Source of the DNA: an uncultured Veillonellaceae bacterium
Lineage (GTDB): Bacteria; Bacillota; Negativicutes; JARBTT01
Assembly (NCBI GenBank): GCA_963805085.1
Contig: CAWDTA010000005.1
Location: forward strand, 544,001-608,000
Length of the DNA stretch: 64,000 bases
Direction: 5' to 3'
Part shown: positions 1 to 64,000 of the stretch, piece after piece
Numbering within the stretch: the stretch's first letter is position 1
How the letters are laid out: every line of letters starts with the position of its first letter
The notes under the pieces: generated by a model
Seen by the model: the letters and a program-made list of their open reading frames with translations, nothing else
The model's database searches: none
What the model was told of the DNA's origin: nothing
Translations under genes and position numbers: made by a program

Positions 1-4
1 AAAA

Positions 5-898
5 TTGGCCAAGGCACTTCCTGCTGGAGCTTTTTTTGCTAATTTAGGGATGAATATTGGACGAAATTTAGGTGTGCTGAGAATGGTTGGAATTTCTGAT
101 AAAAGGCCACTACCAAGCTATGCAACTGAGAGTTTTCACAAACAGTTTAAGAAAATACGTCAGCAAAGTTTTCCTAATAAAGTAGTTTTTTATCCGGGGT
201 GCTTTGTTAATTTTAATGATCCTAAAGTTGGTTTGGATTTTTTGGCGGTGATGCAAAAAAATCAATATGAAGTTATTGTTGAAGAGGAATTTGTGTGTTG
301 TGGTTCTCCTCTATTGGTAAATGGGTATCTTGATGAGGTTGAACAAAATGCAAAAAAAAATACTCAATTAATTAAAAAGTGGGTAGATAAAGGATATAAG
401 GTAATTACCTGCTGCACGAGTTGTGGTTTGATGCTTAAGCAAGAATACCAGGAATTATTTGAAATAGATGGGGTAAAAGAAAATGCAAAAAGTATTTATG
501 ATGCATCAGAATTTTTAATGCAGCTATATGATGAAGGTAAGTTAAATCTTAACTTTGGGAGATTACAGGAAAAATATCTTTATCATGCGCCTTGCCATCT
601 GCGGGCGCAAGGCTTTGGGTTGCCAGCGGTGGATTTGCTGAAGGATGTTGCTGGAGTGAATATAGAAAATGCGGATGCTGGCTGTTGTGGTGTTTCTGGT
701 AATTATGGCTTTAAAGCGGATAAGTATGATACTGCTATGGCCATTGGTGGAAATTTATTTAGTACGATTAAAGAGAGTGGTGTTAGGACTGTTGTTAGTG
801 AGTGTGGAACGTGCCGAATGCAAATTAATCATGGTGCAAGTGTAGATACAGTGCATCCACTGACGGTTCTACGAAATGTATATGAAGCGAAAAAATAA
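5..898 (+). CDS. glpC: Anaerobic glycerol-3-phosphate dehydrogenase subunit C-like CCG-domain Fe-S protein (5' end probably outside window)
   Basis: Two CCG domains (FYPGC...CCG...CTSC; YHAPCH...CCG...CGTC); the ORF begins at the window edge. Confidence 0.7.
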   Translation: MAKALPAGAFFANLGMNIGRNLGVLRMVGISDKRPLPSYATESFHKQFKKIRQQSFPNKVVFYPGCFVNFNDPKVGLDFLAVMQKNQYEVIVEEEFVCCGSPLLVNGYLDEVEQNAKKNTQLIKKWVDKGYKVITCCTSCGLMLKQEYQELFEIDGVKENAKSIYDASEFLMQLYDEGKLNLNFGRLQEKYLYHAPCHLRAQGFGLPAVDLLKDVAGVNIENADAGCCGVSGNYGFKADKYDTAMAIGGNLFSTIKESGVRTVVSECGTCRMQINHGASVDTVHPLTVLRNVYEAKK

Positions 899-909
899 AG
901 CATTAAATT

Positions 910-948
910 AAGAGAGCATTTTCATTTGAGAATGCTCTCTTGATTTAT
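910..948 (+). terminator. Intrinsic terminator after glpC-like gene
   Basis: AAGAGAGCATT...AATGCTCTCTT inverted repeat followed by T-rich sequence. Confidence 0.75.
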
Positions 949-1027
949 TCTGTTAGTTGCTTTCCATATTCTATGTAATATGTTACAATACTATTTACGA
1001 ATATTACTATTTAGGAGGCCATCATAA

Positions 1028-1459
1028 ATGGAAGAGTTAGTTGCACTTCTACGGGAAAAAGGCTATAAGATCACACCACAGCGCAGGGCTGTGATTGCTG
1101 CTCTTTTGGAGAGTGAAAAGTTTCCTACGGCGCAGCAAGTGTTGGAGATTGTGAAAAAGACGAATCCAGATGTGAGTTTGGATACGGTGTATAGAAATTT
1201 GGGTCTTTTAATAGAGCTAAATATTGTGTATGAAATCAATACCCAAAGTAGTGCTGGCAATGTATTTGAAATCGTTCATATACACCATGAGCATCACCAT
1301 CATTTGGTATGCTTGGTATGTGGTAAAACAGAGTGTATTGATATTTGCCCAGTCAATCAAGACTATATTGCCGAAGTTGAGAAGCGTGGCTTTGAAGTTA
1401 CAGGGCATACGTTTGAGTTTTATGGAAAATGTCAAAAGTGTAGAGAAGCTAAATCATAA
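1028..1459 (+). CDS. Fur-family transcriptional regulator (probably Zur)
   Basis: KITPQRR, TVYRNL, HHHHLVCLVCG, C-terminal CQKC; SD AGGAGG; upstream of Zn-type ABC genes. Confidence 0.9.
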   Translation: MEELVALLREKGYKITPQRRAVIAALLESEKFPTAQQVLEIVKKTNPDVSLDTVYRNLGLLIELNIVYEINTQSSAGNVFEIVHIHHEHHHHLVCLVCGKTECIDICPVNQDYIAEVEKRGFEVTGHTFEFYGKCQKCREAKS

Positions 1460-1478
1460 TTGCAGGGGGAAAAGACTC

Positions 1479-2270
1479 GTGTTAAGGAAATTTTTACACC
1501 ATAATAGCGCTAAGCAAGAAGAACAATGTAGTAAGCTATGTTGTACGAAAATTGAGGGCTTTGGTGTTACGATTGGAAAAACGGAAATTTTTAAAGATGT
1601 AAATCTTCACATCCATTGCGGTGAGTTAACAGCACTTATTGGACCAAATGGTGCTGGGAAGAGTACACTCTTAAAAGCTATTTTGGGTGAGATTGAGCAT
1701 GAAGGAAAGCTCAATTATTTTGATGCCAAGGGTGAACATACGGGAAATCCTGTGATTGGCTATGTGCCTCAGTATTTAAATTTTGATCTAAGTACACCGA
1801 CAAGTGTCATGGATTTGTTTATGAGTTGTTTGACAAATCTTCCAGCGTGGCTTTGTAGTTCCAATAAGCTAAGAGACCGGGTACTAGAAAATTTGCGACG
1901 TGTAAAGGCTGAGTACTTAATTGATCGTCGCTTGGGTGCTTTATCTGGCGGCGAGCTGCAACGTGTTTTGCTGGCGTTAGCGCTTGATCCTGTGCCCGAT
2001 TTATTATTACTAGATGAGCCAGTATCCGGGGTTGACCAAAATGGTTTGGAACTTTTTTATGAGATTGTTTCCGAGTTGAGAGCAAGTAATGACTTGGCGA
2101 TTATTTTGATTTCGCATGATTTAAGTTTGGTTGCCAAACATGCTGATCGTGTGGTGCTGTTAAATAAAACGGTGGTATGTAACGGATCGCCGGAGTTTGT
2201 CTTTAACAACGAAGAAACTCGTAAAGTTTTTGGTATGCTGGTTAGTCCAATGGATAAGGGGGCGAGATAA
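1479..2270 (+). CDS. znuC: Zn/Mn ABC transporter ATP-binding protein (ZnuC-like)
   Basis: GPNGAGKST, LSGGELQR, LLLLDEP; GTG start at 1479 after AGGGGG, in frame with ORF 1224..2270. Confidence 0.85.
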   Translation: MLRKFLHHNSAKQEEQCSKLCCTKIEGFGVTIGKTEIFKDVNLHIHCGELTALIGPNGAGKSTLLKAILGEIEHEGKLNYFDAKGEHTGNPVIGYVPQYLNFDLSTPTSVMDLFMSCLTNLPAWLCSSNKLRDRVLENLRRVKAEYLIDRRLGALSGGELQRVLLALALDPVPDLLLLDEPVSGVDQNGLELFYEIVSELRASNDLAIILISHDLSLVAKHADRVVLLNKTVVCNGSPEFVFNNEETRKVFGMLVSPMDKGAR

Positions 2271-3115
2271 TGTTAGAGAATGTTTATGGCATATTGGATG
2301 CTCTATTGCCTTATCAATGGATGGATCATAATTTTATGAAGAATGCTTTTTTAGCGGTTCTGATGGTAACGCCGCTTTTTGGTTTATTGGGTACGATGGT
2401 CGTTAGTAATCGGATGGCGTTTTTCTCGGATTCACTTGGACATGGCGCGTTTACTGGTATCGCCATTGGTGTGCTAATGGGAGGTGTACAACCGCTACTT
2501 TCTATTGTATTGTTTTCGATCGCATTTGCTATGATTATTACTTATATTAAAAGTAAAAGTAGTGCTTCCACGGATACGATTATTGGAGTGTTTTCTTCGA
2601 CGGCAATTGCGGTCGGGTTAATGATGATGTCGTATGGTGGTGGCTTTGGTAAGTTTTCATCCTATTTAATAGGTGATTTACTCAGCATATCCCCACTAGA
2701 ACTTGCTACATTATTCGGGGTGTTTTTGTTGGTAGTCGTAGTTTGGATGGTGATGTTTAATAAATTATTAATCATCAGTATCAATACAGCTTTGGCAGCA
2801 AGCCGTGGGATCAATACATTATTTATTGAAATGGTTTTTGCTGCGCTGCTTGCAGTTGTGGTGGCAATTAGTATTCAGTGGGTCGGACTTTTGATTATTA
2901 ATTCTATGCTTGTTTTACCAGCAGCCGCCGCGCGTAATATTACGAATAATGTAAAACAATATCATCTTGTTTCAGTAGTATTCGCTTTGTTTGCTGGAAT
3001 TACTGGACTTATTGCTTCTTATTATTGCAACACTGCAACAGGTGCAACCGTAGTATTGGTATCGGCAATCTTGTTTTTTGTTACGTTGATTTTGAAAAGT
3101 AGTATGGCTCGTTGA
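2270..3115 (+). CDS. znuB: Zn/Mn ABC transporter permease (ZnuB-like)
   Basis: ABC-3 permease motifs (FFSDSLGH, YLIGD, LPAAAAR); hydrophobic; overlaps znuC stop. Confidence 0.88.
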   Translation: MLENVYGILDALLPYQWMDHNFMKNAFLAVLMVTPLFGLLGTMVVSNRMAFFSDSLGHGAFTGIAIGVLMGGVQPLLSIVLFSIAFAMIITYIKSKSSASTDTIIGVFSSTAIAVGLMMMSYGGGFGKFSSYLIGDLLSISPLELATLFGVFLLVVVVWMVMFNKLLIISINTALAASRGINTLFIEMVFAALLAVVVAISIQWVGLLIINSMLVLPAAAARNITNNVKQYHLVSVVFALFAGITGLIASYYCNTATGATVVLVSAILFFVTLILKSSMAR

Positions 3116-3173
3116 TAGCTTGCATATATATTGAATGAGGTTTAATTATTTGCGACCTATATGGGGTGGATTT

Positions 3174-3422
3174 ATGATAGACCGAAGTCATTTGGAGGAT
3201 TTAGCGGAAACTTTTTTCTATGTAGATTTATTGAGTTCAATTATACTTCTTTATATTTATTATGAAAGAATAAGGTTAAATGATGCAGACGCTGCCGTCA
3301 TCGCCAGAGAAAAGCAAGAATTGAATGCGAAATTTGTATCCATCAATGATCGTATTGAAGCATTGGAAGAAAGTTTCAATACGATCGAAGATTTATTGCG
3401 ACAAATCATATGTGAAAAATAA
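3174..3422 (+). CDS. Hypothetical protein with predicted coiled-coil C-terminus
   Basis: ATG 3174 after GGGGTGGA, in frame with ORF 3135..3422; no recognised motif. Confidence 0.55.
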   Translation: MIDRSHLEDLAETFFYVDLLSSIILLYIYYERIRLNDADAAVIAREKQELNAKFVSINDRIEALEESFNTIEDLLRQIICEK

Positions 3423-3428
3423 ATTTAC

Positions 3429-3457
3429 TTGACAATATAGTATTAACGTGATACTAT
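3429..3457 (+). promoter_or_regulatory. Sigma-A promoter for tRNA-Leu
   Basis: TTGACA-17 nt-TACTAT with extended TG. Confidence 0.65.
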
Positions 3458-3489
3458 TTCTTAGTAAGCTAATGGATAAGTTGGCGTAC

Positions 3490-3573
3490 GCGGGAGTGGC
3501 GGAATGGCAGACGCACCAGACTTAGGATCTGGCGCCGCAAGGTGTAGGAGTTCAAGTCTCCTCTCCCGCACCA
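3490..3573 (+). tRNA. tRNA-Leu (TAG)
   Basis: GCGGGAG/CTCCCGC acceptor stem, CCAGA-CTTAGGA-TCTGG anticodon arm, long variable arm, TTCAAGT loop, encoded CCA. Confidence 0.97.
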
Positions 3574-3584
3574 TTTGAAATTAT

Positions 3585-3615
3585 GACCCCTGTGAGAAAT
3601 CACGGGGGTTTTGTT
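3585..3615 (+). terminator. tRNA terminator
   Basis: GACCCCTGTGA-GAAA-TCACGGGGGTT followed by T tract. Confidence 0.85.
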
Positions 3616-3641
3616 ACATAGTTAAAGATAGATAGTCTAGC

Positions 3642-3666
3642 AGGATAATTTATGATGTTGGCGAAT
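3642..3666 (+). promoter_or_regulatory. Sigma-H-type promoter upstream of eutW
   Basis: AGGA-17 nt-GAAT. Confidence 0.6.
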
Positions 3667-3708
3667 TTAAGAAAATAATATCAATCGTAAGTTAAAATCT
3701 AAATAACT

Positions 3709-3769
3709 GGCAATGTGGCCTATTATGATCGTTGGTAAAACTGATGATTATGATAGGCTTTTTCTTTTT
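3709..3769 (+). promoter_or_regulatory. ANTAR-type hairpin overlapping a leader terminator (eutWV leader)
   Basis: GGC-AATGTG-GCC hexaloop (A1, G4); its 3' GCC begins the long terminator stem GCCTATTAT...ATGATAGGC followed by T tract. Confidence 0.75.
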
Positions 3770-3800
3770 AGGCTTTGGTACGATTTCGCTCGGAGGTTTT

Positions 3801-5267
3801 ATGATGTTAACACAAAGACAGCTCATTCGATGTTTATGTTTAGAACATACGGATCTATCAACAGAAGATATTACAATTCTAGAAAATATGGCTGGTCAGC
3901 TTCAGGTAATAGCAACACTAACCAATACGGATGTTTTTATTGACACACTGAGTAATAATAGAGTGGATAGTATTGTCTTAGCATGGGCGCATTCTTCGGG
4001 TTCTCCACCTTTATATCGCAAGAGTGTTGTCGGTGAAATGGCTTATGCGACGCAGGAACCAGCTGTGTCACAAGCTCTTTTAACTGGGGAAAATTTTTAT
4101 AATATTCGTGGCGTTAGTCAGGAAGGGATACCAATTGCACAGACCGTAGTTCCTTTGCCTAATACTAGCGGTCAAATCATTGGTGTGCTAATTATGGAAA
4201 AGGATATTTCTGAAGAAATTCGCCAAGAAGAACAGGTCAAGTTTTTGACGCAGACCGCAGATCGTTTAAGTCAGACGTTGATGTCTTTAACAACTACCGG
4301 GTGTGGTTGGGAAGAATGGGTTGGAAATGGAATTTTTGTATTGAACAATCAAGGAAAAATTACTTATGCGAATAAACGCGCGACAGCTATCGTGGAAATT
4401 TTATATGAAGGAAACATCGAGAAAGAAAACTTAATGGCGATGTTGTCATTTACTTCTCTCCAAACAATGATTGAAAAATTGAATAAGCCTAGAAATTTTC
4501 AATTTGGTGATGCCAGCTATTTATTTCAGGCACATTCTTTAGTAACTGGTGGTGTTCTAAGTGGTTGTGTAGTATCTGTTCAAGATGTAACAGAATTACG
4601 GCAAAAAGAACGACAATTAGATATGCAGAGTATTATTATCGAAGAAATTAATCATCGTGTTAAAAATACATTGCAGAATGTAATTTCCTTGTTACGTTTA
4701 CAAATGCGTCGTTCTAGATGGAAGAGTGTGAAAAGTGAATTTACTTCTTGTATTAATCGAGTATTATCAATTTCTAAAGTGTATGAAGTTTTTACTTACC
4801 AATCGCGGGATCTTGTGAATTTATATGAATTGGCGGACTATATCTTAGAAAATATGGTTCAAAGTTCTGTCTTGCCAGAGCAAAATGTGAAAACTATAGT
4901 GGAAGGGCAGGATATTTTTATTCATGCGAGTCAAGCAGTTCCAGTGGCACTGGTCTTAAATGAACTCATTGCCAATTGTTTAAAACATGGGATCAAGGAT
5001 GCACCTTCTGGTGAAATCGATATTACACTCCAGCAATCGGGAGAAAGTATCAAGTTAAAAGTAATGGATAGTGGGAAAGAGGGGGAAATGTTGAACTATT
5101 CATCGGAAGGTAAAGACAGAAAACTGGGCTTGTATATTGTGAAACTATTAATCTGTGAACAATTGGGAGGTGATTTTGAATTAGAATCTTATGGAAAATC
5201 AGTGATTGCGAATCTTTCTATTCCTTTGTGTGGCGTTGTTAGTGAATATAAAAATAGTAAAGTATAG
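3801..5267 (+). CDS. eutW: EutW-like cytoplasmic sensor histidine kinase (H_kinase_N/PAS/HisKA_2)
   Basis: EINHRVKNTLQ motif, NELIANCLKHG N-box, no TM after ATG 3801 (SD GGAGG); adjacent to ANTAR regulator and eut genes. Confidence 0.82.
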   Translation: MMLTQRQLIRCLCLEHTDLSTEDITILENMAGQLQVIATLTNTDVFIDTLSNNRVDSIVLAWAHSSGSPPLYRKSVVGEMAYATQEPAVSQALLTGENFYNIRGVSQEGIPIAQTVVPLPNTSGQIIGVLIMEKDISEEIRQEEQVKFLTQTADRLSQTLMSLTTTGCGWEEWVGNGIFVLNNQGKITYANKRATAIVEILYEGNIEKENLMAMLSFTSLQTMIEKLNKPRNFQFGDASYLFQAHSLVTGGVLSGCVVSVQDVTELRQKERQLDMQSIIIEEINHRVKNTLQNVISLLRLQMRRSRWKSVKSEFTSCINRVLSISKVYEVFTYQSRDLVNLYELADYILENMVQSSVLPEQNVKTIVEGQDIFIHASQAVPVALVLNELIANCLKHGIKDAPSGEIDITLQQSGESIKLKVMDSGKEGEMLNYSSEGKDRKLGLYIVKLLICEQLGGDFELESYGKSVIANLSIPLCGVVSEYKNSKV

Positions 5268-5282
5268 GAGGAGGGAAGGGGA

Positions 5283-5852
5283 ATGAAGCCATTATCTATT
5301 CTAATTGTAGAGGATGAAATATTAATACGGGTTGATATTAGAGAGATTTTAGAGCAGGTTGGTCATATCGTATGCGGGGAATGCGGTAGTGGAACACAAG
5401 CAATCAAATTAGCAAAGCTAACACAACCAGAAATGGTGATTATGGATATTACAATGCCGGGATTAGATGGTTTAGAAACAGCCCAGATCATGCATACGCT
5501 TAATATTCCCGTTATTATGGTCACGGCAAATAGTCAACCGAAAATGATCCAACGTGCTGAAAATGTGCATGTATACGGATATGTGATTAAACCGATATCG
5601 GAACAAAATCTTATTGCGACAATACAAATCGCGTTTGCTCGTTGGAAAGATATGTGCAGTGTACATAAGGAATTGGATAAAATCAAAGAAGATTTAGAGA
5701 ATCAAAAAATAATTGGCAAGGCAAGATCAATTATTCAAGATCGTTTGGGGATTTCTGCTCAACAGGCGCATAAACGCTTATTGCAAGAGGCGATGAAATA
5801 TCAGATGACGCTTGCAGAAATTGCAAAAAAAATCGTACAAAAAATAAAATAA
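5283..5852 (+). CDS. eutV: EutV-like ANTAR-domain response regulator
   Basis: Receiver domain (IVEDE, MDITMPGLDG, KP) plus ANTAR helices (KIIGKARSII...AHKRLLQEAM). Confidence 0.88.
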   Translation: MKPLSILIVEDEILIRVDIREILEQVGHIVCGECGSGTQAIKLAKLTQPEMVIMDITMPGLDGLETAQIMHTLNIPVIMVTANSQPKMIQRAENVHVYGYVIKPISEQNLIATIQIAFARWKDMCSVHKELDKIKEDLENQKIIGKARSIIQDRLGISAQQAHKRLLQEAMKYQMTLAEIAKKIVQKIK

Positions 5853-5870
5853 AAAATAAGTAGTAGTAGC

Positions 5871-5895
5871 AGGATTATTATTAGATATGGCGAAT
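5871..5895 (+). promoter_or_regulatory. Sigma-H-type promoter upstream of eat
   Basis: GCAGGA-17 nt-GAAT, near-identical context to the eutW promoter (TAGCAGGAT...TGGCGAAT). Confidence 0.6.
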
Positions 5896-5952
5896 CATAC
5901 CTAATATAGAAATAATTGATATCAAAAGCATTGCTCTAAAAAGAAATAATGT

Positions 5953-6013
5953 GGCATTAACGCCTAATAAAGATGTTTACTTATGTTGACATTTTTATTA
6001 GGCGTTTATTTTT
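5953..6013 (+). promoter_or_regulatory. First eat-leader terminator with overlapping ANTAR-like hairpin
   Basis: GGC-ATTAAC-GCC overlaps AACGCCTAATAAAGATGT...ACATTTTTATTAGGCGTT plus T tract. Confidence 0.65.
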
Positions 6014-6082
6014 ACCATAGAGAGGAGGCGAATCCTAGGAATAAATAGGTATTGCAGGTTTCAATAATTTCATTTCATAGCG

Positions 6083-6140
6083 GGCAATGTCGCCTATTAT
6101 AGTCCTTTCTTAGGAGAGGCTATAATGGGCGTTTATTTTT
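6083..6140 (+). promoter_or_regulatory. Second eat-leader ANTAR hairpin and terminator
   Basis: GGC-AATGTC-GCC (A1, G4) overlaps CGCCTATTATAG...CTATAATGGGCG plus TTTATTTTT. Confidence 0.78.
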
Positions 6141-6172
6141 GTCTAATAACAATAATAAGGGGGAATGTAATC

Positions 6173-7564
6173 GTGGAGATAAGTAAAGTTGAAACAGGAA
6201 TAAATACGATGGAACAGTATGATAAAACCGATGAAAAGGCTAATCTTTCTCGGGTATTAAAGCCAATTCATTTATGGGCTTTAGCCGTTGGACTCGTTAT
6301 ATCTGGTAATTATTTTGGTTGGAGTTATGGTTTTGCAGCAGGTGGCGTTATGGGATTGGCTATTGCCTTAGTACCAGTGACTATTTTCTACGTTACCTTC
6401 ATTTTATCTTATTCAGAATTAGCAACAGCGATACCGCATGCTGGTGGACCATCTGCCTATGCACGTCGTGCTTTAGGAAAATTTGGTGGCTATATGAATG
6501 GTATCAGTTGTTTGATTGAATTTATATTTGCTCCACCTGCTATAGCTTTAGCGGTAGGCGGTTATATTCACGCTATTTTTCCACTGATTGACGTTATGCC
6601 AGCAACGGTTATCGCATTTTTATTATTTATTTTTATCAACTATTGGGGGATGAAAGTATCTGCTACTTTTGAATTGGTAGTAACAATTGTAGCTTTAGTT
6701 GGTTTAGTAGTTTATTGGGCTATGGCATTACCATATTTTGAAATGTCGCGTGTTATGACGACACCACTACTTCCGAATGGCTTCGACGGAGTTATGGCGG
6801 CAATACCGTTTGCTATTTGGTTCTATTTAGCAATTGAAGGTGGGGCAATGAGCGCTGAAGAAATGGTAAACCCACAAAAAGATATTTCCATTGGCTTCTT
6901 AAGTGGTATGGGGACATTGATGGTTATGGCATTCTTAACATTGTTCTTAACGGCAGGGATTACAGACGTTAAATCAATTGAGGCTGTTGATTTTCCATTA
7001 CCAATGGCGCTGAGTTCTATCTTTGGTGAAGGTTCTTTACCTGTCATGCTAATGAGTTGTATCGGCTTATTTGGTCTCGTTGCTTCTTTGCATGGAATTA
7101 TTCTTGGATATTCTCGCCAAGCGTATGCTATGGCACGTACTGGTTATTTACCTAAATTTTTAGCGTATGTTGATCCGAAACACCATACACCAGTATGGGC
7201 ACTTATTCTTCCTGGAATCTTAGGTTTGGGTGCTGCCTTGACTGGATTAACAGATGTAGTTATTACGATTTCCGTATTTGGCTCAGTTGCTATGTATATT
7301 ATTAGTTTGGTTAGCTTATTTGTATTGCGGACAAAAGAACCAGATCTTAAACGCCCATTTAAAGTTTCTTACCCAATTGTGCCAGCGATTAGCTTACTTA
7401 TCGCAATCTTCTGTTTGGTTAGCTTAGTGTATGCTTCTAGTAATATCCTGCCATATGTGTTAGGTGTTTATGTGTTGGCAATTGTTTACTATTTTATTTG
7501 GGGAAATAAAAATATTCGTCCATTTAAAGAAGAATTTGGTGTACTTGAAGAATTGGATAAATAA
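6173..7564 (+). CDS. eat: Ethanolamine permease (APC family)
   Basis: HLWALAVGLVISGNYFGW, PHAGGP, AIWFYLAIEG motifs; GTG 6173 (alternative ATG 6209); eut context. Confidence 0.92.
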   Translation: MEISKVETGINTMEQYDKTDEKANLSRVLKPIHLWALAVGLVISGNYFGWSYGFAAGGVMGLAIALVPVTIFYVTFILSYSELATAIPHAGGPSAYARRALGKFGGYMNGISCLIEFIFAPPAIALAVGGYIHAIFPLIDVMPATVIAFLLFIFINYWGMKVSATFELVVTIVALVGLVVYWAMALPYFEMSRVMTTPLLPNGFDGVMAAIPFAIWFYLAIEGGAMSAEEMVNPQKDISIGFLSGMGTLMVMAFLTLFLTAGITDVKSIEAVDFPLPMALSSIFGEGSLPVMLMSCIGLFGLVASLHGIILGYSRQAYAMARTGYLPKFLAYVDPKHHTPVWALILPGILGLGAALTGLTDVVITISVFGSVAMYIISLVSLFVLRTKEPDLKRPFKVSYPIVPAISLLIAIFCLVSLVYASSNILPYVLGVYVLAIVYYFIWGNKNIRPFKEEFGVLEELDK

Positions 7565-7666
7565 TATATTAGATTGTTGTTTCGCTTGAGGTTTATGGCT
7601 ATGCTATATAGTTGACTTTTATATAACATAGCCAGCCTAAGAGGGCAAAAGTTGAAGGTATTGTAA

Positions 7667-9058
7667 ATGAAAAATGAAATTTTAAGTGTTGGGATCGATA
7701 TTGGAACAACAACGACACAGGTGATATTCAGCCAGATCACAGTAGAAAGAACAGCTACTTCTACGATTCCTGAAATAAAAATTACCGATAAAGCAATAGT
7801 TTATAAAAGTGAGATTTATTTCACGCCATTAGTATCAAGGTATAAGATAGATTTAGAAAAATTAAAAGAGATCATTAAATCGGAGTATGATAAAGCGCAG
7901 GTGCAAAAACAAGAAATTTCTGTAGGTGCGATTATTATCACTGGAGAAACGGCACGTAAAGAAAATGCCGAAGAAGTACTAACGGCACTAGCTGATTTTG
8001 CTGGTGATTTTGTTGTTGCAACGGCGGGCCCTGACCTAGAATCCATATTAGCGGGTTATGGCTCAGGTGCTGCTGAAGCTTCGAAAAAATTTACAGAATA
8101 TGTTGTCAATTTTGATATTGGTGGCGGTACGACGAATGCCGCTGTATTTTGGGATGGCGAAGTCGTTGATTCTTTTGCTTTAGATATTGGTGGCAGATTG
8201 ATACAAATAGACACCCAAGGCATGATTCAATATATTTCAGATAAAATAAATCCATTGATTCATAGTTTGAACTTGAATTTAGCGATTGGTATGAAGCCTG
8301 AACTAACAGAACTAAAAGTGCTAACTGATGCTTTTGCTACGATGTTTTTACAAATGAATGGCAATCAAAAATTACATGAAGAAGTGGAAAGATTATTTAT
8401 TTTACATACACATAAAGGAATAGCAGCAGGGCATTTTATGTTTTCGGGTGGCGTTGCCGAATTTATTTATAGCGATACTGAGATCAGCAGCATGAAAGAT
8501 GTGATTCGTTTTGGTGATATTGGCCCTTTATTGGGATATTCTATCCGAAAAACTTTTAAGCAGTATCAAAATAGTTTGTTAGAACCTAAAGAAAAAATTA
8601 GAGCTACCGTGATCGGGGTGGGGAGTTATTCTGTAAAAATTAGTGGCAGTACCATTGTATTTGATAATGACGTTCTGCCACTTAGAAATATACCGATTAT
8701 TAAGCTTACAACGTTGGAGAACATGCAGGCTCTAATTCAGAAAAAAACGCAATTGTATGGAGATATTCCCGTAGCAATCGCATTTTCAGGGCCGAAAGCA
8801 CCCTCTTATTTACAAATTAAAGAGATGGCACAAGCAATCATAAAGGGTCTAGCAGAGAATCATCAGCCAATTATTGTGATTGTTGAACATGATTTTGCCA
8901 AAGCATTAGGGCAGATAATTGAGCATGCAATTTGTAAAACGAAGCAGGTAATTTGTATTGATAGAATCCAGGTTGATAATGGCGATTATGTAGATATCGG
9001 TAAATCCATTACCGATATTGTTCCTGTCGTTGTGAAAACGTTAATTTTTAAAAGTTAA
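7667..9058 (+). CDS. eutA: Ethanolamine ammonia-lyase reactivating factor
   Basis: SVGIDIGTTTTQ, IITGETARKENA, DIGGGT, C-terminal VPVVVKTLIF. Confidence 0.95.
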   Translation: MKNEILSVGIDIGTTTTQVIFSQITVERTATSTIPEIKITDKAIVYKSEIYFTPLVSRYKIDLEKLKEIIKSEYDKAQVQKQEISVGAIIITGETARKENAEEVLTALADFAGDFVVATAGPDLESILAGYGSGAAEASKKFTEYVVNFDIGGGTTNAAVFWDGEVVDSFALDIGGRLIQIDTQGMIQYISDKINPLIHSLNLNLAIGMKPELTELKVLTDAFATMFLQMNGNQKLHEEVERLFILHTHKGIAAGHFMFSGGVAEFIYSDTEISSMKDVIRFGDIGPLLGYSIRKTFKQYQNSLLEPKEKIRATVIGVGSYSVKISGSTIVFDNDVLPLRNIPIIKLTTLENMQALIQKKTQLYGDIPVAIAFSGPKAPSYLQIKEMAQAIIKGLAENHQPIIVIVEHDFAKALGQIIEHAICKTKQVICIDRIQVDNGDYVDIGKSITDIVPVVVKTLIFKS

Positions 9059-9086
9059 AGGTTTATGAAAAGAGTAGGTGAGTTGA

Positions 9087-10445
9087 ATGATTTTAAAAAC
9101 TAGGTTGTTTGGTACAACATATGGCTTTAAAGATGTAAAAGAGGTTCTTGCCAAAGCCAATGAAGAAAAATCAGGGGATATTTTGGCCGGCGTTGCGGCG
9201 CGTGATACTGTAGAGAGAGTAGCGGCTAAAGTTGTACTATCGGAATTGACGCTTGAAGATTTGCGCAATCATCCAGTAGTTCCTTATGAAGAAGATGATG
9301 TGACAAGAGCAAATCAAGATGGGATAGATAAAAAATCTTTTCAAAAAATTAAAGCGATGACCGTAGGTGGTTTTAGAGAATTTATATTAAAATCTAGTGG
9401 AAGTGAAATCAAAGGAATTAGAGAGGGATTAACATCCGAAATGATTGCCAGTGTTACGAAACTAATGAGTAATATGGATTTGGTGTATGCAGCTAAAAAA
9501 ATACACAATCTAGCCACTTGTAATACTACCATTGGCGAAATAGGTACATTGTCAGCAAGATTGCAACCTAACCATGCCACCGACGATTTAGCGGGGATTA
9601 TGGCATCTACGATGGAAGGAATCAGTTATGGGATAGGTGATGCGGTCATTGGATTAAATCCTGCAGTTGACAGCATTGATAGTATATCTGCCATTTTAAA
9701 CGGTTTTAAAAATTTTATGGTCAAATGGGATATTCCAACACAAAATTGTGTATTGGCGCATGTTACAAGCCAGATGGCAGCTTTACAAAAGGATGTTCCT
9801 ATGGACTTAATGTTTCAAAGTTTAGCTGGCTCGCAAGTAGGCAATATCGCGTTTGGTATCACAGTTAAGCTCATGGATGAAGCCTATGCATTAATGAAGG
9901 AAAAAAAGAGTTCTACTGGACCTAATTTTATGTATTTTGAAACAGGTCAAGGATCAGAACTATCTTCTGATGGTCATCATGGTGCAGATCAATTAACTAT
10001 GGAAGCAAGATGCTATGGTTTAGCGAAACGCTATCATCCGTTCTTGGTCAATACAGTGGTTGGCTTCATTGGTCCAGAGTATTTATATGATGGTCGGCAA
10101 ATGATCAGAGCAGGACTGGAAGATCATTTTATGGGCAAATTAACTGGTTTACCTATGGGGGTAGATGTGTGTTATACCAATCATATGAAAGCCGATCAAA
10201 ATGATTTAGAAAATTTAGCACTACTTCTTAATTCAGCGGATTGTACCTATGTAATGGGGATTCCTGGTGGCGATGATGTGATGTTGATGTATCAGACAAC
10301 CAGTTATCATGATGTTGCTGCGATGCGAGAAATTAGTGAAAAAAAACCAATAAAAGAGTTTAATAAAAGAATGGAAGAATTGGAAATTTTGCAAGACGGC
10401 AAACTGACAAACAGAGCTGGCGATCCTTCCATTTTTACAATTTAG
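9087..10445 (+). CDS. eutB: Ethanolamine ammonia-lyase large subunit
   Basis: RLQPNH, MYFETGQGS, NTVVGFIGPEY, GLEDHFMGKL, CYTNH. Confidence 0.97.
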   Translation: MILKTRLFGTTYGFKDVKEVLAKANEEKSGDILAGVAARDTVERVAAKVVLSELTLEDLRNHPVVPYEEDDVTRANQDGIDKKSFQKIKAMTVGGFREFILKSSGSEIKGIREGLTSEMIASVTKLMSNMDLVYAAKKIHNLATCNTTIGEIGTLSARLQPNHATDDLAGIMASTMEGISYGIGDAVIGLNPAVDSIDSISAILNGFKNFMVKWDIPTQNCVLAHVTSQMAALQKDVPMDLMFQSLAGSQVGNIAFGITVKLMDEAYALMKEKKSSTGPNFMYFETGQGSELSSDGHHGADQLTMEARCYGLAKRYHPFLVNTVVGFIGPEYLYDGRQMIRAGLEDHFMGKLTGLPMGVDVCYTNHMKADQNDLENLALLLNSADCTYVMGIPGGDDVMLMYQTTSYHDVAAMREISEKKPIKEFNKRMEELEILQDGKLTNRAGDPSIFTI

Positions 10446-10458
10446 GAGTGAGCATAGT

Positions 10459-11226
10459 ATGGACGAAATCATAAGAGACATTTCGGAAATTGATTATACA
10501 GCGAGAATAACTATTGACAATCCTATGGATAAAGAAAGCTGTATTAGGCTAAAAAAGACGACCAATGCAAGAATTTGCGTAGGTAGAGCAGGAGAGAGGT
10601 TCAAAACAGAAACTTTGTTGAAATTTAGAGCGGATCATGCAATCGCTATGGATGCTGTTTGGTCTTATGTAGATGAAAGTATGATTGATCAGCTTGGCTT
10701 TTTTAAGGTGCAGACTTTAGTTGAAGATAAAGAAGAATATATCAGAAGACCAGATTTAGGAAGGGGATTTTCTAAGGAAACCATAGGCCGTATTAAAGAA
10801 AGCTGTATCCATCATCCAGATGTGCAAATCATTGCTGCGGATGGTCTCAGTTCTTGCGCGATCAATGCCAATTTGCCTGATATTTATCCAATGATGGTAG
10901 AGGGATTGCTTACTAAAGGATATACGATAGGGACGCCGATTTTTGTTAAATACAGCAGGGTTGCAACTATGGATAAAATAAGTGAAGCCTTAGATGCAAA
11001 AGTGACCATTATATTGATTGGTGAAAGACCTGGATTGGCAACTGGTGAAAGTATGAGTTCTTATATGGCATACGAATCTAGCACGACAAAGCCAGAATCA
11101 CAAAGAACTGTTGTATCCAATATTCATAAAAATGGGATACCAGCGGTTGAAGCTGGCGCGCAGATTGTAAATTTAGTTGAAGTGCTGATGAGAGAGAAAA
11201 AAAGTGGGGTGGAATTAAAAATATAA
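10459..11226 (+). CDS. eutC: Ethanolamine ammonia-lyase small subunit (short N-terminus)
   Basis: YIRRPDLGR, ADGLSS, LIGERPGL, SNIH. Confidence 0.95.
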   Translation: MDEIIRDISEIDYTARITIDNPMDKESCIRLKKTTNARICVGRAGERFKTETLLKFRADHAIAMDAVWSYVDESMIDQLGFFKVQTLVEDKEEYIRRPDLGRGFSKETIGRIKESCIHHPDVQIIAADGLSSCAINANLPDIYPMMVEGLLTKGYTIGTPIFVKYSRVATMDKISEALDAKVTIILIGERPGLATGESMSSYMAYESSTTKPESQRTVVSNIHKNGIPAVEAGAQIVNLVEVLMREKKSGVELKI

Positions 11227-11256
11227 TTTTAAATTCCGGCAAGAGGAGGTCAAAAC

Positions 11257-12285
11257 ATGGATTTTTCACAGAAAGTAAATCAAGTAATTGATGATATGGC
11301 GAAACCGCGTAATAGTTTAGGTTTATTGGAAAAATATATAAAAAAAGTTTTTTGGGGTTGGGAAAGTTTTTATCAGGAAATAAAACCTTTTCATCTTATT
11401 TTTGCAGCAGACAATGGAGTCGCAAAGGAAGCCGTTGTAAAACAATCACAAGAAATTACGTATTTACAGGCAAAAAATATGATAAATGGGCATGCAACGA
11501 TTAGTTGCTTTTGTGCAATTAACCAAATACCTTATAAAGTCATTGATGTAGGTGTGAATCATACGGATGCGGTAGGTATTGATTATAAAGCGGGAATGGG
11601 CACTCAGAATTTTTTGCATGCAGAGGCAATGCATCAACAAGAATTTTTAAAGGCTTTTAAAGCCGGAAAAGATATGGTGGCGCAAGCAAAAACAGAAGGT
11701 TATAATCTGATTTCTTTTGGTGAAATGGGGATCGGTAATACGACTACTTCTGCCGCTGTTTTGCATGCATTGACGGATATTTGCCCAGAGTTCATTGTAG
11801 GCTACGGTGCGAATCAACAAAATCCAGAAGTGATAAAACGCAAACGTGAGGTCGTTCGTGCCGGAGTGGAATTGCATCGTTCAAAGATGCATAGCGTTGA
11901 AGAAATTTTACGATGCGTAGGCGGTTTTGATATCGTGGCAATTTATGCGGGAATGTTAGAATGCGCGAGACAAAAGATTCCTTTTGTCATTGATGGGTTT
12001 ATTACAGCTGTAGCCTATGCTTGCGCTGTACGTATGGATGCTACAATAGAAGGTTATGCCATTCCATCTCATATATCGAGAGAACCAGGGATGGAGTATG
12101 CCTTAGCTTTAGGAAATATAGAAGCTAAGGATGTTCCTATTCGTGCGGACATGGCTTTGGGCGAAGGAACAGGAGCAATCTTTATGGTTGTCATGCTCAG
12201 AACGATGATGTATGCAGTTCAAAATGTAAGTAAAATGTCAGACTTTGATCAAAGAATAGCAGCCGGAAATTTAGAGACTTTATAA
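11257..12285 (+). CDS. cobT: Nicotinate-nucleotide:lower-base phosphoribosyltransferase
   Basis: KPRNSLGLLE, FAADNG, GEMGIGNTT, DGFI, MALGEGTGA. Confidence 0.92.
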   Translation: MDFSQKVNQVIDDMAKPRNSLGLLEKYIKKVFWGWESFYQEIKPFHLIFAADNGVAKEAVVKQSQEITYLQAKNMINGHATISCFCAINQIPYKVIDVGVNHTDAVGIDYKAGMGTQNFLHAEAMHQQEFLKAFKAGKDMVAQAKTEGYNLISFGEMGIGNTTTSAAVLHALTDICPEFIVGYGANQQNPEVIKRKREVVRAGVELHRSKMHSVEEILRCVGGFDIVAIYAGMLECARQKIPFVIDGFITAVAYACAVRMDATIEGYAIPSHISREPGMEYALALGNIEAKDVPIRADMALGEGTGAIFMVVMLRTMMYAVQNVSKMSDFDQRIAAGNLETL

Positions 12286-12306
12286 AAAAATCATAGGTGA
12301 ATTTAG

Positions 12307-13086
12307 ATGAAATTATTATTACTGATGATTCAGTTTTTTACGCGGATACCCATTTCTATTCGAATGGAGGTGGAGGTTAACGAAAAAATATTTGGCAAGG
12401 CAATTATATGTTTACCGATTGTTGGACTCATCATCGGGAGCATAAATGTTGCTTTTTATAGCAGCTTATTGTTCTTTTTTTCAAGCCCCATTGCTGGCGT
12501 TCTAGTTGTTCTTGGTAATGCTTGTCTAACAGGTGCGTTTCATGTAGATGGACTTGCGGATACTTGTGATGGTATTTTTTCTGGCCGTAATAGAGAACGT
12601 GTTTTAGAAATCATGAAGGATAGTTGTATCGGCACCAATGGTGCATGCGCGATCGCTTTTGATTTTATGATTAGGGCAGCTTGCTTAGCTACTCTTAGTG
12701 AAAGTCATGTTATGCTTGCCATCATCGTAGCACCAATTATTTCACGTACGATGATAACGATCTTGATGCGTTCAACGTATGCAAGAGTAAATAAAGGCTT
12801 GGGGAGCCTTTTTATCGATAATGTAACGAAGAAAAATGTTTTGCTGACATTCTTGATTGGTAGTTTACTGGTGATGTCAGGTATGTTTTTTGCCGCTAAT
12901 GATAAAGGACTTTTACTAGGAATGATGCTAATGGTATTTAATCTAGTTATCATTTTTGGTTATAAAAAAATGATACTAACGGAAATTGGTGGGATGACTG
13001 GTGATACGTTAGGCGCAGGAAATGAAATTTGCGAAGTAGCAGTAGTATTGATGTTTGTAAGTCTGGAAAAGTTGGCGGTTTTATGA
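12307..13086 (+). CDS. cobS: Adenosylcobinamide-GDP ribazoletransferase (cobalamin synthase)
   Basis: QFFTRIP, TGAFHVDGLADTCDG, IMKDS, GGMTGDTLGA. Confidence 0.95.
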   Translation: MKLLLLMIQFFTRIPISIRMEVEVNEKIFGKAIICLPIVGLIIGSINVAFYSSLLFFFSSPIAGVLVVLGNACLTGAFHVDGLADTCDGIFSGRNRERVLEIMKDSCIGTNGACAIAFDFMIRAACLATLSESHVMLAIIVAPIISRTMITILMRSTYARVNKGLGSLFIDNVTKKNVLLTFLIGSLLVMSGMFFAANDKGLLLGMMLMVFNLVIIFGYKKMILTEIGGMTGDTLGAGNEICEVAVVLMFVSLEKLAVL

Positions 13087-13634
13087 CTACGATTTATATG
13101 GTAAGACATGGGGAAACAGACTTAAACAAACAAAAAGTTTATTTCGGTTGGAGCGATGTCGCATTGAATGCGGATGGCGTAGGGCAATGTCAGGAACTGA
13201 AGAAAAAGCTAGACGGGATTCACTTTGATGCAGTGGTTACAAGTCCGTTGAAAAGGACACTGCTTTCAGCTGAGATTATTCATGGGATGTTAGATGATCT
13301 TGTTATCTGTGAAGAATTAAAAGAGTTAAATTTTGGTGAATGGGAAGGCCTTCATTATACAGAAATTGAAAGAAATTATAAGGATCAATGGGAGCTGTGG
13401 AGTGCAGATTGGGTTAATTTTTGTATTCCCAAGGGAGAAAGTTTTGTTTTGTTATATCAGCGAGTGGAATCTTGCTTTTTAAAATTATTAGATAGATATC
13501 GTAATCAAGCTATTTTGATTGTTGGCCACGCTGGGGTGTTGAAAATTATTAGTTTGATAATACTGAATTTACCACTTGCAGAGTATTGGAATAGTTCTTT
13601 TGATTTTGGGACTTATACAGTTTTTGAAGTTTAA
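13083..13634 (+). CDS. cobC: Alpha-ribazole phosphatase (histidine phosphatase)
   Basis: RHGET, ELNFGEWEG, GES, H(AG); ATG overlaps cobS stop. Confidence 0.85.
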   Translation: MTTIYMVRHGETDLNKQKVYFGWSDVALNADGVGQCQELKKKLDGIHFDAVVTSPLKRTLLSAEIIHGMLDDLVICEELKELNFGEWEGLHYTEIERNYKDQWELWSADWVNFCIPKGESFVLLYQRVESCFLKLLDRYRNQAILIVGHAGVLKIISLIILNLPLAEYWNSSFDFGTYTVFEV

Positions 13635-13703
13635 TATAAGGGGATAGCCGTTTAAAAATATTGTGATTTTGTAGTATAAAAATGCGATTATTGACGAAAA
13701 TTG

Positions 13704-13732
13704 TTGACATTGCGCTGTTTCAGGACTATCAT
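13704..13732 (+). promoter_or_regulatory. Sigma-A promoter for cidA/lrgB
   Basis: TTGACA-17 nt-TATCAT. Confidence 0.6.
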
Positions 13733-13773
13733 ATTTACATTGTTGCAATCATTTTAAAAGAGGTGTATCTATT

Positions 13774-14157
13774 ATAAATATATTACTGCAAATAGGCGTT
13801 GTATTTTTACTTGTAACTGCTTCTGATTTTATATCTCATAGCATAGTATTCCCGCTACCTGTAAGTATCGTTGGAATTCTTATTTTGCTTGGATTGCTGT
13901 TAACAAAGATTATAAAAATAAAACACATTGAGGAGATAGCAAATTTCTTCTTGAAAAATATGGGGTTTTTCTTTGTTGCGGCAGGTGTTTCTATCTTAGG
14001 AAAGTATCAATTGATTGCAAATATTTTAGTTCAATTTGCCTTGATTGTCCTCGTTACAACTTTGCTAACCTTTGCTGTCACAGGATTGTCGGTAAAGTAT
14101 GCAATTGTTTTGCAAAATAAATTAAGAAAGAATGATAAAAATGACAGAAATATTTGA
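13774..14157 (+). CDS. CidA/LrgA family holin-like protein (non-ATG start, ATA 13774 or ATT 13771)
   Basis: Frame stays open upstream of ORF 13885 and encodes NILLQIGVVFLL...PLPVSIVGILILL; FFFVAAGV motif; SD AGAGGTG at 13759-13765. Confidence 0.75.
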   Translation: MNILLQIGVVFLLVTASDFISHSIVFPLPVSIVGILILLGLLLTKIIKIKHIEEIANFFLKNMGFFFVAAGVSILGKYQLIANILVQFALIVLVTTLLTFAVTGLSVKYAIVLQNKLRKNDKNDRNI

Positions 14158-14818
14158 TAATCCGATTACGATGATTGCTTTATGTATTTTAGCGTATCAA
14201 ATGGGTTTGTTTATTCATCGTAAAAGTAAAATTCAGGTATTGAATCCACTTTTTATTGCGATTACTTTAATTATTGTGGTTTTACAGACATTTCATATTT
14301 CTTTAGAAACATTTAATAAGGGCGGTTCTATTATCAATATGTTACTATGCCCAGCGACAATTATGCTGGCGATTCCGATGTACAATCAGCGGGCGACAAT
14401 CAGGAAAAATATTGTGCCAATTGCGGTAGGTACTATTGTAGGGTCGATTGTGAGCATGTCAAGTATTTATGGGCTTTGTAAATTGGCGGGTATTAGTGAT
14501 CAAATCGCGATGTCAATGCTGCCAAAGTCCACAACGACGCCAATCGCTATTGAGATTTCCAATACGCTGGGCGGAATTCCAGCGTTAACAGTCGCGGCGG
14601 TGATTATGACGGGGATTTTAGGAAGTATCTTGATTCCGTCGTTGATTAAAATTCTCCGTATCGATAATAGTGTGGCTGCGGGGATCGCAATTGGGACGGC
14701 GACTCATGCATTAGGCAGTGCCAAGGCTGTTGAAATTGGTGAAACGGAAGCGGCTTTATCGGGGATTGCTGTTGGGGTCGCGGGAATGGTTTCGGTTGTG
14801 CTGGTAATGTTTATTTAA
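14141..14818 (+). CDS. lrgB: LrgB/CidB family protein
   Basis: LNPL, LLCPATIMLAIPMY, PKSTTTPIA, GTATHALG; alternative start 14132. Confidence 0.9.
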   Translation: MTEIFDNPITMIALCILAYQMGLFIHRKSKIQVLNPLFIAITLIIVVLQTFHISLETFNKGGSIINMLLCPATIMLAIPMYNQRATIRKNIVPIAVGTIVGSIVSMSSIYGLCKLAGISDQIAMSMLPKSTTTPIAIEISNTLGGIPALTVAAVIMTGILGSILIPSLIKILRIDNSVAAGIAIGTATHALGSAKAVEIGETEAALSGIAVGVAGMVSVVLVMFI

Positions 14819-14836
14819 TTTTTATGTCTAAACTCC

Positions 14837-14876
14837 AAAATGGGCTACTTGCATTTTTGCAAGTAGCCCATTTTTT
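14837..14876. terminator. Bidirectional terminator between convergent genes
   Basis: AAAATGGGCTACTTGCA...TGCAAGTAGCCCATTTT. Confidence 0.9.
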
Positions 14877-16212
14877 ATGATGCGATATTTTCTTCGGATG
14901 GTAATTTTGTTACTAGTATTTTATCGACACGAACGCGATCCATATCGACGATTTCGAACTTGAAACCATTCCAGATGAAGTTTTCTGCTGCAACGGGAAT
15001 GTAGTCGAGATATGAGGTGATGAAGCCGCCCATGGTTTGATAATGGTCGCGATCTTCATCTGGTAGTTCATCTAGGTCAAAATGATCTTTGAAATCATCA
15101 ATTGGTAAGAGTCCATCGACGAGCCAAGAATTGTCATCACGCTTAATAATTTGTAATGGTTCAGGGTCTTCGCTGAGTGAAATATCACCCAAGACTTCAG
15201 AAACAATATCTTTCATTGTGATAAACCCGATAACACCACCAAATTCATCAAGGACGATTGCTTGGTGATTACCGGATTCTTGGAAGTTTTCGAGTACTTT
15301 GAAGGATGGCATAGATTTAGGAATGAACATGGGGGTATGGATGCATTTTTCTAAATCGATAGGTTCACCGGTAAGCGCCATTTTTAATAGGTCTTTGGTA
15401 TAAAGAATTCCCACGAATTCATCTAAACTGTCTTTTGCTACAGGAAAGATGGTGTCAGGATTTTCATTGATTATGGCTAAGTTTTCTTCTAATGACTCTT
15501 CTAAATCTAGCCAGACCATTTGTGTCCGCGGGGTCATTAAGGCATAGGCTTTTTGATCGCTTAACCGGAAAATTTTATCGACCATGTCTTGCTCGGTTTT
15601 TTCAAATGTACCTTCTTCCGTACCTTGTTCAATTAATGTACGAACTTCATCTTCGGTAACGGTAGTTTCCTTGTTGGGATTAATACCGATAAACAACAGT
15701 GTAAAGTTTGTAGAAAATGATAGAAAAGAAACGAAGGGCTGGGTTAATTTTTCTAAGAAATTGAGTGATATTGCCAATTTACTCAAAATAGATTCTGGTT
15801 CGTTAATCGCAATTTTTTTCGGTACTAGTTCACCGATGACTAAGGTTAAATAAGTGATACTGATCACGATGATTAACAAGGCTACCATATCCGCATAGGT
15901 TGCAAAGTATGGTACTTTCTTTAAATAGAAGCCTAAGACCGGTGCGAGTTTTTCTCCAGCCAACGTTCCAATTAAGATGCCCATAAGTGTAATGCCAATT
16001 TGCATAGCGGATAGTACACGGGTTGGTTCATCAACAATGTCTAAGGCGAACCTTGCTCCAGTATCTCCTGTATCGGCCAATTTTTCCAATTTGTTTTTCC
16101 GTGATTCAGTGACCGACATTTCAGTCAAGACGAAAAGCCCGTTTGCGATAATGAGTAGGAATATAATAGCAATCTCTAGACTCACTGACGGGGTGTCCAA
16201 TGTAAGCCCCAC
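14875..16212 (-). CDS. Hemolysin-like CNNM (DUF21)-CBS-CorC transporter family protein
   Basis: ANGLFVLTEMS, QIGIT, IGELVPKKIA, MTPR, LDEFGG, YQTMGG; start could be TTG 16200. Confidence 0.9.
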   Translation of the reverse strand: MGLTLDTPSVSLEIAIIFLLIIANGLFVLTEMSVTESRKNKLEKLADTGDTGARFALDIVDEPTRVLSAMQIGITLMGILIGTLAGEKLAPVLGFYLKKVPYFATYADMVALLIIVISITYLTLVIGELVPKKIAINEPESILSKLAISLNFLEKLTQPFVSFLSFSTNFTLLFIGINPNKETTVTEDEVRTLIEQGTEEGTFEKTEQDMVDKIFRLSDQKAYALMTPRTQMVWLDLEESLEENLAIINENPDTIFPVAKDSLDEFVGILYTKDLLKMALTGEPIDLEKCIHTPMFIPKSMPSFKVLENFQESGNHQAIVLDEFGGVIGFITMKDIVSEVLGDISLSEDPEPLQIIKRDDNSWLVDGLLPIDDFKDHFDLDELPDEDRDHYQTMGGFITSYLDYIPVAAENFIWNGFKFEIVDMDRVRVDKILVTKLPSEENIAS

Positions 16213-16401
16213 ACTCCTTTTATATAATTTAGTAAATTTTGAAAGATTATACTTACATTATATCACAGTTTGAAATGATACTAAAAAGCTCAATTTAGAG
16301 GGAAAACGAGCAAATAAGTCTCATTTTGGGTAAATACATGAATATACTAGATGTAGCGTATTGCGAGATTGGGGCGCTATGGCTAGTGATGATTGTTGGC
16401 G

Positions 16402-17622
16402 TTATTGCCAAATTCCTGTGTGGGGATTATAGTTGCAATTGTTTGGTGCAGCATACCAATCTCTGTTTTTATCATTGTTTTGCACTAGGGGACGACAGTC
16501 GCCACAAGCGTAGCGATATTCGCAGTCTTTACATTTTTTTATTGTGTCTTTGGTCGTATACCAACAGGTTAATAATTGCTGACTATTTAAAATTTCTTCG
16601 AGTGGTGTAGTGGAAATGTTGCCATAATGAATATTGCGTGCAAAAATGCAGGGTAAGACATCTCCTGCATCAGTGATAGCAATTTTACCAGCTAAGCAAG
16701 GATGGAAATATTTAGCATGATAAAATTCTAGCTCATTAGTAAAAAAAGGTGGTTTAATGGTTGGTTTTTGATAATGGCTAGGTAGTAATGATGCGTCGTC
16801 ACCACGTCCAGTTGGACGAATGACATCGGGTGGTGTAACCTCGACACCAAGGCTTTTACAAAGTTCCATGATATTTTCTGCTTCATCTTCGTTTTGCTTC
16901 ATAATAATAGAAGCAATGCGGAGGGGAATTTTTTTTGCGAGAATTTTTTTTATGGCACACATTGTTTTTTCGAAACTGCCATTATGCTGTGTGATGGTAT
17001 CATGCAGAGCCGCACTAGATGCGTAAATGGTTGTTGCGATATGGAGATGATGCTCTATGAAAAATTTGATCATTTCATCATCAATACAAGTTGCGTTGGT
17101 AAATAGTTCAATCAAATCAAAGTTTTCTTCTTCGGCTTTTAAGACAATATCACGCCAGTTTGGGTAGAGAAGTGGTTCACCGCCGATGAGCTGAAGCGCG
17201 CTGCAGCCTGCTTTGCGAAGCTCAGTGACAATTGTAAGCCAACGTGAAAGAGGGATTATTTCGTCTTGTGTCGGTTCGTTGGTGCTGCTGGTATAACAAT
17301 GTAAGCAGCGATTATTGCAACGAGAGGTGATTTCAAGCCAAGCAAATTCGAGAATTGGTTTTGGTGGGGATAATGTATTTATCTGAGCTGGTGCTGGGGT
17401 AAAATAGAGACTACCTAGGCTCTTTCTTGTTAGTTCATCACAAAAATTTTTTATTGCAATTGTTTCTTCATTCGTTAATGTGGCATCGTTCTCCTGGATT
17501 GTATTGATTAAATTTAAAGCACTTTTGTTGATCGAATATACTTTGCCGTCTTTTAAATTATAAATGGCACTACGAATTGCACCGGTGACGATTTTGCAAT
17601 GTTCATGAAGTTTGTAATACAA
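16402..17622 (-). CDS. Radical SAM/SPASM-domain protein with N-terminal extension (putative peptide maturase)
   Basis: CNNRCLHC, GGEP, SPASM CLAG..G.VLPC...CKDCEYRYACGDC...C; TTG start after SD AAGGAGGT. Confidence 0.88.
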   Translation of the reverse strand: MYYKLHEHCKIVTGAIRSAIYNLKDGKVYSINKSALNLINTIQENDATLTNEETIAIKNFCDELTRKSLGSLYFTPAPAQINTLSPPKPILEFAWLEITSRCNNRCLHCYTSSTNEPTQDEIIPLSRWLTIVTELRKAGCSALQLIGGEPLLYPNWRDIVLKAEEENFDLIELFTNATCIDDEMIKFFIEHHLHIATTIYASSAALHDTITQHNGSFEKTMCAIKKILAKKIPLRIASIIMKQNEDEAENIMELCKSLGVEVTPPDVIRPTGRGDDASLLPSHYQKPTIKPPFFTNELEFYHAKYFHPCLAGKIAITDAGDVLPCIFARNIHYGNISTTPLEEILNSQQLLTCWYTTKDTIKKCKDCEYRYACGDCRPLVQNNDKNRDWYAAPNNCNYNPHTGIWQ

Positions 17623-17789
17623 AAGATTACCTCCTTGTATGAGAAATCAAGATAGAGGGTATAATAGTAAATATTCTATGCTGCCAAAGTATGAAAAGTG
17701 CTACATTCAAAGAGAAAAGTACGACTAGAATTTGTTTATATTTCAGTATGCGTGATTTTTTATAAAAAATAGAATTTTTTTGCGAATTG

Positions 17790-17818
17790 TTGACAAAGTA
17801 TAAAAACTAGGATATAAT
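17790..17818 (+). promoter_or_regulatory. Sigma-A promoter for tRNA-Gly
   Basis: TTGACA-17 nt-TATAAT. Confidence 0.8.
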
Positions 17819-17839
17819 TACTAATGTTTTAAAGGCCAT

Positions 17840-17914
17840 GCGGAAATAGCTCAGCGGTAGAGCATCGCCTTGCCAAGGCGGGGGTCGCGAGTTCGAATCT
17901 CGTTTTCCGCTCCA
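17840..17914 (+). tRNA. tRNA-Gly (GCC)
   Basis: GCGGAAA/TTTCCGC stem, TCGCC-TTGCCAA-GGCGG anticodon arm, TTCGAAT, CCA. Confidence 0.97.
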
Positions 17915-17924
17915 CTAAAAATTT

Positions 17925-17952
17925 AACCTAGCAAATTTTGCTAGGTTTTTTT
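17925..17952 (+). terminator. tRNA-Gly terminator
   Basis: AACCTAGCAA...TTGCTAGGTT plus T tract. Confidence 0.88.
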
Positions 17953-18138
17953 GTGCATTTTACCGATTTTGTGTATAATAGATAAGTAAGCAGAATACTT
18001 GTTTTTAAATGATAATTATGGTATTATGCATTGTATGGCGTATTAGACTTTTGGTTAAATTTAGGTAATTGAGATAAGTTTAATGGTAAGCCACAAAATT
18101 TAAATTTATTGTATGAAAAACAGGAGGTCACAGTATAA

Positions 18139-19425
18139 ATGAAAGTTACTGCGGAAAGAATAGACAATCATCAAGTTGTTTTAGAATTGGAAGTACCACA
18201 AGTAGAGATTGGTAAAGCGATTGAAAAGGCTTACACTAAACTTGCTAATAAAATAAATATCCCTGGTTTCCGTAAAGGAAAAGCTCCACGTAAAGTGATT
18301 GAAAACCGTATTGGTAAACAAGCAATTTTAGATGAAGCATTTGATATTGTCGCTCCAAAAGCTTACAGCCAAGCTCTAACAGAACAAAATCTTGAACCAG
18401 TGGGCAATCCTAAAATTGATGTTGTCGTTTTAGAAGAAGATAAAGATTTAGTATTCAAAGCAACAATTACAGCAAAGCCTGAAATCACTCTTGGTGATTA
18501 CAAAGGTTTAAAAGTTGAAAAAACTGCTGTAGAAGTTACTGATGAACAAGTTGACGCGCAAGTGAATAAAATGCTAGAAAACGCTGCTAAAATGGTAATT
18601 GTTGAAGGGGCTGAAATCCAAGATGGCGATTTCGCAGTAATCGACTTTGAAGGTTTCGTAGATGGCGTTGCATTTGAAGGTGGCGAAGGCAAAGGTTATC
18701 CGTTGCAAATCGGTTCCGGTAGCTTTATTCCAGGCTTTGAAGAACAATTAATTGGTGCAAAAGCTGGTGAAGAACGTGAAGTAAACGTATCGTTCCCAGA
18801 AGAATATCATGCTCCAAACCTTGCTGGTAAAGCATCAGTATTTAAAGTAAAAGTAAATGATGTTAAACGTAAAGAACTTCCAGCGTTAAATGATGAATTT
18901 GTGAAAGAAACAAGCGCATTTAACACTGTTGATGAATTAAAAGAAGACATCAAGAATAAATTAGAAACAACTGCAAAACAAAAAGCTGAAAACGATATGC
19001 GTTCCGCTGCTATTAAATTAGCAAGTGATAATGCGACTGTTGATATTCCAGAAGTAATGGTCGAAAATCGTATTGGTCATATGATTGAAGAGTTAAGCAT
19101 TAGCTTACAAAATCAAGGCCTTAAATTAGAACAGTACTTAGAATATGCTAAGCTTGATATGGCTAAACTTCGTGAAAACTATCGTGAAACAGCTATTATT
19201 AATGTGAAAACTGATTTAATGCTTGAAGCGGTTTCGAAAGCTGAGGAAGTAAAAGTGGAAGCATCTGATATCCAAGGTGAAATCGAACTTATGGCAAAAT
19301 CTTATGGAGCTACAGCTGGGCAAGTTCAAAAAATTATTCAAGAACAAGGTCGCATTGGCGATTTAGTAGCAACTATTCAACGTAAAAAAGCTGCCAAAGT
19401 AATTGTTGATAGTATTACTGAATAG
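18139..19425 (+). CDS. tig: Trigger factor
   Basis: PGFRKGKAP ribosome-binding motif, FKBP domain (FIPGFEEQL, FPEEYHA). Confidence 0.97.
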   Translation: MKVTAERIDNHQVVLELEVPQVEIGKAIEKAYTKLANKINIPGFRKGKAPRKVIENRIGKQAILDEAFDIVAPKAYSQALTEQNLEPVGNPKIDVVVLEEDKDLVFKATITAKPEITLGDYKGLKVEKTAVEVTDEQVDAQVNKMLENAAKMVIVEGAEIQDGDFAVIDFEGFVDGVAFEGGEGKGYPLQIGSGSFIPGFEEQLIGAKAGEEREVNVSFPEEYHAPNLAGKASVFKVKVNDVKRKELPALNDEFVKETSAFNTVDELKEDIKNKLETTAKQKAENDMRSAAIKLASDNATVDIPEVMVENRIGHMIEELSISLQNQGLKLEQYLEYAKLDMAKLRENYRETAIINVKTDLMLEAVSKAEEVKVEASDIQGEIELMAKSYGATAGQVQKIIQEQGRIGDLVATIQRKKAAKVIVDSITE

Positions 19426-19459
19426 TCATTGTGGTTAAATTTATAACCGGGGTGAGTTT

Positions 19460-20067
19460 ATGAATTATGTACCTATGGTAGTAGAACAGTCTAATCGCGG
19501 CGAACGCGCTTATGATATCTATTCCCGCTTATTAAAAGATCGTATCGTATTTATTGGTGGCCCAATTGATGATAATGTTGCAAATGTTGTTATTGCACAA
19601 TTGTTATTCTTAGAATCAGAAGATCCAGATAAAGATATACATTTATACATTAATAGCCCAGGGGGTGTAGTAACAGCTGGTCTTGCTATTTATGATACTA
19701 TGCAATACATAAAACCAGATGTTTCAACAATTTGCCTAGGGCAAGCAGCCAGTATGGGAGCATTGTTGTTAACAGCAGGTGCAAAGGGAAAACGATATGC
19801 ACTTCCATATGCTCGACATTATGATTCACCAGCCGTTAGGTGGGGCACAAGGACAGGCTACGGATATCCAGATTCAAGCCAAAGAAATACTCACGTTTAC
19901 GTGAAATTGGCAATGATATTTTAGTGAGCCACACTGGGCAACCACGTGAAAGAGTGCAAGCGGATACGGAGCGCGATTATTTCATGTCTAGTGAGCAAGC
20001 TAAAGAGTATGGTCTTATTGACGAAGTCATTACTCGTCCAGCTGATAAGACTGATAGCCCTAAATAG
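19460..20067 (+). pseudogene. clpP: ClpP protease, interrupted by two +1 frameshifts (about 19816 and 19893), probably sequence errors
   Basis: [19 protein letters not shown]; removing two bases restores [19 protein letters not shown]...ILRLRE...DTERDYFM. Confidence 0.85.
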
Positions 20068-20079
20068 AGAGGTGATAAC

Positions 20080-21341
20080 ATGTTAAAGTTTGGGGATGAA
20101 AAAGGTCAACTAAAATGTTCATTTTGTGGCAAAATTACAAGAACAAGTGAAAAAGATTAGTTGCAGGCCCTGGAGTTTATATTTGTGATGAATGTATAGA
20201 ACTTTGCAATGAAATAATTGAGGAAGAATTTAGTGGTGATGTCGAAGTCGAACTAAAGGAAGTTCCCAAACCAAAAGAAATTAAGGATATATTTAGATCA
20301 ATATGTGATTGGTCAAGATGCAGCAAAAAAAACTTTAGCAGTAGCAGTTTATAATCATTATAAAAGAATCAATATCGGCTCTAAAATAGATGATATAGAC
20401 TTGCAAAAAACTAATATTTTAATGCTGGGACCAACTGGTAGCGGTAAAACGTTACTTGCTCAAACTTTGGCAAGATCTTAAATGTACCTTTTGCAATTGC
20501 AGATGCTACTTCATTAACAGAAGCAGGGTATGTTGGAGAAGATGTTGAAAATATTCTTTTAAAATTAATTCAAGCTGCTGATTATGATGTAGAGAGAGCT
20601 GAAAAGGGTATTATCTATATTGATGAAATCGATAAAATTGCACGAAAATCAGAAAATCCTTCGATTACGAGAGATGTTTCTGGCGAAGGCGTACAACAAG
20701 CATTACTTAAAATCTTAGAAGGTACAGTTGCTAGTGTTCCTCCACAAGGTGGTAGAAAACACCCTCATCAAGAATTTATTCAAATTGATACTACAAATAT
20801 ATTATTTATTTGTGGTGGTGCTTTTGATGGTATTGAAAAGATCATTAGTGCACGTACTGGTACGAAAACATTAGGCTTTGGTGCTGAAATTAAGAGTAAA
20901 GACGAAAAGAAAATCGGAGAAGTTTTAAAATCCGTGCTTCCAGGTGATTTACTAAAAATCGGTTTAATTCCAGAGTTTGTTGGTCGTTTACCGGTGGTGG
21001 TAACACTAGATGCATTGGATGAATCTGCACTTGTTAGCATTTTAGTTAAACCGAAAAATGCTCTCGTGAAGCAATATCAGAAGTTCCTTGAAATGGATAA
21101 TGTGAAGCTTGAGTTTGATGATGAGGCACTGCAAGCAATTGCAAAAGAAGCTTTGAAACGCAATACTGGTGCACGTGGACTTAGGTCTATTATTGAATCA
21201 GTTATGTGTAATGTTATGTATGAAGTTCCATCGAGAACTGATGTGTCAAAATGCACCATAACAAAAGAAGCTGTTTTAAATAACGAAGAACCTCATTTGA
21301 CGACTGTTAAAACCAAAAATAAAAAAGAAGTATCTGCATAA
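20080..21341 (+). pseudogene. clpX: ClpX ATPase, interrupted by about four indels (about 20132, 20153, 20293, 20473), probably sequence errors
   Basis: [50 protein letters not shown], read across frame changes. Confidence 0.85.
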
Positions 21342-21344
21342 TTT

Positions 21345-21371
21345 ACGGAAGGCATTTGCCTTCCGTTTTTT
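21345..21371 (+). terminator. Terminator after clpX
   Basis: ACGGAAGGCA...TGCCTTCCGT plus T tract. Confidence 0.88.
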
Positions 21372-21470
21372 CTATGATTCACCAAATTTTTTGCGGATAA
21401 AAACGCTTTCTTCGTTAATAATAGAAATGTAACGATTGTATTTTATTATTGAAAAAGGGGGCTTTTTTCA

Positions 21471-23162
21471 TTGGATTATGCAGTTAATGCGATCACGTTT
21501 ATCCAATTATTTTTTGTTATCGTTATAGGTCTATATTTCTTCTCATTGCTTAAATCACAGCAAGGAAATAAGAGTGCTGTCAATCGAGAATCAAAAAAGG
21601 AGATGGAGAAACTTCAAAAACTTCGTGAAATTTCCTTAACGGAGCCGTTATCAGAAAAAACAAGACCGAGTCATTTTTATGAAATCATTGGACAAGATGA
21701 AGGGATTAAAGCTCTTCGGGCAGCTTTATGTGGAGTGAATCCACAGCATGTTATCATATATGGGCCACCGGGTATCGGAAAAACTGCGGCTGCGCGATTG
21801 GTATTGGAAGAAGCAAAACGCTATACAACGTCTCCATTTGCCAGAGACGCTAAATTTATTGAAATGGATGCTACAACGGCTAGATTTGATGAACGCGGCA
21901 TTGCTGATCCGCTCATTGGAACTGTGCATGATCCGATTTATCAAGGCGCAGGTGCTCTCGGTATCGCTGGGGTGCCACAACCCAAGGCTGGAGCAGTGAC
22001 GAAGGCGCATGGCGGTATTTTGTTTATTGATGAAATAGGTGAATTGCATCATATTCAGATGAATAAGCTACTAAAAGTACTAGAAGATCGTAAAGTCTTT
22101 TTAGAAAGTTCCTATTATAATAGTGAGGATACTAATATACCAAATTATATTCACGATATTTTTCAGAATGGACTGCCAGCGGATTTTCGACTTGTAGCAG
22201 CTACGACTAGACTTCCGCAGGAAATACCTTTAGCCATTCGATCAAGGTGTGTTGAAATATTCTTCCGCCAGTTGCTTCCCGAAGAGGTGGCTGTGATTGC
22301 TCGCAATGCTTTTCGGAAAATATCGTTTGATTTCGAAGAGAAAGCAATTGAAGTGATTCAAAATTATGCAATGAATGGTAGGGATGCTGTAAATATCGTA
22401 CAAATAGCCACTGGTGTAGCAATAAATGAAGGGGCTAGTACTGTAAAAGCCGCTGACGTAGAATGGGTTGTAAACTTTGGCCAATACAATCCAAGGTGTG
22501 ATAAAAAAATTGCGCCAAAACCGCAAATTGGTTTTGTGAATGGACTGGCTGTATATGGAGCAAATTTGGGCGCAATGATGGAAGTAGAAGCTTGTGCCGT
22601 AGAAAATAAATTTGGCGCTGGTACCTTGATTGTTACAGGTGTGGTTGATGAGGAAGAAATCACTTCACCAGGGCACACGGTTCGTCGTAAGAGTATGGCA
22701 AAAGAATCGGTAGAAAATGTGATTACAGTACTAGCAAATCAGTATGAAATTAATTTTAAAAAATATAATGTTCATGTTAATTTTCCCAGTGCTGGGCCTG
22801 TTGATGGACCCTCGGCCGGTGTGAGTATCGCGATTGCGATTTATTCCGCAATTAATCAAATTCCCATTGATAATACAGTAGCGATGACGGGGGAAATTTC
22901 GATTCGTGGTTTGATTCATCCCGTTGGTGGTGTAAGTGCTAAAATTAGTGCGGCTAAGCAGGCGGGAGCTCGCAAGGTTTTGATTCCCAAAGGAAATATG
23001 CAGATGTTATATGGAAACTATGGGATAGAAATCATTGGAATTGAAACATTAGAGGAAGCGATTGCAGAATCATCTATTTCTAATCATGCGCAAGAATGTA
23101 TAAAAACAAAAGTACCACAACCAGATTTATTAACAGCAGCAAGTGCGACGGTACATATCTAG
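21471..23162 (+). CDS. lonB: ATP-dependent protease LonB (sporulation-type, membrane-anchored)
   Basis: N-terminal TM, GPPGIGKT, FDERGIADPLIG, DGPSAG; sits between clpX and lon. Confidence 0.93.
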   Translation: MDYAVNAITFIQLFFVIVIGLYFFSLLKSQQGNKSAVNRESKKEMEKLQKLREISLTEPLSEKTRPSHFYEIIGQDEGIKALRAALCGVNPQHVIIYGPPGIGKTAAARLVLEEAKRYTTSPFARDAKFIEMDATTARFDERGIADPLIGTVHDPIYQGAGALGIAGVPQPKAGAVTKAHGGILFIDEIGELHHIQMNKLLKVLEDRKVFLESSYYNSEDTNIPNYIHDIFQNGLPADFRLVAATTRLPQEIPLAIRSRCVEIFFRQLLPEEVAVIARNAFRKISFDFEEKAIEVIQNYAMNGRDAVNIVQIATGVAINEGASTVKAADVEWVVNFGQYNPRCDKKIAPKPQIGFVNGLAVYGANLGAMMEVEACAVENKFGAGTLIVTGVVDEEEITSPGHTVRRKSMAKESVENVITVLANQYEINFKKYNVHVNFPSAGPVDGPSAGVSIAIAIYSAINQIPIDNTVAMTGEISIRGLIHPVGGVSAKISAAKQAGARKVLIPKGNMQMLYGNYGIEIIGIETLEEAIAESSISNHAQECIKTKVPQPDLLTAASATVHI

Positions 23163-23268
23163 CGCAGTTTTAAAAGAGGTATGATAGCTAAATAAGACTG
23201 AAAATATTCTGATTTGGAATTTTTCTGGCGATATTTAGCTATTTTTTTGTTATTCTTGGTAAATTTAA

Positions 23269-23294
23269 AGGATTTTGGCCACTCTTTTAAGAAT
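23269..23294 (+). promoter_or_regulatory. Sigma-H-type promoter upstream of lon
   Basis: AAAGGATTT...GAAT with 18 nt AGGA-GAAT spacing. Confidence 0.5.
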
Positions 23295-23359
23295 ATAAGA
23301 ATATTTAGGATAACTAAAGTTGAAACTAAGATAAGGTAAGAGAACGAGGAGGCGGTTTG

Positions 23360-25678
23360 ATGATTAAAAATCGTAAGATACCATTATTGCCATTAAGGGG
23401 AATCATGGTTTTTCCATATATGATTATACATTTAGATGTAGGTCGTGAAAAATCTATAGCGGCGTTAGAAGAAGCTATGGTACAAGATAGAATGATTATG
23501 TTATCAGCACAAAAGGATGCGGGAATTGACAATCCAACCAAAGACGAAATTTTTGAAATTGGTACGGTTGCTGAAGTAAAACAATTATTAAAGTTACCGG
23601 GTGGAACCATTCGGGTATTGGTAGAAGGTTTAAATAGGGCTAAAATCAAGAGCTATATGGATCATAATACTTATTATGAAGTGGAAGTCGATATCTTTGA
23701 AGATGCCCAAGAGGAATCCTTAGAAGTCGAAGCCTTGATGCGGGCGGTTGTAAATCAATTTGAACAATGGGTAAAGCTCAGCAAAAAGATTCCACCAGAA
23801 ACGCTGGTATCAGTGGTTGTGATCGAGGAAGCAGGGCGCTTGTGTGATCTCATTGCTAGCCATTTATCACTTAAAATTGAAGATAAACAAGCATTGCTAG
23901 ATTCAATCGGAATCAAAGAAAGACTGGAAAAGGTTTGTGAAATTATCAGTCGTGAAATGGAAATCTTAGAAATTGAACGCAAAATCAGTGGTCGTGTAAG
24001 AAAACAAATGGAAAAAACCCAAAAAGAATATTATTTGCGTGAACAATTAAAAGCCATCCAAAAAGAACTAGGTGATAAAGATGATAAAACAAGCGAAATA
24101 GAGGAATATAATAAACGATTAGAAGAAGGCAGTTATCCTGACAATGTGAAAGAAAAAATCAATAAAGAAATTGGTCGTTTAGAAAAAATGTCGAGTATGT
24201 CGGCAGAAACTGGCGTAATTCGTACTTATATTGATTGGATATTGTCTTTGCCGTGGGATAAATTAACCGAAGATAGATTGGATATCGGTATTGCAGAAGA
24301 AATTTTAAATACGGATCATTATGGCTTAGAAAAAGTCAAAGAGCGTATTTTAGAATACCTATCGATCAGAAAACTTGCTGATCATCTGAAAGGGCCAATC
24401 CTATGTTTAGTTGGACCGCCTGGTGTGGGGAAAACCTCACTAGCACGTTCAATTGCAAGAGCAATGGAACGCAATTTCGTTCGTGTTTCATTGGGAGGGG
24501 TACGCGATGAAGCGGAAATCCGCGGTCATCGTCGCACTTATGTAGGTGCCTTGCCTGGTCGAATTATTCAAGGAATGAAAACAGCTGGTTCTAAAAATCC
24601 AGTTTTTTTATTAGATGAAATTGATAAGATGAATGCAGATTTTAAAGGGGATCCATCAGCAGCACTACTTGAAGTATTAGATCCAGAACAAAATAACACC
24701 TTTAGTGACCATTATCTTGAGCTGCCATATGATTTGTCCAAAGTGTTATGGATTGTGACAGCAAATGGTATGCATAATATACCGCGGCCACTCCGTGACC
24801 GCATGGAGATTATTAATATCCCAGGTTATACTGAGGAAGAAAAAGTACAAATAGCCAAGCGATATCTGGTAGAAAAGCAATTGAGCGAACATGGTTTAAC
24901 TAAGAAACAGTTAACATTATCAGATAACACCATTCAAAAATTAATTGCTGAATATACACGTGAAGCAGGTGTACGGAGCTTGGAACGTACTATTGCAACG
25001 GTATGTCGTAAAGTGGCACGCCAAATTGTGCAAAATGATAAAAAAGCAGTAAAAGTAACATCGCAAAATTTGCATAAATTCCTTGGTGCAGCTAAGTATA
25101 ACCATCGCAAGGCAGAAGAAAACCATCAAGTAGGTGTGAGTACAGGGCTTGCGTGGACTGAGGTTGGCGGTGATGTATTGCCAACAGAAGTTACCATATT
25201 AAAAGGCAAGGGGAAGTTGATTTTAACGGGGCAATTAGGCGAAGTTATGCGTGAATCGGCGCAAGCAGGGATGAGTTATATTAGAAGTCGAGCGGAAGAA
25301 CTTCATATTCCAAATGATTTTTATGAAAAACAAGATATTCATATTCATTTACCAGAAGGTGCAATTCCTAAAGATGGCCCATCTGCTGGTATTACGATGG
25401 CGACCGCTGTTGTGTCAGCATTGACTGGTAAAAAAGTGCGTAGTGATGTCGCAATGACAGGTGAGATTACTTTACGTGGACGGGTACTTCCTATCGGTGG
25501 ACTGAAAGAGAAAGTATTAGCGGCACATCGGATAGGAATAAAAACGATTATTTTACCAAGAGAAAATAAACGTGATATGGATGAAATCCCGAACAACGTG
25601 AAACGAAATTTAGAATTTGTATTAGTGGAGCATATGGATGAAGTTTTAAAATGTGCATTGGTGAAGGAAAATGAATGA
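23360..25678 (+). CDS. lon: Endopeptidase La (Lon)
   Basis: [36 protein letters not shown]. Confidence 0.97.
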
Positions 25679-26294
25679 AGAGATTATAATTACCCAGGGA
25701 AAATATATTGCTTCTGCCGTAAGGGTGGATCAATATCCTGAACGAGATTTAAAAGAGATTGTATTTATTGGCCGGTCTAATGTCGGCAAGTCTTCTTTGA
25801 TTAATTCTCTGACTCGTATTGGTGGTTTAGCGAGAGTTAGTGGTACGCCAGGTAAAACACAAACGATTAATTTTTATGAATTAAGTGCAAAAATGCCAGA
25901 GGAAGAAGAGCGTAGAGATTTTTATCTAGTCGATTTACCTGGTTATGGCTACGCGAAAACGGGTAAAGAAAATCGCAGCCGCTGGTCAAAATTTATTGAT
26001 GAATATTTATTAAAATCAGAACGGTTGCAATTTGTATGTCAGCTCATTGACATTAGACATGAACCAATGCCGAGTGATATTGATATGTTCAAATGGTTGG
26101 TAAAAAACAATCTACCGGTATTGGTCATTGCAACCAAGTCAGATAAATTAAGTAAAAATCAAGTACAGAAAAACATTATGTTAATTAAAAAGACATTAGG
26201 CGTGCCAGAGTTAGATATATTACCTTATTCATCAGTGAAAAGTGAAGGACGTTCATTTTTACTTGACGTTATTGGTAGTGTTTTGGTAGAATAG
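25671..26294 (+). CDS. engB: Ribosome biogenesis GTPase YsxC/EngB
   Basis: [23 protein letters not shown]. Confidence 0.95.
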
Positions 26295-26304
26295 AAATAG
26301 GGAT

Positions 26305-26336
26305 AATAAGAGACAGTTATAACTGTCTCTTATTTA
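26305..26336 (+). terminator. Terminator after engB (30-bp perfect palindrome)
   Basis: AATAAGAGACAGTTA|TAACTGTCTCTTATT. Confidence 0.75.
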
Positions 26337-26388
26337 TGTAAATAATTTTTATCGTGGTTGTCGTATTTTACAGAGAAGGAGCGACATA

Positions 26389-26841
26389 ATGTTAACAGCT
26401 TTTGATAAGGAATTGTTAAATATTCTACAAACAGAATTACCAATTAGTAAACGTCCTTTTGCTGATTTAGCGCAAGTTTTAGGAACGGATGAGACAGTAG
26501 TCATCAATCGATTAACAGAACTGAAAGAACAAGGTTATTTAAGAAGGATTGGTCCATTTTTTGATTCTACGAAACTTGGCTATGCTGGCACTCTGATTGC
26601 GACTAAGGTAACGGATGGCTATATGGAAAGTGTAGCCCGCGAAATCAATACATATCCTGGCGTTACGCATAATTATGAACGTGAAGGCGATTTTAATTTG
26701 TGGTTTACGTTACTCACACCTGATGTGGAAACTCAAGATAAGATTTTAGCCACCATACGTAATTTGCCTGGAGTTGAGAAGTTAATAAGTTTGAAGGCTA
26801 ACCGTAAGTATAAAGTTAGCGTTCAGTTTAAGTTGAAGTAG
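26389..26841 (+). CDS. ahbA: Siroheme decarboxylase subunit alpha (AsnC/Lrp-like)
   Basis: LQ..LP...RPF, LRRIG, GVTHNYER, NLWFT. Confidence 0.85.
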   Translation: MLTAFDKELLNILQTELPISKRPFADLAQVLGTDETVVINRLTELKEQGYLRRIGPFFDSTKLGYAGTLIATKVTDGYMESVAREINTYPGVTHNYEREGDFNLWFTLLTPDVETQDKILATIRNLPGVEKLISLKANRKYKVSVQFKLK

Positions 26842-26850
26842 GTGAAAGCA

Positions 26851-27321
26851 ATGGATGAATTAGATAAAAAAATAATAAGAGCTATGCAAGATGAATTTCC
26901 ATTGGTAGCAGAACCTTATCAAGTGTTAGCTAAGCAAATTGGCATTACACAAGAAGAACTCATTGAACGATTAAAAAGGTATAAACGGTCGGGCCAAATT
27001 CGCAAAATGGGGGCAGTACTTAGACATCGTGAAGTTGGGTATGCAGCTAACGCATTATGCGCGTGGGTAGTGCCAGAAAGTCGGCTAGAAGAAGTGGCAA
27101 CTTTGATGGCGACTAGTCCATCCATATCGCATTGTTATGATCGCAATACTATGCCTGGATGGCCGTATAACGTGTATACGATGATTCACGGACACAGTCG
27201 TGAAGAGTGTGAAGCAATAGCAAATAAAATTGCCGAGCAAAATAACTTAACGGAAAAAACAATGTTATATAGCTTAAAAGAATGGAAAAAAACAAGTATG
27301 CGTTATTTTTGTGAAGGATAA
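26851..27321 (+). CDS. ahbB: Siroheme decarboxylase subunit beta
   Basis: IRKMGAVLRHREVGY, SHCYDR, WPYNVYTMIH, KEWKKTSMRYF; alternative GTG 26842. Confidence 0.87.
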   Translation: MDELDKKIIRAMQDEFPLVAEPYQVLAKQIGITQEELIERLKRYKRSGQIRKMGAVLRHREVGYAANALCAWVVPESRLEEVATLMATSPSISHCYDRNTMPGWPYNVYTMIHGHSREECEAIANKIAEQNNLTEKTMLYSLKEWKKTSMRYFCEG

Positions 27322-27365
27322 TATTTATTATTTAAGGTTGAATTTATAAAATAGTTATCATTTTG

Positions 27366-27399
27366 AAATGCAGAGGCAATCATTGCCTCTGCATTTTTT
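27366..27399 (+). terminator. Terminator after ahbB
   Basis: AAATGCAGAGGCAAT-C-ATTGCCTCTGCATTT plus T tract. Confidence 0.88.
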
Positions 27400-27439
27400 A
27401 TATTTAACGCGATATAACTTAATTTTTAAATAAAATATA

Positions 27440-27468
27440 TTGAATTTTGTATACAAAAAGCATATAAT
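27440..27468 (+). promoter_or_regulatory. Sigma-A promoter with palindromic operator in the spacer
   Basis: TTGAAT-17 nt-TATAAT containing TTTTGTATACAAAA (27445-27458). Confidence 0.6.
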
Positions 27469-27550
27469 AACAAGTGCCGTAAAAAACAATGGTATTTAAG
27501 GCGAAAACAAAATAAATTAATGTTTGCGGTTTTGAAATGAGGTTATTATT

Positions 27551-28813
27551 ATGTCAAGAACAAATAAGTGTTTAAATGTATATCAAGGTGTGGGTATTTT
27601 AGTATCAACATTGCTTGGTTCGAGTATTTTTATAATTCCAGCGATTGCAGCGGATCTTGCTGGGAATAAATCTATTATAGCGTGGATACTTACCATTTTA
27701 TGTGTGATACCAGTTGCATTTACGTTTAGTAATCTTGGCACAAAATATCCTAGTGAAGGCGGAACTGCATATTTTATAAAACAATCTTTTGGTGAAAAAT
27801 TTGCAAAACTTACGTCCTGGTTATATTTATCTGCATTACCGATTTGTCCGCCGATTATCGTTATTACAGGAGCAAGTTATATAGGGGCAATTTGGGGTGG
27901 CAGTCAATGGCAGATTTTCACGGTCTGTATAGCGATGCTTGCAGGATTGTTTTGTATTAATTTATATGGACTACAGTTTGCCAGTAAAATGCAATCTTTT
28001 GTTTCAGTGATTATTGTTGGGATTCTTGTGACACTGATTATTTTGGCGCTTACAAAAGTTGATGTAGTATCTGGCTTAGTTATAAAAATGAATTTCGGTG
28101 ACATTTCATTGATGAAGACAACAATATCATTAGTTTTTTGGTGCTTTGTTGGTATTGAAGCTGTGGTTCATATCGCTGGTGATTTTAAAAATGTCGAACG
28201 CGATTTTCCGCTTACCATATTAATTAGTCTATTTATTGTTGGCGGAATTTGTATTCTATTAAGTCTTATCGTATTGAAATTTCATACCTATGGTAGTGAA
28301 GCTCTGAATTCAAATTATATAGTAGCTTTGTTTGATTTATTGATTGGTCATTCTGGAAAAGTTTTTGTTGCAATTATGGCTTTTTTTGCAGCCTTAGCAG
28401 CAGTGAATGTATATCTAATGAGCTTTTCAAAAATGATTTATGCAATGAGTGTTACTGGGGTAGTAAATGAACGTTTTAAAACTACGAATAAGAATGGTAT
28501 GCCAGTGAATGCGTTGATTGTTTGTTACGGTTTGGCGACTGTGACGATTGTATTAAAATATGTGTTCAATATCAATCTAGATGAACTTATTCTTTATGCA
28601 AATAGTGTTTTTATTGCAATTTATTTATTGGCATCTATCTCAGGAATTGTATTGCTTGAGGGCTATAAAAAATATATGGCTGTTGCTTCAACGCTGTTTT
28701 GTAGCTTAATCTTCTTATCATTAGGCTGGAAAATTGTATATGTAGTAGCTTTAATCGGATTATTTTGTATTATAGAATATATGATAGAACAAAAAAGTGC
28801 ACTAAGAATATAA
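27551..28813 (+). CDS. APC-family amino-acid transporter, YjeH-like (Met/branched-chain amino acid exporter)
   Basis: QGVGILVSTLLGSSIFIIPA, YPSEGG, FWCFVGIEA, ANSVFIAIY. Confidence 0.78.
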   Translation: MSRTNKCLNVYQGVGILVSTLLGSSIFIIPAIAADLAGNKSIIAWILTILCVIPVAFTFSNLGTKYPSEGGTAYFIKQSFGEKFAKLTSWLYLSALPICPPIIVITGASYIGAIWGGSQWQIFTVCIAMLAGLFCINLYGLQFASKMQSFVSVIIVGILVTLIILALTKVDVVSGLVIKMNFGDISLMKTTISLVFWCFVGIEAVVHIAGDFKNVERDFPLTILISLFIVGGICILLSLIVLKFHTYGSEALNSNYIVALFDLLIGHSGKVFVAIMAFFAALAAVNVYLMSFSKMIYAMSVTGVVNERFKTTNKNGMPVNALIVCYGLATVTIVLKYVFNINLDELILYANSVFIAIYLLASISGIVLLEGYKKYMAVASTLFCSLIFLSLGWKIVYVVALIGLFCIIEYMIEQKSALRI

Positions 28814-28916
28814 TAATCGAGTAATGATTGTTTTATCGCATTATTACTGATAAAATTATAATTATTTGCTGATTTTACCTAACGGGTAATGTGAATATGC
28901 ATTTAGTGGAAATGAG

Positions 28917-30188
28917 ATGTGGATGATGAGTGATAGGGACATTAGTACAAATTTATTAGAAAGCTCTATAGAATATGGACTTGTTTATGTTGGTGATTAC
29001 ATAAGTGAAATGATTGGAAAATCAGTTTTAGTTGCTGATAATCGTGGTTATATGCATTATCCGGAAAAGTCTGTCATTAGTGATACTGATATTGAGTATT
29101 TGATAAGGACGATGCCACAGATAGAGGAAGACCAATATTATTATGAAAAAAACGAATCTATGCTCGTCTATCCGATTGGGAGAAATGATCTTAAAGCGTT
29201 GGTGCTTGTAAAAAATGTTTCTCAAGAAGAGATCATAACAGTTTTATCAATGCTGAGTTATGCGAAATTAGCGATTAAAAACTACATTCATAATGAGTTA
29301 AGTTTAGAAAATAAATTGGCAGCGTATCAAAGAAAATTTTTAGATACTATGTTTCTGAAAAATGAAGCAAATGTAAAAATAGTCTTAGAAAAAGCGGGCG
29401 TTTATTTAGATGTAAATCGTAAATATGCCATTGGATTAATTAAGTTACATGACCAGGAGGAAAAACTTGATTATCATAAAGTAAAGATGGATATGTTTGA
29501 ATATAGTCATAATGCAAATTTTGATCCATCAGGGCTAGTGTATTGGCATGGATTTTATGTATTTGTCGTTGGTGATAATAAATTAAAAGAGGATATGCCC
29601 AGTGAACCCATTTGGAAAAAGAAAGTTGAAGATAAATACAAAGTAAAGGTTGCAATTTCTTATGGGCGGTTTAAGACGATTGGTGATATGCAAAAAAGCT
29701 ATAATGAAGCAAGAGTTGCTATGACGTTTCAAACAAGCAACGCAAATCATTGTTTTGTTCAACGTTTTGACGATTTAGGGATTTATACAATGCTTTTTTC
29801 CCATGACTTTGAGCAATTAACAGAGTTTTGTATGAAAACAGTAGCGAAATTAATGGTACATGATAGTGAGTTTGATGCGGATTTGTTCATTACGCTACGG
29901 GCGTTACTTCAATGTAATTTCAATTTAAAATCGGCATCAGAACGATTGTTTGTACATGTAAATACGGTAAGATATCGCTATGAGCGAATTGAGCAGCTGC
30001 TAGAAATCAATTTATCTGATCCAGAAGAACGAACCAATTTGTATGTTGTCGTAAGAGTTGGTGCAATTTTAGAAGAACTCGGGTTTATGAAAAATTGTTA
30101 TATTGGTAATATCGTAGAAAATAATATAGCAGATAGTGAAAGTAAAATACGATATCCTCGATTCGGGACAAATTTAAAAATGATATAG
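28917..30188 (+). CDS. PucR/CdaR-family transcriptional regulator
   Basis: KSYNEARVA, FDDLGIY, C-terminal HTH (LFVHVNTVRYRYERIE). Confidence 0.9.
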   Translation: MWMMSDRDISTNLLESSIEYGLVYVGDYISEMIGKSVLVADNRGYMHYPEKSVISDTDIEYLIRTMPQIEEDQYYYEKNESMLVYPIGRNDLKALVLVKNVSQEEIITVLSMLSYAKLAIKNYIHNELSLENKLAAYQRKFLDTMFLKNEANVKIVLEKAGVYLDVNRKYAIGLIKLHDQEEKLDYHKVKMDMFEYSHNANFDPSGLVYWHGFYVFVVGDNKLKEDMPSEPIWKKKVEDKYKVKVAISYGRFKTIGDMQKSYNEARVAMTFQTSNANHCFVQRFDDLGIYTMLFSHDFEQLTEFCMKTVAKLMVHDSEFDADLFITLRALLQCNFNLKSASERLFVHVNTVRYRYERIEQLLEINLSDPEERTNLYVVVRVGAILEELGFMKNCYIGNIVENNIADSESKIRYPRFGTNLKMI

Positions 30189-30203
30189 TAGATTGACACA
30201 TGT

Positions 30204-30240
30204 AAAAGGGCAACTGTAGGTTATGCAGTTGCCCTTTTGT
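30204..30240 (+). terminator. Terminator after PucR gene
   Basis: AAAAGGGCAACTGTA...TGCAGTTGCCCTTTT. Confidence 0.85.
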
Positions 30241-30503
30241 CGTAATTTAAAAATAAAATAATAACAAATAGTTATACAATGTTATAAAAATATAAAAAAA
30301 TGTTATAATTTACTACAAAGCTTTTATAAAAATTAGAATCATATATTATAAAAATAAAATGAGATTGTATGAAACAATTAGCTTTTACTACAGTCAATGA
30401 ATAAAATAACTGTGTTTTTTCGTTAAAGTGATTGAAAAATAAAACAGATTATTTAAAATATTAAAAAATCTGCTTTGTTTCTCATATTCTACTGAATGGG
30501 TTT

Positions 30504-30551
30504 TTGTGAATAACTACAAATAACTATACTTGTTATTGTATAATAAGACAA
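30504..30551. promoter_or_regulatory. Tandem TTGT-N8-ACAA palindromes (candidate activator sites)
   Basis: TTGTGAATAACTACAA (30504-30519) and TTGTATAATAAGACAA (30536-30551), 32 bp apart. Confidence 0.5.
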
Positions 30552-30616
30552 CTAGATGTTTTGGTGAAAATTTTAAAATTATAATACCTATATTATAATG
30601 TATAAAGTGACAACGT

Positions 30617-30658
30617 TTGACAAAAGTCAACAATGCTCATTATTAAACAGTATATTAT
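30617..30658 (+). promoter_or_regulatory. Crp/Fnr-like site TTGAC-N4-GTCAA with downstream -10 box
   Basis: TTGACAAAAGTCAA 30617-30630; TATTAT 30653-30658 places the site centre near -41.5. Confidence 0.45.
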
Positions 30659-30771
30659 ATAGAGATGAATTTTTTGTGAGGCAACAGCATTCATATGGAT
30701 CATTAAGAATCTGTACATAAGTCATCTTAAAACTGTTTGGTGTATTTTATATTATTAGGAGGGTGCTATTT

Positions 30772-32601
30772 ATGGCGAAACAGATATCAAGACGTAGCTT
30801 TATTAAGGCCGGTGTAGCTGTTGGTGCAGCAGTTGCAGCCGGTACTTATTTTGAGTGGCAAGGAAACAATATCCCCGCTTCCGTAAAACAAGGTACAGCT
30901 CTATATGATGTATTGATTATCGGTAGTGGTGGCTCTGGGATGCGTGCAGCATTAGAAGCTGCAAAAGACAAAAATTTAAAGGTTGCAGTCGTAACTAAAA
31001 TGGTGCCAACTCGTTCGGCAACAACGATGGCGCAAGGTGGCATCAATGGTTGTGTAACAGATCCAGAAGATACACCAGAATCTCATGCATTCGACACGGT
31101 TAAAGGTGGCGACTATTTATGTGACCAAGACGCTGTAGAATATTTTGCTGAAAATGCTGGCGCTAGTTTACTTGAACTAGATTACTTTGGTTTTCCTTTT
31201 AATCGTCAGGAAAGTGGTGCATTTGATCAACGTAAAATGGGTGGTAGCTCCCATAAGCGTACTGCTTATTACGCTGACACATCTGGGCATGGGTTGCTAC
31301 ATGCATTGTTTGAACAATGCTTAGCAAACAATATAGAATTTATTTCTGAATGTCAAATGCTTGAAATTGTTGTAAAAGACGATAAATTAAGTGGTATCGT
31401 TGCGATCGATATGCGCAGTGGTAACATCCTTTCTATCCCAACCAAAGCACTTATTATAGCAACCGGCGGCTATGGCCGCGCTTACTGGATTCGTACGTCC
31501 AATCCATATAGTTCTACTGGTGACGGGATCGCGGCTTGTTTAAACATTGGTATTCCGTTCAAAGATCCGGAGATGGTACAGTTCCATCCAACTGGTCTTG
31601 CGAGTAATGGGGTATTGTTATCAGAGTCAAGTCGTTCAGAGGGAGCATTGCTCTTAGATAAAAACGGTGAACGTTTTATGGCCAGATATGCGCCGAAAGC
31701 AATGGAACTTGCAACACGTGACTTAGTCGCTCGGGCAATTGAAACAGAAATCAGTGAAGGCCGTGGTATTGGCGAAGGCTTAAATGCTGGTGTATATATG
31801 GACTTTACCCATATTCCTAAAGATCGTTTAATGGAACGTTTAGGACAAGTTTATGATTTATCTTTACGTTTTGAAGGTGTTGATATTACACAAAAACCAG
31901 TGCCTATTCGTTGTTCTTGCCATTATTCTATGGGTGGTATCGATGTAACGGATTATAAATCAGGCGGCACAAAAGTTCCTGGCGTATTTGCTACAGGCGA
32001 ATGCTCTTGTGTCTCTGTACATGGGGCAAATCGTTTAGGTGGTAACTCGTTAAGCGAAATAGTTTTATTCGGTAAAACAGCTGGTGCTGGCGCGACTACC
32101 TATGCAAAAAAAGCTGGCTATGTTGGCGATAAAGCTGCATTGACTGCATCGCTTGATAAATGGAATAAAAACTTCGAAGAAGTAACAAATAGAACAGCTG
32201 GTCCAAGGGTTGCAGAAATTCGTGATAAAATGGCAGCTGCAATGTGGTATAAAGCAGGGGTTTATCGTGAAGAAGCACAATTGCAAGAAGGGCTAAAAGA
32301 AATTGATTCTTTAATTCAAGAATATAAAAACTGTTACGTTGGTGATACGAGTAGAACTTATAATACAGCATTTATGAATTATATTGAAGTTGGCAATCTT
32401 CTGATGATATCCAAGGCAATTATTATGGGAGCAATTGCTCGGAAAGAAAGCCGTGGCGGTCATTCACGGAAAGATTTCCCAGAACGTGATGATAAAAACT
32501 TCTTAAAACATACGATTATTAGTAAGGTTGGCGATAAATTTACAACCGATTATCGTGACGTTGTTATTACGAAATATAAACCAGCAGAAAGGAAGTATTA
32601 A
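30772..32601 (+). CDS. Tat-exported fumarate reductase flavoprotein (MfrA/SdhA-like)
   Basis: SRRSFIK twin-arginine signal, GSGGSG FAD fold, RSATTMAQGG, QFHPT, ELATRD, HYSMGG, HGANRLGGNSL, ESRG. Confidence 0.9.
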   Translation: MAKQISRRSFIKAGVAVGAAVAAGTYFEWQGNNIPASVKQGTALYDVLIIGSGGSGMRAALEAAKDKNLKVAVVTKMVPTRSATTMAQGGINGCVTDPEDTPESHAFDTVKGGDYLCDQDAVEYFAENAGASLLELDYFGFPFNRQESGAFDQRKMGGSSHKRTAYYADTSGHGLLHALFEQCLANNIEFISECQMLEIVVKDDKLSGIVAIDMRSGNILSIPTKALIIATGGYGRAYWIRTSNPYSSTGDGIAACLNIGIPFKDPEMVQFHPTGLASNGVLLSESSRSEGALLLDKNGERFMARYAPKAMELATRDLVARAIETEISEGRGIGEGLNAGVYMDFTHIPKDRLMERLGQVYDLSLRFEGVDITQKPVPIRCSCHYSMGGIDVTDYKSGGTKVPGVFATGECSCVSVHGANRLGGNSLSEIVLFGKTAGAGATTYAKKAGYVGDKAALTASLDKWNKNFEEVTNRTAGPRVAEIRDKMAAAMWYKAGVYREEAQLQEGLKEIDSLIQEYKNCYVGDTSRTYNTAFMNYIEVGNLLMISKAIIMGAIARKESRGGHSRKDFPERDDKNFLKHTIISKVGDKFTTDYRDVVITKYKPAERKY

Positions 32602-32603
32602 TC

Positions 32604-33554
32604 ATGGCGGTTACTTTAAATATTCATCGTAAATTAGATGAAAAAAAATGGGTGCAGGAATATACGGTTGAACTTGAAAAAGGAATGACCATTTTAGCGG
32701 CATTAAACAAAATAAAAGAAACCATTGATCCGACCTTATCTTTTACAGCATCTTGTCGTTCTAGTATTTGTGGTGCTTGCGCTGTAAGGGTGAATGGTAA
32801 TGCAGAACTTGCTTGTGAAATATTGCTTGCTGATTTAATAAAACGTTATAAAACAGAAACGTTTACGATCGAGCCACTTGGTAATTTTAGAGTGATTCGT
32901 GATTTAATTGTGGATTGGGATCCTAAATATGAAAAAATGAAAAAGATTAAACCAGTGTTACAACCGAAGCACGAATTCAGTCCAGAAAAAGGTTGTAAAC
33001 AATCTATTGAGGATTTCAAAAAGTATAGTAAGTATGCAGAATGTATTTTATGTGGTTCTTGCGTCTCAGAATGTAATAAATCTACCGTAAATAATAAAGA
33101 TTTCTTGGATCCATTCATTTTTGTAAAAGCAGAGAAATTGGTTGCCGATTCTCGTGATAGAGAGCCAAAAGAACATTTACAAGCTGTTGTAAATGAAGGT
33201 TTGTGGAAATGTATGAATTGTCAGGAATGTACCACAAAATGTCCAAAAGGACTTGATCCTGCTGGGGCAATTGAAAAATTGTGTGAGGCAACCTTTAAAC
33301 TGGACTTATTAGGTAGCAGTGTTGGTTCAAATCATGCCAAAGCACTTTACGATGATATTTATAATACAGGTCGTTTAGATGAATCTAAGCTTTCCATTCA
33401 ATCTGAAGGTTTGGTATCAGCAGCGCTTCGGGCTCCTTTTGCAATGAGATTGATGAAAACTGGAAAATTAGATCCATTTGAAAAAGTACCAGTGAATCCA
33501 GAAATCAATAAAATTCGCGACATTTTAAATAACGCAAAGAAGGAGGAAAAATAA
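32604..33554 (+). CDS. Fumarate reductase iron-sulfur subunit (MfrB/SdhB-like, type E)
   Basis: CRSSICGAC..C; CILCGSCVSEC; CMNCQECTTKCP; C-terminal extension. Confidence 0.9.
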   Translation: MAVTLNIHRKLDEKKWVQEYTVELEKGMTILAALNKIKETIDPTLSFTASCRSSICGACAVRVNGNAELACEILLADLIKRYKTETFTIEPLGNFRVIRDLIVDWDPKYEKMKKIKPVLQPKHEFSPEKGCKQSIEDFKKYSKYAECILCGSCVSECNKSTVNNKDFLDPFIFVKAEKLVADSRDREPKEHLQAVVNEGLWKCMNCQECTTKCPKGLDPAGAIEKLCEATFKLDLLGSSVGSNHAKALYDDIYNTGRLDESKLSIQSEGLVSAALRAPFAMRLMKTGKLDPFEKVPVNPEINKIRDILNNAKKEEK

Positions 33555-34412
33555 ATGAAATATGCATTTTTCCCAGGCTGTGTATTAAAAGGCGCGGCAA
33601 AAGAAGCTTATATGGCAACTACAAAAGTTACTGAAAAATTAGGAATTGAACTTGTTGAAATTCCTAACTGGACTTGCTGTGGCGCATCACATGCACAAGG
33701 TGTTGACGAGTTAGCATTACTTGCAATCAATGCACGTAATATTGCAATTGCTGAACAAATGGGATTACCTGTTTTAACAGTATGTAATACTTGTACGCTT
33801 CAATTACGTCAAGCAAAAGCAAAACTAGATGGTGATGCAAAATTAAAAGCAAAAGTAAATGAAATTTTAGCGAAATCTGGCTATGAATATAAAGGAACTT
33901 CCGAAGTAACACATTTACTTTGGGTATTGGCATCAAATCCGCAAATTTTTGATGGTAAAATAACAAAACCATTAAAGGATTTAAAAGTTGCAGGATATTA
34001 TGGCTGTCATCTTGTACGTCCACCTAAAATCATGAATTATGAAGATGGAAGAAATCCTGAATCATTAGAAAAAGTAATTCGGTTACTTGGGGCAACCCCA
34101 GTAGAGTTTGATTACAAATTAAAATGCTGTGGTTTCCATGCCTTCTTTACTGCCGAAAGAGATGTGATGACAGTAACTGGGCAAGCTGTAGACAGCGCAG
34201 AAAAAGCTGGTGCTGATTTGATGGTTACTCCATGCCCACTTTGTCAGATGCAATTGGATATGTATCAACCAGAAGGACGAGCTGCAGTTAGGACAGCGAC
34301 AGAAATTCCTGTGCTTCATTTACCCCAATTGATTGGTTTAGCTATGGGAATGAGCAAGGAAGATATGGGTATTAACTACCATATTTCAGCAGTAGATAAA
34401 ATTAAAGGATAA
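33555..34412 (+). CDS. CCG-domain anchor subunit (SdhE/MfrE, HdrB-like)
   Basis: YAFFPGC, WTCCG, CNTC, YYGCH, CCG, PCPLCQ. Confidence 0.88.
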   Translation: MKYAFFPGCVLKGAAKEAYMATTKVTEKLGIELVEIPNWTCCGASHAQGVDELALLAINARNIAIAEQMGLPVLTVCNTCTLQLRQAKAKLDGDAKLKAKVNEILAKSGYEYKGTSEVTHLLWVLASNPQIFDGKITKPLKDLKVAGYYGCHLVRPPKIMNYEDGRNPESLEKVIRLLGATPVEFDYKLKCCGFHAFFTAERDVMTVTGQAVDSAEKAGADLMVTPCPLCQMQLDMYQPEGRAAVRTATEIPVLHLPQLIGLAMGMSKEDMGINYHISAVDKIKG

Positions 34413-34419
34413 TCTTTTC

Positions 34420-34453
34420 TTTGAGGACGAGGTTTTGCTCGTCCTCAAACTTT
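34420..34453 (+). terminator. Terminator after fumarate reductase operon
   Basis: TTTGAGGACGAG...CTCGTCCTCAAA. Confidence 0.75.
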
Positions 34454-34625
34454 AAATAAGTGATGAAAAATGCCAATATACTAAACTGAAGTTCTATATT
34501 ATTTTTCAAATGTATGAAAATGAGTTGCTTGGCAGATATTAAGAAAATAAACAAAGTTAAATCAGTGGATATTAATTGCTAAATAGTTTATTATAGTGTA
34601 AAATATTAAGAGATTTAGCTTGTAG

Positions 34626-35606
34626 GTGATAAATTTGTCGAAAAACTCAATGTTTAATATTGTGAAAAAAGATTTAGAAGTATTAGAAGAAGAAATGCTT
34701 TCAGTCATATATTCACCAATAGAATTAATTACGAATATAGGAACTCATTTAATAGAGGCGGGCGGAAAAAGATTGCGTCCAGCTCTTTATTTTTTGGCTA
34801 CGCGTTGCAAGGAAATAGAAGGCAAGAATTTGATGCCGCTTGCAGTAGCGATTGAAATGATTCATATGGCGACATTGGTGCATGATGATGTGATTGATAG
34901 TGCGGCGACCAGACGAGGAAATGCAACTGCCAATGCGAAGTGGGGCAATCAATTATCCATATTAAGTGGTGATTACTTATTTGCCAAAGCATTTTCCTTA
35001 GTTGCAAAGAACGGTTATAGTAGCCAGGTTATGGTTATTCTATCTGATATTATTTGTGATTTAAGTGAAGGTGAAATTATTCAAAATAAGGAAACGTTCA
35101 AAGCCTCAGAAGATAAGGTAGAATACTATGATCGTATTGCTAAGAAAACAGCTAATTTTATTGCGGCGAGTTGTCAACTTGGCGGAATTGTTACAGGTCT
35201 GAATGAGGAAGAAGTAGAGGCTTTGCGTGAATATGGGTATGCCATTGGTATGGCATTTCAAATTACGGACGATATCCTTGATTTAACTGCGACCTCTGCG
35301 CAAATTGGTAAGCCAGCAGGTAATGACATTTTACAAGGTATTGTGACGTTACCAGTGATTCATGCGCTTAGTGTGAGTCCTGATGCCGAAGAGTTGCGAA
35401 TGATCGTTACGACTCGCGACATGGACGAACAGCTGTTAAAGCGCGGGCTTGAAATCGTTCATGCAACGGATGCGATAGAATATTCTTATGCTAAAGTGAA
35501 AGAATACTTAGATAAAGCACGTAGCGTATTACCAAACTCTATTTCAGAAGAAATTAGAGAAACCTATGTAACTGTAGCAGATTTTATTGCGATGAGAGAA
35601 TTTTAG
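34626..35606 (+). CDS. Long-chain polyprenyl diphosphate synthase (HepT/IspB-like)
   Basis: GGKRLRP, HDDVID...RRG, KKTA, FQITDDILD; exact start uncertain. Confidence 0.92.
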   Translation: MINLSKNSMFNIVKKDLEVLEEEMLSVIYSPIELITNIGTHLIEAGGKRLRPALYFLATRCKEIEGKNLMPLAVAIEMIHMATLVHDDVIDSAATRRGNATANAKWGNQLSILSGDYLFAKAFSLVAKNGYSSQVMVILSDIICDLSEGEIIQNKETFKASEDKVEYYDRIAKKTANFIAASCQLGGIVTGLNEEEVEALREYGYAIGMAFQITDDILDLTATSAQIGKPAGNDILQGIVTLPVIHALSVSPDAEELRMIVTTRDMDEQLLKRGLEIVHATDAIEYSYAKVKEYLDKARSVLPNSISEEIRETYVTVADFIAMREF

Positions 35607-35654
35607 TTATTTTATTAAAATTTTTATAATTCTATATGATGGAGGTAGTTCATT

Positions 35655-35861
35655 ATGCATGGTATTGGTATTCCAGAAATACTTGTTGTTCTAGTTATTG
35701 GATTGGTTTTCTTTGGTCCAGGTAAGTTGCCTGAATTTGGTAAATCACTTGGCAATAGTATCAATGAATTTAAAAAAGCTCTTTCTGGAGAGACAAAGAG
35801 TAGTGAGCCAACAAAAACAGAAGTAACAAAAGACGAATCTAATAAAACAGAAGCAAAATAA
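35655..35861 (+). CDS. tatA: Twin-arginine translocase TatA
   Basis: GIPEILVVLVIGLVFFGPGKLPE...EFKKA; SD GGAGGT. Confidence 0.93.
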   Translation: MHGIGIPEILVVLVIGLVFFGPGKLPEFGKSLGNSINEFKKALSGETKSSEPTKTEVTKDESNKTEAK

Positions 35862-35881
35862 TTTAAATTAATTCTTTGTAA

Positions 35882-35917
35882 AATTGTCTTTGTTTATTAC
35901 AAGGACAATTTTTTATT
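35882..35917 (+). terminator. Terminator between the two tatA genes
   Basis: AATTGTCTTTGT...ACAAGGACAATT plus T tract. Confidence 0.6.
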
Positions 35918-35997
35918 ATATATATTTATGTTTCGTTGTGTTTTTATTAGTGAAATTGTATAATAGAATCAAATGTAGAAAGATGGAGGTTTTTATT

Positions 35998-36225
35998 ATG
36001 TTTGGTATTGGTATGCCTGAATTAATCTTAATTTTAATTATTGGTTTGGTGGTATTTGGTCCAGGAAAATTGCCAGAAGTGGGAAGAGCAGTAGGAAAAA
36101 GCTTGAATGAATTTAAAAAAGCTACTTCAGGAATTACGGGTAGCGATGAACAAGTAAATGTTACAAAAGCAGAAACAAAGAGTGAGCCAGTGAAAAGCGA
36201 ACCTACTAAGCCAGATGTGAAGTGA
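35998..36225 (+). CDS. tatA: Twin-arginine translocase TatA (second copy)
   Basis: MFGIGMPELILILIIGLVVFGPGKLPE; ATG 35998 after GGAGGT. Confidence 0.93.
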   Translation: MFGIGMPELILILIIGLVVFGPGKLPEVGRAVGKSLNEFKKATSGITGSDEQVNVTKAETKSEPVKSEPTKPDVK

Positions 36226-36235
36226 GGTTTGATTG

Positions 36236-37006
36236 ATGTCAGAAGAGACAACAGAGTCGACTTATGAAGATTATGTGGAGGATCATACGCCAAAACAGAT
36301 CGAAGAACAGCAGCGGGGCAACATGTCATTGCTTAAACACTTAGATGAATTAAGGACTAGATTAATTAGTTCATTCATTGCGATTGGTATTTGTAGTGCT
36401 ATTTCTTATTTTTTTGTAGAGGAAATCGTACATTTTATTACTGCCCCGGCGGGGAAATTATATTACATGCAACCAGCAGAGGCATTTTTTACTTTTTTAA
36501 AAGTGTCATTGTTTTCAGGCTTTTTAATGAGTTTACCAGTGATTGTGTATAATGTATGGGTATTTTTTTTACCAGCACTTACACCGAAAGAGAAAGCTAC
36601 GATTGGAATATTAGTACCGGCTTCGGTGCTTTTATTTTTTACAGGAATAGCATTTTCTTATTATTTTGTTTTACCGGCAGGAATTAAGTTTTTCTTAGGT
36701 TTTGCCAGTGCTGATTTGCAACCGTTACTTTCGATAGGAAAGTATTTAGATTTTGTAGTGGCATTTTTATTGCCGTTTGGTTTTATTTTTGAGTTACCAT
36801 TGGTCATTATGGTTTTAGCAAAAATTGGGTTAGTTACATCAGCTTTTTTGCGAAAACAAAGAAAGATGCTTATCTTTTTATCTTTTGTCATTGGAGCGGT
36901 AATATCGCCGACACCAGATATGTTTTCGCAAACGATGATCGCGGTGCCAATTATCTTGTTATATGAAATCAGTATTATTATTGTTAGATTTATTTTGAGA
37001 AAATAG
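36236..37006 (+). CDS. tatC: Twin-arginine translocase TatC
   Basis: HLDELRTRL, F..PAL...EK, FELP, SPTPD, LYE. Confidence 0.95.
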   Translation: MSEETTESTYEDYVEDHTPKQIEEQQRGNMSLLKHLDELRTRLISSFIAIGICSAISYFFVEEIVHFITAPAGKLYYMQPAEAFFTFLKVSLFSGFLMSLPVIVYNVWVFFLPALTPKEKATIGILVPASVLLFFTGIAFSYYFVLPAGIKFFLGFASADLQPLLSIGKYLDFVVAFLLPFGFIFELPLVIMVLAKIGLVTSAFLRKQRKMLIFLSFVIGAVISPTPDMFSQTMIAVPIILLYEISIIIVRFILRK

Positions 37007-37026
37007 TTGAGAGGAGCGCTTGAGGC

Positions 37027-38487
37027 GTGGCTTTTAAGGATCTAAGAGAATTTATCGAAGAATTGGATAATCGTGGTTTATTAAAACGTATTGCAACACC
37101 AGTTGATTGTGAATTAGAAATCACGGAAATTACGGATCGTGTTTCTAAAATGGAAGGCGATAAAAATATTGCATTATTATTTGAGAACGTAAAAGGCTAT
37201 GATATGCCTGTGCTTATGAATGCGTTTGGTAGCATGGAACGTATGGCAATTGCCTTTGGTGTAGAAAAAGTCGATGATATTGCCGATGAAATAAGAGAAA
37301 TTTTAAAGTTGCCTTATATTTCTCTGCAAAATAAATTAGATTTATTGAGTATTATTCCGACGGCAAAACGTGCCATTAATTTTCCTAAGTACGTGAAAAA
37401 TGCTCCTTGTAAAGAAGTCATCATCAAAGATCAACCTTCATTGGACAAGTTTCCAATTCTAAAATGTTGGCCGGATGATGGTGGTAAGTTCATTACGCTG
37501 CCATTGGTATTTACTAAAAATCCGAAAACTGGTAAACGTAATGTGGGGATGTATCGCCTGCAAAAATATGATGATAAAACGACTGGTATGCATTGGCATA
37601 TACATAAAAATGGTGCCGAAAACTTCCGCGATCACAAGGAATTGGGTAAAGATCGTATTGAAGTTGCCGTTGCGATTGGTACTGATCCAGTGTTAACGTA
37701 TGCAGCGACTGCACCACTACCACGTGATATTGATGAAATGGTATTCGCAGGGATGCTTCGTAAGAAGTCAGTGGAAATGATTAAATGTGAAACTGTAGAT
37801 GTTGAAGTACCAGCGCATTGTGAAATTGTCTTAGAAGGTTATGTAATGTTGGATGAATTGAGACGGGAAGGTCCATTTGGCGACCATACGGGTTATTATT
37901 CACTAGCGGATAATTATCCAGTATTCCACATTACTTGCATTACGCATCGCAAAAATCCAATTTATTTATCAACGATTGTTGGTAAACCGCCAATGGAGGA
38001 TTGTTATATTGCGAAAGCGACAGAACGGATTTTCTTACCGTTCTTACAAATGCAAATGCCTGAAATTGTCGATATGAATTTGCCTCTTGAAGGTGTATTT
38101 CATAACTGTGCAATGATTTCTATTAAGAAATCTTTCCCTCAACATGCAAAAAAAATAATGCATGCAGTCTGGGGCATGGGGCAAATGATGTTTACAAAAA
38201 TGATTATCATCGTAGATGAACACGTTGATGTACAAGATACAAAAGAGGTCTGGTGGCGTGTATTCAATAACATTGATGCAAGACGTGATATCGTCATGGT
38301 TGACGGACCACTTGATGTACTTGATCATTCTTCACCAATGCCAAATTGGGGAACAAAAGTCGGGATTGATGCTACGAAAACCTGGCCGTCAGAAGGAAAT
38401 CAGCGTGAATGGCCAGATGAAATAAAAATGACAGAAGATGTTAAAAAGATAGTTGATAGTAAGTGGAAGGAACTTGGTTTTGAGTAA
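37027..38487 (+). CDS. UbiD-family decarboxylase (futalosine-pathway MqnL-like)
   Basis: NVGMYRLQ, EGPFGDHTGYY, VGKPPMED, GIDATK. Confidence 0.88.
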   Translation: MAFKDLREFIEELDNRGLLKRIATPVDCELEITEITDRVSKMEGDKNIALLFENVKGYDMPVLMNAFGSMERMAIAFGVEKVDDIADEIREILKLPYISLQNKLDLLSIIPTAKRAINFPKYVKNAPCKEVIIKDQPSLDKFPILKCWPDDGGKFITLPLVFTKNPKTGKRNVGMYRLQKYDDKTTGMHWHIHKNGAENFRDHKELGKDRIEVAVAIGTDPVLTYAATAPLPRDIDEMVFAGMLRKKSVEMIKCETVDVEVPAHCEIVLEGYVMLDELRREGPFGDHTGYYSLADNYPVFHITCITHRKNPIYLSTIVGKPPMEDCYIAKATERIFLPFLQMQMPEIVDMNLPLEGVFHNCAMISIKKSFPQHAKKIMHAVWGMGQMMFTKMIIIVDEHVDVQDTKEVWWRVFNNIDARRDIVMVDGPLDVLDHSSPMPNWGTKVGIDATKTWPSEGNQREWPDEIKMTEDVKKIVDSKWKELGFE

Positions 38488-39328
38488 GTTATCAGCCCAC
38501 GTGAATAACATGGCCTTACATCATTCAGTTTTTGCATTACCGTTTGCTTATATGGGTGCATTTTTGGCAACTGATGGTATTCCTACTTGGTCAAATATTA
38601 TTTGGATTACGATTGCCATGATTGGCGCACGTAGTGCGGCTATGGCGTTAAATAATCTTATTGATTTAAAATATGATAAAATTCATCCGCGGTTTACAAA
38701 ACGTCCGATGGTGACAGGGGAAGTAAAACGCTGGGAAGCAATTGCCTTAATTGTTGTTAGTTTTCTTGTCTTTATTGTAGCGGCTTTACATTTAGCACCA
38801 ATTTGTGTAAAAGTTGCACCAATTGCAGTTTTTCCGTTTGTGATTTATCCTTATATGAAACGCATTACTCCTTATTGTCATTTGGTACTTGGATTAGCAT
38901 TAGCGATGGCACCAATTGGTGGCTGGGTTGCCGTAAAGAGCGAATTGTCTTTGCCGATTCTTTGTCTTGGCACTGCTGTTGCTGTTTGGATTGCAGGTTT
39001 TGATGTGATTTATGGTTGTCAAGATGTTGAGTTTGATAAAGAGCATGACCTAAATTCTATGGCAACTCGTTTTACGGTAGCAGGGGCACTGAAAATAGCC
39101 AAGCTGATGCATTTAATTAGCATTATTTGCTTTATCGCTGTTGGTGTGCTTTTAAATTTAACCTCAATTTATTATATTGGGGTTCTGATTGCGATGATTA
39201 CCCTTGTTTATCAACATTCGATTGTTAGTGCAAATGATCTATCAAGAGTAACACAAGTGTATTTTATGCGTAATGGTGTTGTTGGTATTTCCGTATTTCT
39301 ATTTACATTTGCAAGCCTTGTTTTGTAG
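38480..39328 (+). CDS. UbiA-family prenyltransferase (MqnP-like)
   Basis: HSVFALPF, ARSAAMALNNLID..D..HPR...RP, YPYMKR, GFDVIY..QD..FD; TTG 38480 overlaps ubiD stop. Confidence 0.88.
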   Translation: MSKLSAHVNNMALHHSVFALPFAYMGAFLATDGIPTWSNIIWITIAMIGARSAAMALNNLIDLKYDKIHPRFTKRPMVTGEVKRWEAIALIVVSFLVFIVAALHLAPICVKVAPIAVFPFVIYPYMKRITPYCHLVLGLALAMAPIGGWVAVKSELSLPILCLGTAVAVWIAGFDVIYGCQDVEFDKEHDLNSMATRFTVAGALKIAKLMHLISIICFIAVGVLLNLTSIYYIGVLIAMITLVYQHSIVSANDLSRVTQVYFMRNGVVGISVFLFTFASLVL

Positions 39329-39382
39329 TGCTACAGAAATATGTTGATAGCATACAACAATAAATGATGAGTGAGGTTAACT

Positions 39383-40246
39383 ATGACAGCTAGAGTATTA
39401 GAAGGCAAAGTGTTTGCCAATCAAATAAAAGAAACTGTAAAAAATGATATTGTAGCATTAAAAGAAGAATTTGGTGTGACACCTGGATTGGCTGTCATTA
39501 TCGTTGGTGAAAATCCAGCATCAAGAGTTTATGTTGCAAATAAGCATCGTTCTTGTGGTGATGTTGGGATGTATTCTGAAGTGATAGAAATGCCAGCGGA
39601 TAGCACCAAAGAACAATTGTTAAATAAAATTGCCGAGCTTAACCAATCTGAAAATATTCATGGCATCTTAGTTCAATTGCCGCTTCCAAAGCATATGCGT
39701 GCCGATGAAACAGAAATTTTGAATTTTATTGATCCTGACAAAGATGTTGATGGTTTTCATCCGGTGAATGTTGGTAAGTTATCCATCGGTCAAGAACATC
39801 TTGTGCCGTGTACTCCACTTGGCTGTATTAAAATGTTGGAGCTTGCTGGTATCGATGTTGCAGGTAAACATGCCGTGATCATCGGTCGGAGTAATATCGT
39901 TGGCAAACCAATGTTTAATTTACTATTATCGCGTAATGCTACGGTTACCGTATGTCATTCTTGGACGAAAGATTTAGCAAGTGTTACAAAAGAAGCGGAT
40001 CTTTTAGTGGTAGCAATTGGCAAGCCAAATTTTGTAACTGCTGAAATGATAAAACCAGGTGCAGTTGTTATTGATGTAGGGATTAATCGTATTGCCCCTA
40101 AAAAATTAGCCGGTGATGTTGATTTCGAACAGGTAAAAGAAGTGGCAGGTGCGATTACGCCAGTTCCTGGTGGTGTAGGTTTGCTTACAATTGCAATGCT
40201 GATGCATAATACGGTAAAAGCTGCGCGTATTCAATTAAGAAAATAA
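39383..40246 (+). CDS. folD: Methylene-THF dehydrogenase/cyclohydrolase
   Basis: YVANK, GILVQLPLP, KDVDGFHP, PCTP, GRSNIVGKP, PVPGGVG. Confidence 0.96.
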   Translation: MTARVLEGKVFANQIKETVKNDIVALKEEFGVTPGLAVIIVGENPASRVYVANKHRSCGDVGMYSEVIEMPADSTKEQLLNKIAELNQSENIHGILVQLPLPKHMRADETEILNFIDPDKDVDGFHPVNVGKLSIGQEHLVPCTPLGCIKMLELAGIDVAGKHAVIIGRSNIVGKPMFNLLLSRNATVTVCHSWTKDLASVTKEADLLVVAIGKPNFVTAEMIKPGAVVIDVGINRIAPKKLAGDVDFEQVKEVAGAITPVPGGVGLLTIAMLMHNTVKAARIQLRK

Positions 40247-40296
40247 TGATTTGTTTGAATCGTTTATAATTAAGCTTTATATTTAGGAGGGCCATT

Positions 40297-41964
40297 ATGA
40301 AAAGTGATGTTGAAATAGCGCAAGAGGCAGTGATTCAACCAATCATTGATATCGCCAAACAATTAGATATTCCCGAATCAGAACTAGAATTATATGGTCG
40401 TTATAAGACCAAAGTTTCTTTGTCTACATGGGAGCGTATCAAAGAAAATGAAAATGGTAAATTAATTTTAGTGAGTGCTATTAATCCAACTGCTGCAGGA
40501 GAAGGTAAAACTACTACTAGTGTGGGATTAAGTGACGCTCTTCGCAAAATTGGCAAGAAATCTATTGTTACGCTTCGTGAACCATCGCTTGGACCATGTT
40601 TCGGAATGAAAGGTGGCGCAGCTGGCGGTGGTTATGCGCAAGTTGTGCCAATGGAGGATATCAATCTTCATTTTACTGGTGATTTTCATGCGATTACTTC
40701 AGCTCATAATTTACTTGCAGCGGTAATTGATAATCACATGCAACAAGGGAATGAACTACAGATTGATAATCGTCGGATTACATGGCGGCGTGTTGTCGAC
40801 TTAAATGATCGTGCTTTACGTAATATTGTTTGTGGTATGGGTGGCAAGGCACATGGTATTCCACGGGAAACTGGTTTTGATATTACTGTAGCCTCAGAAA
40901 TGATGGCTATCCTTTGTTTAGCAAAAGATTTAGATGATATGAAAGAACGCATAGGTAAAATCATTGTTGCTTATACCTATGGCGGTAGACCAATTAGAGC
41001 AAAAGAATTAAATGTAACTGGTGCACTCACTTTGTTATTTAAAGATGCGATTAAGCCAAACTTAGTACAAACCTTAGAAGGTACGCCTGCCTTTGTTCAT
41101 GGTGGACCATTTGCCAATATTGCGCATGGTTGTAATAGTATTATGGCTACGAAATTCGCGCTTAAATTAGCCGATGTTGTCGTTACGGAAGCCGGCTTTG
41201 GGGCTGATCTTGGGGCTGAAAAGTTTCTAGATATCAAATGCCGTTTTGCTGGGATCAAGCCGGATGCGGTTGTTCTCGTAGCAACTGTACGCGCTTTAAA
41301 AATGCATGGTGGTATGGAAAAAACAGAACTTGGTACTGTTGATATGGCAGCGCTAGAAGCTGGACTCGCGAATTTAACAAAGCATATTGAAAATATGAAA
41401 AAATTTGGTTTGCCAACAGTTGTTGCCATTAATGCATTTCCTACAGATACTGAAGATGAATTGAAATTTGTAGAAGCAAAATGTAATGAAATGGGTGCAG
41501 AAGTTGCAATTTCTGAAGTATGGGCAAAAGGTGGCCTAGGCGGCGTAGACCTTGCGAAAAAAGTAATAGCGGCTACGGAAAAGCCAAGTAGTTTTCAATA
41601 TTTATATGATGTAGAGGCAACGATTGAAGAAAAAATTGAAATCATTGCCCGAGAAATATATGGTGCTGACGGTGTAGACTATACGGTAGCAGCTAAGAAA
41701 ACGATCAAAGAATTGACGGAACTTGGACTTACGAATACACCGATTTGTATGGCGAAGACACAATATTCGTTTACAGATGATCAAACAAAACTTGGCCGTC
41801 CAACTGACTTTAAAATTACAGTTCGTGAAATTAAGATTGCCGCTGGTGCAGGCTTTATTGTTGCAATGACTGGTAATATTTTAACAATGCCGGGATTACC
41901 AAAAGTTCCAGCAGCGGAAAAAATGAACATTACAAATGATGGAAAAATTACTGGCTTATTCTAA
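40297..41964 (+). CDS. fhs: Formate-tetrahydrofolate ligase
   Basis: [36 protein letters not shown]. Confidence 0.97.
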
Positions 41965-41991
41965 AAGAAAGCTTTTACTTTCATAGGGAGG

Positions 41992-42744
41992 TTGAATATG
42001 GTTAGAATTTCTGTTGAATTAGTACCACGTGATGAAGCAGCAATCAATGAAGAACTACAAGTATTAAAGGATAACTTTGATTGTATTGATGTCATCAACG
42101 TGCCGGAATTATTAAGATATGATGTTCGTAGTTGGGAAGGCGCAAAAATTGCGAAAAAATTCTATGAGAATACAATGCCTCATATTAGAGCCATTGATAT
42201 TAATTTAGATAAACCATTACCAATGGCAAAATTTTTAGTGGAGAATAGCATCAATGAAGTTCTTGTGATCGCTGGTGATCCACCACAAGATATGACGCGA
42301 AAAATATATCCTACAGTAAGTACGGATGTCATTCGTAAATTCCGTGATGAATTGCCACATATTAAAGTTTATGCCGGGATTGATCAATATCGTTGTAGCA
42401 TGCGCCAAGAAGAATATAATATCAGACGCAAAGTTCAAGCTGGTGCTGCTGGATTTTTCACACAGCCATTTTTTGATTTGCGGTATATGGAAATGTATGC
42501 GGATATGCTTGAAGGTAGGGAAGTTTACTGGGGGGTATCACCAGTGATGTCGGAACGTTCTGTAAACTACTGGGAAACTAAGAACAATGTAATTTTTCCA
42601 CGCAATTTTAAACCAATGTTAGAGTGGAATATTGATTTTGCGAGAAAAACAATGGATTTTGTTAAAAAGAATGATGCAAATATTTATCTTATGCCGATAA
42701 AAACTAATTTATTACCATATTTAACAGGGGCATTTCAAAAATAA
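41992..42744 (+). CDS. metF: Methylenetetrahydrofolate reductase family protein (short form)
   Basis: ISVELVP, PHIR, GD, K..AGA..FFTQPFFD; follows folD-fhs. Confidence 0.75.
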   Translation: MNMVRISVELVPRDEAAINEELQVLKDNFDCIDVINVPELLRYDVRSWEGAKIAKKFYENTMPHIRAIDINLDKPLPMAKFLVENSINEVLVIAGDPPQDMTRKIYPTVSTDVIRKFRDELPHIKVYAGIDQYRCSMRQEEYNIRRKVQAGAAGFFTQPFFDLRYMEMYADMLEGREVYWGVSPVMSERSVNYWETKNNVIFPRNFKPMLEWNIDFARKTMDFVKKNDANIYLMPIKTNLLPYLTGAFQK

Positions 42745-42751
42745 AACAGTT

Positions 42752-42795
42752 AAAAACGCAGTTTGGATGATAGATTCCGACTGCGTTTTTATTTT
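42752..42795 (+). terminator. Terminator after metF
   Basis: AAAAACGCAGT...ACTGCGTTTTT. Confidence 0.8.
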
Positions 42796-42939
42796 AAAAT
42801 GTGTAGTTATTTTTATAATTGCAGACAATTTAATAAAATTTATTTATCATCATGTGAAATTTGGTACATTCTGTGATATAATTTATGTAGTGAAACAATA
42901 AAAATGTTTTCGAAATATTTTCTTTAGGAGCGTGAACAA

Positions 42940-43803
42940 ATGTATAAAATTCTTACAAAAAAAGAATTGTCGCAGGGTGTGTTGCTTTTTGAATTAGAAG
43001 CAGCTCGTATTGCGAAGAAAGCTGAGCCAGGTCAGTTTGTTATTGTGCGCACGGATGAAGAAGGAGAAAGAGTACCACTTACTATTGCTGATTTCGATCG
43101 CGTAAAAGGTACGATTACAATTATATTTCAAGAAGTTGGTGCATCAACGAAACAGCTTGGTAGTTTTTGCGAAGGTGATAGCATCTTAGATTTAGTTGGA
43201 CCATTAGGCAAAAAAACGCACATCGAAAAAATGGGTAATGTGATTTGTATTGGTGGAGGTATTGGTGTAGCGCCGATTTATCCGATTGCTCGCGGGATGA
43301 AGCAAGCGGGCAATCATGTGATTTCCATTATGGGTGCGAGAAATAAAGATATTTTGATTTTAGAAGAAGAAATGAATGCTGTGAATGATGAAGTATATAT
43401 CACGACAGATGATGGGTCTAAAGGGCATAAAGGGTTTGTAACCGATCAATTAAAAATGTTAATTGACTCTGGAATGGAAATAAGTACAGTTATTGCGATT
43501 GGCCCTGTTGTTATGATGCGTAGTGTTGCTGAAACGACGCGTCCATATGGGATAAAAACCCTTGTTAGTTTAAATCCAATCATGGTGGATGGCACTGGTA
43601 TGTGTGGTGGCTGTCGGGTACAAGTTGGTGATGAGAGTAAATTTGCTTGTGTAGATGGTCCTGAATTTGATGCTCATCAAGTAGATTTTGCTGGGCTAAT
43701 GTCTCGCCAACGTATGTATAAGACGCAAGAGGCCGCGCATGAATGTCATTGCGCGGATCAAAGCAAAAAGCAAGGAGGCGACTGTCAATGTCAATCTCAT
43801 TGA
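42940..43803 (+). CDS. nfnA: Electron-bifurcating transhydrogenase small subunit (NfnA/SudB)
   Basis: GERVPLTIAD, GGGIG, MVDGTGMCGGCRV, FACVDGPEFD. Confidence 0.88.
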   Translation: MYKILTKKELSQGVLLFELEAARIAKKAEPGQFVIVRTDEEGERVPLTIADFDRVKGTITIIFQEVGASTKQLGSFCEGDSILDLVGPLGKKTHIEKMGNVICIGGGIGVAPIYPIARGMKQAGNHVISIMGARNKDILILEEEMNAVNDEVYITTDDGSKGHKGFVTDQLKMLIDSGMEISTVIAIGPVVMMRSVAETTRPYGIKTLVSLNPIMVDGTGMCGGCRVQVGDESKFACVDGPEFDAHQVDFAGLMSRQRMYKTQEAAHECHCADQSKKQGGDCQCQSH

Positions 43804-45191
43804 CCAAACATGCAATGCCAGAACAGGAACCAAAAGTTCGGGCAAGAAATTTTGATGAGGTTACTCTAGGTTATAGTAAAGAAACTGCAATGGCAGAAGC
43901 AGAGCGCTGTCTGAATTGCAAAAAACCATTGTGCCGCCAAGGGTGTCCCGTAGAAATAGATATACCAGCCTTTATTAGTCATGTCAAAGAGGGCAAGTTT
44001 GAAGAGGCATTAACGGAAATAAAAAGTGTGAATAGTTTACCGGCAGTATGCGGACGTGTTTGTCCACAAGAAGAACAATGTGAAAAACATTGTATTTTGG
44101 CAAAACGTGGTGAATCAGTGGCGATTGGTCGGTTAGAACGATTTGTTGCGGATTATTCTATGGGACAAGGGGAAACGATTCAACCGATTGAATACGCTCC
44201 TGATGCCCAGAAGGTAGCGATTATTGGGTCTGGCCCTGCTGGTCTTGCAGCAGCTGGTGATTTGGCGAAATTTGGCTATCAAGTAACGATTTTTGAAGCA
44301 CTTCATACAGCTGGTGGCGTTTTATCTTATGGTATTCCTGAATTTAGGCTTCCTAAAGATAAAATTGTAAAAACTGAAATTGATAATTTGTGTAAAATGG
44401 GTGTGAAAATCGAAGTTAATTCAGTTGTTGGTAAATTGGTTACCATAGATGAATTGATGGAAGAAGAAGGTTTCGATTCTGTATTTATTGCTACTGGTGC
44501 AGGCTTGCCTCATTTCATGAGGATTCCTGGCGAAAACCTAAATGGCGTTTATGCAGCAAATGAATTTTTAACGCGTTGTAATTTAATGAAAGCGTATAAA
44601 TTCCCTAATCATGCAACGCCACTTCATGTTGGTAAAAATGTTGCTGTCGTTGGCGGTGGCAATGTAGCAATGGATGCAGCACGTACAGCACTTCGTTTAG
44701 GTGCAGAGCATGTATATATTGTGTATCGTCGTAGTGAAGCGGAACTACCAGCTCGTTTAGAAGAAGTACATCATGCAAAAGATGAAGGCATTGATTTTAA
44801 GTTATTAAATAATCCAGTCGCTGTTGTTGGCGACGAACAAGGTTGGGTTAAGGGGCTAAAATGTATTCAAATGGAACTTGGTGAGCCTGATTCGTCTGGT
44901 CGTCGTCGTCCAGTAGCAATTGAAGACTCAGAATTTGAACTTGCGGTGGATACGGTTGTTATTGCAATTGGTCAGGGACCAAATCCATTGGTGCAATCAA
45001 CAACGCCTGGTCTTGAGACCAACAAACACGGCAATATTATTGCCGATGAAGAAACTGGTGCAACGAGCAAACCAGGTGTATTTGCTGGTGGTGATATTGT
45101 AACAGGCGCTGCAACAGTTATTCTTGCAATGGGAGCAGGTAAAAAAGCTGCAGTTGCGATTGATCAATATTTAAAAGAAAAACGTGCGTAA
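43788..45191 (+). CDS. nfnB: Electron-bifurcating transhydrogenase large subunit (NfnB/SudA, GltD-like)
   Basis: RCLNC..P.C..GCP, CGRVCPQEEQCE, GSGPAG, GGGNVAMD; ATG 43788 after AGGAGG. Confidence 0.88.
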   Translation: MSISLTKHAMPEQEPKVRARNFDEVTLGYSKETAMAEAERCLNCKKPLCRQGCPVEIDIPAFISHVKEGKFEEALTEIKSVNSLPAVCGRVCPQEEQCEKHCILAKRGESVAIGRLERFVADYSMGQGETIQPIEYAPDAQKVAIIGSGPAGLAAAGDLAKFGYQVTIFEALHTAGGVLSYGIPEFRLPKDKIVKTEIDNLCKMGVKIEVNSVVGKLVTIDELMEEEGFDSVFIATGAGLPHFMRIPGENLNGVYAANEFLTRCNLMKAYKFPNHATPLHVGKNVAVVGGGNVAMDAARTALRLGAEHVYIVYRRSEAELPARLEEVHHAKDEGIDFKLLNNPVAVVGDEQGWVKGLKCIQMELGEPDSSGRRRPVAIEDSEFELAVDTVVIAIGQGPNPLVQSTTPGLETNKHGNIIADEETGATSKPGVFAGGDIVTGAATVILAMGAGKKAAVAIDQYLKEKRA

Positions 45192-45210
45192 TAGATTAAA
45201 TAGAAATTTG

Positions 45211-45249
45211 GAGGCTATTGCAGAAGAAAAATGTAATAGCCTCTTTTCT
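45211..45249 (+). terminator. Terminator after nfnB
   Basis: GAGGCTATTGCA...TGTAATAGCCTC plus TTTT. Confidence 0.8.
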
Positions 45250-45351
45250 ATGATTTTATTAGATTATAAAATTTTATTGCGACACTATCGCTTATGGGTT
45301 ACAATAATTTAGGTATAAGTGATGTAAGTTATATAGAAAGGTAATACAGTT

Positions 45352-45909
45352 ATGAATTTTGTTGCAATAGATTTTGAAACGGCAAACAGTAAGCGAAATA
45401 GTGCTTGTAGTGTTGCTGTTGTTGAAGTGAAAGATGGAAAAATATTTGACTCTTATTATGCCTTGATTAAGCCACCGCGCATGGAGTTTAATTATACGAA
45501 TATTCAAATCCATGGGATTACGCCAAATGATGTCCGTGATAAGCCAACCTTTGCGGGGATTTGGCGGGAATTAAAGCCTTGTTTGGACAATAAAATAGTG
45601 ATTGCGCATAATGCGAGTTTTGATATGAGTGTGTTAAAAGGTTGTATCAATGAGTATCAGCTAGAACCACCGAAGTTCCAACATTTTTGTACGGTAAGTA
45701 TCGCGAGAAAGGTTTGGCCGCAGCTCGAAGACCATAAACTAGGCACGCTTGGTCAGTACTTTAACATTGATTTTAACCATCACAATGCATTGGATGATGC
45801 AAGGACTTGTGCAGCGATTGCGTTGTTGGCGGGAAAAGAATTGAGGGTAACTAATTTTACACAACTAGCGCATAAAATTGAATTACCCATTAAAAATTTC
45901 AAGCTGTAA
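45352..45909 (+). CDS. DEDDh 3'-5' exonuclease (DnaQ-like)
   Basis: AIDFETA, AHNASFD, HHNALDDA. Confidence 0.92.
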   Translation: MNFVAIDFETANSKRNSACSVAVVEVKDGKIFDSYYALIKPPRMEFNYTNIQIHGITPNDVRDKPTFAGIWRELKPCLDNKIVIAHNASFDMSVLKGCINEYQLEPPKFQHFCTVSIARKVWPQLEDHKLGTLGQYFNIDFNHHNALDDARTCAAIALLAGKELRVTNFTQLAHKIELPIKNFKL

Positions 45910-45922
45910 GTGGGGGCTTCAC

Positions 45923-46432
45923 ATGATTTTAGTTAGTGCCTGTTTATTAGCCCATAAGGTAAGGTATAACGGAGGCGCAGATGCGCATGATCTTTTAATG
46001 AAATATAATGAAAAGGGAAATTTAATTGCCATTTGCCCAGAGTGTTTGGGAAAACTCCCAATTCCGCGTCCACCTGCGGAAATTATCAATGGAAGTGGCC
46101 AAGAGGTTTTGACTGGAACTGCAAAAATAATGAACAAACTTGCCGATGATGTGACAATGAACTTTGTTGCTGGGGCGGAAATATTGTTGACAATTGCTGT
46201 GCAATATGGTGTTAAAGCTGCTATTTTAAAAGAGCGCAGTCCCTCTTGTGGTGTTCACCAAATCTATGATGGTACTTTTAGTGGTACGAAAATAGTAGGA
46301 CAAGGCGTAGCCGCAGCGCTACTTAGTCAGCGTGGAATCAAGCTGTATTCAGAAGAAGACATTACCGAACAAATGCTAAAAGACCTCGGTGCAGATGAAA
46401 CGAACGATAGACAAAAGTATTTGACATTATAG
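45923..46432 (+). CDS. DUF523 family protein (TudS thiouracil desulfidase-like)
   Basis: ILVSACL...VRYNG, CPE, PR, LKERSPSCG. Confidence 0.88.
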   Translation: MILVSACLLAHKVRYNGGADAHDLLMKYNEKGNLIAICPECLGKLPIPRPPAEIINGSGQEVLTGTAKIMNKLADDVTMNFVAGAEILLTIAVQYGVKAAILKERSPSCGVHQIYDGTFSGTKIVGQGVAAALLSQRGIKLYSEEDITEQMLKDLGADETNDRQKYLTL

Positions 46433-46481
46433 AACCCTTATGATAGTATATAAAAGTCGATTGACGGTAACGTTGTCACAT

Positions 46482-46564
46482 GCGGGTGTGGCGGAATTGG
46501 CAGACGCACCAGACTTAGGATCTGGCGGGTAACCGTGGGGGTTCAAGTCCCTTCACCCGCACCA
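46482..46564 (+). tRNA. tRNA-Leu (TAG), second copy
   Basis: GCGGGTG/CACCCGC, CCAGA-CTTAGGA-TCTGG, TTCAAGT, CCA. Confidence 0.97.
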
Positions 46565-46576
46565 TTTGAAATTTAT

Positions 46577-46607
46577 GACCTCTGTGAGAAATCACAGAGG
46601 TTTTTGT
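46577..46607 (+). terminator. tRNA terminator
   Basis: GACCTCTGTGA-GAAA-TCACAGAGGTT plus T tract. Confidence 0.88.
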
Positions 46608-46641
46608 ATATTATCAGATCGTTACAAAAGGAGGTTTACGA

Positions 46642-46806
46642 ATGAGTGAGGCTAAAAATAGTTCAGACACTAGAAAAAAGATACAACAACAAATATCCTT
46701 ATTAAGGCAGCAATTGAATCATGACAATAATGATTTAGAATTTGAAACGCATTTGCATATGATTAGAGATCTTGAAAGTTTGTTAAAAACAAAATCACGA
46801 GCTTAG
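46642..46806 (+). CDS. Small hypothetical protein, 54 aa (absent from ORF track)
   Basis: SD AAGGAGGT then ATG; MSEAKNSSDTRKKIQQQISLLRQQLNHDNNDLEFETHLHMIRDLESLLKTKSRA. Confidence 0.6.
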   Translation: MSEAKNSSDTRKKIQQQISLLRQQLNHDNNDLEFETHLHMIRDLESLLKTKSRA

Positions 46807-46899
46807 GATCCTTGCTGTGATGGAACTGTTATGCAACTCATTTTTAAGACCACTATTGACAAGTAGGTATAAAAAGCTGTATATTATTTTATATATTTA

Positions 46900-47150
46900 A
46901 AAACGATGAAGAGAAGAGTACGTTAATATTTGACTGTTTAGAGAGGAAGCCCTTGGCTGAAAGGTTTCTCGGTGAATATAACGGAAGGTAGCCTCGGAGT
47001 TATTATGCTGAACGCTAAAGTAGGCATAATCGCAAGCGCAGCGTTATTGCGGTCGAGTTTTGCAAATACTTGTGATTTGCGAAAGAAGTTAAGGTGGTAT
47101 CACGAAAGTTAGCTCTTTCGTCCTTTTTAGGACGGGGGAGTTTTTTTATT
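46900..47150 (+). ncRNA. T-box riboswitch (Val)
   Basis: AGAGAG and GGCTGAA stem-I motifs, specifier GTA 46988-46990, T-box AAGGTGGTATCACG 47091-47104, terminator 47112-47147; upstream of valS. Confidence 0.92.
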
Positions 47151-47180
47151 TCTGATTTAAATTTGGAGGCATTGGTGTAA

Positions 47181-49835
47181 ATGAAAGAAAAAAATATTCC
47201 GACTGTGTATGATCCACAGTCATTTGAAAAGAAATGGTATGCTTTTTGGGAAGAAAATAAGTTATTTCATGCGGAAGTGGAAGTGGATAAACAACCGTTC
47301 AGTATCGTTATACCACCACCAAATGTAACTGGTCAGCTGCACATGGGGCATGCGCTTGATAACACGTTGCAAGATATTCAAATTCGTTGGCGTAGAATGC
47401 AAGGCTACAATACATTATGGATGCCAGGTTCTGACCATGCTGGTATTGCAACGCAGATTAAAGTTGAAGAAATGCTAGCAAAGGAACAAGGCATATCTCG
47501 TTACGACTTAGGACGCGAGAAATTCATTGAGAAAGTTTGGGAATGGAAACATCAATATGGTAGTAAAATTACGAAGCAATTGAGAAGTTTGGGTGCTTCT
47601 TGTGATTGGGAGCGGGAACGTTTTACTATGGATGAAGGTTGCTCAAAAGCGGTTCGTGAAGTTTTTGTTAGCCTTTATGAAAAAGATTTAATTTATCAAG
47701 GGTATCGCATTACAAACTGGTGTCCTCGTTGTAATACAGCGCTCAGTGATATCGAAGTAGAGCATGAAGACAGTGAAGGTCATTTATATCACCTTCGTTA
47801 TCAAATAGAAGGAACGGACAAATATGTTGAAATCGCGACAACGCGTCCAGAAACTATGCTGGGTGATAGTGGGGTTGCAGTACATCCGACAGATGAACGT
47901 TATACAAAATTAATCGGTAAAAACTTAATTTTACCGATTTTGAATAGAAAAATTCCAATCTTTGCTGATGAATATGTGGATCCTAGCTTTGGTACTGGGG
48001 CTGTAAAAGTAACACCAGCGCATGATCCAAATGACTTTGAAATGGGTCAACGTCATAATTTAGAACAAATCATCGTATTAAATAATGATGCCACCATGGC
48101 AGATAATACTGGTAAATATAAAGGTATGGATCGTTATGAATGTCGTAAACAAATTATTGCGGACTTAAAAGAGTTGGGCAATTTAGTGAAAATTGTTGAC
48201 CACGCACATGCCGTTGGTCATTGCCAACGTTGTCATACTACAGTGGAGCCAATGGTGTCAAAACAATGGTTCGTGAAAATGGGATCACTGGCAGCGCCAG
48301 CAATGGATGCTGTTACTTCGGGGAAAATTAAATTTGTTCCAGAACGTTTTACTAAAATTTATATCAATTGGCTAGAAAACATTCGTGATTGGTGTATTTC
48401 TCGTCAAATTTGGTGGGGGCATCGCATCCCAGCTTGGTACTGTGATGAATGTGGTGAAACCGTGGTATCACGTGATGATTTGCATAGTTGTCCAAAATGT
48501 GGAAAAACTATGCATCAAGATGAAGATGTTCTTGATACTTGGTTTAGTTCAGGGTTATGGCCGTTTTCGACGATGGGGTGGCCGGATGAAACAGCAGAAT
48601 TAAAACAATTCTATCCGACAAGTGTGCTTGTAACCGGATATGATATTATTTTCTTCTGGGTAGCTAGAATGATTATGATGGGCTTAGAATTTGGCAAAGA
48701 GATTCCGTTTAAACATGTCTTTATTCATGGACTTGTTCGCGATTCCCAGGGGCGTAAAATGAGTAAATCACTCGGTAATGGCATCGATCCATTAGAAGTA
48801 ATCGAGAAATATGGTGCAGATACACTTCGCTTCATGCTAATCACTGGAAATACTCCGGGAAACGATATGCGATTTTATTGGGAGCGTGTAGAAGCTGCGC
48901 GTAATTTTGCCAATAAATTATGGAATGCTTCACGGTTTGTGTTGATGAATTTAAAAGGTTTTGATAAAAATTTTAAACCAAACCAAGCAGAGTATACATT
49001 AGCTGATCAGTGGATTCTTAGTCGTTATGCTAAAACAGTAGCAGAAGTAACGAATAATTTAGAAAAATTTGAACTTGGTGAAGCTGGCCGCGCTCTTTAT
49101 GATTTCATCTGGAATGAATTCTGTGACTGGTATATCGAAATGGCAAAAGCTCGGCTATATAATGAAGAAGCGGTCAAAGAACGGCAAACAGCACAATATG
49201 TACTTTGCTATGTACTTGAACATACGTTAAAATTATTACATCCATTCATGCCTTACATTACGGAAGAAATTTGGCAACATATTCCCCATGAAGGTCAGAG
49301 TATTATGGTGGCTGCTTGGCCGACAGATGAAGCTGCTAAAATAGACGTAAAAGTAGAACAAGATATGACGATGATTATGGAAGTCATTAAAGAGATTCGC
49401 AATATGCGCGCCGAAGTCAATGTTGCACCTGGTAAGAAAAGCGAAGTGATTCTTCAATTTGCTTCCCATGAACTTCAAGCGGTTTTACAAGTGAATACTG
49501 GCTATTTAAAGGTATTAGCAGCCGCCGACCCAATTACTATTCTTGGTCCAGTTGAAGGTAAACCAGAAAATGCGATGGCTGCTGTAGTTAATGGCGTGGA
49601 AATTTACTTGCCATTAAAGGGATTAATTGATGTAGAAAAAGAAACAGCACGACTTAATAAGGAAATGACTACATTGGATAAAGAATTACAACGTGTTGGT
49701 GGAAAATTGGCGAATGTTGGGTTTGTTGCCAAGGCACCCGCTGATGTTATTGAAAAAGAAAAAGAAAAACAAAAAGGCTTTGAAGAAAAGCGTACTGCGA
49801 TTAATGAACGACTAGCATATTTGGCTAGTTTATAA
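47181..49835 (+). CDS. valS: Valine-tRNA ligase
   Basis: PPPNVTG.LHMGH, DWCISRQ, KMSKS, C-terminal coiled coil. Confidence 0.98.
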
Positions 49836-49849
49836 AAGGAATTGATAAA

Positions 49850-51139
49850 ATGACTTATCAAGAATCATTAACGTATCTAGATCGATTGAACCAATTTGGG
49901 ATCAAGCTTGGCTTGGTACGTATTACCCATTTGCTGAAGTTGATGGACAATCCGCAACATAAGTATAAAACTATTCATGTGACTGGTACGAATGGAAAAG
50001 GATCTACGACCATTATGCTTGCAGCGATTCTAAATAATGCCAAGATTAAAACGGGGATGTACACATCCCCGCATCTTGAATCTTATACGGAACGTATGCA
50101 GGTCAATGGAAAAAATATCACTGAACAAGATTTTGCTGATTGCATTGCATATGTAAGTATGTTTGTAAGGCAAATGATTGAGGAAGGCGAAGAAAATCCA
50201 ACCCAGTTTGAAGTCATTACGGCTGCTGCATTTTACTATTTCGCTAAAGTGGAAGTGGAATATGCAGTGATTGAAGTTGGTTTGGGTGGTTTGTTAGACT
50301 CGACAAATGTGATTATACCGGAAGTTTCGGTGATTACGAATGTAACATTTGAACATGCCGACCGTTGTGGAGGAACACTTGCTGGTATTGCTGAGCATAA
50401 AGCAGGGATTATTAAAGACGGAGTTCCCGTGATTACTGCAGCCAAAGATGAAGCCTTAACGATTATTAAAAAAGTTGCTGAACAAAAAAGTGCGGATGTT
50501 TTTGTTGCTGGTGAAGATTTTGAAAGCATGTTCAAAAATATGGAAGGTCATAAGCAAAATATCACATTTTCGGCTGATGTGATGGGAGTAGCAATGATCT
50601 ATGTGCTTAATCTATTAGGTAAGCATCAAGTTGAAAATAGTTCTGTCGCCATTATGACAGCGCTTGTTCTTGCCAATAGTGAAAAACGCATTACTAGTGA
50701 GGCAATTCATAATGCGTTACTTACCGTTTGTTGGCCGGGACGTTTTGAAATGGTTTATGAGGAAGAGCGGTTAATCGTACTTGATGGTGCACATAATCTT
50801 GCTGGTGCTACTGTTTTACGAACCAATTTAGATCAATATTTTGCTGGTAAGGAGCTTGTGTTTTTACTGGGAATATTAAAAGATAAGGATATTGAGGGAA
50901 TATTAAATTCGCTCGTGAAACCAGAAAATGTAGTAGTTGTAACCGAGCCAGATTCGCAGAGAGCTGCAGACCCTACTTTTATTGCCAGTAAAGTAATCGC
51001 AAAGCAAGTAGAAGTGGCTCAGTCTATTGAAAGTGGTCTGAAGATTGCAAAAGAGTTAGCTGGATCAGATAAGGTTTTATGCATTGCAGGATCGTTATAT
51101 TTGATTGGTACAGTGAGAAATTTAATTTTAAAAGGATAA
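49850..51139 (+). CDS. folC: Folylpolyglutamate/dihydrofolate synthase
   Basis: HVTGTNGKGST, TSPHL, EVGLGG.LD.TN, WPGR, DGAHN, GSLYL. Confidence 0.95.
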   Translation: MTYQESLTYLDRLNQFGIKLGLVRITHLLKLMDNPQHKYKTIHVTGTNGKGSTTIMLAAILNNAKIKTGMYTSPHLESYTERMQVNGKNITEQDFADCIAYVSMFVRQMIEEGEENPTQFEVITAAAFYYFAKVEVEYAVIEVGLGGLLDSTNVIIPEVSVITNVTFEHADRCGGTLAGIAEHKAGIIKDGVPVITAAKDEALTIIKKVAEQKSADVFVAGEDFESMFKNMEGHKQNITFSADVMGVAMIYVLNLLGKHQVENSSVAIMTALVLANSEKRITSEAIHNALLTVCWPGRFEMVYEEERLIVLDGAHNLAGATVLRTNLDQYFAGKELVFLLGILKDKDIEGILNSLVKPENVVVVTEPDSQRAADPTFIASKVIAKQVEVAQSIESGLKIAKELAGSDKVLCIAGSLYLIGTVRNLILKG

Positions 51140-51227
51140 CGAGGAGGTCAGTAAATTTGGGAAAGTCTAAGTTTACTGATTTCTTCTATAAAAAAATATC
51201 GAAAGAGTAAATGAATTAGGTGAAATT

Positions 51228-52457
51228 GTGAGAAAAGTTAAGGAGCATAATCGTTGGCCGATGAGTTTGGACGTTGTTATTGAATATTCTATTCTAGCCG
51301 TTGCTTTTTTCTTGGCATTGTCTCCAACTTGGACAACTGTATTTTTAGTCATTGGATCGTTTGCCTGGCTAATCAAACTAGTAAAAAGTAGGGGAAGGTG
51401 TTTTCGACGTACACCTTTCGATAAAATAATTGCTTGTTTTGTTACGTTATCGGCGTTGTCTATTTTTGCTTCGCCAGATATGGGGTTTAGTTTCTATAAT
51501 TTTTACAATTTAATGGGTAGGTATATTTTTATCTATTATTTAGTTGTGCAAAACATTTCTACGAAAAATCAGTTAAAATGTTTACTTTCTGTGCTGCTCG
51601 CTTCATCGCTGGTGGTAGTAGCGTATGGTTTTTATCAATATATCTACGGCATTGATGTGACAAGTATGTTATGGGTGGATGGTGAACAATTTCCCGAACT
51701 AAAGACGAGGGTGTTTTCTACGATGCAAAACCCAAACATTTTAGCAGGTTATTTGATCGTGATGATGTCTTTGGTCTTTGGAATGATTTGTAAAATTAAT
51801 GCTAAGAAGGCAAAGTTTTTACTTGGTATTTGTTTTGTTTTAATGGGACTTTGCTTAGGGATGACGTATTGCCGTGGTGCTTGGATTAGTCTAGTCACTG
51901 TGATTGCAGCTTATGGTTTGTTTCACAATCGTAAGATTTTGTTTGGGCTTGCTCTAGTTTGTGTATTGGTATTGGCCTTTGATGCGAGTATTGCCGAACG
52001 ATTAGTCTCTGTAGTTAATATAAGTGATACTTCTTCCAATATGAGATTTGCCTTATGGGAAAGTACTATTGCTATGATTAGCGAGCATCCTTTATTTGGG
52101 ATCGGTTGGGGCTCCTATTGGATGGTTTATCCTGAATATGATTTTTTTATTCAAAATGATGCAGTTAAAATTGTTCATGCACATAATATGTATTTAAATT
52201 TTGCTGCGGAAATTGGCATTGCAGGCTTTCTTAGCTTTATGGCTTGTATGATAGGCCATTTGCATATGGCCTTATCCAATACGCATTTAAAAAAATCAAA
52301 TTTACTGAATGGATTGACTCTGGGGGCAGGATTATCGATTGTTTGTGTTGCAATTAATGGATTTACAGACTATGTTTTATTTAATATTGAGTTGTCAATG
52401 TTGTTTTGGTTATTGAATGCCTGTATTGTTGTTGTTTGCAAAAAGGAGTTGCAATGA
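51228..52457 (+). CDS. O-antigen ligase (Wzy_C) family membrane protein
   Basis: RVFST..NPN, TYCRG, R...W, PLFGIG.G, HAHN.YL. Confidence 0.85.
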   Translation: MRKVKEHNRWPMSLDVVIEYSILAVAFFLALSPTWTTVFLVIGSFAWLIKLVKSRGRCFRRTPFDKIIACFVTLSALSIFASPDMGFSFYNFYNLMGRYIFIYYLVVQNISTKNQLKCLLSVLLASSLVVVAYGFYQYIYGIDVTSMLWVDGEQFPELKTRVFSTMQNPNILAGYLIVMMSLVFGMICKINAKKAKFLLGICFVLMGLCLGMTYCRGAWISLVTVIAAYGLFHNRKILFGLALVCVLVLAFDASIAERLVSVVNISDTSSNMRFALWESTIAMISEHPLFGIGWGSYWMVYPEYDFFIQNDAVKIVHAHNMYLNFAAEIGIAGFLSFMACMIGHLHMALSNTHLKKSNLLNGLTLGAGLSIVCVAINGFTDYVLFNIELSMLFWLLNACIVVVCKKELQ

Positions 52458-52501
52458 TTTCTTTATAGAGATAAAAAGGCTAATATTAGACTTAATGATA
52501 G

Positions 52502-52526
52502 AGGAATTTTGTGGTTTTATTCGAAT
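52502..52526 (+). promoter_or_regulatory. Sigma-H-type promoter upstream of rex
   Basis: GAGGAATTT...CGAAT with 17 nt spacing. Confidence 0.55.
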
Positions 52527-52591
52527 ATGTCTATAAATAGATAAAGTATACAGTATTTTTGGAAGTAAGATTTTGGAAAGGGGATTTGCAA

Positions 52592-53221
52592 GTGAGAGAA
52601 CAAATTGTGATTTCTAAAGCTACGATTGATCGTCTGCCGTTATATTTTCGGACGCTTCGTCTAGCTGGAGAAGAAGGTATAGATATTATTTCCTCGGAAG
52701 AATTAGGGAAACGCCTTGGCATTACACCGGAGCAAATCAGAAAAGATTTGGCGTCGTTTGGTCAGTTTGGTAAAAAGGGTGTAGGGTACTATGTAGCTGA
52801 ATTAAAACGTAATGTTGGTGAAATACTAGGATTGGATAATAATTGGAATATTGCAGTCATTGGAATCGGACATCTTGGGGCAGCTTTATCCAATTATCAG
52901 AATTTTAGTTCTTTGGGGTTTAATTTAGTGGCATTATTTGATAAGAACCCAGAAGTGATTGGTAAGGTATCGAGTGGTGTAAAAGTTGAAGATATTGAGG
53001 ATTTAGAGCGTATTATAAAAGAAAGAAATGTTCATATCGGGATTATTGCAGTTCCTAGAACGTTTGCCCAGGGGGTTGCTGATAAATTAGTTGCAGCTGG
53101 GGTAAAGGGTATTTGGAATTTTGCACCGATAAAAATTAAGGTTCCAGACAGTATGCACATTGTGAATGAGGACTTATCCGTAGGCCTTAGCAGTCTTTCT
53201 TATCACATAACCAGAAAATAA
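52592..53221 (+). CDS. rex: Redox-sensing repressor Rex
   Basis: RLPLY.R, QIRKDL..FG, G.GY, GIGHLG.AL, IWNFAP; GTG 52592. Confidence 0.96.
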   Translation: MREQIVISKATIDRLPLYFRTLRLAGEEGIDIISSEELGKRLGITPEQIRKDLASFGQFGKKGVGYYVAELKRNVGEILGLDNNWNIAVIGIGHLGAALSNYQNFSSLGFNLVALFDKNPEVIGKVSSGVKVEDIEDLERIIKERNVHIGIIAVPRTFAQGVADKLVAAGVKGIWNFAPIKIKVPDSMHIVNEDLSVGLSSLSYHITRK

Positions 53222-53349
53222 CTATAAAAAATTAATATAATATGATTATTTTTATTAGAATTTAGCAGGAATTTAGCAAAATACAGAGAAATTCTAAAGT
53301 AGAGTTAGTTTGAACAATATTTCACATGCTAAGTTGTCGATAAAAGAAG

Positions 53350-53407
53350 AATGCCGTCAAGAATACATCATGTCTAACTTGACGGCATTTCTATGTAGTG
53401 GTATGCT
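53350..53407 (+). promoter_or_regulatory. Sigma-A promoter of the propionate operon with a 12-bp inverted repeat over the -35 box
   Basis: TTGACG-17 nt-TATGCT with extended TG; AATGCCGTCAAG-N16-CTTGACGGCATT. Confidence 0.55.
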
Positions 53408-53592
53408 TGTGGTATGGTATAACTAATACTGCTGTTATAATAATTTAAAATTATGGTTATTTTATAACAGTCGTAATTGTACAGCAATGTGGAGTGAGTA
53501 TTTATTAAGCTATAACTTCTTTTGTGTGCAATTAAGAATTAACGAATCATAAAAGGCCAAAATTTTCTTGACCTACTAAAGGGGGATTTTTG

Positions 53593-55098
53593 ATGATTGA
53601 TATTCGTGATCGCGTGCGTAATAAGCAGTTGCACGCCAAGATTGTTAGTGCTGAAGAAGCTGCGGCTTTTATCAAGCCTAATATGAATATTGGTACTAGT
53701 GGTTTTACACCAGCTGGATATCCAAAAGCTGTTCCATTAGCTTTAGCTGAAAGAATGAAAAAGGAACCATTTACAGTTAATTTATGGACAGGCGCATCAG
53801 TTGGAAAAGAATTAGACGGGGCATTAGCAGAGGTTGGCGGGATCAAAAGACGTATGCCATACCAAACGAATAAAAATTTAAGAAATGCAATCAATAGTGG
53901 TTCTGTAGAGTATTGTGATTTGCATTTGAGTGAATCAGCACAACTTGCCCGTTATGGTTTTATGGGCGGCAAAATTGATGTAGCTATTGTTGAAGCATGT
54001 GCGATTACCGAAGAAGGACACATTATCCCAACGACTTCAATGGGAAATACTGCTTCTTATGTTCAAAGTGCTGATGTTGTTATTGTTGAAGTCAATACAA
54101 CGCAACCTTTAGAACTTGAAGGTATGCATGATGTGTATGTGCCACTTGATCCACCACATCGTTTACCGATTCCAGTAGTGAAAGCTGCTGACCGTATAGG
54201 TACTACATATATACCTTGTGGCTTGGATAAAATAAAATACATTGTTCCATGTGACATTAAGGATGACGTGCGCCCATTTGGTGCTATTGATGAAAATTCA
54301 CATAAAATGTCTGAGCACATTATTAATTTCTTCAATGAAGAAATTAAAGCTGGACGTTTGCCAAAAAATTTATTACCACTTCAATCTGGTGTTGGTAATG
54401 TTGCCAATGCGGTAATCAGTGGTTTTGTTGATTCTGATTTTACAGATCTTGAAGTTTACACCGAAGTGATTCAAGATGGGATGTTTGACTTAGCTGATGC
54501 AGGTAAATTAAAATTTGCGTCAGGAACATCATTCTCACCATCACCGGACGGCTTGAATCGTTTTTATACGAATATCAAAGAATATCGTGAAAAAATGATG
54601 CTTCGTCCTCAAGAAATTGCCAATAGTCCAGAAGTAGCTCGTCGTATTGGTATCATTGCGATGAATACAGCAATTGAAATGGACATCTATGGCAATGTAA
54701 ATTCAACTCATATCATGGGCTCGAAAATGATGAATGGTATTGGTGGTTCTGGAGACTTTGCCCGTAATGCATATTTGACTTGTTTCTTTAGCACTTCAAC
54801 TGCAAAAGACGGTGCGATTTCTGCAATTGTGCCTATGTGTTCACACATAGATCATACAGAACATGATACTGACATTTTCGTCACTGAAATTGGATTAGCT
54901 GACCTTAGGGGCTTAAGTCCAAGAGAAAGAGCTCGTGTTATTATTAATAATTGTGCCCATCCAGACTACAGACCAATGCTTCTTGATTATTTAGAAAGAG
55001 CTGAAAAAGCCACCAAGAAAGCACAAACGCCTCATATCATGGATGAAGCGTTATCATGGCATAGTAGATTTTTGGCAACAGGCACAATGAAGAAATAG
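53593..55098 (+). CDS. Succinate CoA-transferase (acetyl-CoA hydrolase family; propionyl-CoA:succinate CoA-transferase)
   Basis: SGFTPAGYPK, LQSGVGN.ANA, YTEVIQD, GIGGSGDF; heads the mutase operon. Confidence 0.9.
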   Translation: MIDIRDRVRNKQLHAKIVSAEEAAAFIKPNMNIGTSGFTPAGYPKAVPLALAERMKKEPFTVNLWTGASVGKELDGALAEVGGIKRRMPYQTNKNLRNAINSGSVEYCDLHLSESAQLARYGFMGGKIDVAIVEACAITEEGHIIPTTSMGNTASYVQSADVVIVEVNTTQPLELEGMHDVYVPLDPPHRLPIPVVKAADRIGTTYIPCGLDKIKYIVPCDIKDDVRPFGAIDENSHKMSEHIINFFNEEIKAGRLPKNLLPLQSGVGNVANAVISGFVDSDFTDLEVYTEVIQDGMFDLADAGKLKFASGTSFSPSPDGLNRFYTNIKEYREKMMLRPQEIANSPEVARRIGIIAMNTAIEMDIYGNVNSTHIMGSKMMNGIGGSGDFARNAYLTCFFSTSTAKDGAISAIVPMCSHIDHTEHDTDIFVTEIGLADLRGLSPRERARVIINNCAHPDYRPMLLDYLERAEKATKKAQTPHIMDEALSWHSRFLATGTMKK

Positions 55099-55119
55099 GG
55101 TAGGGAGGCAATTAAAATA

Positions 55120-56766
55120 ATGAGCAATGAAAATTTAAAAGCTAAACTAGCGGAATTTGACGCTAAAGTAGAAAAGGCGACTGCTAAATTTCCTGAAAGA
55201 AAAAATGTACCAGCAAAACGTATTTATACACCACTAGACATTGAAAACACAGAATACGAAAGTGAAATTGGTTTTCCAGGATCGTATCCTTTTACACGTG
55301 GGGTTCAACCTACGATGTATCGTGGACGTTTTTGGACAATGCGTATGTATGCTGGCTTCTCTACTGCAGAAGAATCCAACAAACGTTATCGCTACTTAAT
55401 TGAATCTGGTGCGACAGGACTTTCTTGTGCCTTCGACTTACCAACACAAATCGGTTATGATTCCGATGATGATATCTCCACAGGTGAAGTTGGTAAAGTT
55501 GGGGTTGCGATTGACTCCTTAGCTGATATGGAAGTTTTATTTGATAAAATTGATCTTGGTAAAGTATCTACTTCCATGACAATCAATGCTCCAGCATCAG
55601 TATTACTTGCAATGTATATTGCAGTTGCTGAAAAACAAGGTGTTTCAGCTGATCAATTAAAAGGTACGATTCAAAATGATATTTTGAAAGAATATGCGGC
55701 TCGCGGAACTTATATTTTCCCACCCAAACCTTCAATGCGTTTGATTACTAATATTTTTGAATTCTGTTCTAAAAATGTTCCTAACTGGAATACAATTTCT
55801 ATTTCCGGTTACCACATTCGTGAAGCTGGTTCTACAGCTTCGCAAGAAATTGCATTTACGATCGCTGATGGTATTGCATATGCAGAAGCTGCTATCAAAG
55901 CTGGCTTAGACGTTGACGCATTTGCTGGCCGTTTATCATTCTTCTGGAATGCACATAACAATGTATTAGAAGAAGTTGCTAAATTTAGAGCATCTCGTCG
56001 TGTATGGGCAAAAGTGATGAAAGAACGTTTTGGCGCTAAAAACCCTAAATCTTGGATGCTGCGCGTTCATACGCAAACTGCAGGTTCTATGCTTACGGCA
56101 CAACAACCTAATAATAATATCGTTCGTGTTGCTCTTCAAACAGCAGCTGCTGTTATGGGTGGTACACAATCACTTCATACAAATTCTAAAGATGAAGCAT
56201 TAGCGCTTCCTACTGAAGAATCTGTAATGATCGCACTTCGTACACAACAAATTGTTGCTTATGAAAGTGGTTTAGCAGATGTAATTGATCCACTTGCTGG
56301 TTCTTACTATGTAGAAGCTCTTACAAATAAAATTGAAAAAGAAGCTTGGGAATATATCAAAAAAATCGATGAAGTTGGTGGCGCGGTTGCTGCAATCGAA
56401 AAAGGATATATTCAAAAAGAAATTCAAGATAGTGCATATCAATGGCAAATGGATGTTGAAAGTGGCGCTAAAGTTATCGTTGGCGTTAACAAATTCCAAA
56501 TGGAAGAAAAACCAGTTGAAGGTTTACTTCGCGTAGATGCTGCTGTTGGTGAAGGACAAAAACAAAAATTAATTGCGATGAAAGCAAAACGTGATAACGT
56601 TGCTGTTAAAGCTAGTCTTGATAGTCTTGAAAAAGCTTGCCAAGATGAACAGGAAAACTTAATGCCATATATCTTAACGGCTGTTAAGACATATGCAACA
56701 CTTGGTGAAATTTGTGGAGTAATGCGTAAAGTATTTGGTGAATATGAAGCGCATGTAAGTCTATAA
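55120..56766 (+). CDS. Methylmalonyl-CoA mutase, substrate-binding subunit
   Basis: PFTRG, RMYAGF (Tyr), [24 protein letters not shown]. Confidence 0.93.
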
Positions 56767-56791
56767 TAGCGAGAGTTGGAGGAACAATACG

Positions 56792-57184
56792 ATGGAAAAA
56801 CGTGTTAGAGTATTAGTAGCAAAACCTGGCCTAGATGGTCATGACCGCGGAGCTAAAGTAGTAGCTCGTGCACTTCGTGATGCTGGCTTTGAGGTAATAT
56901 ATACAGGTCTTCGTCAGACTCCTGAACAAATCGCAGAAGCTGCACTTCAGGAAGACGTAAATGTAATTGCAATGAGCATTTTATCTGGGGCACATCCTCA
57001 TCTTTTTCCTAAAGTAGTTAATTTGGTAAAAGAAAAAGGTATGGATGATGTACTTATTATTGGTGGTGGTGTTATCCCTGATAGCGATATTCCAGCATTA
57101 AAAGCAGCTGGTCTTGCTGAAGTATTTACACCTGGTACAACAACAAGTGCAATTGTTGAATTTATCAAAGCTAATGTTAAATAA
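56792..57184 (+). CDS. Methylmalonyl-CoA mutase B12-binding subunit
   Basis: GLDGHDRG base-off/His-on motif, S.L.G.H, GGG.IP. Confidence 0.94.
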
Positions 57185-57250
57185 GTAAATATATGTTATG
57201 GACTGTGCGTTGCTCAAAAGGCAACGCATGCCATAGGGTGGTGCGATAAA

Positions 57251-58192
57251 ATGGATATAGCTAAGGAAGTTTTAAATGGTTCACGATTAGCTTTGTCGAG
57301 AGCGATTACTGCAGTTGAAAATGAACATGATGACGCAGTAGATATAATGAAAAAATTATATCCGCACACTGGTAGAGCCTTTGTACTTGGAATTACAGGT
57401 CCTCCTGGAGCTGGAAAGAGTACATTGACAGATAAGCTTGCAAAAGAGTTTCGTAGAAGAGGAAAAACAGTAGGTATTGTAGCAGTTGACCCAACAAGTC
57501 CGTTTTCTGGAGGTGCGATTTTAGGTGACCGTATTCGTATGAATGAATTGACCTTAGATGAAGGCGTATTTATTCGTAGTATGGGTACAAGAGGTAGTTT
57601 AGGTGGATTGTCGCGAAAAACAGCAGAAACAGTAAAAATTATGGATGCTTTTGGTAAAGACGTTGTTTTTATTGAAACGGTTGGTGTAGGACAATCTGAA
57701 GTCGATATTGTAAGTGCAGCAGATACTACTTTAGTAGTATTAGTACCTGGGCTTGGTGATGATATCCAGGCGATCAAAGCAGGTATTTTGGAAATTGGCG
57801 ATGTTTTTGCAATTAATAAAGCCGATCGAGAAGGTGCTGATAAACTTAATATCGAGTTAAATATGATGCTTGATTTAGATGGCAATATGAATAAAGAGTG
57901 GCGCCCGCCGATTAAACAAACAATTGCTCATCAAAATGAAGGCGTTATAGAACTATTGGAAACCTTAGAAGAGCATTATGAACAGTTAAAAGCGACAGGG
58001 CAATTGACTACGAGACGTACGGAACGTACCAAAAATGAATTGCTAAATATCTTAAAAAATGAAATTGGCAATTATGTTTTAGGTAAAATTGCTGAATCAG
58101 GCCAATTTGACAAGCTTGTTAAAGATGTTGAAGGCCGTATGGACGACCCATATAGCGTTGTAAATAATATAATTAAAGATATGCTAAAATAA
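57251..58192 (+). CDS. meaB: Mutase-associated GTPase MeaB
   Basis: GPPGAGKST, VDPTSP.SGGAILGDR.RM, ETVGVGQSE, NKAD. Confidence 0.95.
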   Translation: MDIAKEVLNGSRLALSRAITAVENEHDDAVDIMKKLYPHTGRAFVLGITGPPGAGKSTLTDKLAKEFRRRGKTVGIVAVDPTSPFSGGAILGDRIRMNELTLDEGVFIRSMGTRGSLGGLSRKTAETVKIMDAFGKDVVFIETVGVGQSEVDIVSAADTTLVVLVPGLGDDIQAIKAGILEIGDVFAINKADREGADKLNIELNMMLDLDGNMNKEWRPPIKQTIAHQNEGVIELLETLEEHYEQLKATGQLTTRRTERTKNELLNILKNEIGNYVLGKIAESGQFDKLVKDVEGRMDDPYSVVNNIIKDMLK

Positions 58193-58233
58193 TATTTAGT
58201 TTGTTGGTTAGTCATAAGAGGGGGATATTATTC

Positions 58234-58647
58234 ATGTTTAATATTGATAGAGTTGATCACATTGGTATTGCTGTTACTAATTTAGAAGAAACCAAGAAAT
58301 TTTATACTGAAATGCTTGGTATGAAAGCTTCTGGTGAAGAAGTTGTTGAAGAACAAAAAGTAAAAGTATGCTTTATTCCATCCGGAGATAGCGAACTTGA
58401 ACTTTTAGAATCAACTTCCCCAGATGGTCCTATTGCAAAATTCATTGAAAAAAATGGTGGCAGAAATGGCATTCAACATATTGCTTTAAGAGTAGATAAT
58501 ATTGAACAAACGATTGCTGATTTAATGGCAAAAGGTGTTCGTATGATTGATGAAAAGCCTCGTTATGGTGCTGGCGGATCTAGCATTGCTTTTGTTCATC
58601 CTAAAGCTACTGGTGGTATTTTAGTAGAGCTATGCCAACGTAAATAG
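58234..58647 (+). CDS. mce: Methylmalonyl-CoA epimerase
   Basis: VOC fold: DHIGIAV, ELLE, GIQHIA, FVHPK...G.LVE. Confidence 0.93.
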   Translation: MFNIDRVDHIGIAVTNLEETKKFYTEMLGMKASGEEVVEEQKVKVCFIPSGDSELELLESTSPDGPIAKFIEKNGGRNGIQHIALRVDNIEQTIADLMAKGVRMIDEKPRYGAGGSSIAFVHPKATGGILVELCQRK

Positions 58648-58754
58648 TTCTAGTTTGAAGTTAAGTAATAGAGATAGTTATAATAGGCTCAGTGCAAGTC
58701 GCTTTAATGGGCGGCTTTAGCACTTTTGAGATGTATTTTAGTAGGAGGTATAAG

Positions 58755-60284
58755 ATGTCTACTGTTCAAGAAAAAATTGATCTTATGAGAGCAAAACAAG
58801 CAAAAGTTATGCTTGGCGGCGGCGAAGATCGTATTGGAAAACAACATGCAAAAGGTAAAATGACTGCTCGTGAACGTATGAATATGTTCTTTGATGAAGG
58901 CACTTTTGTAGAATTGGATCAGTTCGTAACACATCGTTGCACAAATTTTGGTATGGAAAAGAAATCTCTTCCTGGTGAAGGGGTTGTGGCTGGTTATGGT
59001 TCCGTAAACGGACGCCTTGTTTATGCATTTGCGCAAGATTTCACTGTTGAAGGTGGTTCGCTTGGTGAAATGCATGCAGCCAAAATCTGCAAAGTGCTAG
59101 ATTTAGCATTAAAAATGGGCGCTCCTGTAATTGGTATTAACGATTCAGGCGGAGCTCGTATCCAAGAAGCAATTGATGCTTTAAGTGGGTATGGTGAAAT
59201 ATTCTTCAAAAATACATTAGCGTCTGGTGTTATTCCACAAATTTCTGTTATTATGGGACCTTGTGCTGGTGGCGCAGTTTACTCACCGGCTTTAACAGAT
59301 TTTATTTACATGGTAAAAAACACAAGCCAAATGTTTATTACAGGACCAGCTGTTATCAAATCAGTTACGGCTGAAGAAGTTACGGCAGAACAACTTGGTG
59401 GTGCTATGACTCATAATAGTACTTCTGGTGTTGCTCATTTTGCTGCTGAAAACGAAGAAGATTGTATTGCACAAATTCGTTATTTATTAGGTTTCTTACC
59501 AAGTAACAATCTTGAAGAGTCTCCTGTAGTGGAAACTGGTGATGATCCTAATCGTATGGATGAAGCTTTAAATTCTTTGATACCAGATAATCCTAATATG
59601 CCTTATAATATGAAAGATATTATTACTTCACTTGTTGATAATGGTGAATTCTATGAAGTTCATGAACATTTCGCTCAAAACATGATTACTTGTTTCGCGC
59701 GTTTTGATGGTAAAACAGTAGGTATTATCGCTAACCAACCAAGCGTAATGGCAGGTTGTTTAGATGTGAATGCTTCAGATAAATCAGCTCGTTTTATTCG
59801 CTTCTGTGATGCATTTAATATTCCTCTTTTAAGTCTTGTTGATGTTCCAGGTTTCTTACCAGGTACTGATCAAGAATATGGTGGTATTATTCGTCATGGT
59901 GCAAAAATGCTTTATGCTTATTCTGAGGCTACTGTACCAAAAGTAACAGTGATCACTCGTAAAGCCTATGGCGGAGCTTATATTGCAATGTGTTCCCAAC
60001 ATTTGGGCGCTGATCAGGTTATGGCTTGGCCTTCATCTGAAATCGCAGTTATGGGACCTGCTGGAGCTGCTAATGTTATTTTCCGTAAGGATCCTAATGT
60101 TGCAGAAAAAACTGCAGAATACATTGAAGAATTTGCAACTCCTTATAAAGCTGCTGAACGTGGTTATGTTGATCAGGTTATCGAACCAATTGAAACAAGA
60201 CCTCGTATTATTACTGCATTAAACATGTTGGCTAGCAAACGCGAAAGTCGTCCAGCTAAAAAACATGGTAATATTCCATTATAA
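58755..60284 (+). CDS. mmdA: Methylmalonyl-CoA decarboxylase alpha / acyl-CoA carboxyltransferase
   Basis: GKMTARER, DSGGARIQE, GPCAGG, DVPGFLPG, RKAYGG, KKHGNIPL; ATG after AGGAGG. Confidence 0.9.
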   Translation: MSTVQEKIDLMRAKQAKVMLGGGEDRIGKQHAKGKMTARERMNMFFDEGTFVELDQFVTHRCTNFGMEKKSLPGEGVVAGYGSVNGRLVYAFAQDFTVEGGSLGEMHAAKICKVLDLALKMGAPVIGINDSGGARIQEAIDALSGYGEIFFKNTLASGVIPQISVIMGPCAGGAVYSPALTDFIYMVKNTSQMFITGPAVIKSVTAEEVTAEQLGGAMTHNSTSGVAHFAAENEEDCIAQIRYLLGFLPSNNLEESPVVETGDDPNRMDEALNSLIPDNPNMPYNMKDIITSLVDNGEFYEVHEHFAQNMITCFARFDGKTVGIIANQPSVMAGCLDVNASDKSARFIRFCDAFNIPLLSLVDVPGFLPGTDQEYGGIIRHGAKMLYAYSEATVPKVTVITRKAYGGAYIAMCSQHLGADQVMAWPSSEIAVMGPAGAANVIFRKDPNVAEKTAEYIEEFATPYKAAERGYVDQVIEPIETRPRIITALNMLASKRESRPAKKHGNIPL

Positions 60285-60301
60285 GAAAGGGTGATAGCGT
60301 A

Positions 60302-60484
60302 ATGAAAATCAATGCAAAAGACGTTAACCCTGAAGTAGTTGCTGTTATTACAGCCGCTGTTCATGAAATGATGGGAAATATTGGATGTTTAACAATATCT
60401 CCTGCTGGAGTTAAAGCAATCAGCTTTAAAACCGCTTCTGCTTGGTCTATGTCTGGTCGTCAACGCTTAATGAATGCGTTTTAA
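60302..60484 (+). CDS. Small epsilon-like subunit (MmdE / acyl-CoA carboxylase epsilon-like)
   Basis: PEVVAVITAAV and W..SGR..LM motifs; no N-terminal TM; lies between mmdA and mmdC. Confidence 0.7.
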   Translation: MKINAKDVNPEVVAVITAAVHEMMGNIGCLTISPAGVKAISFKTASAWSMSGRQRLMNAF

Positions 60485-60519
60485 TAATTTTTAAATATGA
60501 TTTTTTGGAGGAATATTAA

Positions 60520-60888
60520 ATGAAAAAATTTAACATTAAAGTTAACGGTACTGCTTATGAAGTTGAAGTTGAAGAAGTAAAAGCTGCTGCGGCTCCTAAA
60601 GCTGCTGCACCTGTAGCACCTGCAAAACCTGCAGCACCTGCTACAGCATCTGCTCAAACAGCTGTTGCTGCAGGTGATACTCCTGTGAATGCACCAATGC
60701 CTGGTAAAATCGTGAAACTTGTAGCTACTGCTGGTCAAACTGTAAAAAAAGGTGAAGTTCTTCTTATCCTTGAAGCTATGAAGATGCAAAATGAAATCAG
60801 TGCTCCAGTTGCTGGCACTTTAAAAGGCTTTAACGTTGCTGCGGGTCAAAACGTAAAACCTGGTGAAGTTTTAGCTGTTATTGGCTAA
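60520..60888 (+). CDS. mmdC: Biotin carboxyl carrier (methylmalonyl-CoA decarboxylase gamma)
   Basis: VNG..YEVEVEE, Ala/Pro linker, EAMKM. Confidence 0.9.
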
Positions 60889-60954
60889 TTGATTCGTAAT
60901 AAAAACACATGTTTTGCTATGTGATCGTCATATAAAAAAATAGGTTTTAAATTT

Positions 60955-60994
60955 GGAGGAGTCTGTTCAAACAGGCTCCTCTTTGTTTTTTTTT
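60955..60994 (+). terminator. Terminator ending the propionate operon
   Basis: GGAGGAGTCTGTT...AACAGGCTCCTCT plus long T tract. Confidence 0.88.
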
Positions 60995-61124
60995 ATGAAT
61001 CATATAAGAAAGTTTATGATTTAAGCTAATAGAATTACCTTTTATTTCCAAAAAATTAGGTTTATGTTATAAATTTCAATATAATAAAGGCTGGATCAGT
61101 TTATTGGTGTAAGGAGATTGTAAG

Positions 61125-61373
61125 ATGTTTTGTTCAAAGTGTGGAAGTAAGTTAGAGCCTGAAAAAAAAATCTGTTGTCACTGTGGCAATCAAGTAGATC
61201 CTATAAAAGAAAAATCTAAGTTGGATGCATATGTAGATGATGTTGTAGGAAAAACGATTAAATGGTCTTTTCAGGGAATTCAAACTAAAACATTCAAAGG
61301 TGGTAAAAAATTTGTTGATTGGTTTTTATATGGAATGATTATAGTGGCTTTTATTTTATATTATTTTTTATAA
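61125..61373 (+). CDS. Zinc-ribbon protein with C-terminal TM helix
   Basis: MFCSKCG...CCHCG; SD AAGGAG. Confidence 0.75.
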   Translation: MFCSKCGSKLEPEKKICCHCGNQVDPIKEKSKLDAYVDDVVGKTIKWSFQGIQTKTFKGGKKFVDWFLYGMIIVAFILYYFL

Positions 61374-61441
61374 CTTTATAGAAACTAGGGGAATAATAAA
61401 ATAAATTCAATTCTATAGTATATAGGTTTAGGGAGGGCTTC

Positions 61442-62725
61442 ATGAATATAACTGTTTTAGCGGGACTAATCTTTGTAGTAATGTATATTTTTATTGTATC
61501 AGAAAAATTTCATCGGACGATTGTAGCAATGCTTGGAGCAATTTTAATGATTCTGACAGGGGTTATTTCAGAGAAGATGGCAATTCATCATATCGATTTT
61601 AATACCTTGGGATTATTGATCGGGATGATGATCATTGTCGCAATTACTGGGCAAACAGGTTTATTTAATTATATAGCAATTTGGTCAGCTAAGAGAGCAC
61701 AGGCAAATCCAGTCAAAATTTTAATTTATTTAGCAATTGTTACGGCTGTATTTTCCGCATTTTTAGATAATGTTACCACTGTATTGCTGATCGTTCCAGT
61801 AACGATTGGAATTACAAATAAGCTGCAGGTTGATCCTATGCCTTACCTAATCATGCAAATTATTGCATCGAATATTGGTGGTACAGCGACCTTGATAGGT
61901 GATCCGCCTAATATTATGATTGGCAGTGCCGTAAAAGAACTTACTTTTGGGGCGTTTATCAATAATCTTGCGGTTATTTCAATTGTTAACTTGGGAGTCG
62001 TATTAACCGTGTTGACTTTGATGTACCGTAGACATTTAACAACAACAGAACTTTTAAAAGCTGAGTTAATGTCACTAGATGAAACGAAAGAGTTGAAAGA
62101 TAAAAAACTTTTAAAAAAATGTCTAGCGGTATTGACCTTTACAATACTAGGTTTTTTTATCCATCAAACTTTCCACATTGAATCTTCTACGGTGGCACTA
62201 AGCGGAGCTTTCTTATTGCTATTAATCGCGAGCAGTGATCACAGTTTCATAGAACATGCCATGGATAAAGTAGAATGGACAACGATCTTTTTTTTCATCG
62301 GTTTATTTATTGCAGTTGGTGGCTTGATTGAGGTAGGTATTATTAAAAAAATTGCGGAATATGGGATAGAGCTTACAGGGGGAGATGTAACCAAAACAGC
62401 CTTGTTAATTCTTTGGCTCAGTGCGATTGTATCTTCAGTTCTCGATAATATTCCATTTGTAGCGACGATGATTCCTCTGATTCAAGATATGGGGGCGATG
62501 GGTGTTAGTAACCTTGAACCATTATGGTGGAGTTTGTCACTGGGAGCATGTCTGGGAGGCAATGGCACGATTGTTGGAGCAAGTGCAAATCTCATTGTAG
62601 CAGGTATGGCGGCAGAACGTGGTCATACAATTTCTTTTGTGAGGTATTTAAAAATTGGTTTTCCGATGATGATTTTAACAATTATTTTATCAACGATTTA
62701 TGTTTATGTACGATATTTAATATAG
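61442..62725 (+). CDS. ArsB/NhaD (CitMHS/P-permease) family ion transporter
   Basis: SAFLDNVTT, SNIGG.ATLIGDPPN, DNIP, LGGNGT.VGASAN. Confidence 0.9.
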   Translation: MNITVLAGLIFVVMYIFIVSEKFHRTIVAMLGAILMILTGVISEKMAIHHIDFNTLGLLIGMMIIVAITGQTGLFNYIAIWSAKRAQANPVKILIYLAIVTAVFSAFLDNVTTVLLIVPVTIGITNKLQVDPMPYLIMQIIASNIGGTATLIGDPPNIMIGSAVKELTFGAFINNLAVISIVNLGVVLTVLTLMYRRHLTTTELLKAELMSLDETKELKDKKLLKKCLAVLTFTILGFFIHQTFHIESSTVALSGAFLLLLIASSDHSFIEHAMDKVEWTTIFFFIGLFIAVGGLIEVGIIKKIAEYGIELTGGDVTKTALLILWLSAIVSSVLDNIPFVATMIPLIQDMGAMGVSNLEPLWWSLSLGACLGGNGTIVGASANLIVAGMAAERGHTISFVRYLKIGFPMMILTIILSTIYVYVRYLI

Positions 62726-62751
62726 TTTTCAACCAGCTGTTTTATAAAATT

Positions 62752-62809
62752 AAAAAGAGTTTTCATTCAATGATTACAATGTAATCTACTTATTGAAAAC
62801 TCTTTTTTT
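62752..62809 (+). terminator. Terminator-like hairpin with nested inner stem
   Basis: AAAAAGAGTTTTCA...TGAAAACTCTTTTT enclosing GATTAC-AAT-GTAATC. Confidence 0.65.
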
Positions 62810-63049
62810 AGTGGCGATTTTTTATTACATAATAGAATGTACTGTGGTAAATATTGATATCATAATAATTTCATTTAATTATGGCTTAATATATAAATAA
62901 TGTGATATAATGTCGTGTGGTTAGATACAAATAATACTCCAATAATTTATGTTTTTTAACAAAAATTTTAAAACTAACAAGGATTTTTTTTATTTAGGTA
63001 GAAGTTATTCAAGTTTAAAAAATAAAATCAAAGTTTATTTTTATTTATA

Positions 63050-63337
63050 TTGGAGGGCAAGATATTGCGTGGTAATGCAACGAGAGGTTATGGGGTACTG
63101 ATTTTATTTGTTGTTACTGGGGCAGTTTTAGGTGGGATTCTTGGTGAAATTATCTTGGATATACCTGCTTTGTCAAGTGTAGCACCTTATTTGGTACATC
63201 AATATGCGATTCTTGATTTATCGCCAGTGATGATCAACTTATATGTGATTAAGTTATCGTTTGGTTTTGCTTTGCATCCTAATTTAATTAGTATTTTTGG
63301 TGTTGTATTGGCGATTTTTTTATTTAAACGTGTGTAA
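63050..63337 (+). CDS. DUF4321-like small membrane protein
   Basis: GAVLGGILGE...INL.VIKLSFG...N..SI.G; located upstream of maf-radC; true start may be TTG 63065. Confidence 0.7.
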   Translation: MEGKILRGNATRGYGVLILFVVTGAVLGGILGEIILDIPALSSVAPYLVHQYAILDLSPVMINLYVIKLSFGFALHPNLISIFGVVLAIFLFKRV

Positions 63338-63351
63338 TTAATTTTTGTAAA

Positions 63352-63933
63352 ATGGGGGATTCTACGTTGATTATTTTAGCTTCCTCATCGCCAAGAAGGC
63401 AAGAACTATTAAATCAAATTGGATGCAAATTTAATGTTGTACCAAGTGGGGCTGAAGAGGATAATAGTAAAGCGTTTCCACCAGAACAATTAGTAATAAA
63501 TAATGCTGTAGCGAAAGCTCAAGATGTAGCTGATAAGCTAGCTGGCAATGATGTCATCATTGGAGCAGATACTATAGTAGTGATGAATGATGAAGTTTAT
63601 GGCAAACCAGTAAATGTGGCAGATGCAAAACGAATGTTATCAAGTTTATCTGGTAATGTGCATACAGTTTATACAGGGATAGCTTTGATAAAAGGTAATA
63701 CGGTTTGGCGTGATTTCGAAAAGACAACTGTAAAACTAAGCAAGTTAACAAGTGAAGAGATTGACAAGTATATAGCGACCGGAGAACCGATGGATAAGGC
63801 AGGTGCGTATGCAATTCAAGGGCTTGCTACTGTGTTTATTGAAGAAATTCAAGGGTGTTATACAAATGTTGTCGGATTGCCTCTAAACAAATTAGCAAAT
63901 CTTTGTAAGAAAGCTGGTATCAATCTGCTATGA
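63352..63933 (+). CDS. maf: Maf family nucleotide pyrophosphatase
   Basis: ILASSSPRR, GADT.V, GKP, DKAGAY.IQ, NVVGLP. Confidence 0.95.
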   Translation: MGDSTLIILASSSPRRQELLNQIGCKFNVVPSGAEEDNSKAFPPEQLVINNAVAKAQDVADKLAGNDVIIGADTIVVMNDEVYGKPVNVADAKRMLSSLSGNVHTVYTGIALIKGNTVWRDFEKTTVKLSKLTSEEIDKYIATGEPMDKAGAYAIQGLATVFIEEIQGCYTNVVGLPLNKLANLCKKAGINLL

Positions 63934-64000
63934 CTTTAACGAAACATCTCATGTTGAAGGACTTACCAAAAGAGGAAAGACCACGGGAGAAGTTACTCAC
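63930..64000 (+). CDS. radC: RadC/JAB family protein, 5' fragment
   Basis: ATG overlaps maf stop; MTLTKHLMLKDLPKEERPREKLL. Confidence 0.85.
   Translation, partial: MTLTKHLMLKDLPKEERPREKLL

Follow-up and report, generated by a model that had tools for sequence, protein, structure and literature searches.

The three genes mfrA, mfrB and mfrE, which lie in the window analysed here (a 64,000-nucleotide stretch of DNA), quite probably encode a Tat-exported quinol:fumarate reductase of type E, the methylmenaquinol:fumarate reductase (MFR) type, working at the periplasmic face of the inner membrane. Judged by its genes, the complex is confirmed as SdhA/B/E-type with all the sequence hallmarks of the Wolinella and Campylobacter MFR. 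Juhnke et al. 2009 listed four hallmarks for the Wolinella enzyme, namely a Tat leader, an alanine (Ala86) where the FAD histidine would stand, a third cluster motif of the 4Fe-4S type and an anchor built of CCG domains, and all four are present here. An earlier note on this DNA had recognized the same four characters and assigned the genes to this type, and its account of their positions and neighbours was accurate; all the genes lie on the plus strand. The features are as follows.

28917..30188, plus strand: gene of a PucR/CdaR-family regulator, upstream of mfrA (Pfam HTH_30, 72.6 bits; NCBIfam AdeR/CdaR matches sub-threshold)
30200..30243, plus strand: terminator-like hairpin with a UUUUG tail, 3' of the regulator gene, found by folding
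30772..32601, plus strand: mfrA/sdhA, flavoprotein; its Tat leader is 44 residues long, and Ala83 stands at the FAD histidine site
32604..33554, plus strand: mfrB/sdhB, iron-sulfur subunit carrying a 2Fe-2S motif plus two complete CxxCxxCxxxC motifs, of which the second has a Pro after it
33555..34412, plus strand: mfrE/sdhE, putative monotopic anchor, double-CCG, 10 Cys, no membrane helix predicted
34421..34448, plus strand: stable hairpin with a weak U tract, beginning 9 nt past the mfrE stop
34626..35606, plus strand: hepT-like long-chain polyprenyl diphosphate synthase gene, which opens the conserved block (Pfam polyprenyl_synt 239 bits; TIGR02748 299.4 bits, cut-off 456.55)
35655..35861, plus strand: tatA, copy 1 (Pfam TatA_B_E 67.5 bits; NF011430 65.4 bits, cut-off 62)
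35998..36225, plus strand: tatA, copy 2, 75 aa (NF011430 83.4 bits, cut-off 62)
36233..37006, plus strand: tatC (TIGR00945 204.4 bits, cut-off 132.7)
37027..38487, plus strand: mqnL, UbiD-family menaquinone decarboxylase of the futalosine pathway (TIGR03701 640.7 bits, cut-off 495.9)
38453..39328, plus strand: mqnP-like UbiA-family prenyltransferase gene (TIGR01475 278.7 bits, cut-off 180.8; MqnP models 269-275 bits, under their cut-offs of 420-430)
39371..41964, plus strand: folD and fhs, which lie outside the reductase; in several relatives they occur alongside the hepT-tat-mqn block

The reductase genes are contiguous, with intergenic gaps of 2 and 0 nt, and an AGGAGG stands 9 nt 5' of the mfrA ATG. 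The hairpin that follows the regulator gene has a folding energy of -26.0 kcal/mol (z -6.15; equally stable shuffles, 0 of 200). For the hairpin behind mfrE the values are -20.6 kcal/mol and z -6.16, again with 0 of 200 shuffles equally stable; it received no call in a consensus terminator scan, and it is possibly a leaky terminator bounding mfrABE. The start of the second tatA is placed at the ATG at 35998, which has a GGAGG 8 nt upstream, while the open reading frame as listed begins at 35884.

The leader of MfrA is a 44-residue extension ahead of YDVLIIGSGG, with the twin-arginine motif SRRSFIK at residues 6-12, and similar leaders are carried by PhsA-like, FdnG-like and flavocytochrome-like proteins of the same genome. 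The MfrA leader scored 25.2 bits against the Pfam TAT_signal cut-off of 22.7. When all six frames of the 4.21 Mb genome were scanned, this model matched only five places at E <= 0.1, and because MfrA was the best of them (31.1 bits), the leader is more than a chance resemblance. The lpxC gene was found in the genome, so a periplasm exists; together with nearest named homologues from Negativicutes, this bears out the diderm Firmicute host proposed earlier. The export signal suggests that the enzyme probably works outside the cell membrane. It could be argued that the leader is vestigial or an uncleaved anchor and that the enzyme acts on the cytoplasmic side, as the leaderless relatives presumably do. 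Among 301 genomes sampled in the class, a leaderless, histidine-less sister form occurs in 73 (hand count) and the leader-bearing form in 39, both of them together in one genome (G604), and the leaderless forms are the closest non-exported relatives of MfrA, at 52-57% identity. However, the motif S/T-R-R-x-F-[LI]-K with its hydrophobic stretch is kept in 13 of 13 leader-bearing sequences, the window included, the leader passes the Pfam cut-off, the Tat genes are intact, and Tat is described as exporting the Wolinella homologue. A cytoplasmic location is thus highly improbable, and export remains the preferred reading.

Within the segment RSATTMAQGG of MfrA, Ala83 occupies the position of the histidine that binds FAD covalently. 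This placement comes from HMMER alignment to solved structures, in which 'ptrsattmaqgg' of MfrA is set against 'ptrshtgaaqgg' of 6lum and 'pmrshtvaaegg' of E. coli FrdA. Four catalytic motifs, QFHPT, ELATRD, HYSMGG and NRLG, were all found, and they align with those of E. coli FrdA and of further SdhA/FrdA chains of known structure. The substitution bears on the direction of the reaction. Older 'sdhABE' annotation would make the complex a succinate:quinone oxidoreductase running oxidatively, and homologues do bear the name 'succinate dehydrogenase' and MfrA does pass TIGR01812; but with the FAD histidine replaced by Ala this is scarcely credible, since loss of the covalent bond is described as abolishing succinate oxidation in the E. 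coli, yeast and Wolinella enzymes, and the organism has fermentative propionate genes.

In MfrB, cysteines stand at positions 51/56/59/71, 147/150/153/157 and 203/206/209/213, the last followed by Pro. The third cluster motif, CMNCQECTTKCP at residues 203-214, has the pattern CxxCxxCxxxCP and is of the 4Fe-4S type, in contrast to CGNSQNCVQACP in the type-B SdhB of the same genome. MfrE has exactly 10 Cys, arranged as two CX(31/39)CCX34CXXC units, and the Pfam CCG model matches it in two stretches (108.9 bits). Its peak 19-residue hydropathy is 1.1 and it has no transmembrane helix. A CCG subunit of this kind might receive its electrons from a thiol, or from some donor other than a quinone, in the manner of the thiol:fumarate reductase or heterodisulfide reductase relatives, in which case the complex would oxidize no quinol. 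The second-best family of MfrE is HdrB (TIGR03288, 222.1 bits), and when 113 MfrE relatives were scanned, HdrB was the sole match at E <= 1e-70 for 24 of them, while 9 matched the MFR anchor model (hand count). The MFR anchor is nevertheless the top match of MfrE itself, at 353.5 bits, and the activity given for the Wolinella enzyme with CoM-SH/CoB-SH is <0.01 U/mg. The TfrA and TfrB models were also under their cut-offs (473.2/718 and 167/385 bits), and TfrB is a fused protein, while B and E are encoded separately here, so that methanogen TfrAB was rejected as an identity; it resembles the present complex in that Fe-S and CCG modules are joined to a flavoprotein, and differs in fusing the B and CCG parts and in using CoM/CoB thiols as donor. 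We regard a thiol donor as very unlikely and retain a quinol oxidase.

For each of the three subunits the best NCBIfam match was an MFR model, but the equivalog cut-offs were missed by MfrA (NF042982, 686.9/1100 bits), MfrB (NF042952, 321.9/600) and MfrE (NF042965, 353.5/500), while Campylobacterota members score 1119-1224 bits on NF042982. The proposed match to the Wolinella and Campylobacter enzymes therefore stands for the motifs and the clade and falls short at the equivalog level. MfrA passes TIGR01812 (686.4 bits, cut-off 567.3), and several sources call its homologues 'succinate dehydrogenase'. Two further identities were rejected. MfrA is not L-aspartate oxidase (NadB), as it reached 365 bits on TIGR00551, under the cut-off of 452.75; the actual nadB is on contig 2 within a nadA-nadB-nadC cluster and scores 503.6 bits. 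Nor is the complex a classical type-B, C or D fumarate reductase/succinate dehydrogenase, because mfrABE lacks a haem b/hydrophobic anchor, a His-bound FAD and a 3Fe-4S third cluster.

The phylogeny, from which archaeal sequences were left aside, placed MfrA with the bona fide Campylobacterota MFR and apart from six His-bearing outgroup rows, as the assignment to this type predicted. The histidine-less clade had a support of 99 in one tree and 100/100 in another. It has 33 members: 13 leader-bearing Negativicutes, 12 Campylobacterota proteins that pass the MFR cut-off and 8 Negativicutes without a leader. The FAD-site residue is Ala in all 33 (including 12/12 bona fide MFR) and His in 6/6 outgroup rows. 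Leader-bearing Negativicutes were monophyletic (100/99), but all Negativicutes, with and without leader, were united at a support of 54/45 only, and an alternative topology with every exported form in one clade was not rejected (p-AU 0.594). The leader, Ala, CxxCxxCxxxCP and two CCG units were kept in all 12 leader-bearing relatives sampled.

These directly observed features of gene content, motifs, clade and distribution can be compared with known systems. The likeness to the Wolinella succinogenes and Campylobacter jejuni SdhABE/MfrABE extends to the A/B/E operon, a Tat leader of ~40 residues, Ala for the FAD histidine, the 4Fe-4S-type third motif, a helix-less anchor with 10 Cys and two CCG units, and the histidine-less clade. 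The differences are a MfrA identity of 43-46% to the bona fide flavoproteins, the missed cut-offs, the Negativicute host and a locus that adjoins tat and mqn genes. MfrA is closer to the leaderless Negativicutes SdhABE (families f4, f146, f167, f172 and part of f165), which share Ala, CxxCxxCxxxCP and two CCG units; these proteins of 569-572 aa have no N-terminal extension and are presumably cytoplasmic. For type-E SQR with the histidine, which include the archaeal Sulfolobus/Acidianus SdhABEF, a CCG-type anchor and a 4Fe-4S third cluster are likewise described (PMC2754724, among others). The sampled Campylobacterota type-E forms (568-570 aa), unlike MfrA, keep the FAD histidine and are leaderless.

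The genes hepT-tatA-tatA-tatC-mqnL-mqnP-folD-fhs form a block that is conserved in Negativicutes and was found in relatives with and without mfrABE. PF00902 (tatC) had one match in the whole genome, and at least three further proteins predicted to be Tat substrates would also depend on this sole tatC. The adjacent tat and mqn genes are thus housekeeping genes and are not dedicated to the reductase. The idea of a self-contained module with its own Tat translocase is weakened by these findings and by the stable hairpin between mfrE and hepT. It appears that mfrABE would be an insertion beside the conserved block, perhaps with some read-through. The menaquinone genes of the earlier reading were correctly named, in that the ubiD/ubiA pair corresponds to late futalosine-pathway genes.

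The donor is most likely plain menaquinol from the futalosine pathway, whose genes are present in the genome, and not the 8-methylmenaquinol that the methylmenaquinol of the earlier note implied. As a genomic proxy for the latter we searched for a MqnK/MenK-type menaquinone methyltransferase, which was not found: no ORF of the genome had more than two of the six signature motifs, whereas a HemN-like protein in each of two MFR-bearing Campylobacterota genomes, the positive controls, had 6/6. The best NF006385 score in the genome, 177 bits (cut-off 355), belonged to HemW, and the cut-off was passed in just 3 of the 301 class genomes. The menA gene was likewise not found in the genome. Such absences are given as 'not found' because completeness is estimated at 83% and local frameshifts occur. 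Without such a methyltransferase, the 8-methyl quinol that distinguishes the Wolinella/Campylobacter MFR is an unlikely donor. Because the Wolinella enzyme had 0.1 U/mg with a menaquinol analogue vs 0.9 when the analogue carried the 8-methyl group (Table 3), it is an assumption that the present enzyme works with plain menaquinol.

A search of the genome also revealed a classical cytoplasmic type-B SdhCAB/FrdCAB at C5:359875-364035, on the same contig and beside fumarate hydratase. Like the type-B QFR/SQR (Wolinella FrdCAB, Bacillus SdhCAB), which share the flavoprotein and iron-sulfur superfamily and the catalytic motifs with mfrABE, it differs in having a cytochrome b558 anchor, the FAD-site His, the 3Fe-4S-type motif CxxxxxCxxxCP and no leader. 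The organism carries fermentative propionate genes, and this locus with its fumarase is a simpler and likelier source of succinate for propionate than mfrABE, to which supply of the propionate operon had been attributed. With a type-B enzyme already adjoining fumarase, the exported complex may serve another substrate; its true substrate would then be another unsaturated acid (mesaconate, crotonate or a related enoate) and fumarate a side substrate. The Mfr of C. jejuni reportedly reduces mesaconate and crotonate too. However, every fumarate-binding and catalytic motif of MfrA aligns with E. coli FrdA, and the Wolinella homologue is recorded as reducing fumarate (Table 3). We consider another main substrate unlikely.

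We therefore favour fumarate, and infer the export, direction, donor and topology of MfrABE as follows. With Ala83 in the place of the histidine, MfrA would bind its FAD non-covalently as it folds. It would assemble with MfrB, which would hold a 2Fe-2S and two 4Fe-4S clusters, and the SRRSFIK leader would direct them across the inner membrane by way of the single TatA/TatA/TatC; MfrB and MfrE are themselves leaderless and so probably ride along. The double-CCG MfrE would attach the complex to the surface of the membrane and draw electrons from the quinol pool, and periplasmic fumarate would be converted to succinate, solely in the reductive direction. As the quinol protons would be released and the fumarate protons used on one side, the reductase itself would generate no membrane potential, and the energy gain, if any, would come from donor enzymes such as a predicted Tat-exported formate dehydrogenase. 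MFR as an enzyme type is already known from relatives of Campylobacter, and here it is found in a different bacterial group, in a Negativicute in which MfrABE would be a second fumarate reductase alongside the cytoplasmic type-B SdhCAB/FrdCAB.

The reductase of the window forms the first part of a run of nine head-to-tail genes on the forward strand (30772-39328). The source genome comprises 4.21 Mb in five contigs at 37% G+C, the window spans 544001-608000 of contig 5, and the detection of lpxC in it is in line with a diderm host.

Genes in and around the nine-gene run (window coordinates, strand, assignment and supporting models)
30772-32601, +, mfrA, succinate dehydrogenase/fumarate reductase flavoprotein (Pfam, NCBIfam)
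32604-33554, +, mfrB, iron-sulfur subunit (Pfam, NCBIfam)
33555-34412, +, mfrE, double-CCG protein (Pfam, NCBIfam)
3' of mfrE, +, hepT, long-chain polyprenyl diphosphate synthase (Pfam, NCBIfam)
3' of hepT, +, two tatA genes and tatC (Pfam, NCBIfam)
within the run, +, mqnL, UbiD-family decarboxylase, over the cut-off of the futalosine-pathway equivalog TIGR03701 (640.7 bits against 495.9)
within the run, +, mqnP-like, UbiA-family prenyltransferase, nearest models MqnP
directly beyond the run, folD and fhs
upstream of mfrA, a PucR/CdaR-type regulator and an amino-acid permease
53.6-60.9 kb, propionate genes: succinate CoA transferase, methylmalonyl-CoA mutase, MeaB, epimerase, carboxyltransferase and biotin carrier
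61442-62725, IT-superfamily (CitMHS/ArsB-like) permease, directly 3' of the methylmalonyl-CoA decarboxylase genes

At 6125-13634 the window also holds an ethanolamine permease-like gene with eutA, eutB and eutC, after which come genes for the cobalamin lower ligand (cobT-like, cobS and a phosphatase). Two adjoining NirD/L-like (AhbA/AhbB-type) siroheme decarboxylase genes at 26389-27321 suggest an alternative haem pathway.

The sequence details that the earlier note had listed for the reductase were all present when the sequence was read again. We place the start of mfrA at the ATG at 30772, 9 nt 3' of AGGAGG; the listed ORF opens at GTG 30763, inside the ribosome-binding site. SRRSFIK occupies residues 6-12 of MfrA and is followed by a hydrophobic stretch, with 44 residues ahead of the FAD-binding YDVLIIGSGG. 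The Pfam Tat-signal model was over its cut-off on MfrA, which was also the top match among the five that this model gave at E <= 0.1 in a six-frame scan of the whole genome. When aligned by HMMER with solved chains, Ala83 of RSATTMAQGG fell on the covalent-FAD His of Mycobacterium Sdh (6lum) and E. coli FrdA, as had been proposed, and QFHPT, ELATRD, HYSMGG and NRLG aligned with the catalytic motifs of both; that the physiological substrate is nevertheless another enoate appears unlikely to us. MfrB has the 2Fe-2S motif, CILCGSCVSEC and CMNCQECTTKCP, and MfrE lacks a hydrophobic segment and has exactly 10 Cys, set in two CCG units.

Four sequence features are common to the window's MfrABE and Wolinella SdhABE. 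As described by Juhnke et al. (2009, PMC2680327), the Wolinella flavoprotein is extended by about 40 residues that include a twin-arginine motif, and export depends on Tat; Ala86 stands where His normally sits and FAD is bound non-covalently; the Cys pattern of SdhB implies a second 4Fe-4S cluster; and the anchor has 10 Cys without transmembrane helices. The paper also reports neither succinate oxidation nor CoM/CoB thiol activity for the Wolinella enzyme, which bears on two other readings of the window's complex, namely that a thiol is its donor, which we regard as very unlikely, and that it works in the oxidative direction, which seems to us extremely unlikely. By analogy, and from its own sequence, the complex would be exported by Tat, folded and loaded with cofactors, and attached by MfrE. 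Quinol oxidation and fumarate reduction would then occur on the same side of the membrane, so that the reductase itself would separate no charge.

The best NCBIfam family for each window subunit was the corresponding model of the 8-methylmenaquinol:fumarate reductase (MFR). The subunits fell well short of these equivalog cut-offs, with 686.9 of 1100 for A (NF042982), 321.9 of 600 for B (NF042952) and 353.5 of 500 for E (NF042965). The MFR anchor cut-off was reached by none of the 113 MfrE relatives scanned with NCBIfam, these being the 150 listed representatives minus 37 (fragmentary or oddly sized proteins, or those ranked beyond P0240 in the protein list). Cluster names for 10 of these relatives pointed to Veillonella, Thermovibrio, Dehalococcoidia and Campylobacterota.

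The kinship with SdhABE/MfrABE suggested earlier was examined in trees of the flavoprotein. The MFR reference rows came from a search of 251 Campylobacterota genomes with the MFR flavoprotein model (60 over the cut-off), none of them a named Wolinella or Campylobacter sequence; 12 of the 24 returned loci were taken and 12 near-identical ones dropped. To these we joined four 568-aa Campylobacterota forms along with two type-E flavoproteins from Sulfurimonas (a third, locus L155, was left out), all with His and without a leader. Sulfurimonas-type loci, the only kind in the best 80 of 359 related to the listed protein P0126, were used only as an entry point to the Campylobacterota. A quick tree had 41 rows, including the classical (type-B) SdhA and the NadB of the source genome, and a careful tree had 39 rows with the leader columns removed. 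All 33 histidine-less flavoproteins formed one clade, with support of 99 in the quick tree and 100/100 in the careful tree. In the latter, the 13 leader-bearing Negativicutes were monophyletic (100/99), as were the 12 MFR rows (100/100), and the order in which both groups and the leaderless Negativicutes branch had support of only 54/45. One clade of all exported forms was not rejected by the AU test (p 0.594), and constraining the tree to hold them together gave a log-likelihood 2.36 units above that of the free search. Tree and test alike are compatible with a leader that arose once or twice. Window MfrA shared 43-46% identity with the MFR rows, 52-57% with the leaderless forms of Negativicutes and 41-44% with those that have His.

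The closest MfrA relatives in a large protein collection were all Negativicutes by the names that the sources give. Identity to window MfrA was 81-82% in a Massilibacillus sp. MAG and Anaerosinus massiliensis, 71-74% in Sporomusa, 68-69% in Pelosinus and Azotosporobacter, 65-67% in Selenomonas and Mitsuokella, and 57% in Sporolituus, whose protein is shorter (570 aa). Two Sporomusa records were already named '8-methylmenaquinol:fumarate reductase flavoprotein subunit'. Among 301 sampled genomes of the class, 108 had an MfrE orthologue at E <= 1e-85 and 112 an MfrA match at E <= 1e-160. Hand counts gave a leader-bearing MfrA in 39 of the 301 (alignment from query residue 1-4) and a leaderless one in 73 (alignment from residue 28-45), the latter including the broken and ambiguous copy of genome G688; one genome, G604, holds one copy of each form.

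From the 110 MfrE-matched places we fetched 20, picked non-randomly to span 12 family codes. All 20 loci had the A-B-E trio, the full CxxCxxCxxxCP motif with two CCG units, and Ala at the FAD site. A leader of 39-47 residues with RRxF[IL]K was found in 12, a constancy that bears on whether the leader is non-functional, which we consider most improbable. The other 8 (569-572 aa; L057, L067-L073) had no leader; they include each of the three loci taken from family f4, where the gene is present in 44 of 45 genomes. Since these leaderless forms also have Ala at the FAD site, this residue is not tied to export in the class. The leaderless SdhABE is presumably a cytoplasmic fumarate reductase with non-covalent FAD, and we saw no characterisation of it in the literature. 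The presence of TatC was tried as a separator of the two lineages and discarded, as it was found in 260 of the 301 genomes, including 45 of 45 in f4.

The neighbouring genes are as the earlier note described them, and its further proposal that the reductase has its own Tat translocase in a self-contained module found no support. The source genome has a single tatC. Besides MfrA, a Tat motif is carried by a PhsA-like molybdoenzyme, an FdnG-like formate dehydrogenase, a flavocytochrome-c-like FAD protein and a 386-aa unknown. In 12 hand-picked relatives of the class, the order hepT-tatA(-tatA)-tatC-mqnL-mqnP was found in 8 TatC-centred loci (L203-L208, L213, L214; the window copy lies at 34626-41964), and 4 of the 8 also had folD-fhs at >=65% identity, one of the four from a genus with MfrE in none of 11 genomes. 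In these loci the tat genes are thus embedded in a menaquinone-biosynthesis block. Of the 20 MfrE-centred loci, 4 have mfrABE adjoining the block: L054 and L055 share the layout of the window, L060 has mfrABE between the two tatA copies and L065 has it convergent, after fhs. The TatC-centred L213 is also laid out like the window. L070 has only fhs 5' of mfrA. By reading the sequence we spotted a stable hairpin beyond the stop codon of mfrE (-20.6 kcal/mol, z -6.2) and another 3' of the upstream regulator (-26.0 kcal/mol); a consensus scan of promoters and terminators did not exceed shuffles (33 promoter-like sites, shuffle mean 39.3; 10 terminator-like sites, shuffle mean 6.2). A look-up of sequencing runs for window 30700-36300 listed no RNA run, and its DNA runs all had small shares. 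Because of the single tatC, the other Tat-motif proteins, the conserved block and the mfrE hairpin, mfrABE looks like a three-gene unit set beside a housekeeping block, without a private translocase.

The flavocytochrome-c-like protein (587 aa; contig 5, 105452-107215, minus strand; locus L019) has a twin-arginine leader that ends in a lipobox-like LLLSGC, and its best match, vinyl phenol reductase, was far under cut-off. It looks like a lipoprotein and is one more candidate for a periplasmic reductase of the enoate type.

As to the quinol donor, Wolinella SdhABE had 0.9 U/mg with an 8-methylmenaquinol analogue versus 0.1 with the menaquinol analogue DMNH2, about ninefold (the activity data of PMC2680327). 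The MqnK/MenK methyltransferases are HemN-like proteins (PMC10114718), PMC10320005 gives a table of six signature motifs, citing Wilkens et al. 2021, and a preprint warns that such genes are difficult to detect with confidence. Pfam HemN_C, whose sole match in the source genome was HemW, was rejected as a probe because in two MFR-bearing controls it matched only HemN, and it was replaced by the six motifs and NF006385. As a positive control, 6 of 6 motifs were found in an NF006385-passing HemN-like protein in each of two MFR-bearing Campylobacterota genomes. In the ORFs of the source genome, HemW had two (generic) motifs, a second HemN-like protein had none and no other ORF had two or more; NF006385 was over cut-off in 3 of the 301 class genomes, the source genome not among them. 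This second HemN-like protein, a 429-aa member of the radical-SAM family (contig 2, 1563968-1565257; L191:1393-2682), is encoded immediately 3' of an acyl-CoA ligase gene and was under every NCBIfam cut-off.

The methylmenaquinol donor implied by the earlier comparison thus found no backing in the methyltransferase search of this genome. In addition, the futalosine marker PF02621 had one match and menA was not found. From these genomic proxies together we infer that the donor would be menaquinol or demethylmenaquinol. The methyltransferase result also calls for caution in giving these genes the name '8-methylmenaquinol:fumarate reductase'. We write 'not found' for absences in this genome because its completeness is estimated at 83% and because clpP (at least 3 pieces) and clpX (at least 4) are split across reading frames at window 19439-21341; the splits are either broken essential genes or local insertion/deletion errors of the assembly. 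The genes termed 'ubiD/ubiA' at window 37027-39328 are futalosine-pathway menaquinone genes, not ubiquinone genes. A table in a review (PMC8578096) gives ubiquinone for Sporomusa species; if based on such gene names, this entry may merit a re-check.

The search for a second frdCAB returned a type-B set on contig 5 (359875-364035), with cytochrome b558, a flavoprotein and an iron-sulfur subunit beside a fumarate hydratase subunit. The flavoprotein was over the NF006392 cut-off (950.7 bits against 855), with His at the FAD site and without a leader, and its iron-sulfur partner shows the classical CxxxxxCxxxCP motif; nadB lies apart, within a nadA-nadB-nadC cluster on contig 2. The earlier suggestion that mfrABE feeds succinate to the propionate operon gives way here, as periplasmic succinate would need import and the cytoplasmic type-B enzyme beside fumarase is the simpler supplier for the succinate CoA transferase and mutase genes. 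The permease at 61442-62725 could be a candidate dicarboxylate carrier; its MamN/ArsB-type matches were all sub-threshold and no substrate was assignable.

The enzyme type is already known, and Sporomusa homologues already carry the MFR name in some genome records; the leaderless sister form, the methyltransferase not found and the conserved tat-mqn block are side findings. To our knowledge, the exported MFR has been characterised in Wolinella and Campylobacter only. Among the papers available to us, a search for an exported MFR in Negativicutes found only Campylobacterota work and papers on other matters; Supplementary Notes 15-16 of a Quinella paper (PMC9585023), devoted to fumarate reductases, may treat a similar enzyme. 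We tentatively suggest, at somewhat less than an even chance, that Negativicutes have leaderless cytoplasmic and Tat-exported versions of one histidine-less type-E reductase, which differ essentially by a leader of about 40 residues, the leaderless one being near-universal in one family with small genomes, and that the exported form uses ordinary menaquinol. If this is true, periplasmic fumarate respiration would be a common trait of propionate- and acetate-forming diderm Firmicutes, and the class would offer a natural experiment on a respiratory complex switching membrane side, in which coexisting leader-bearing and leaderless sister forms are a clean system for the requirements of complex export. 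Named homologues come from Selenomonas (S. ruminantium included), Mitsuokella, Sporomusa and Pelosinus. Export of the enzyme, if real, could let several Negativicutes of rumen, gut and sediment use external fumarate for respiration with no need to take it up, and this would bear on models of succinate and propionate formation.
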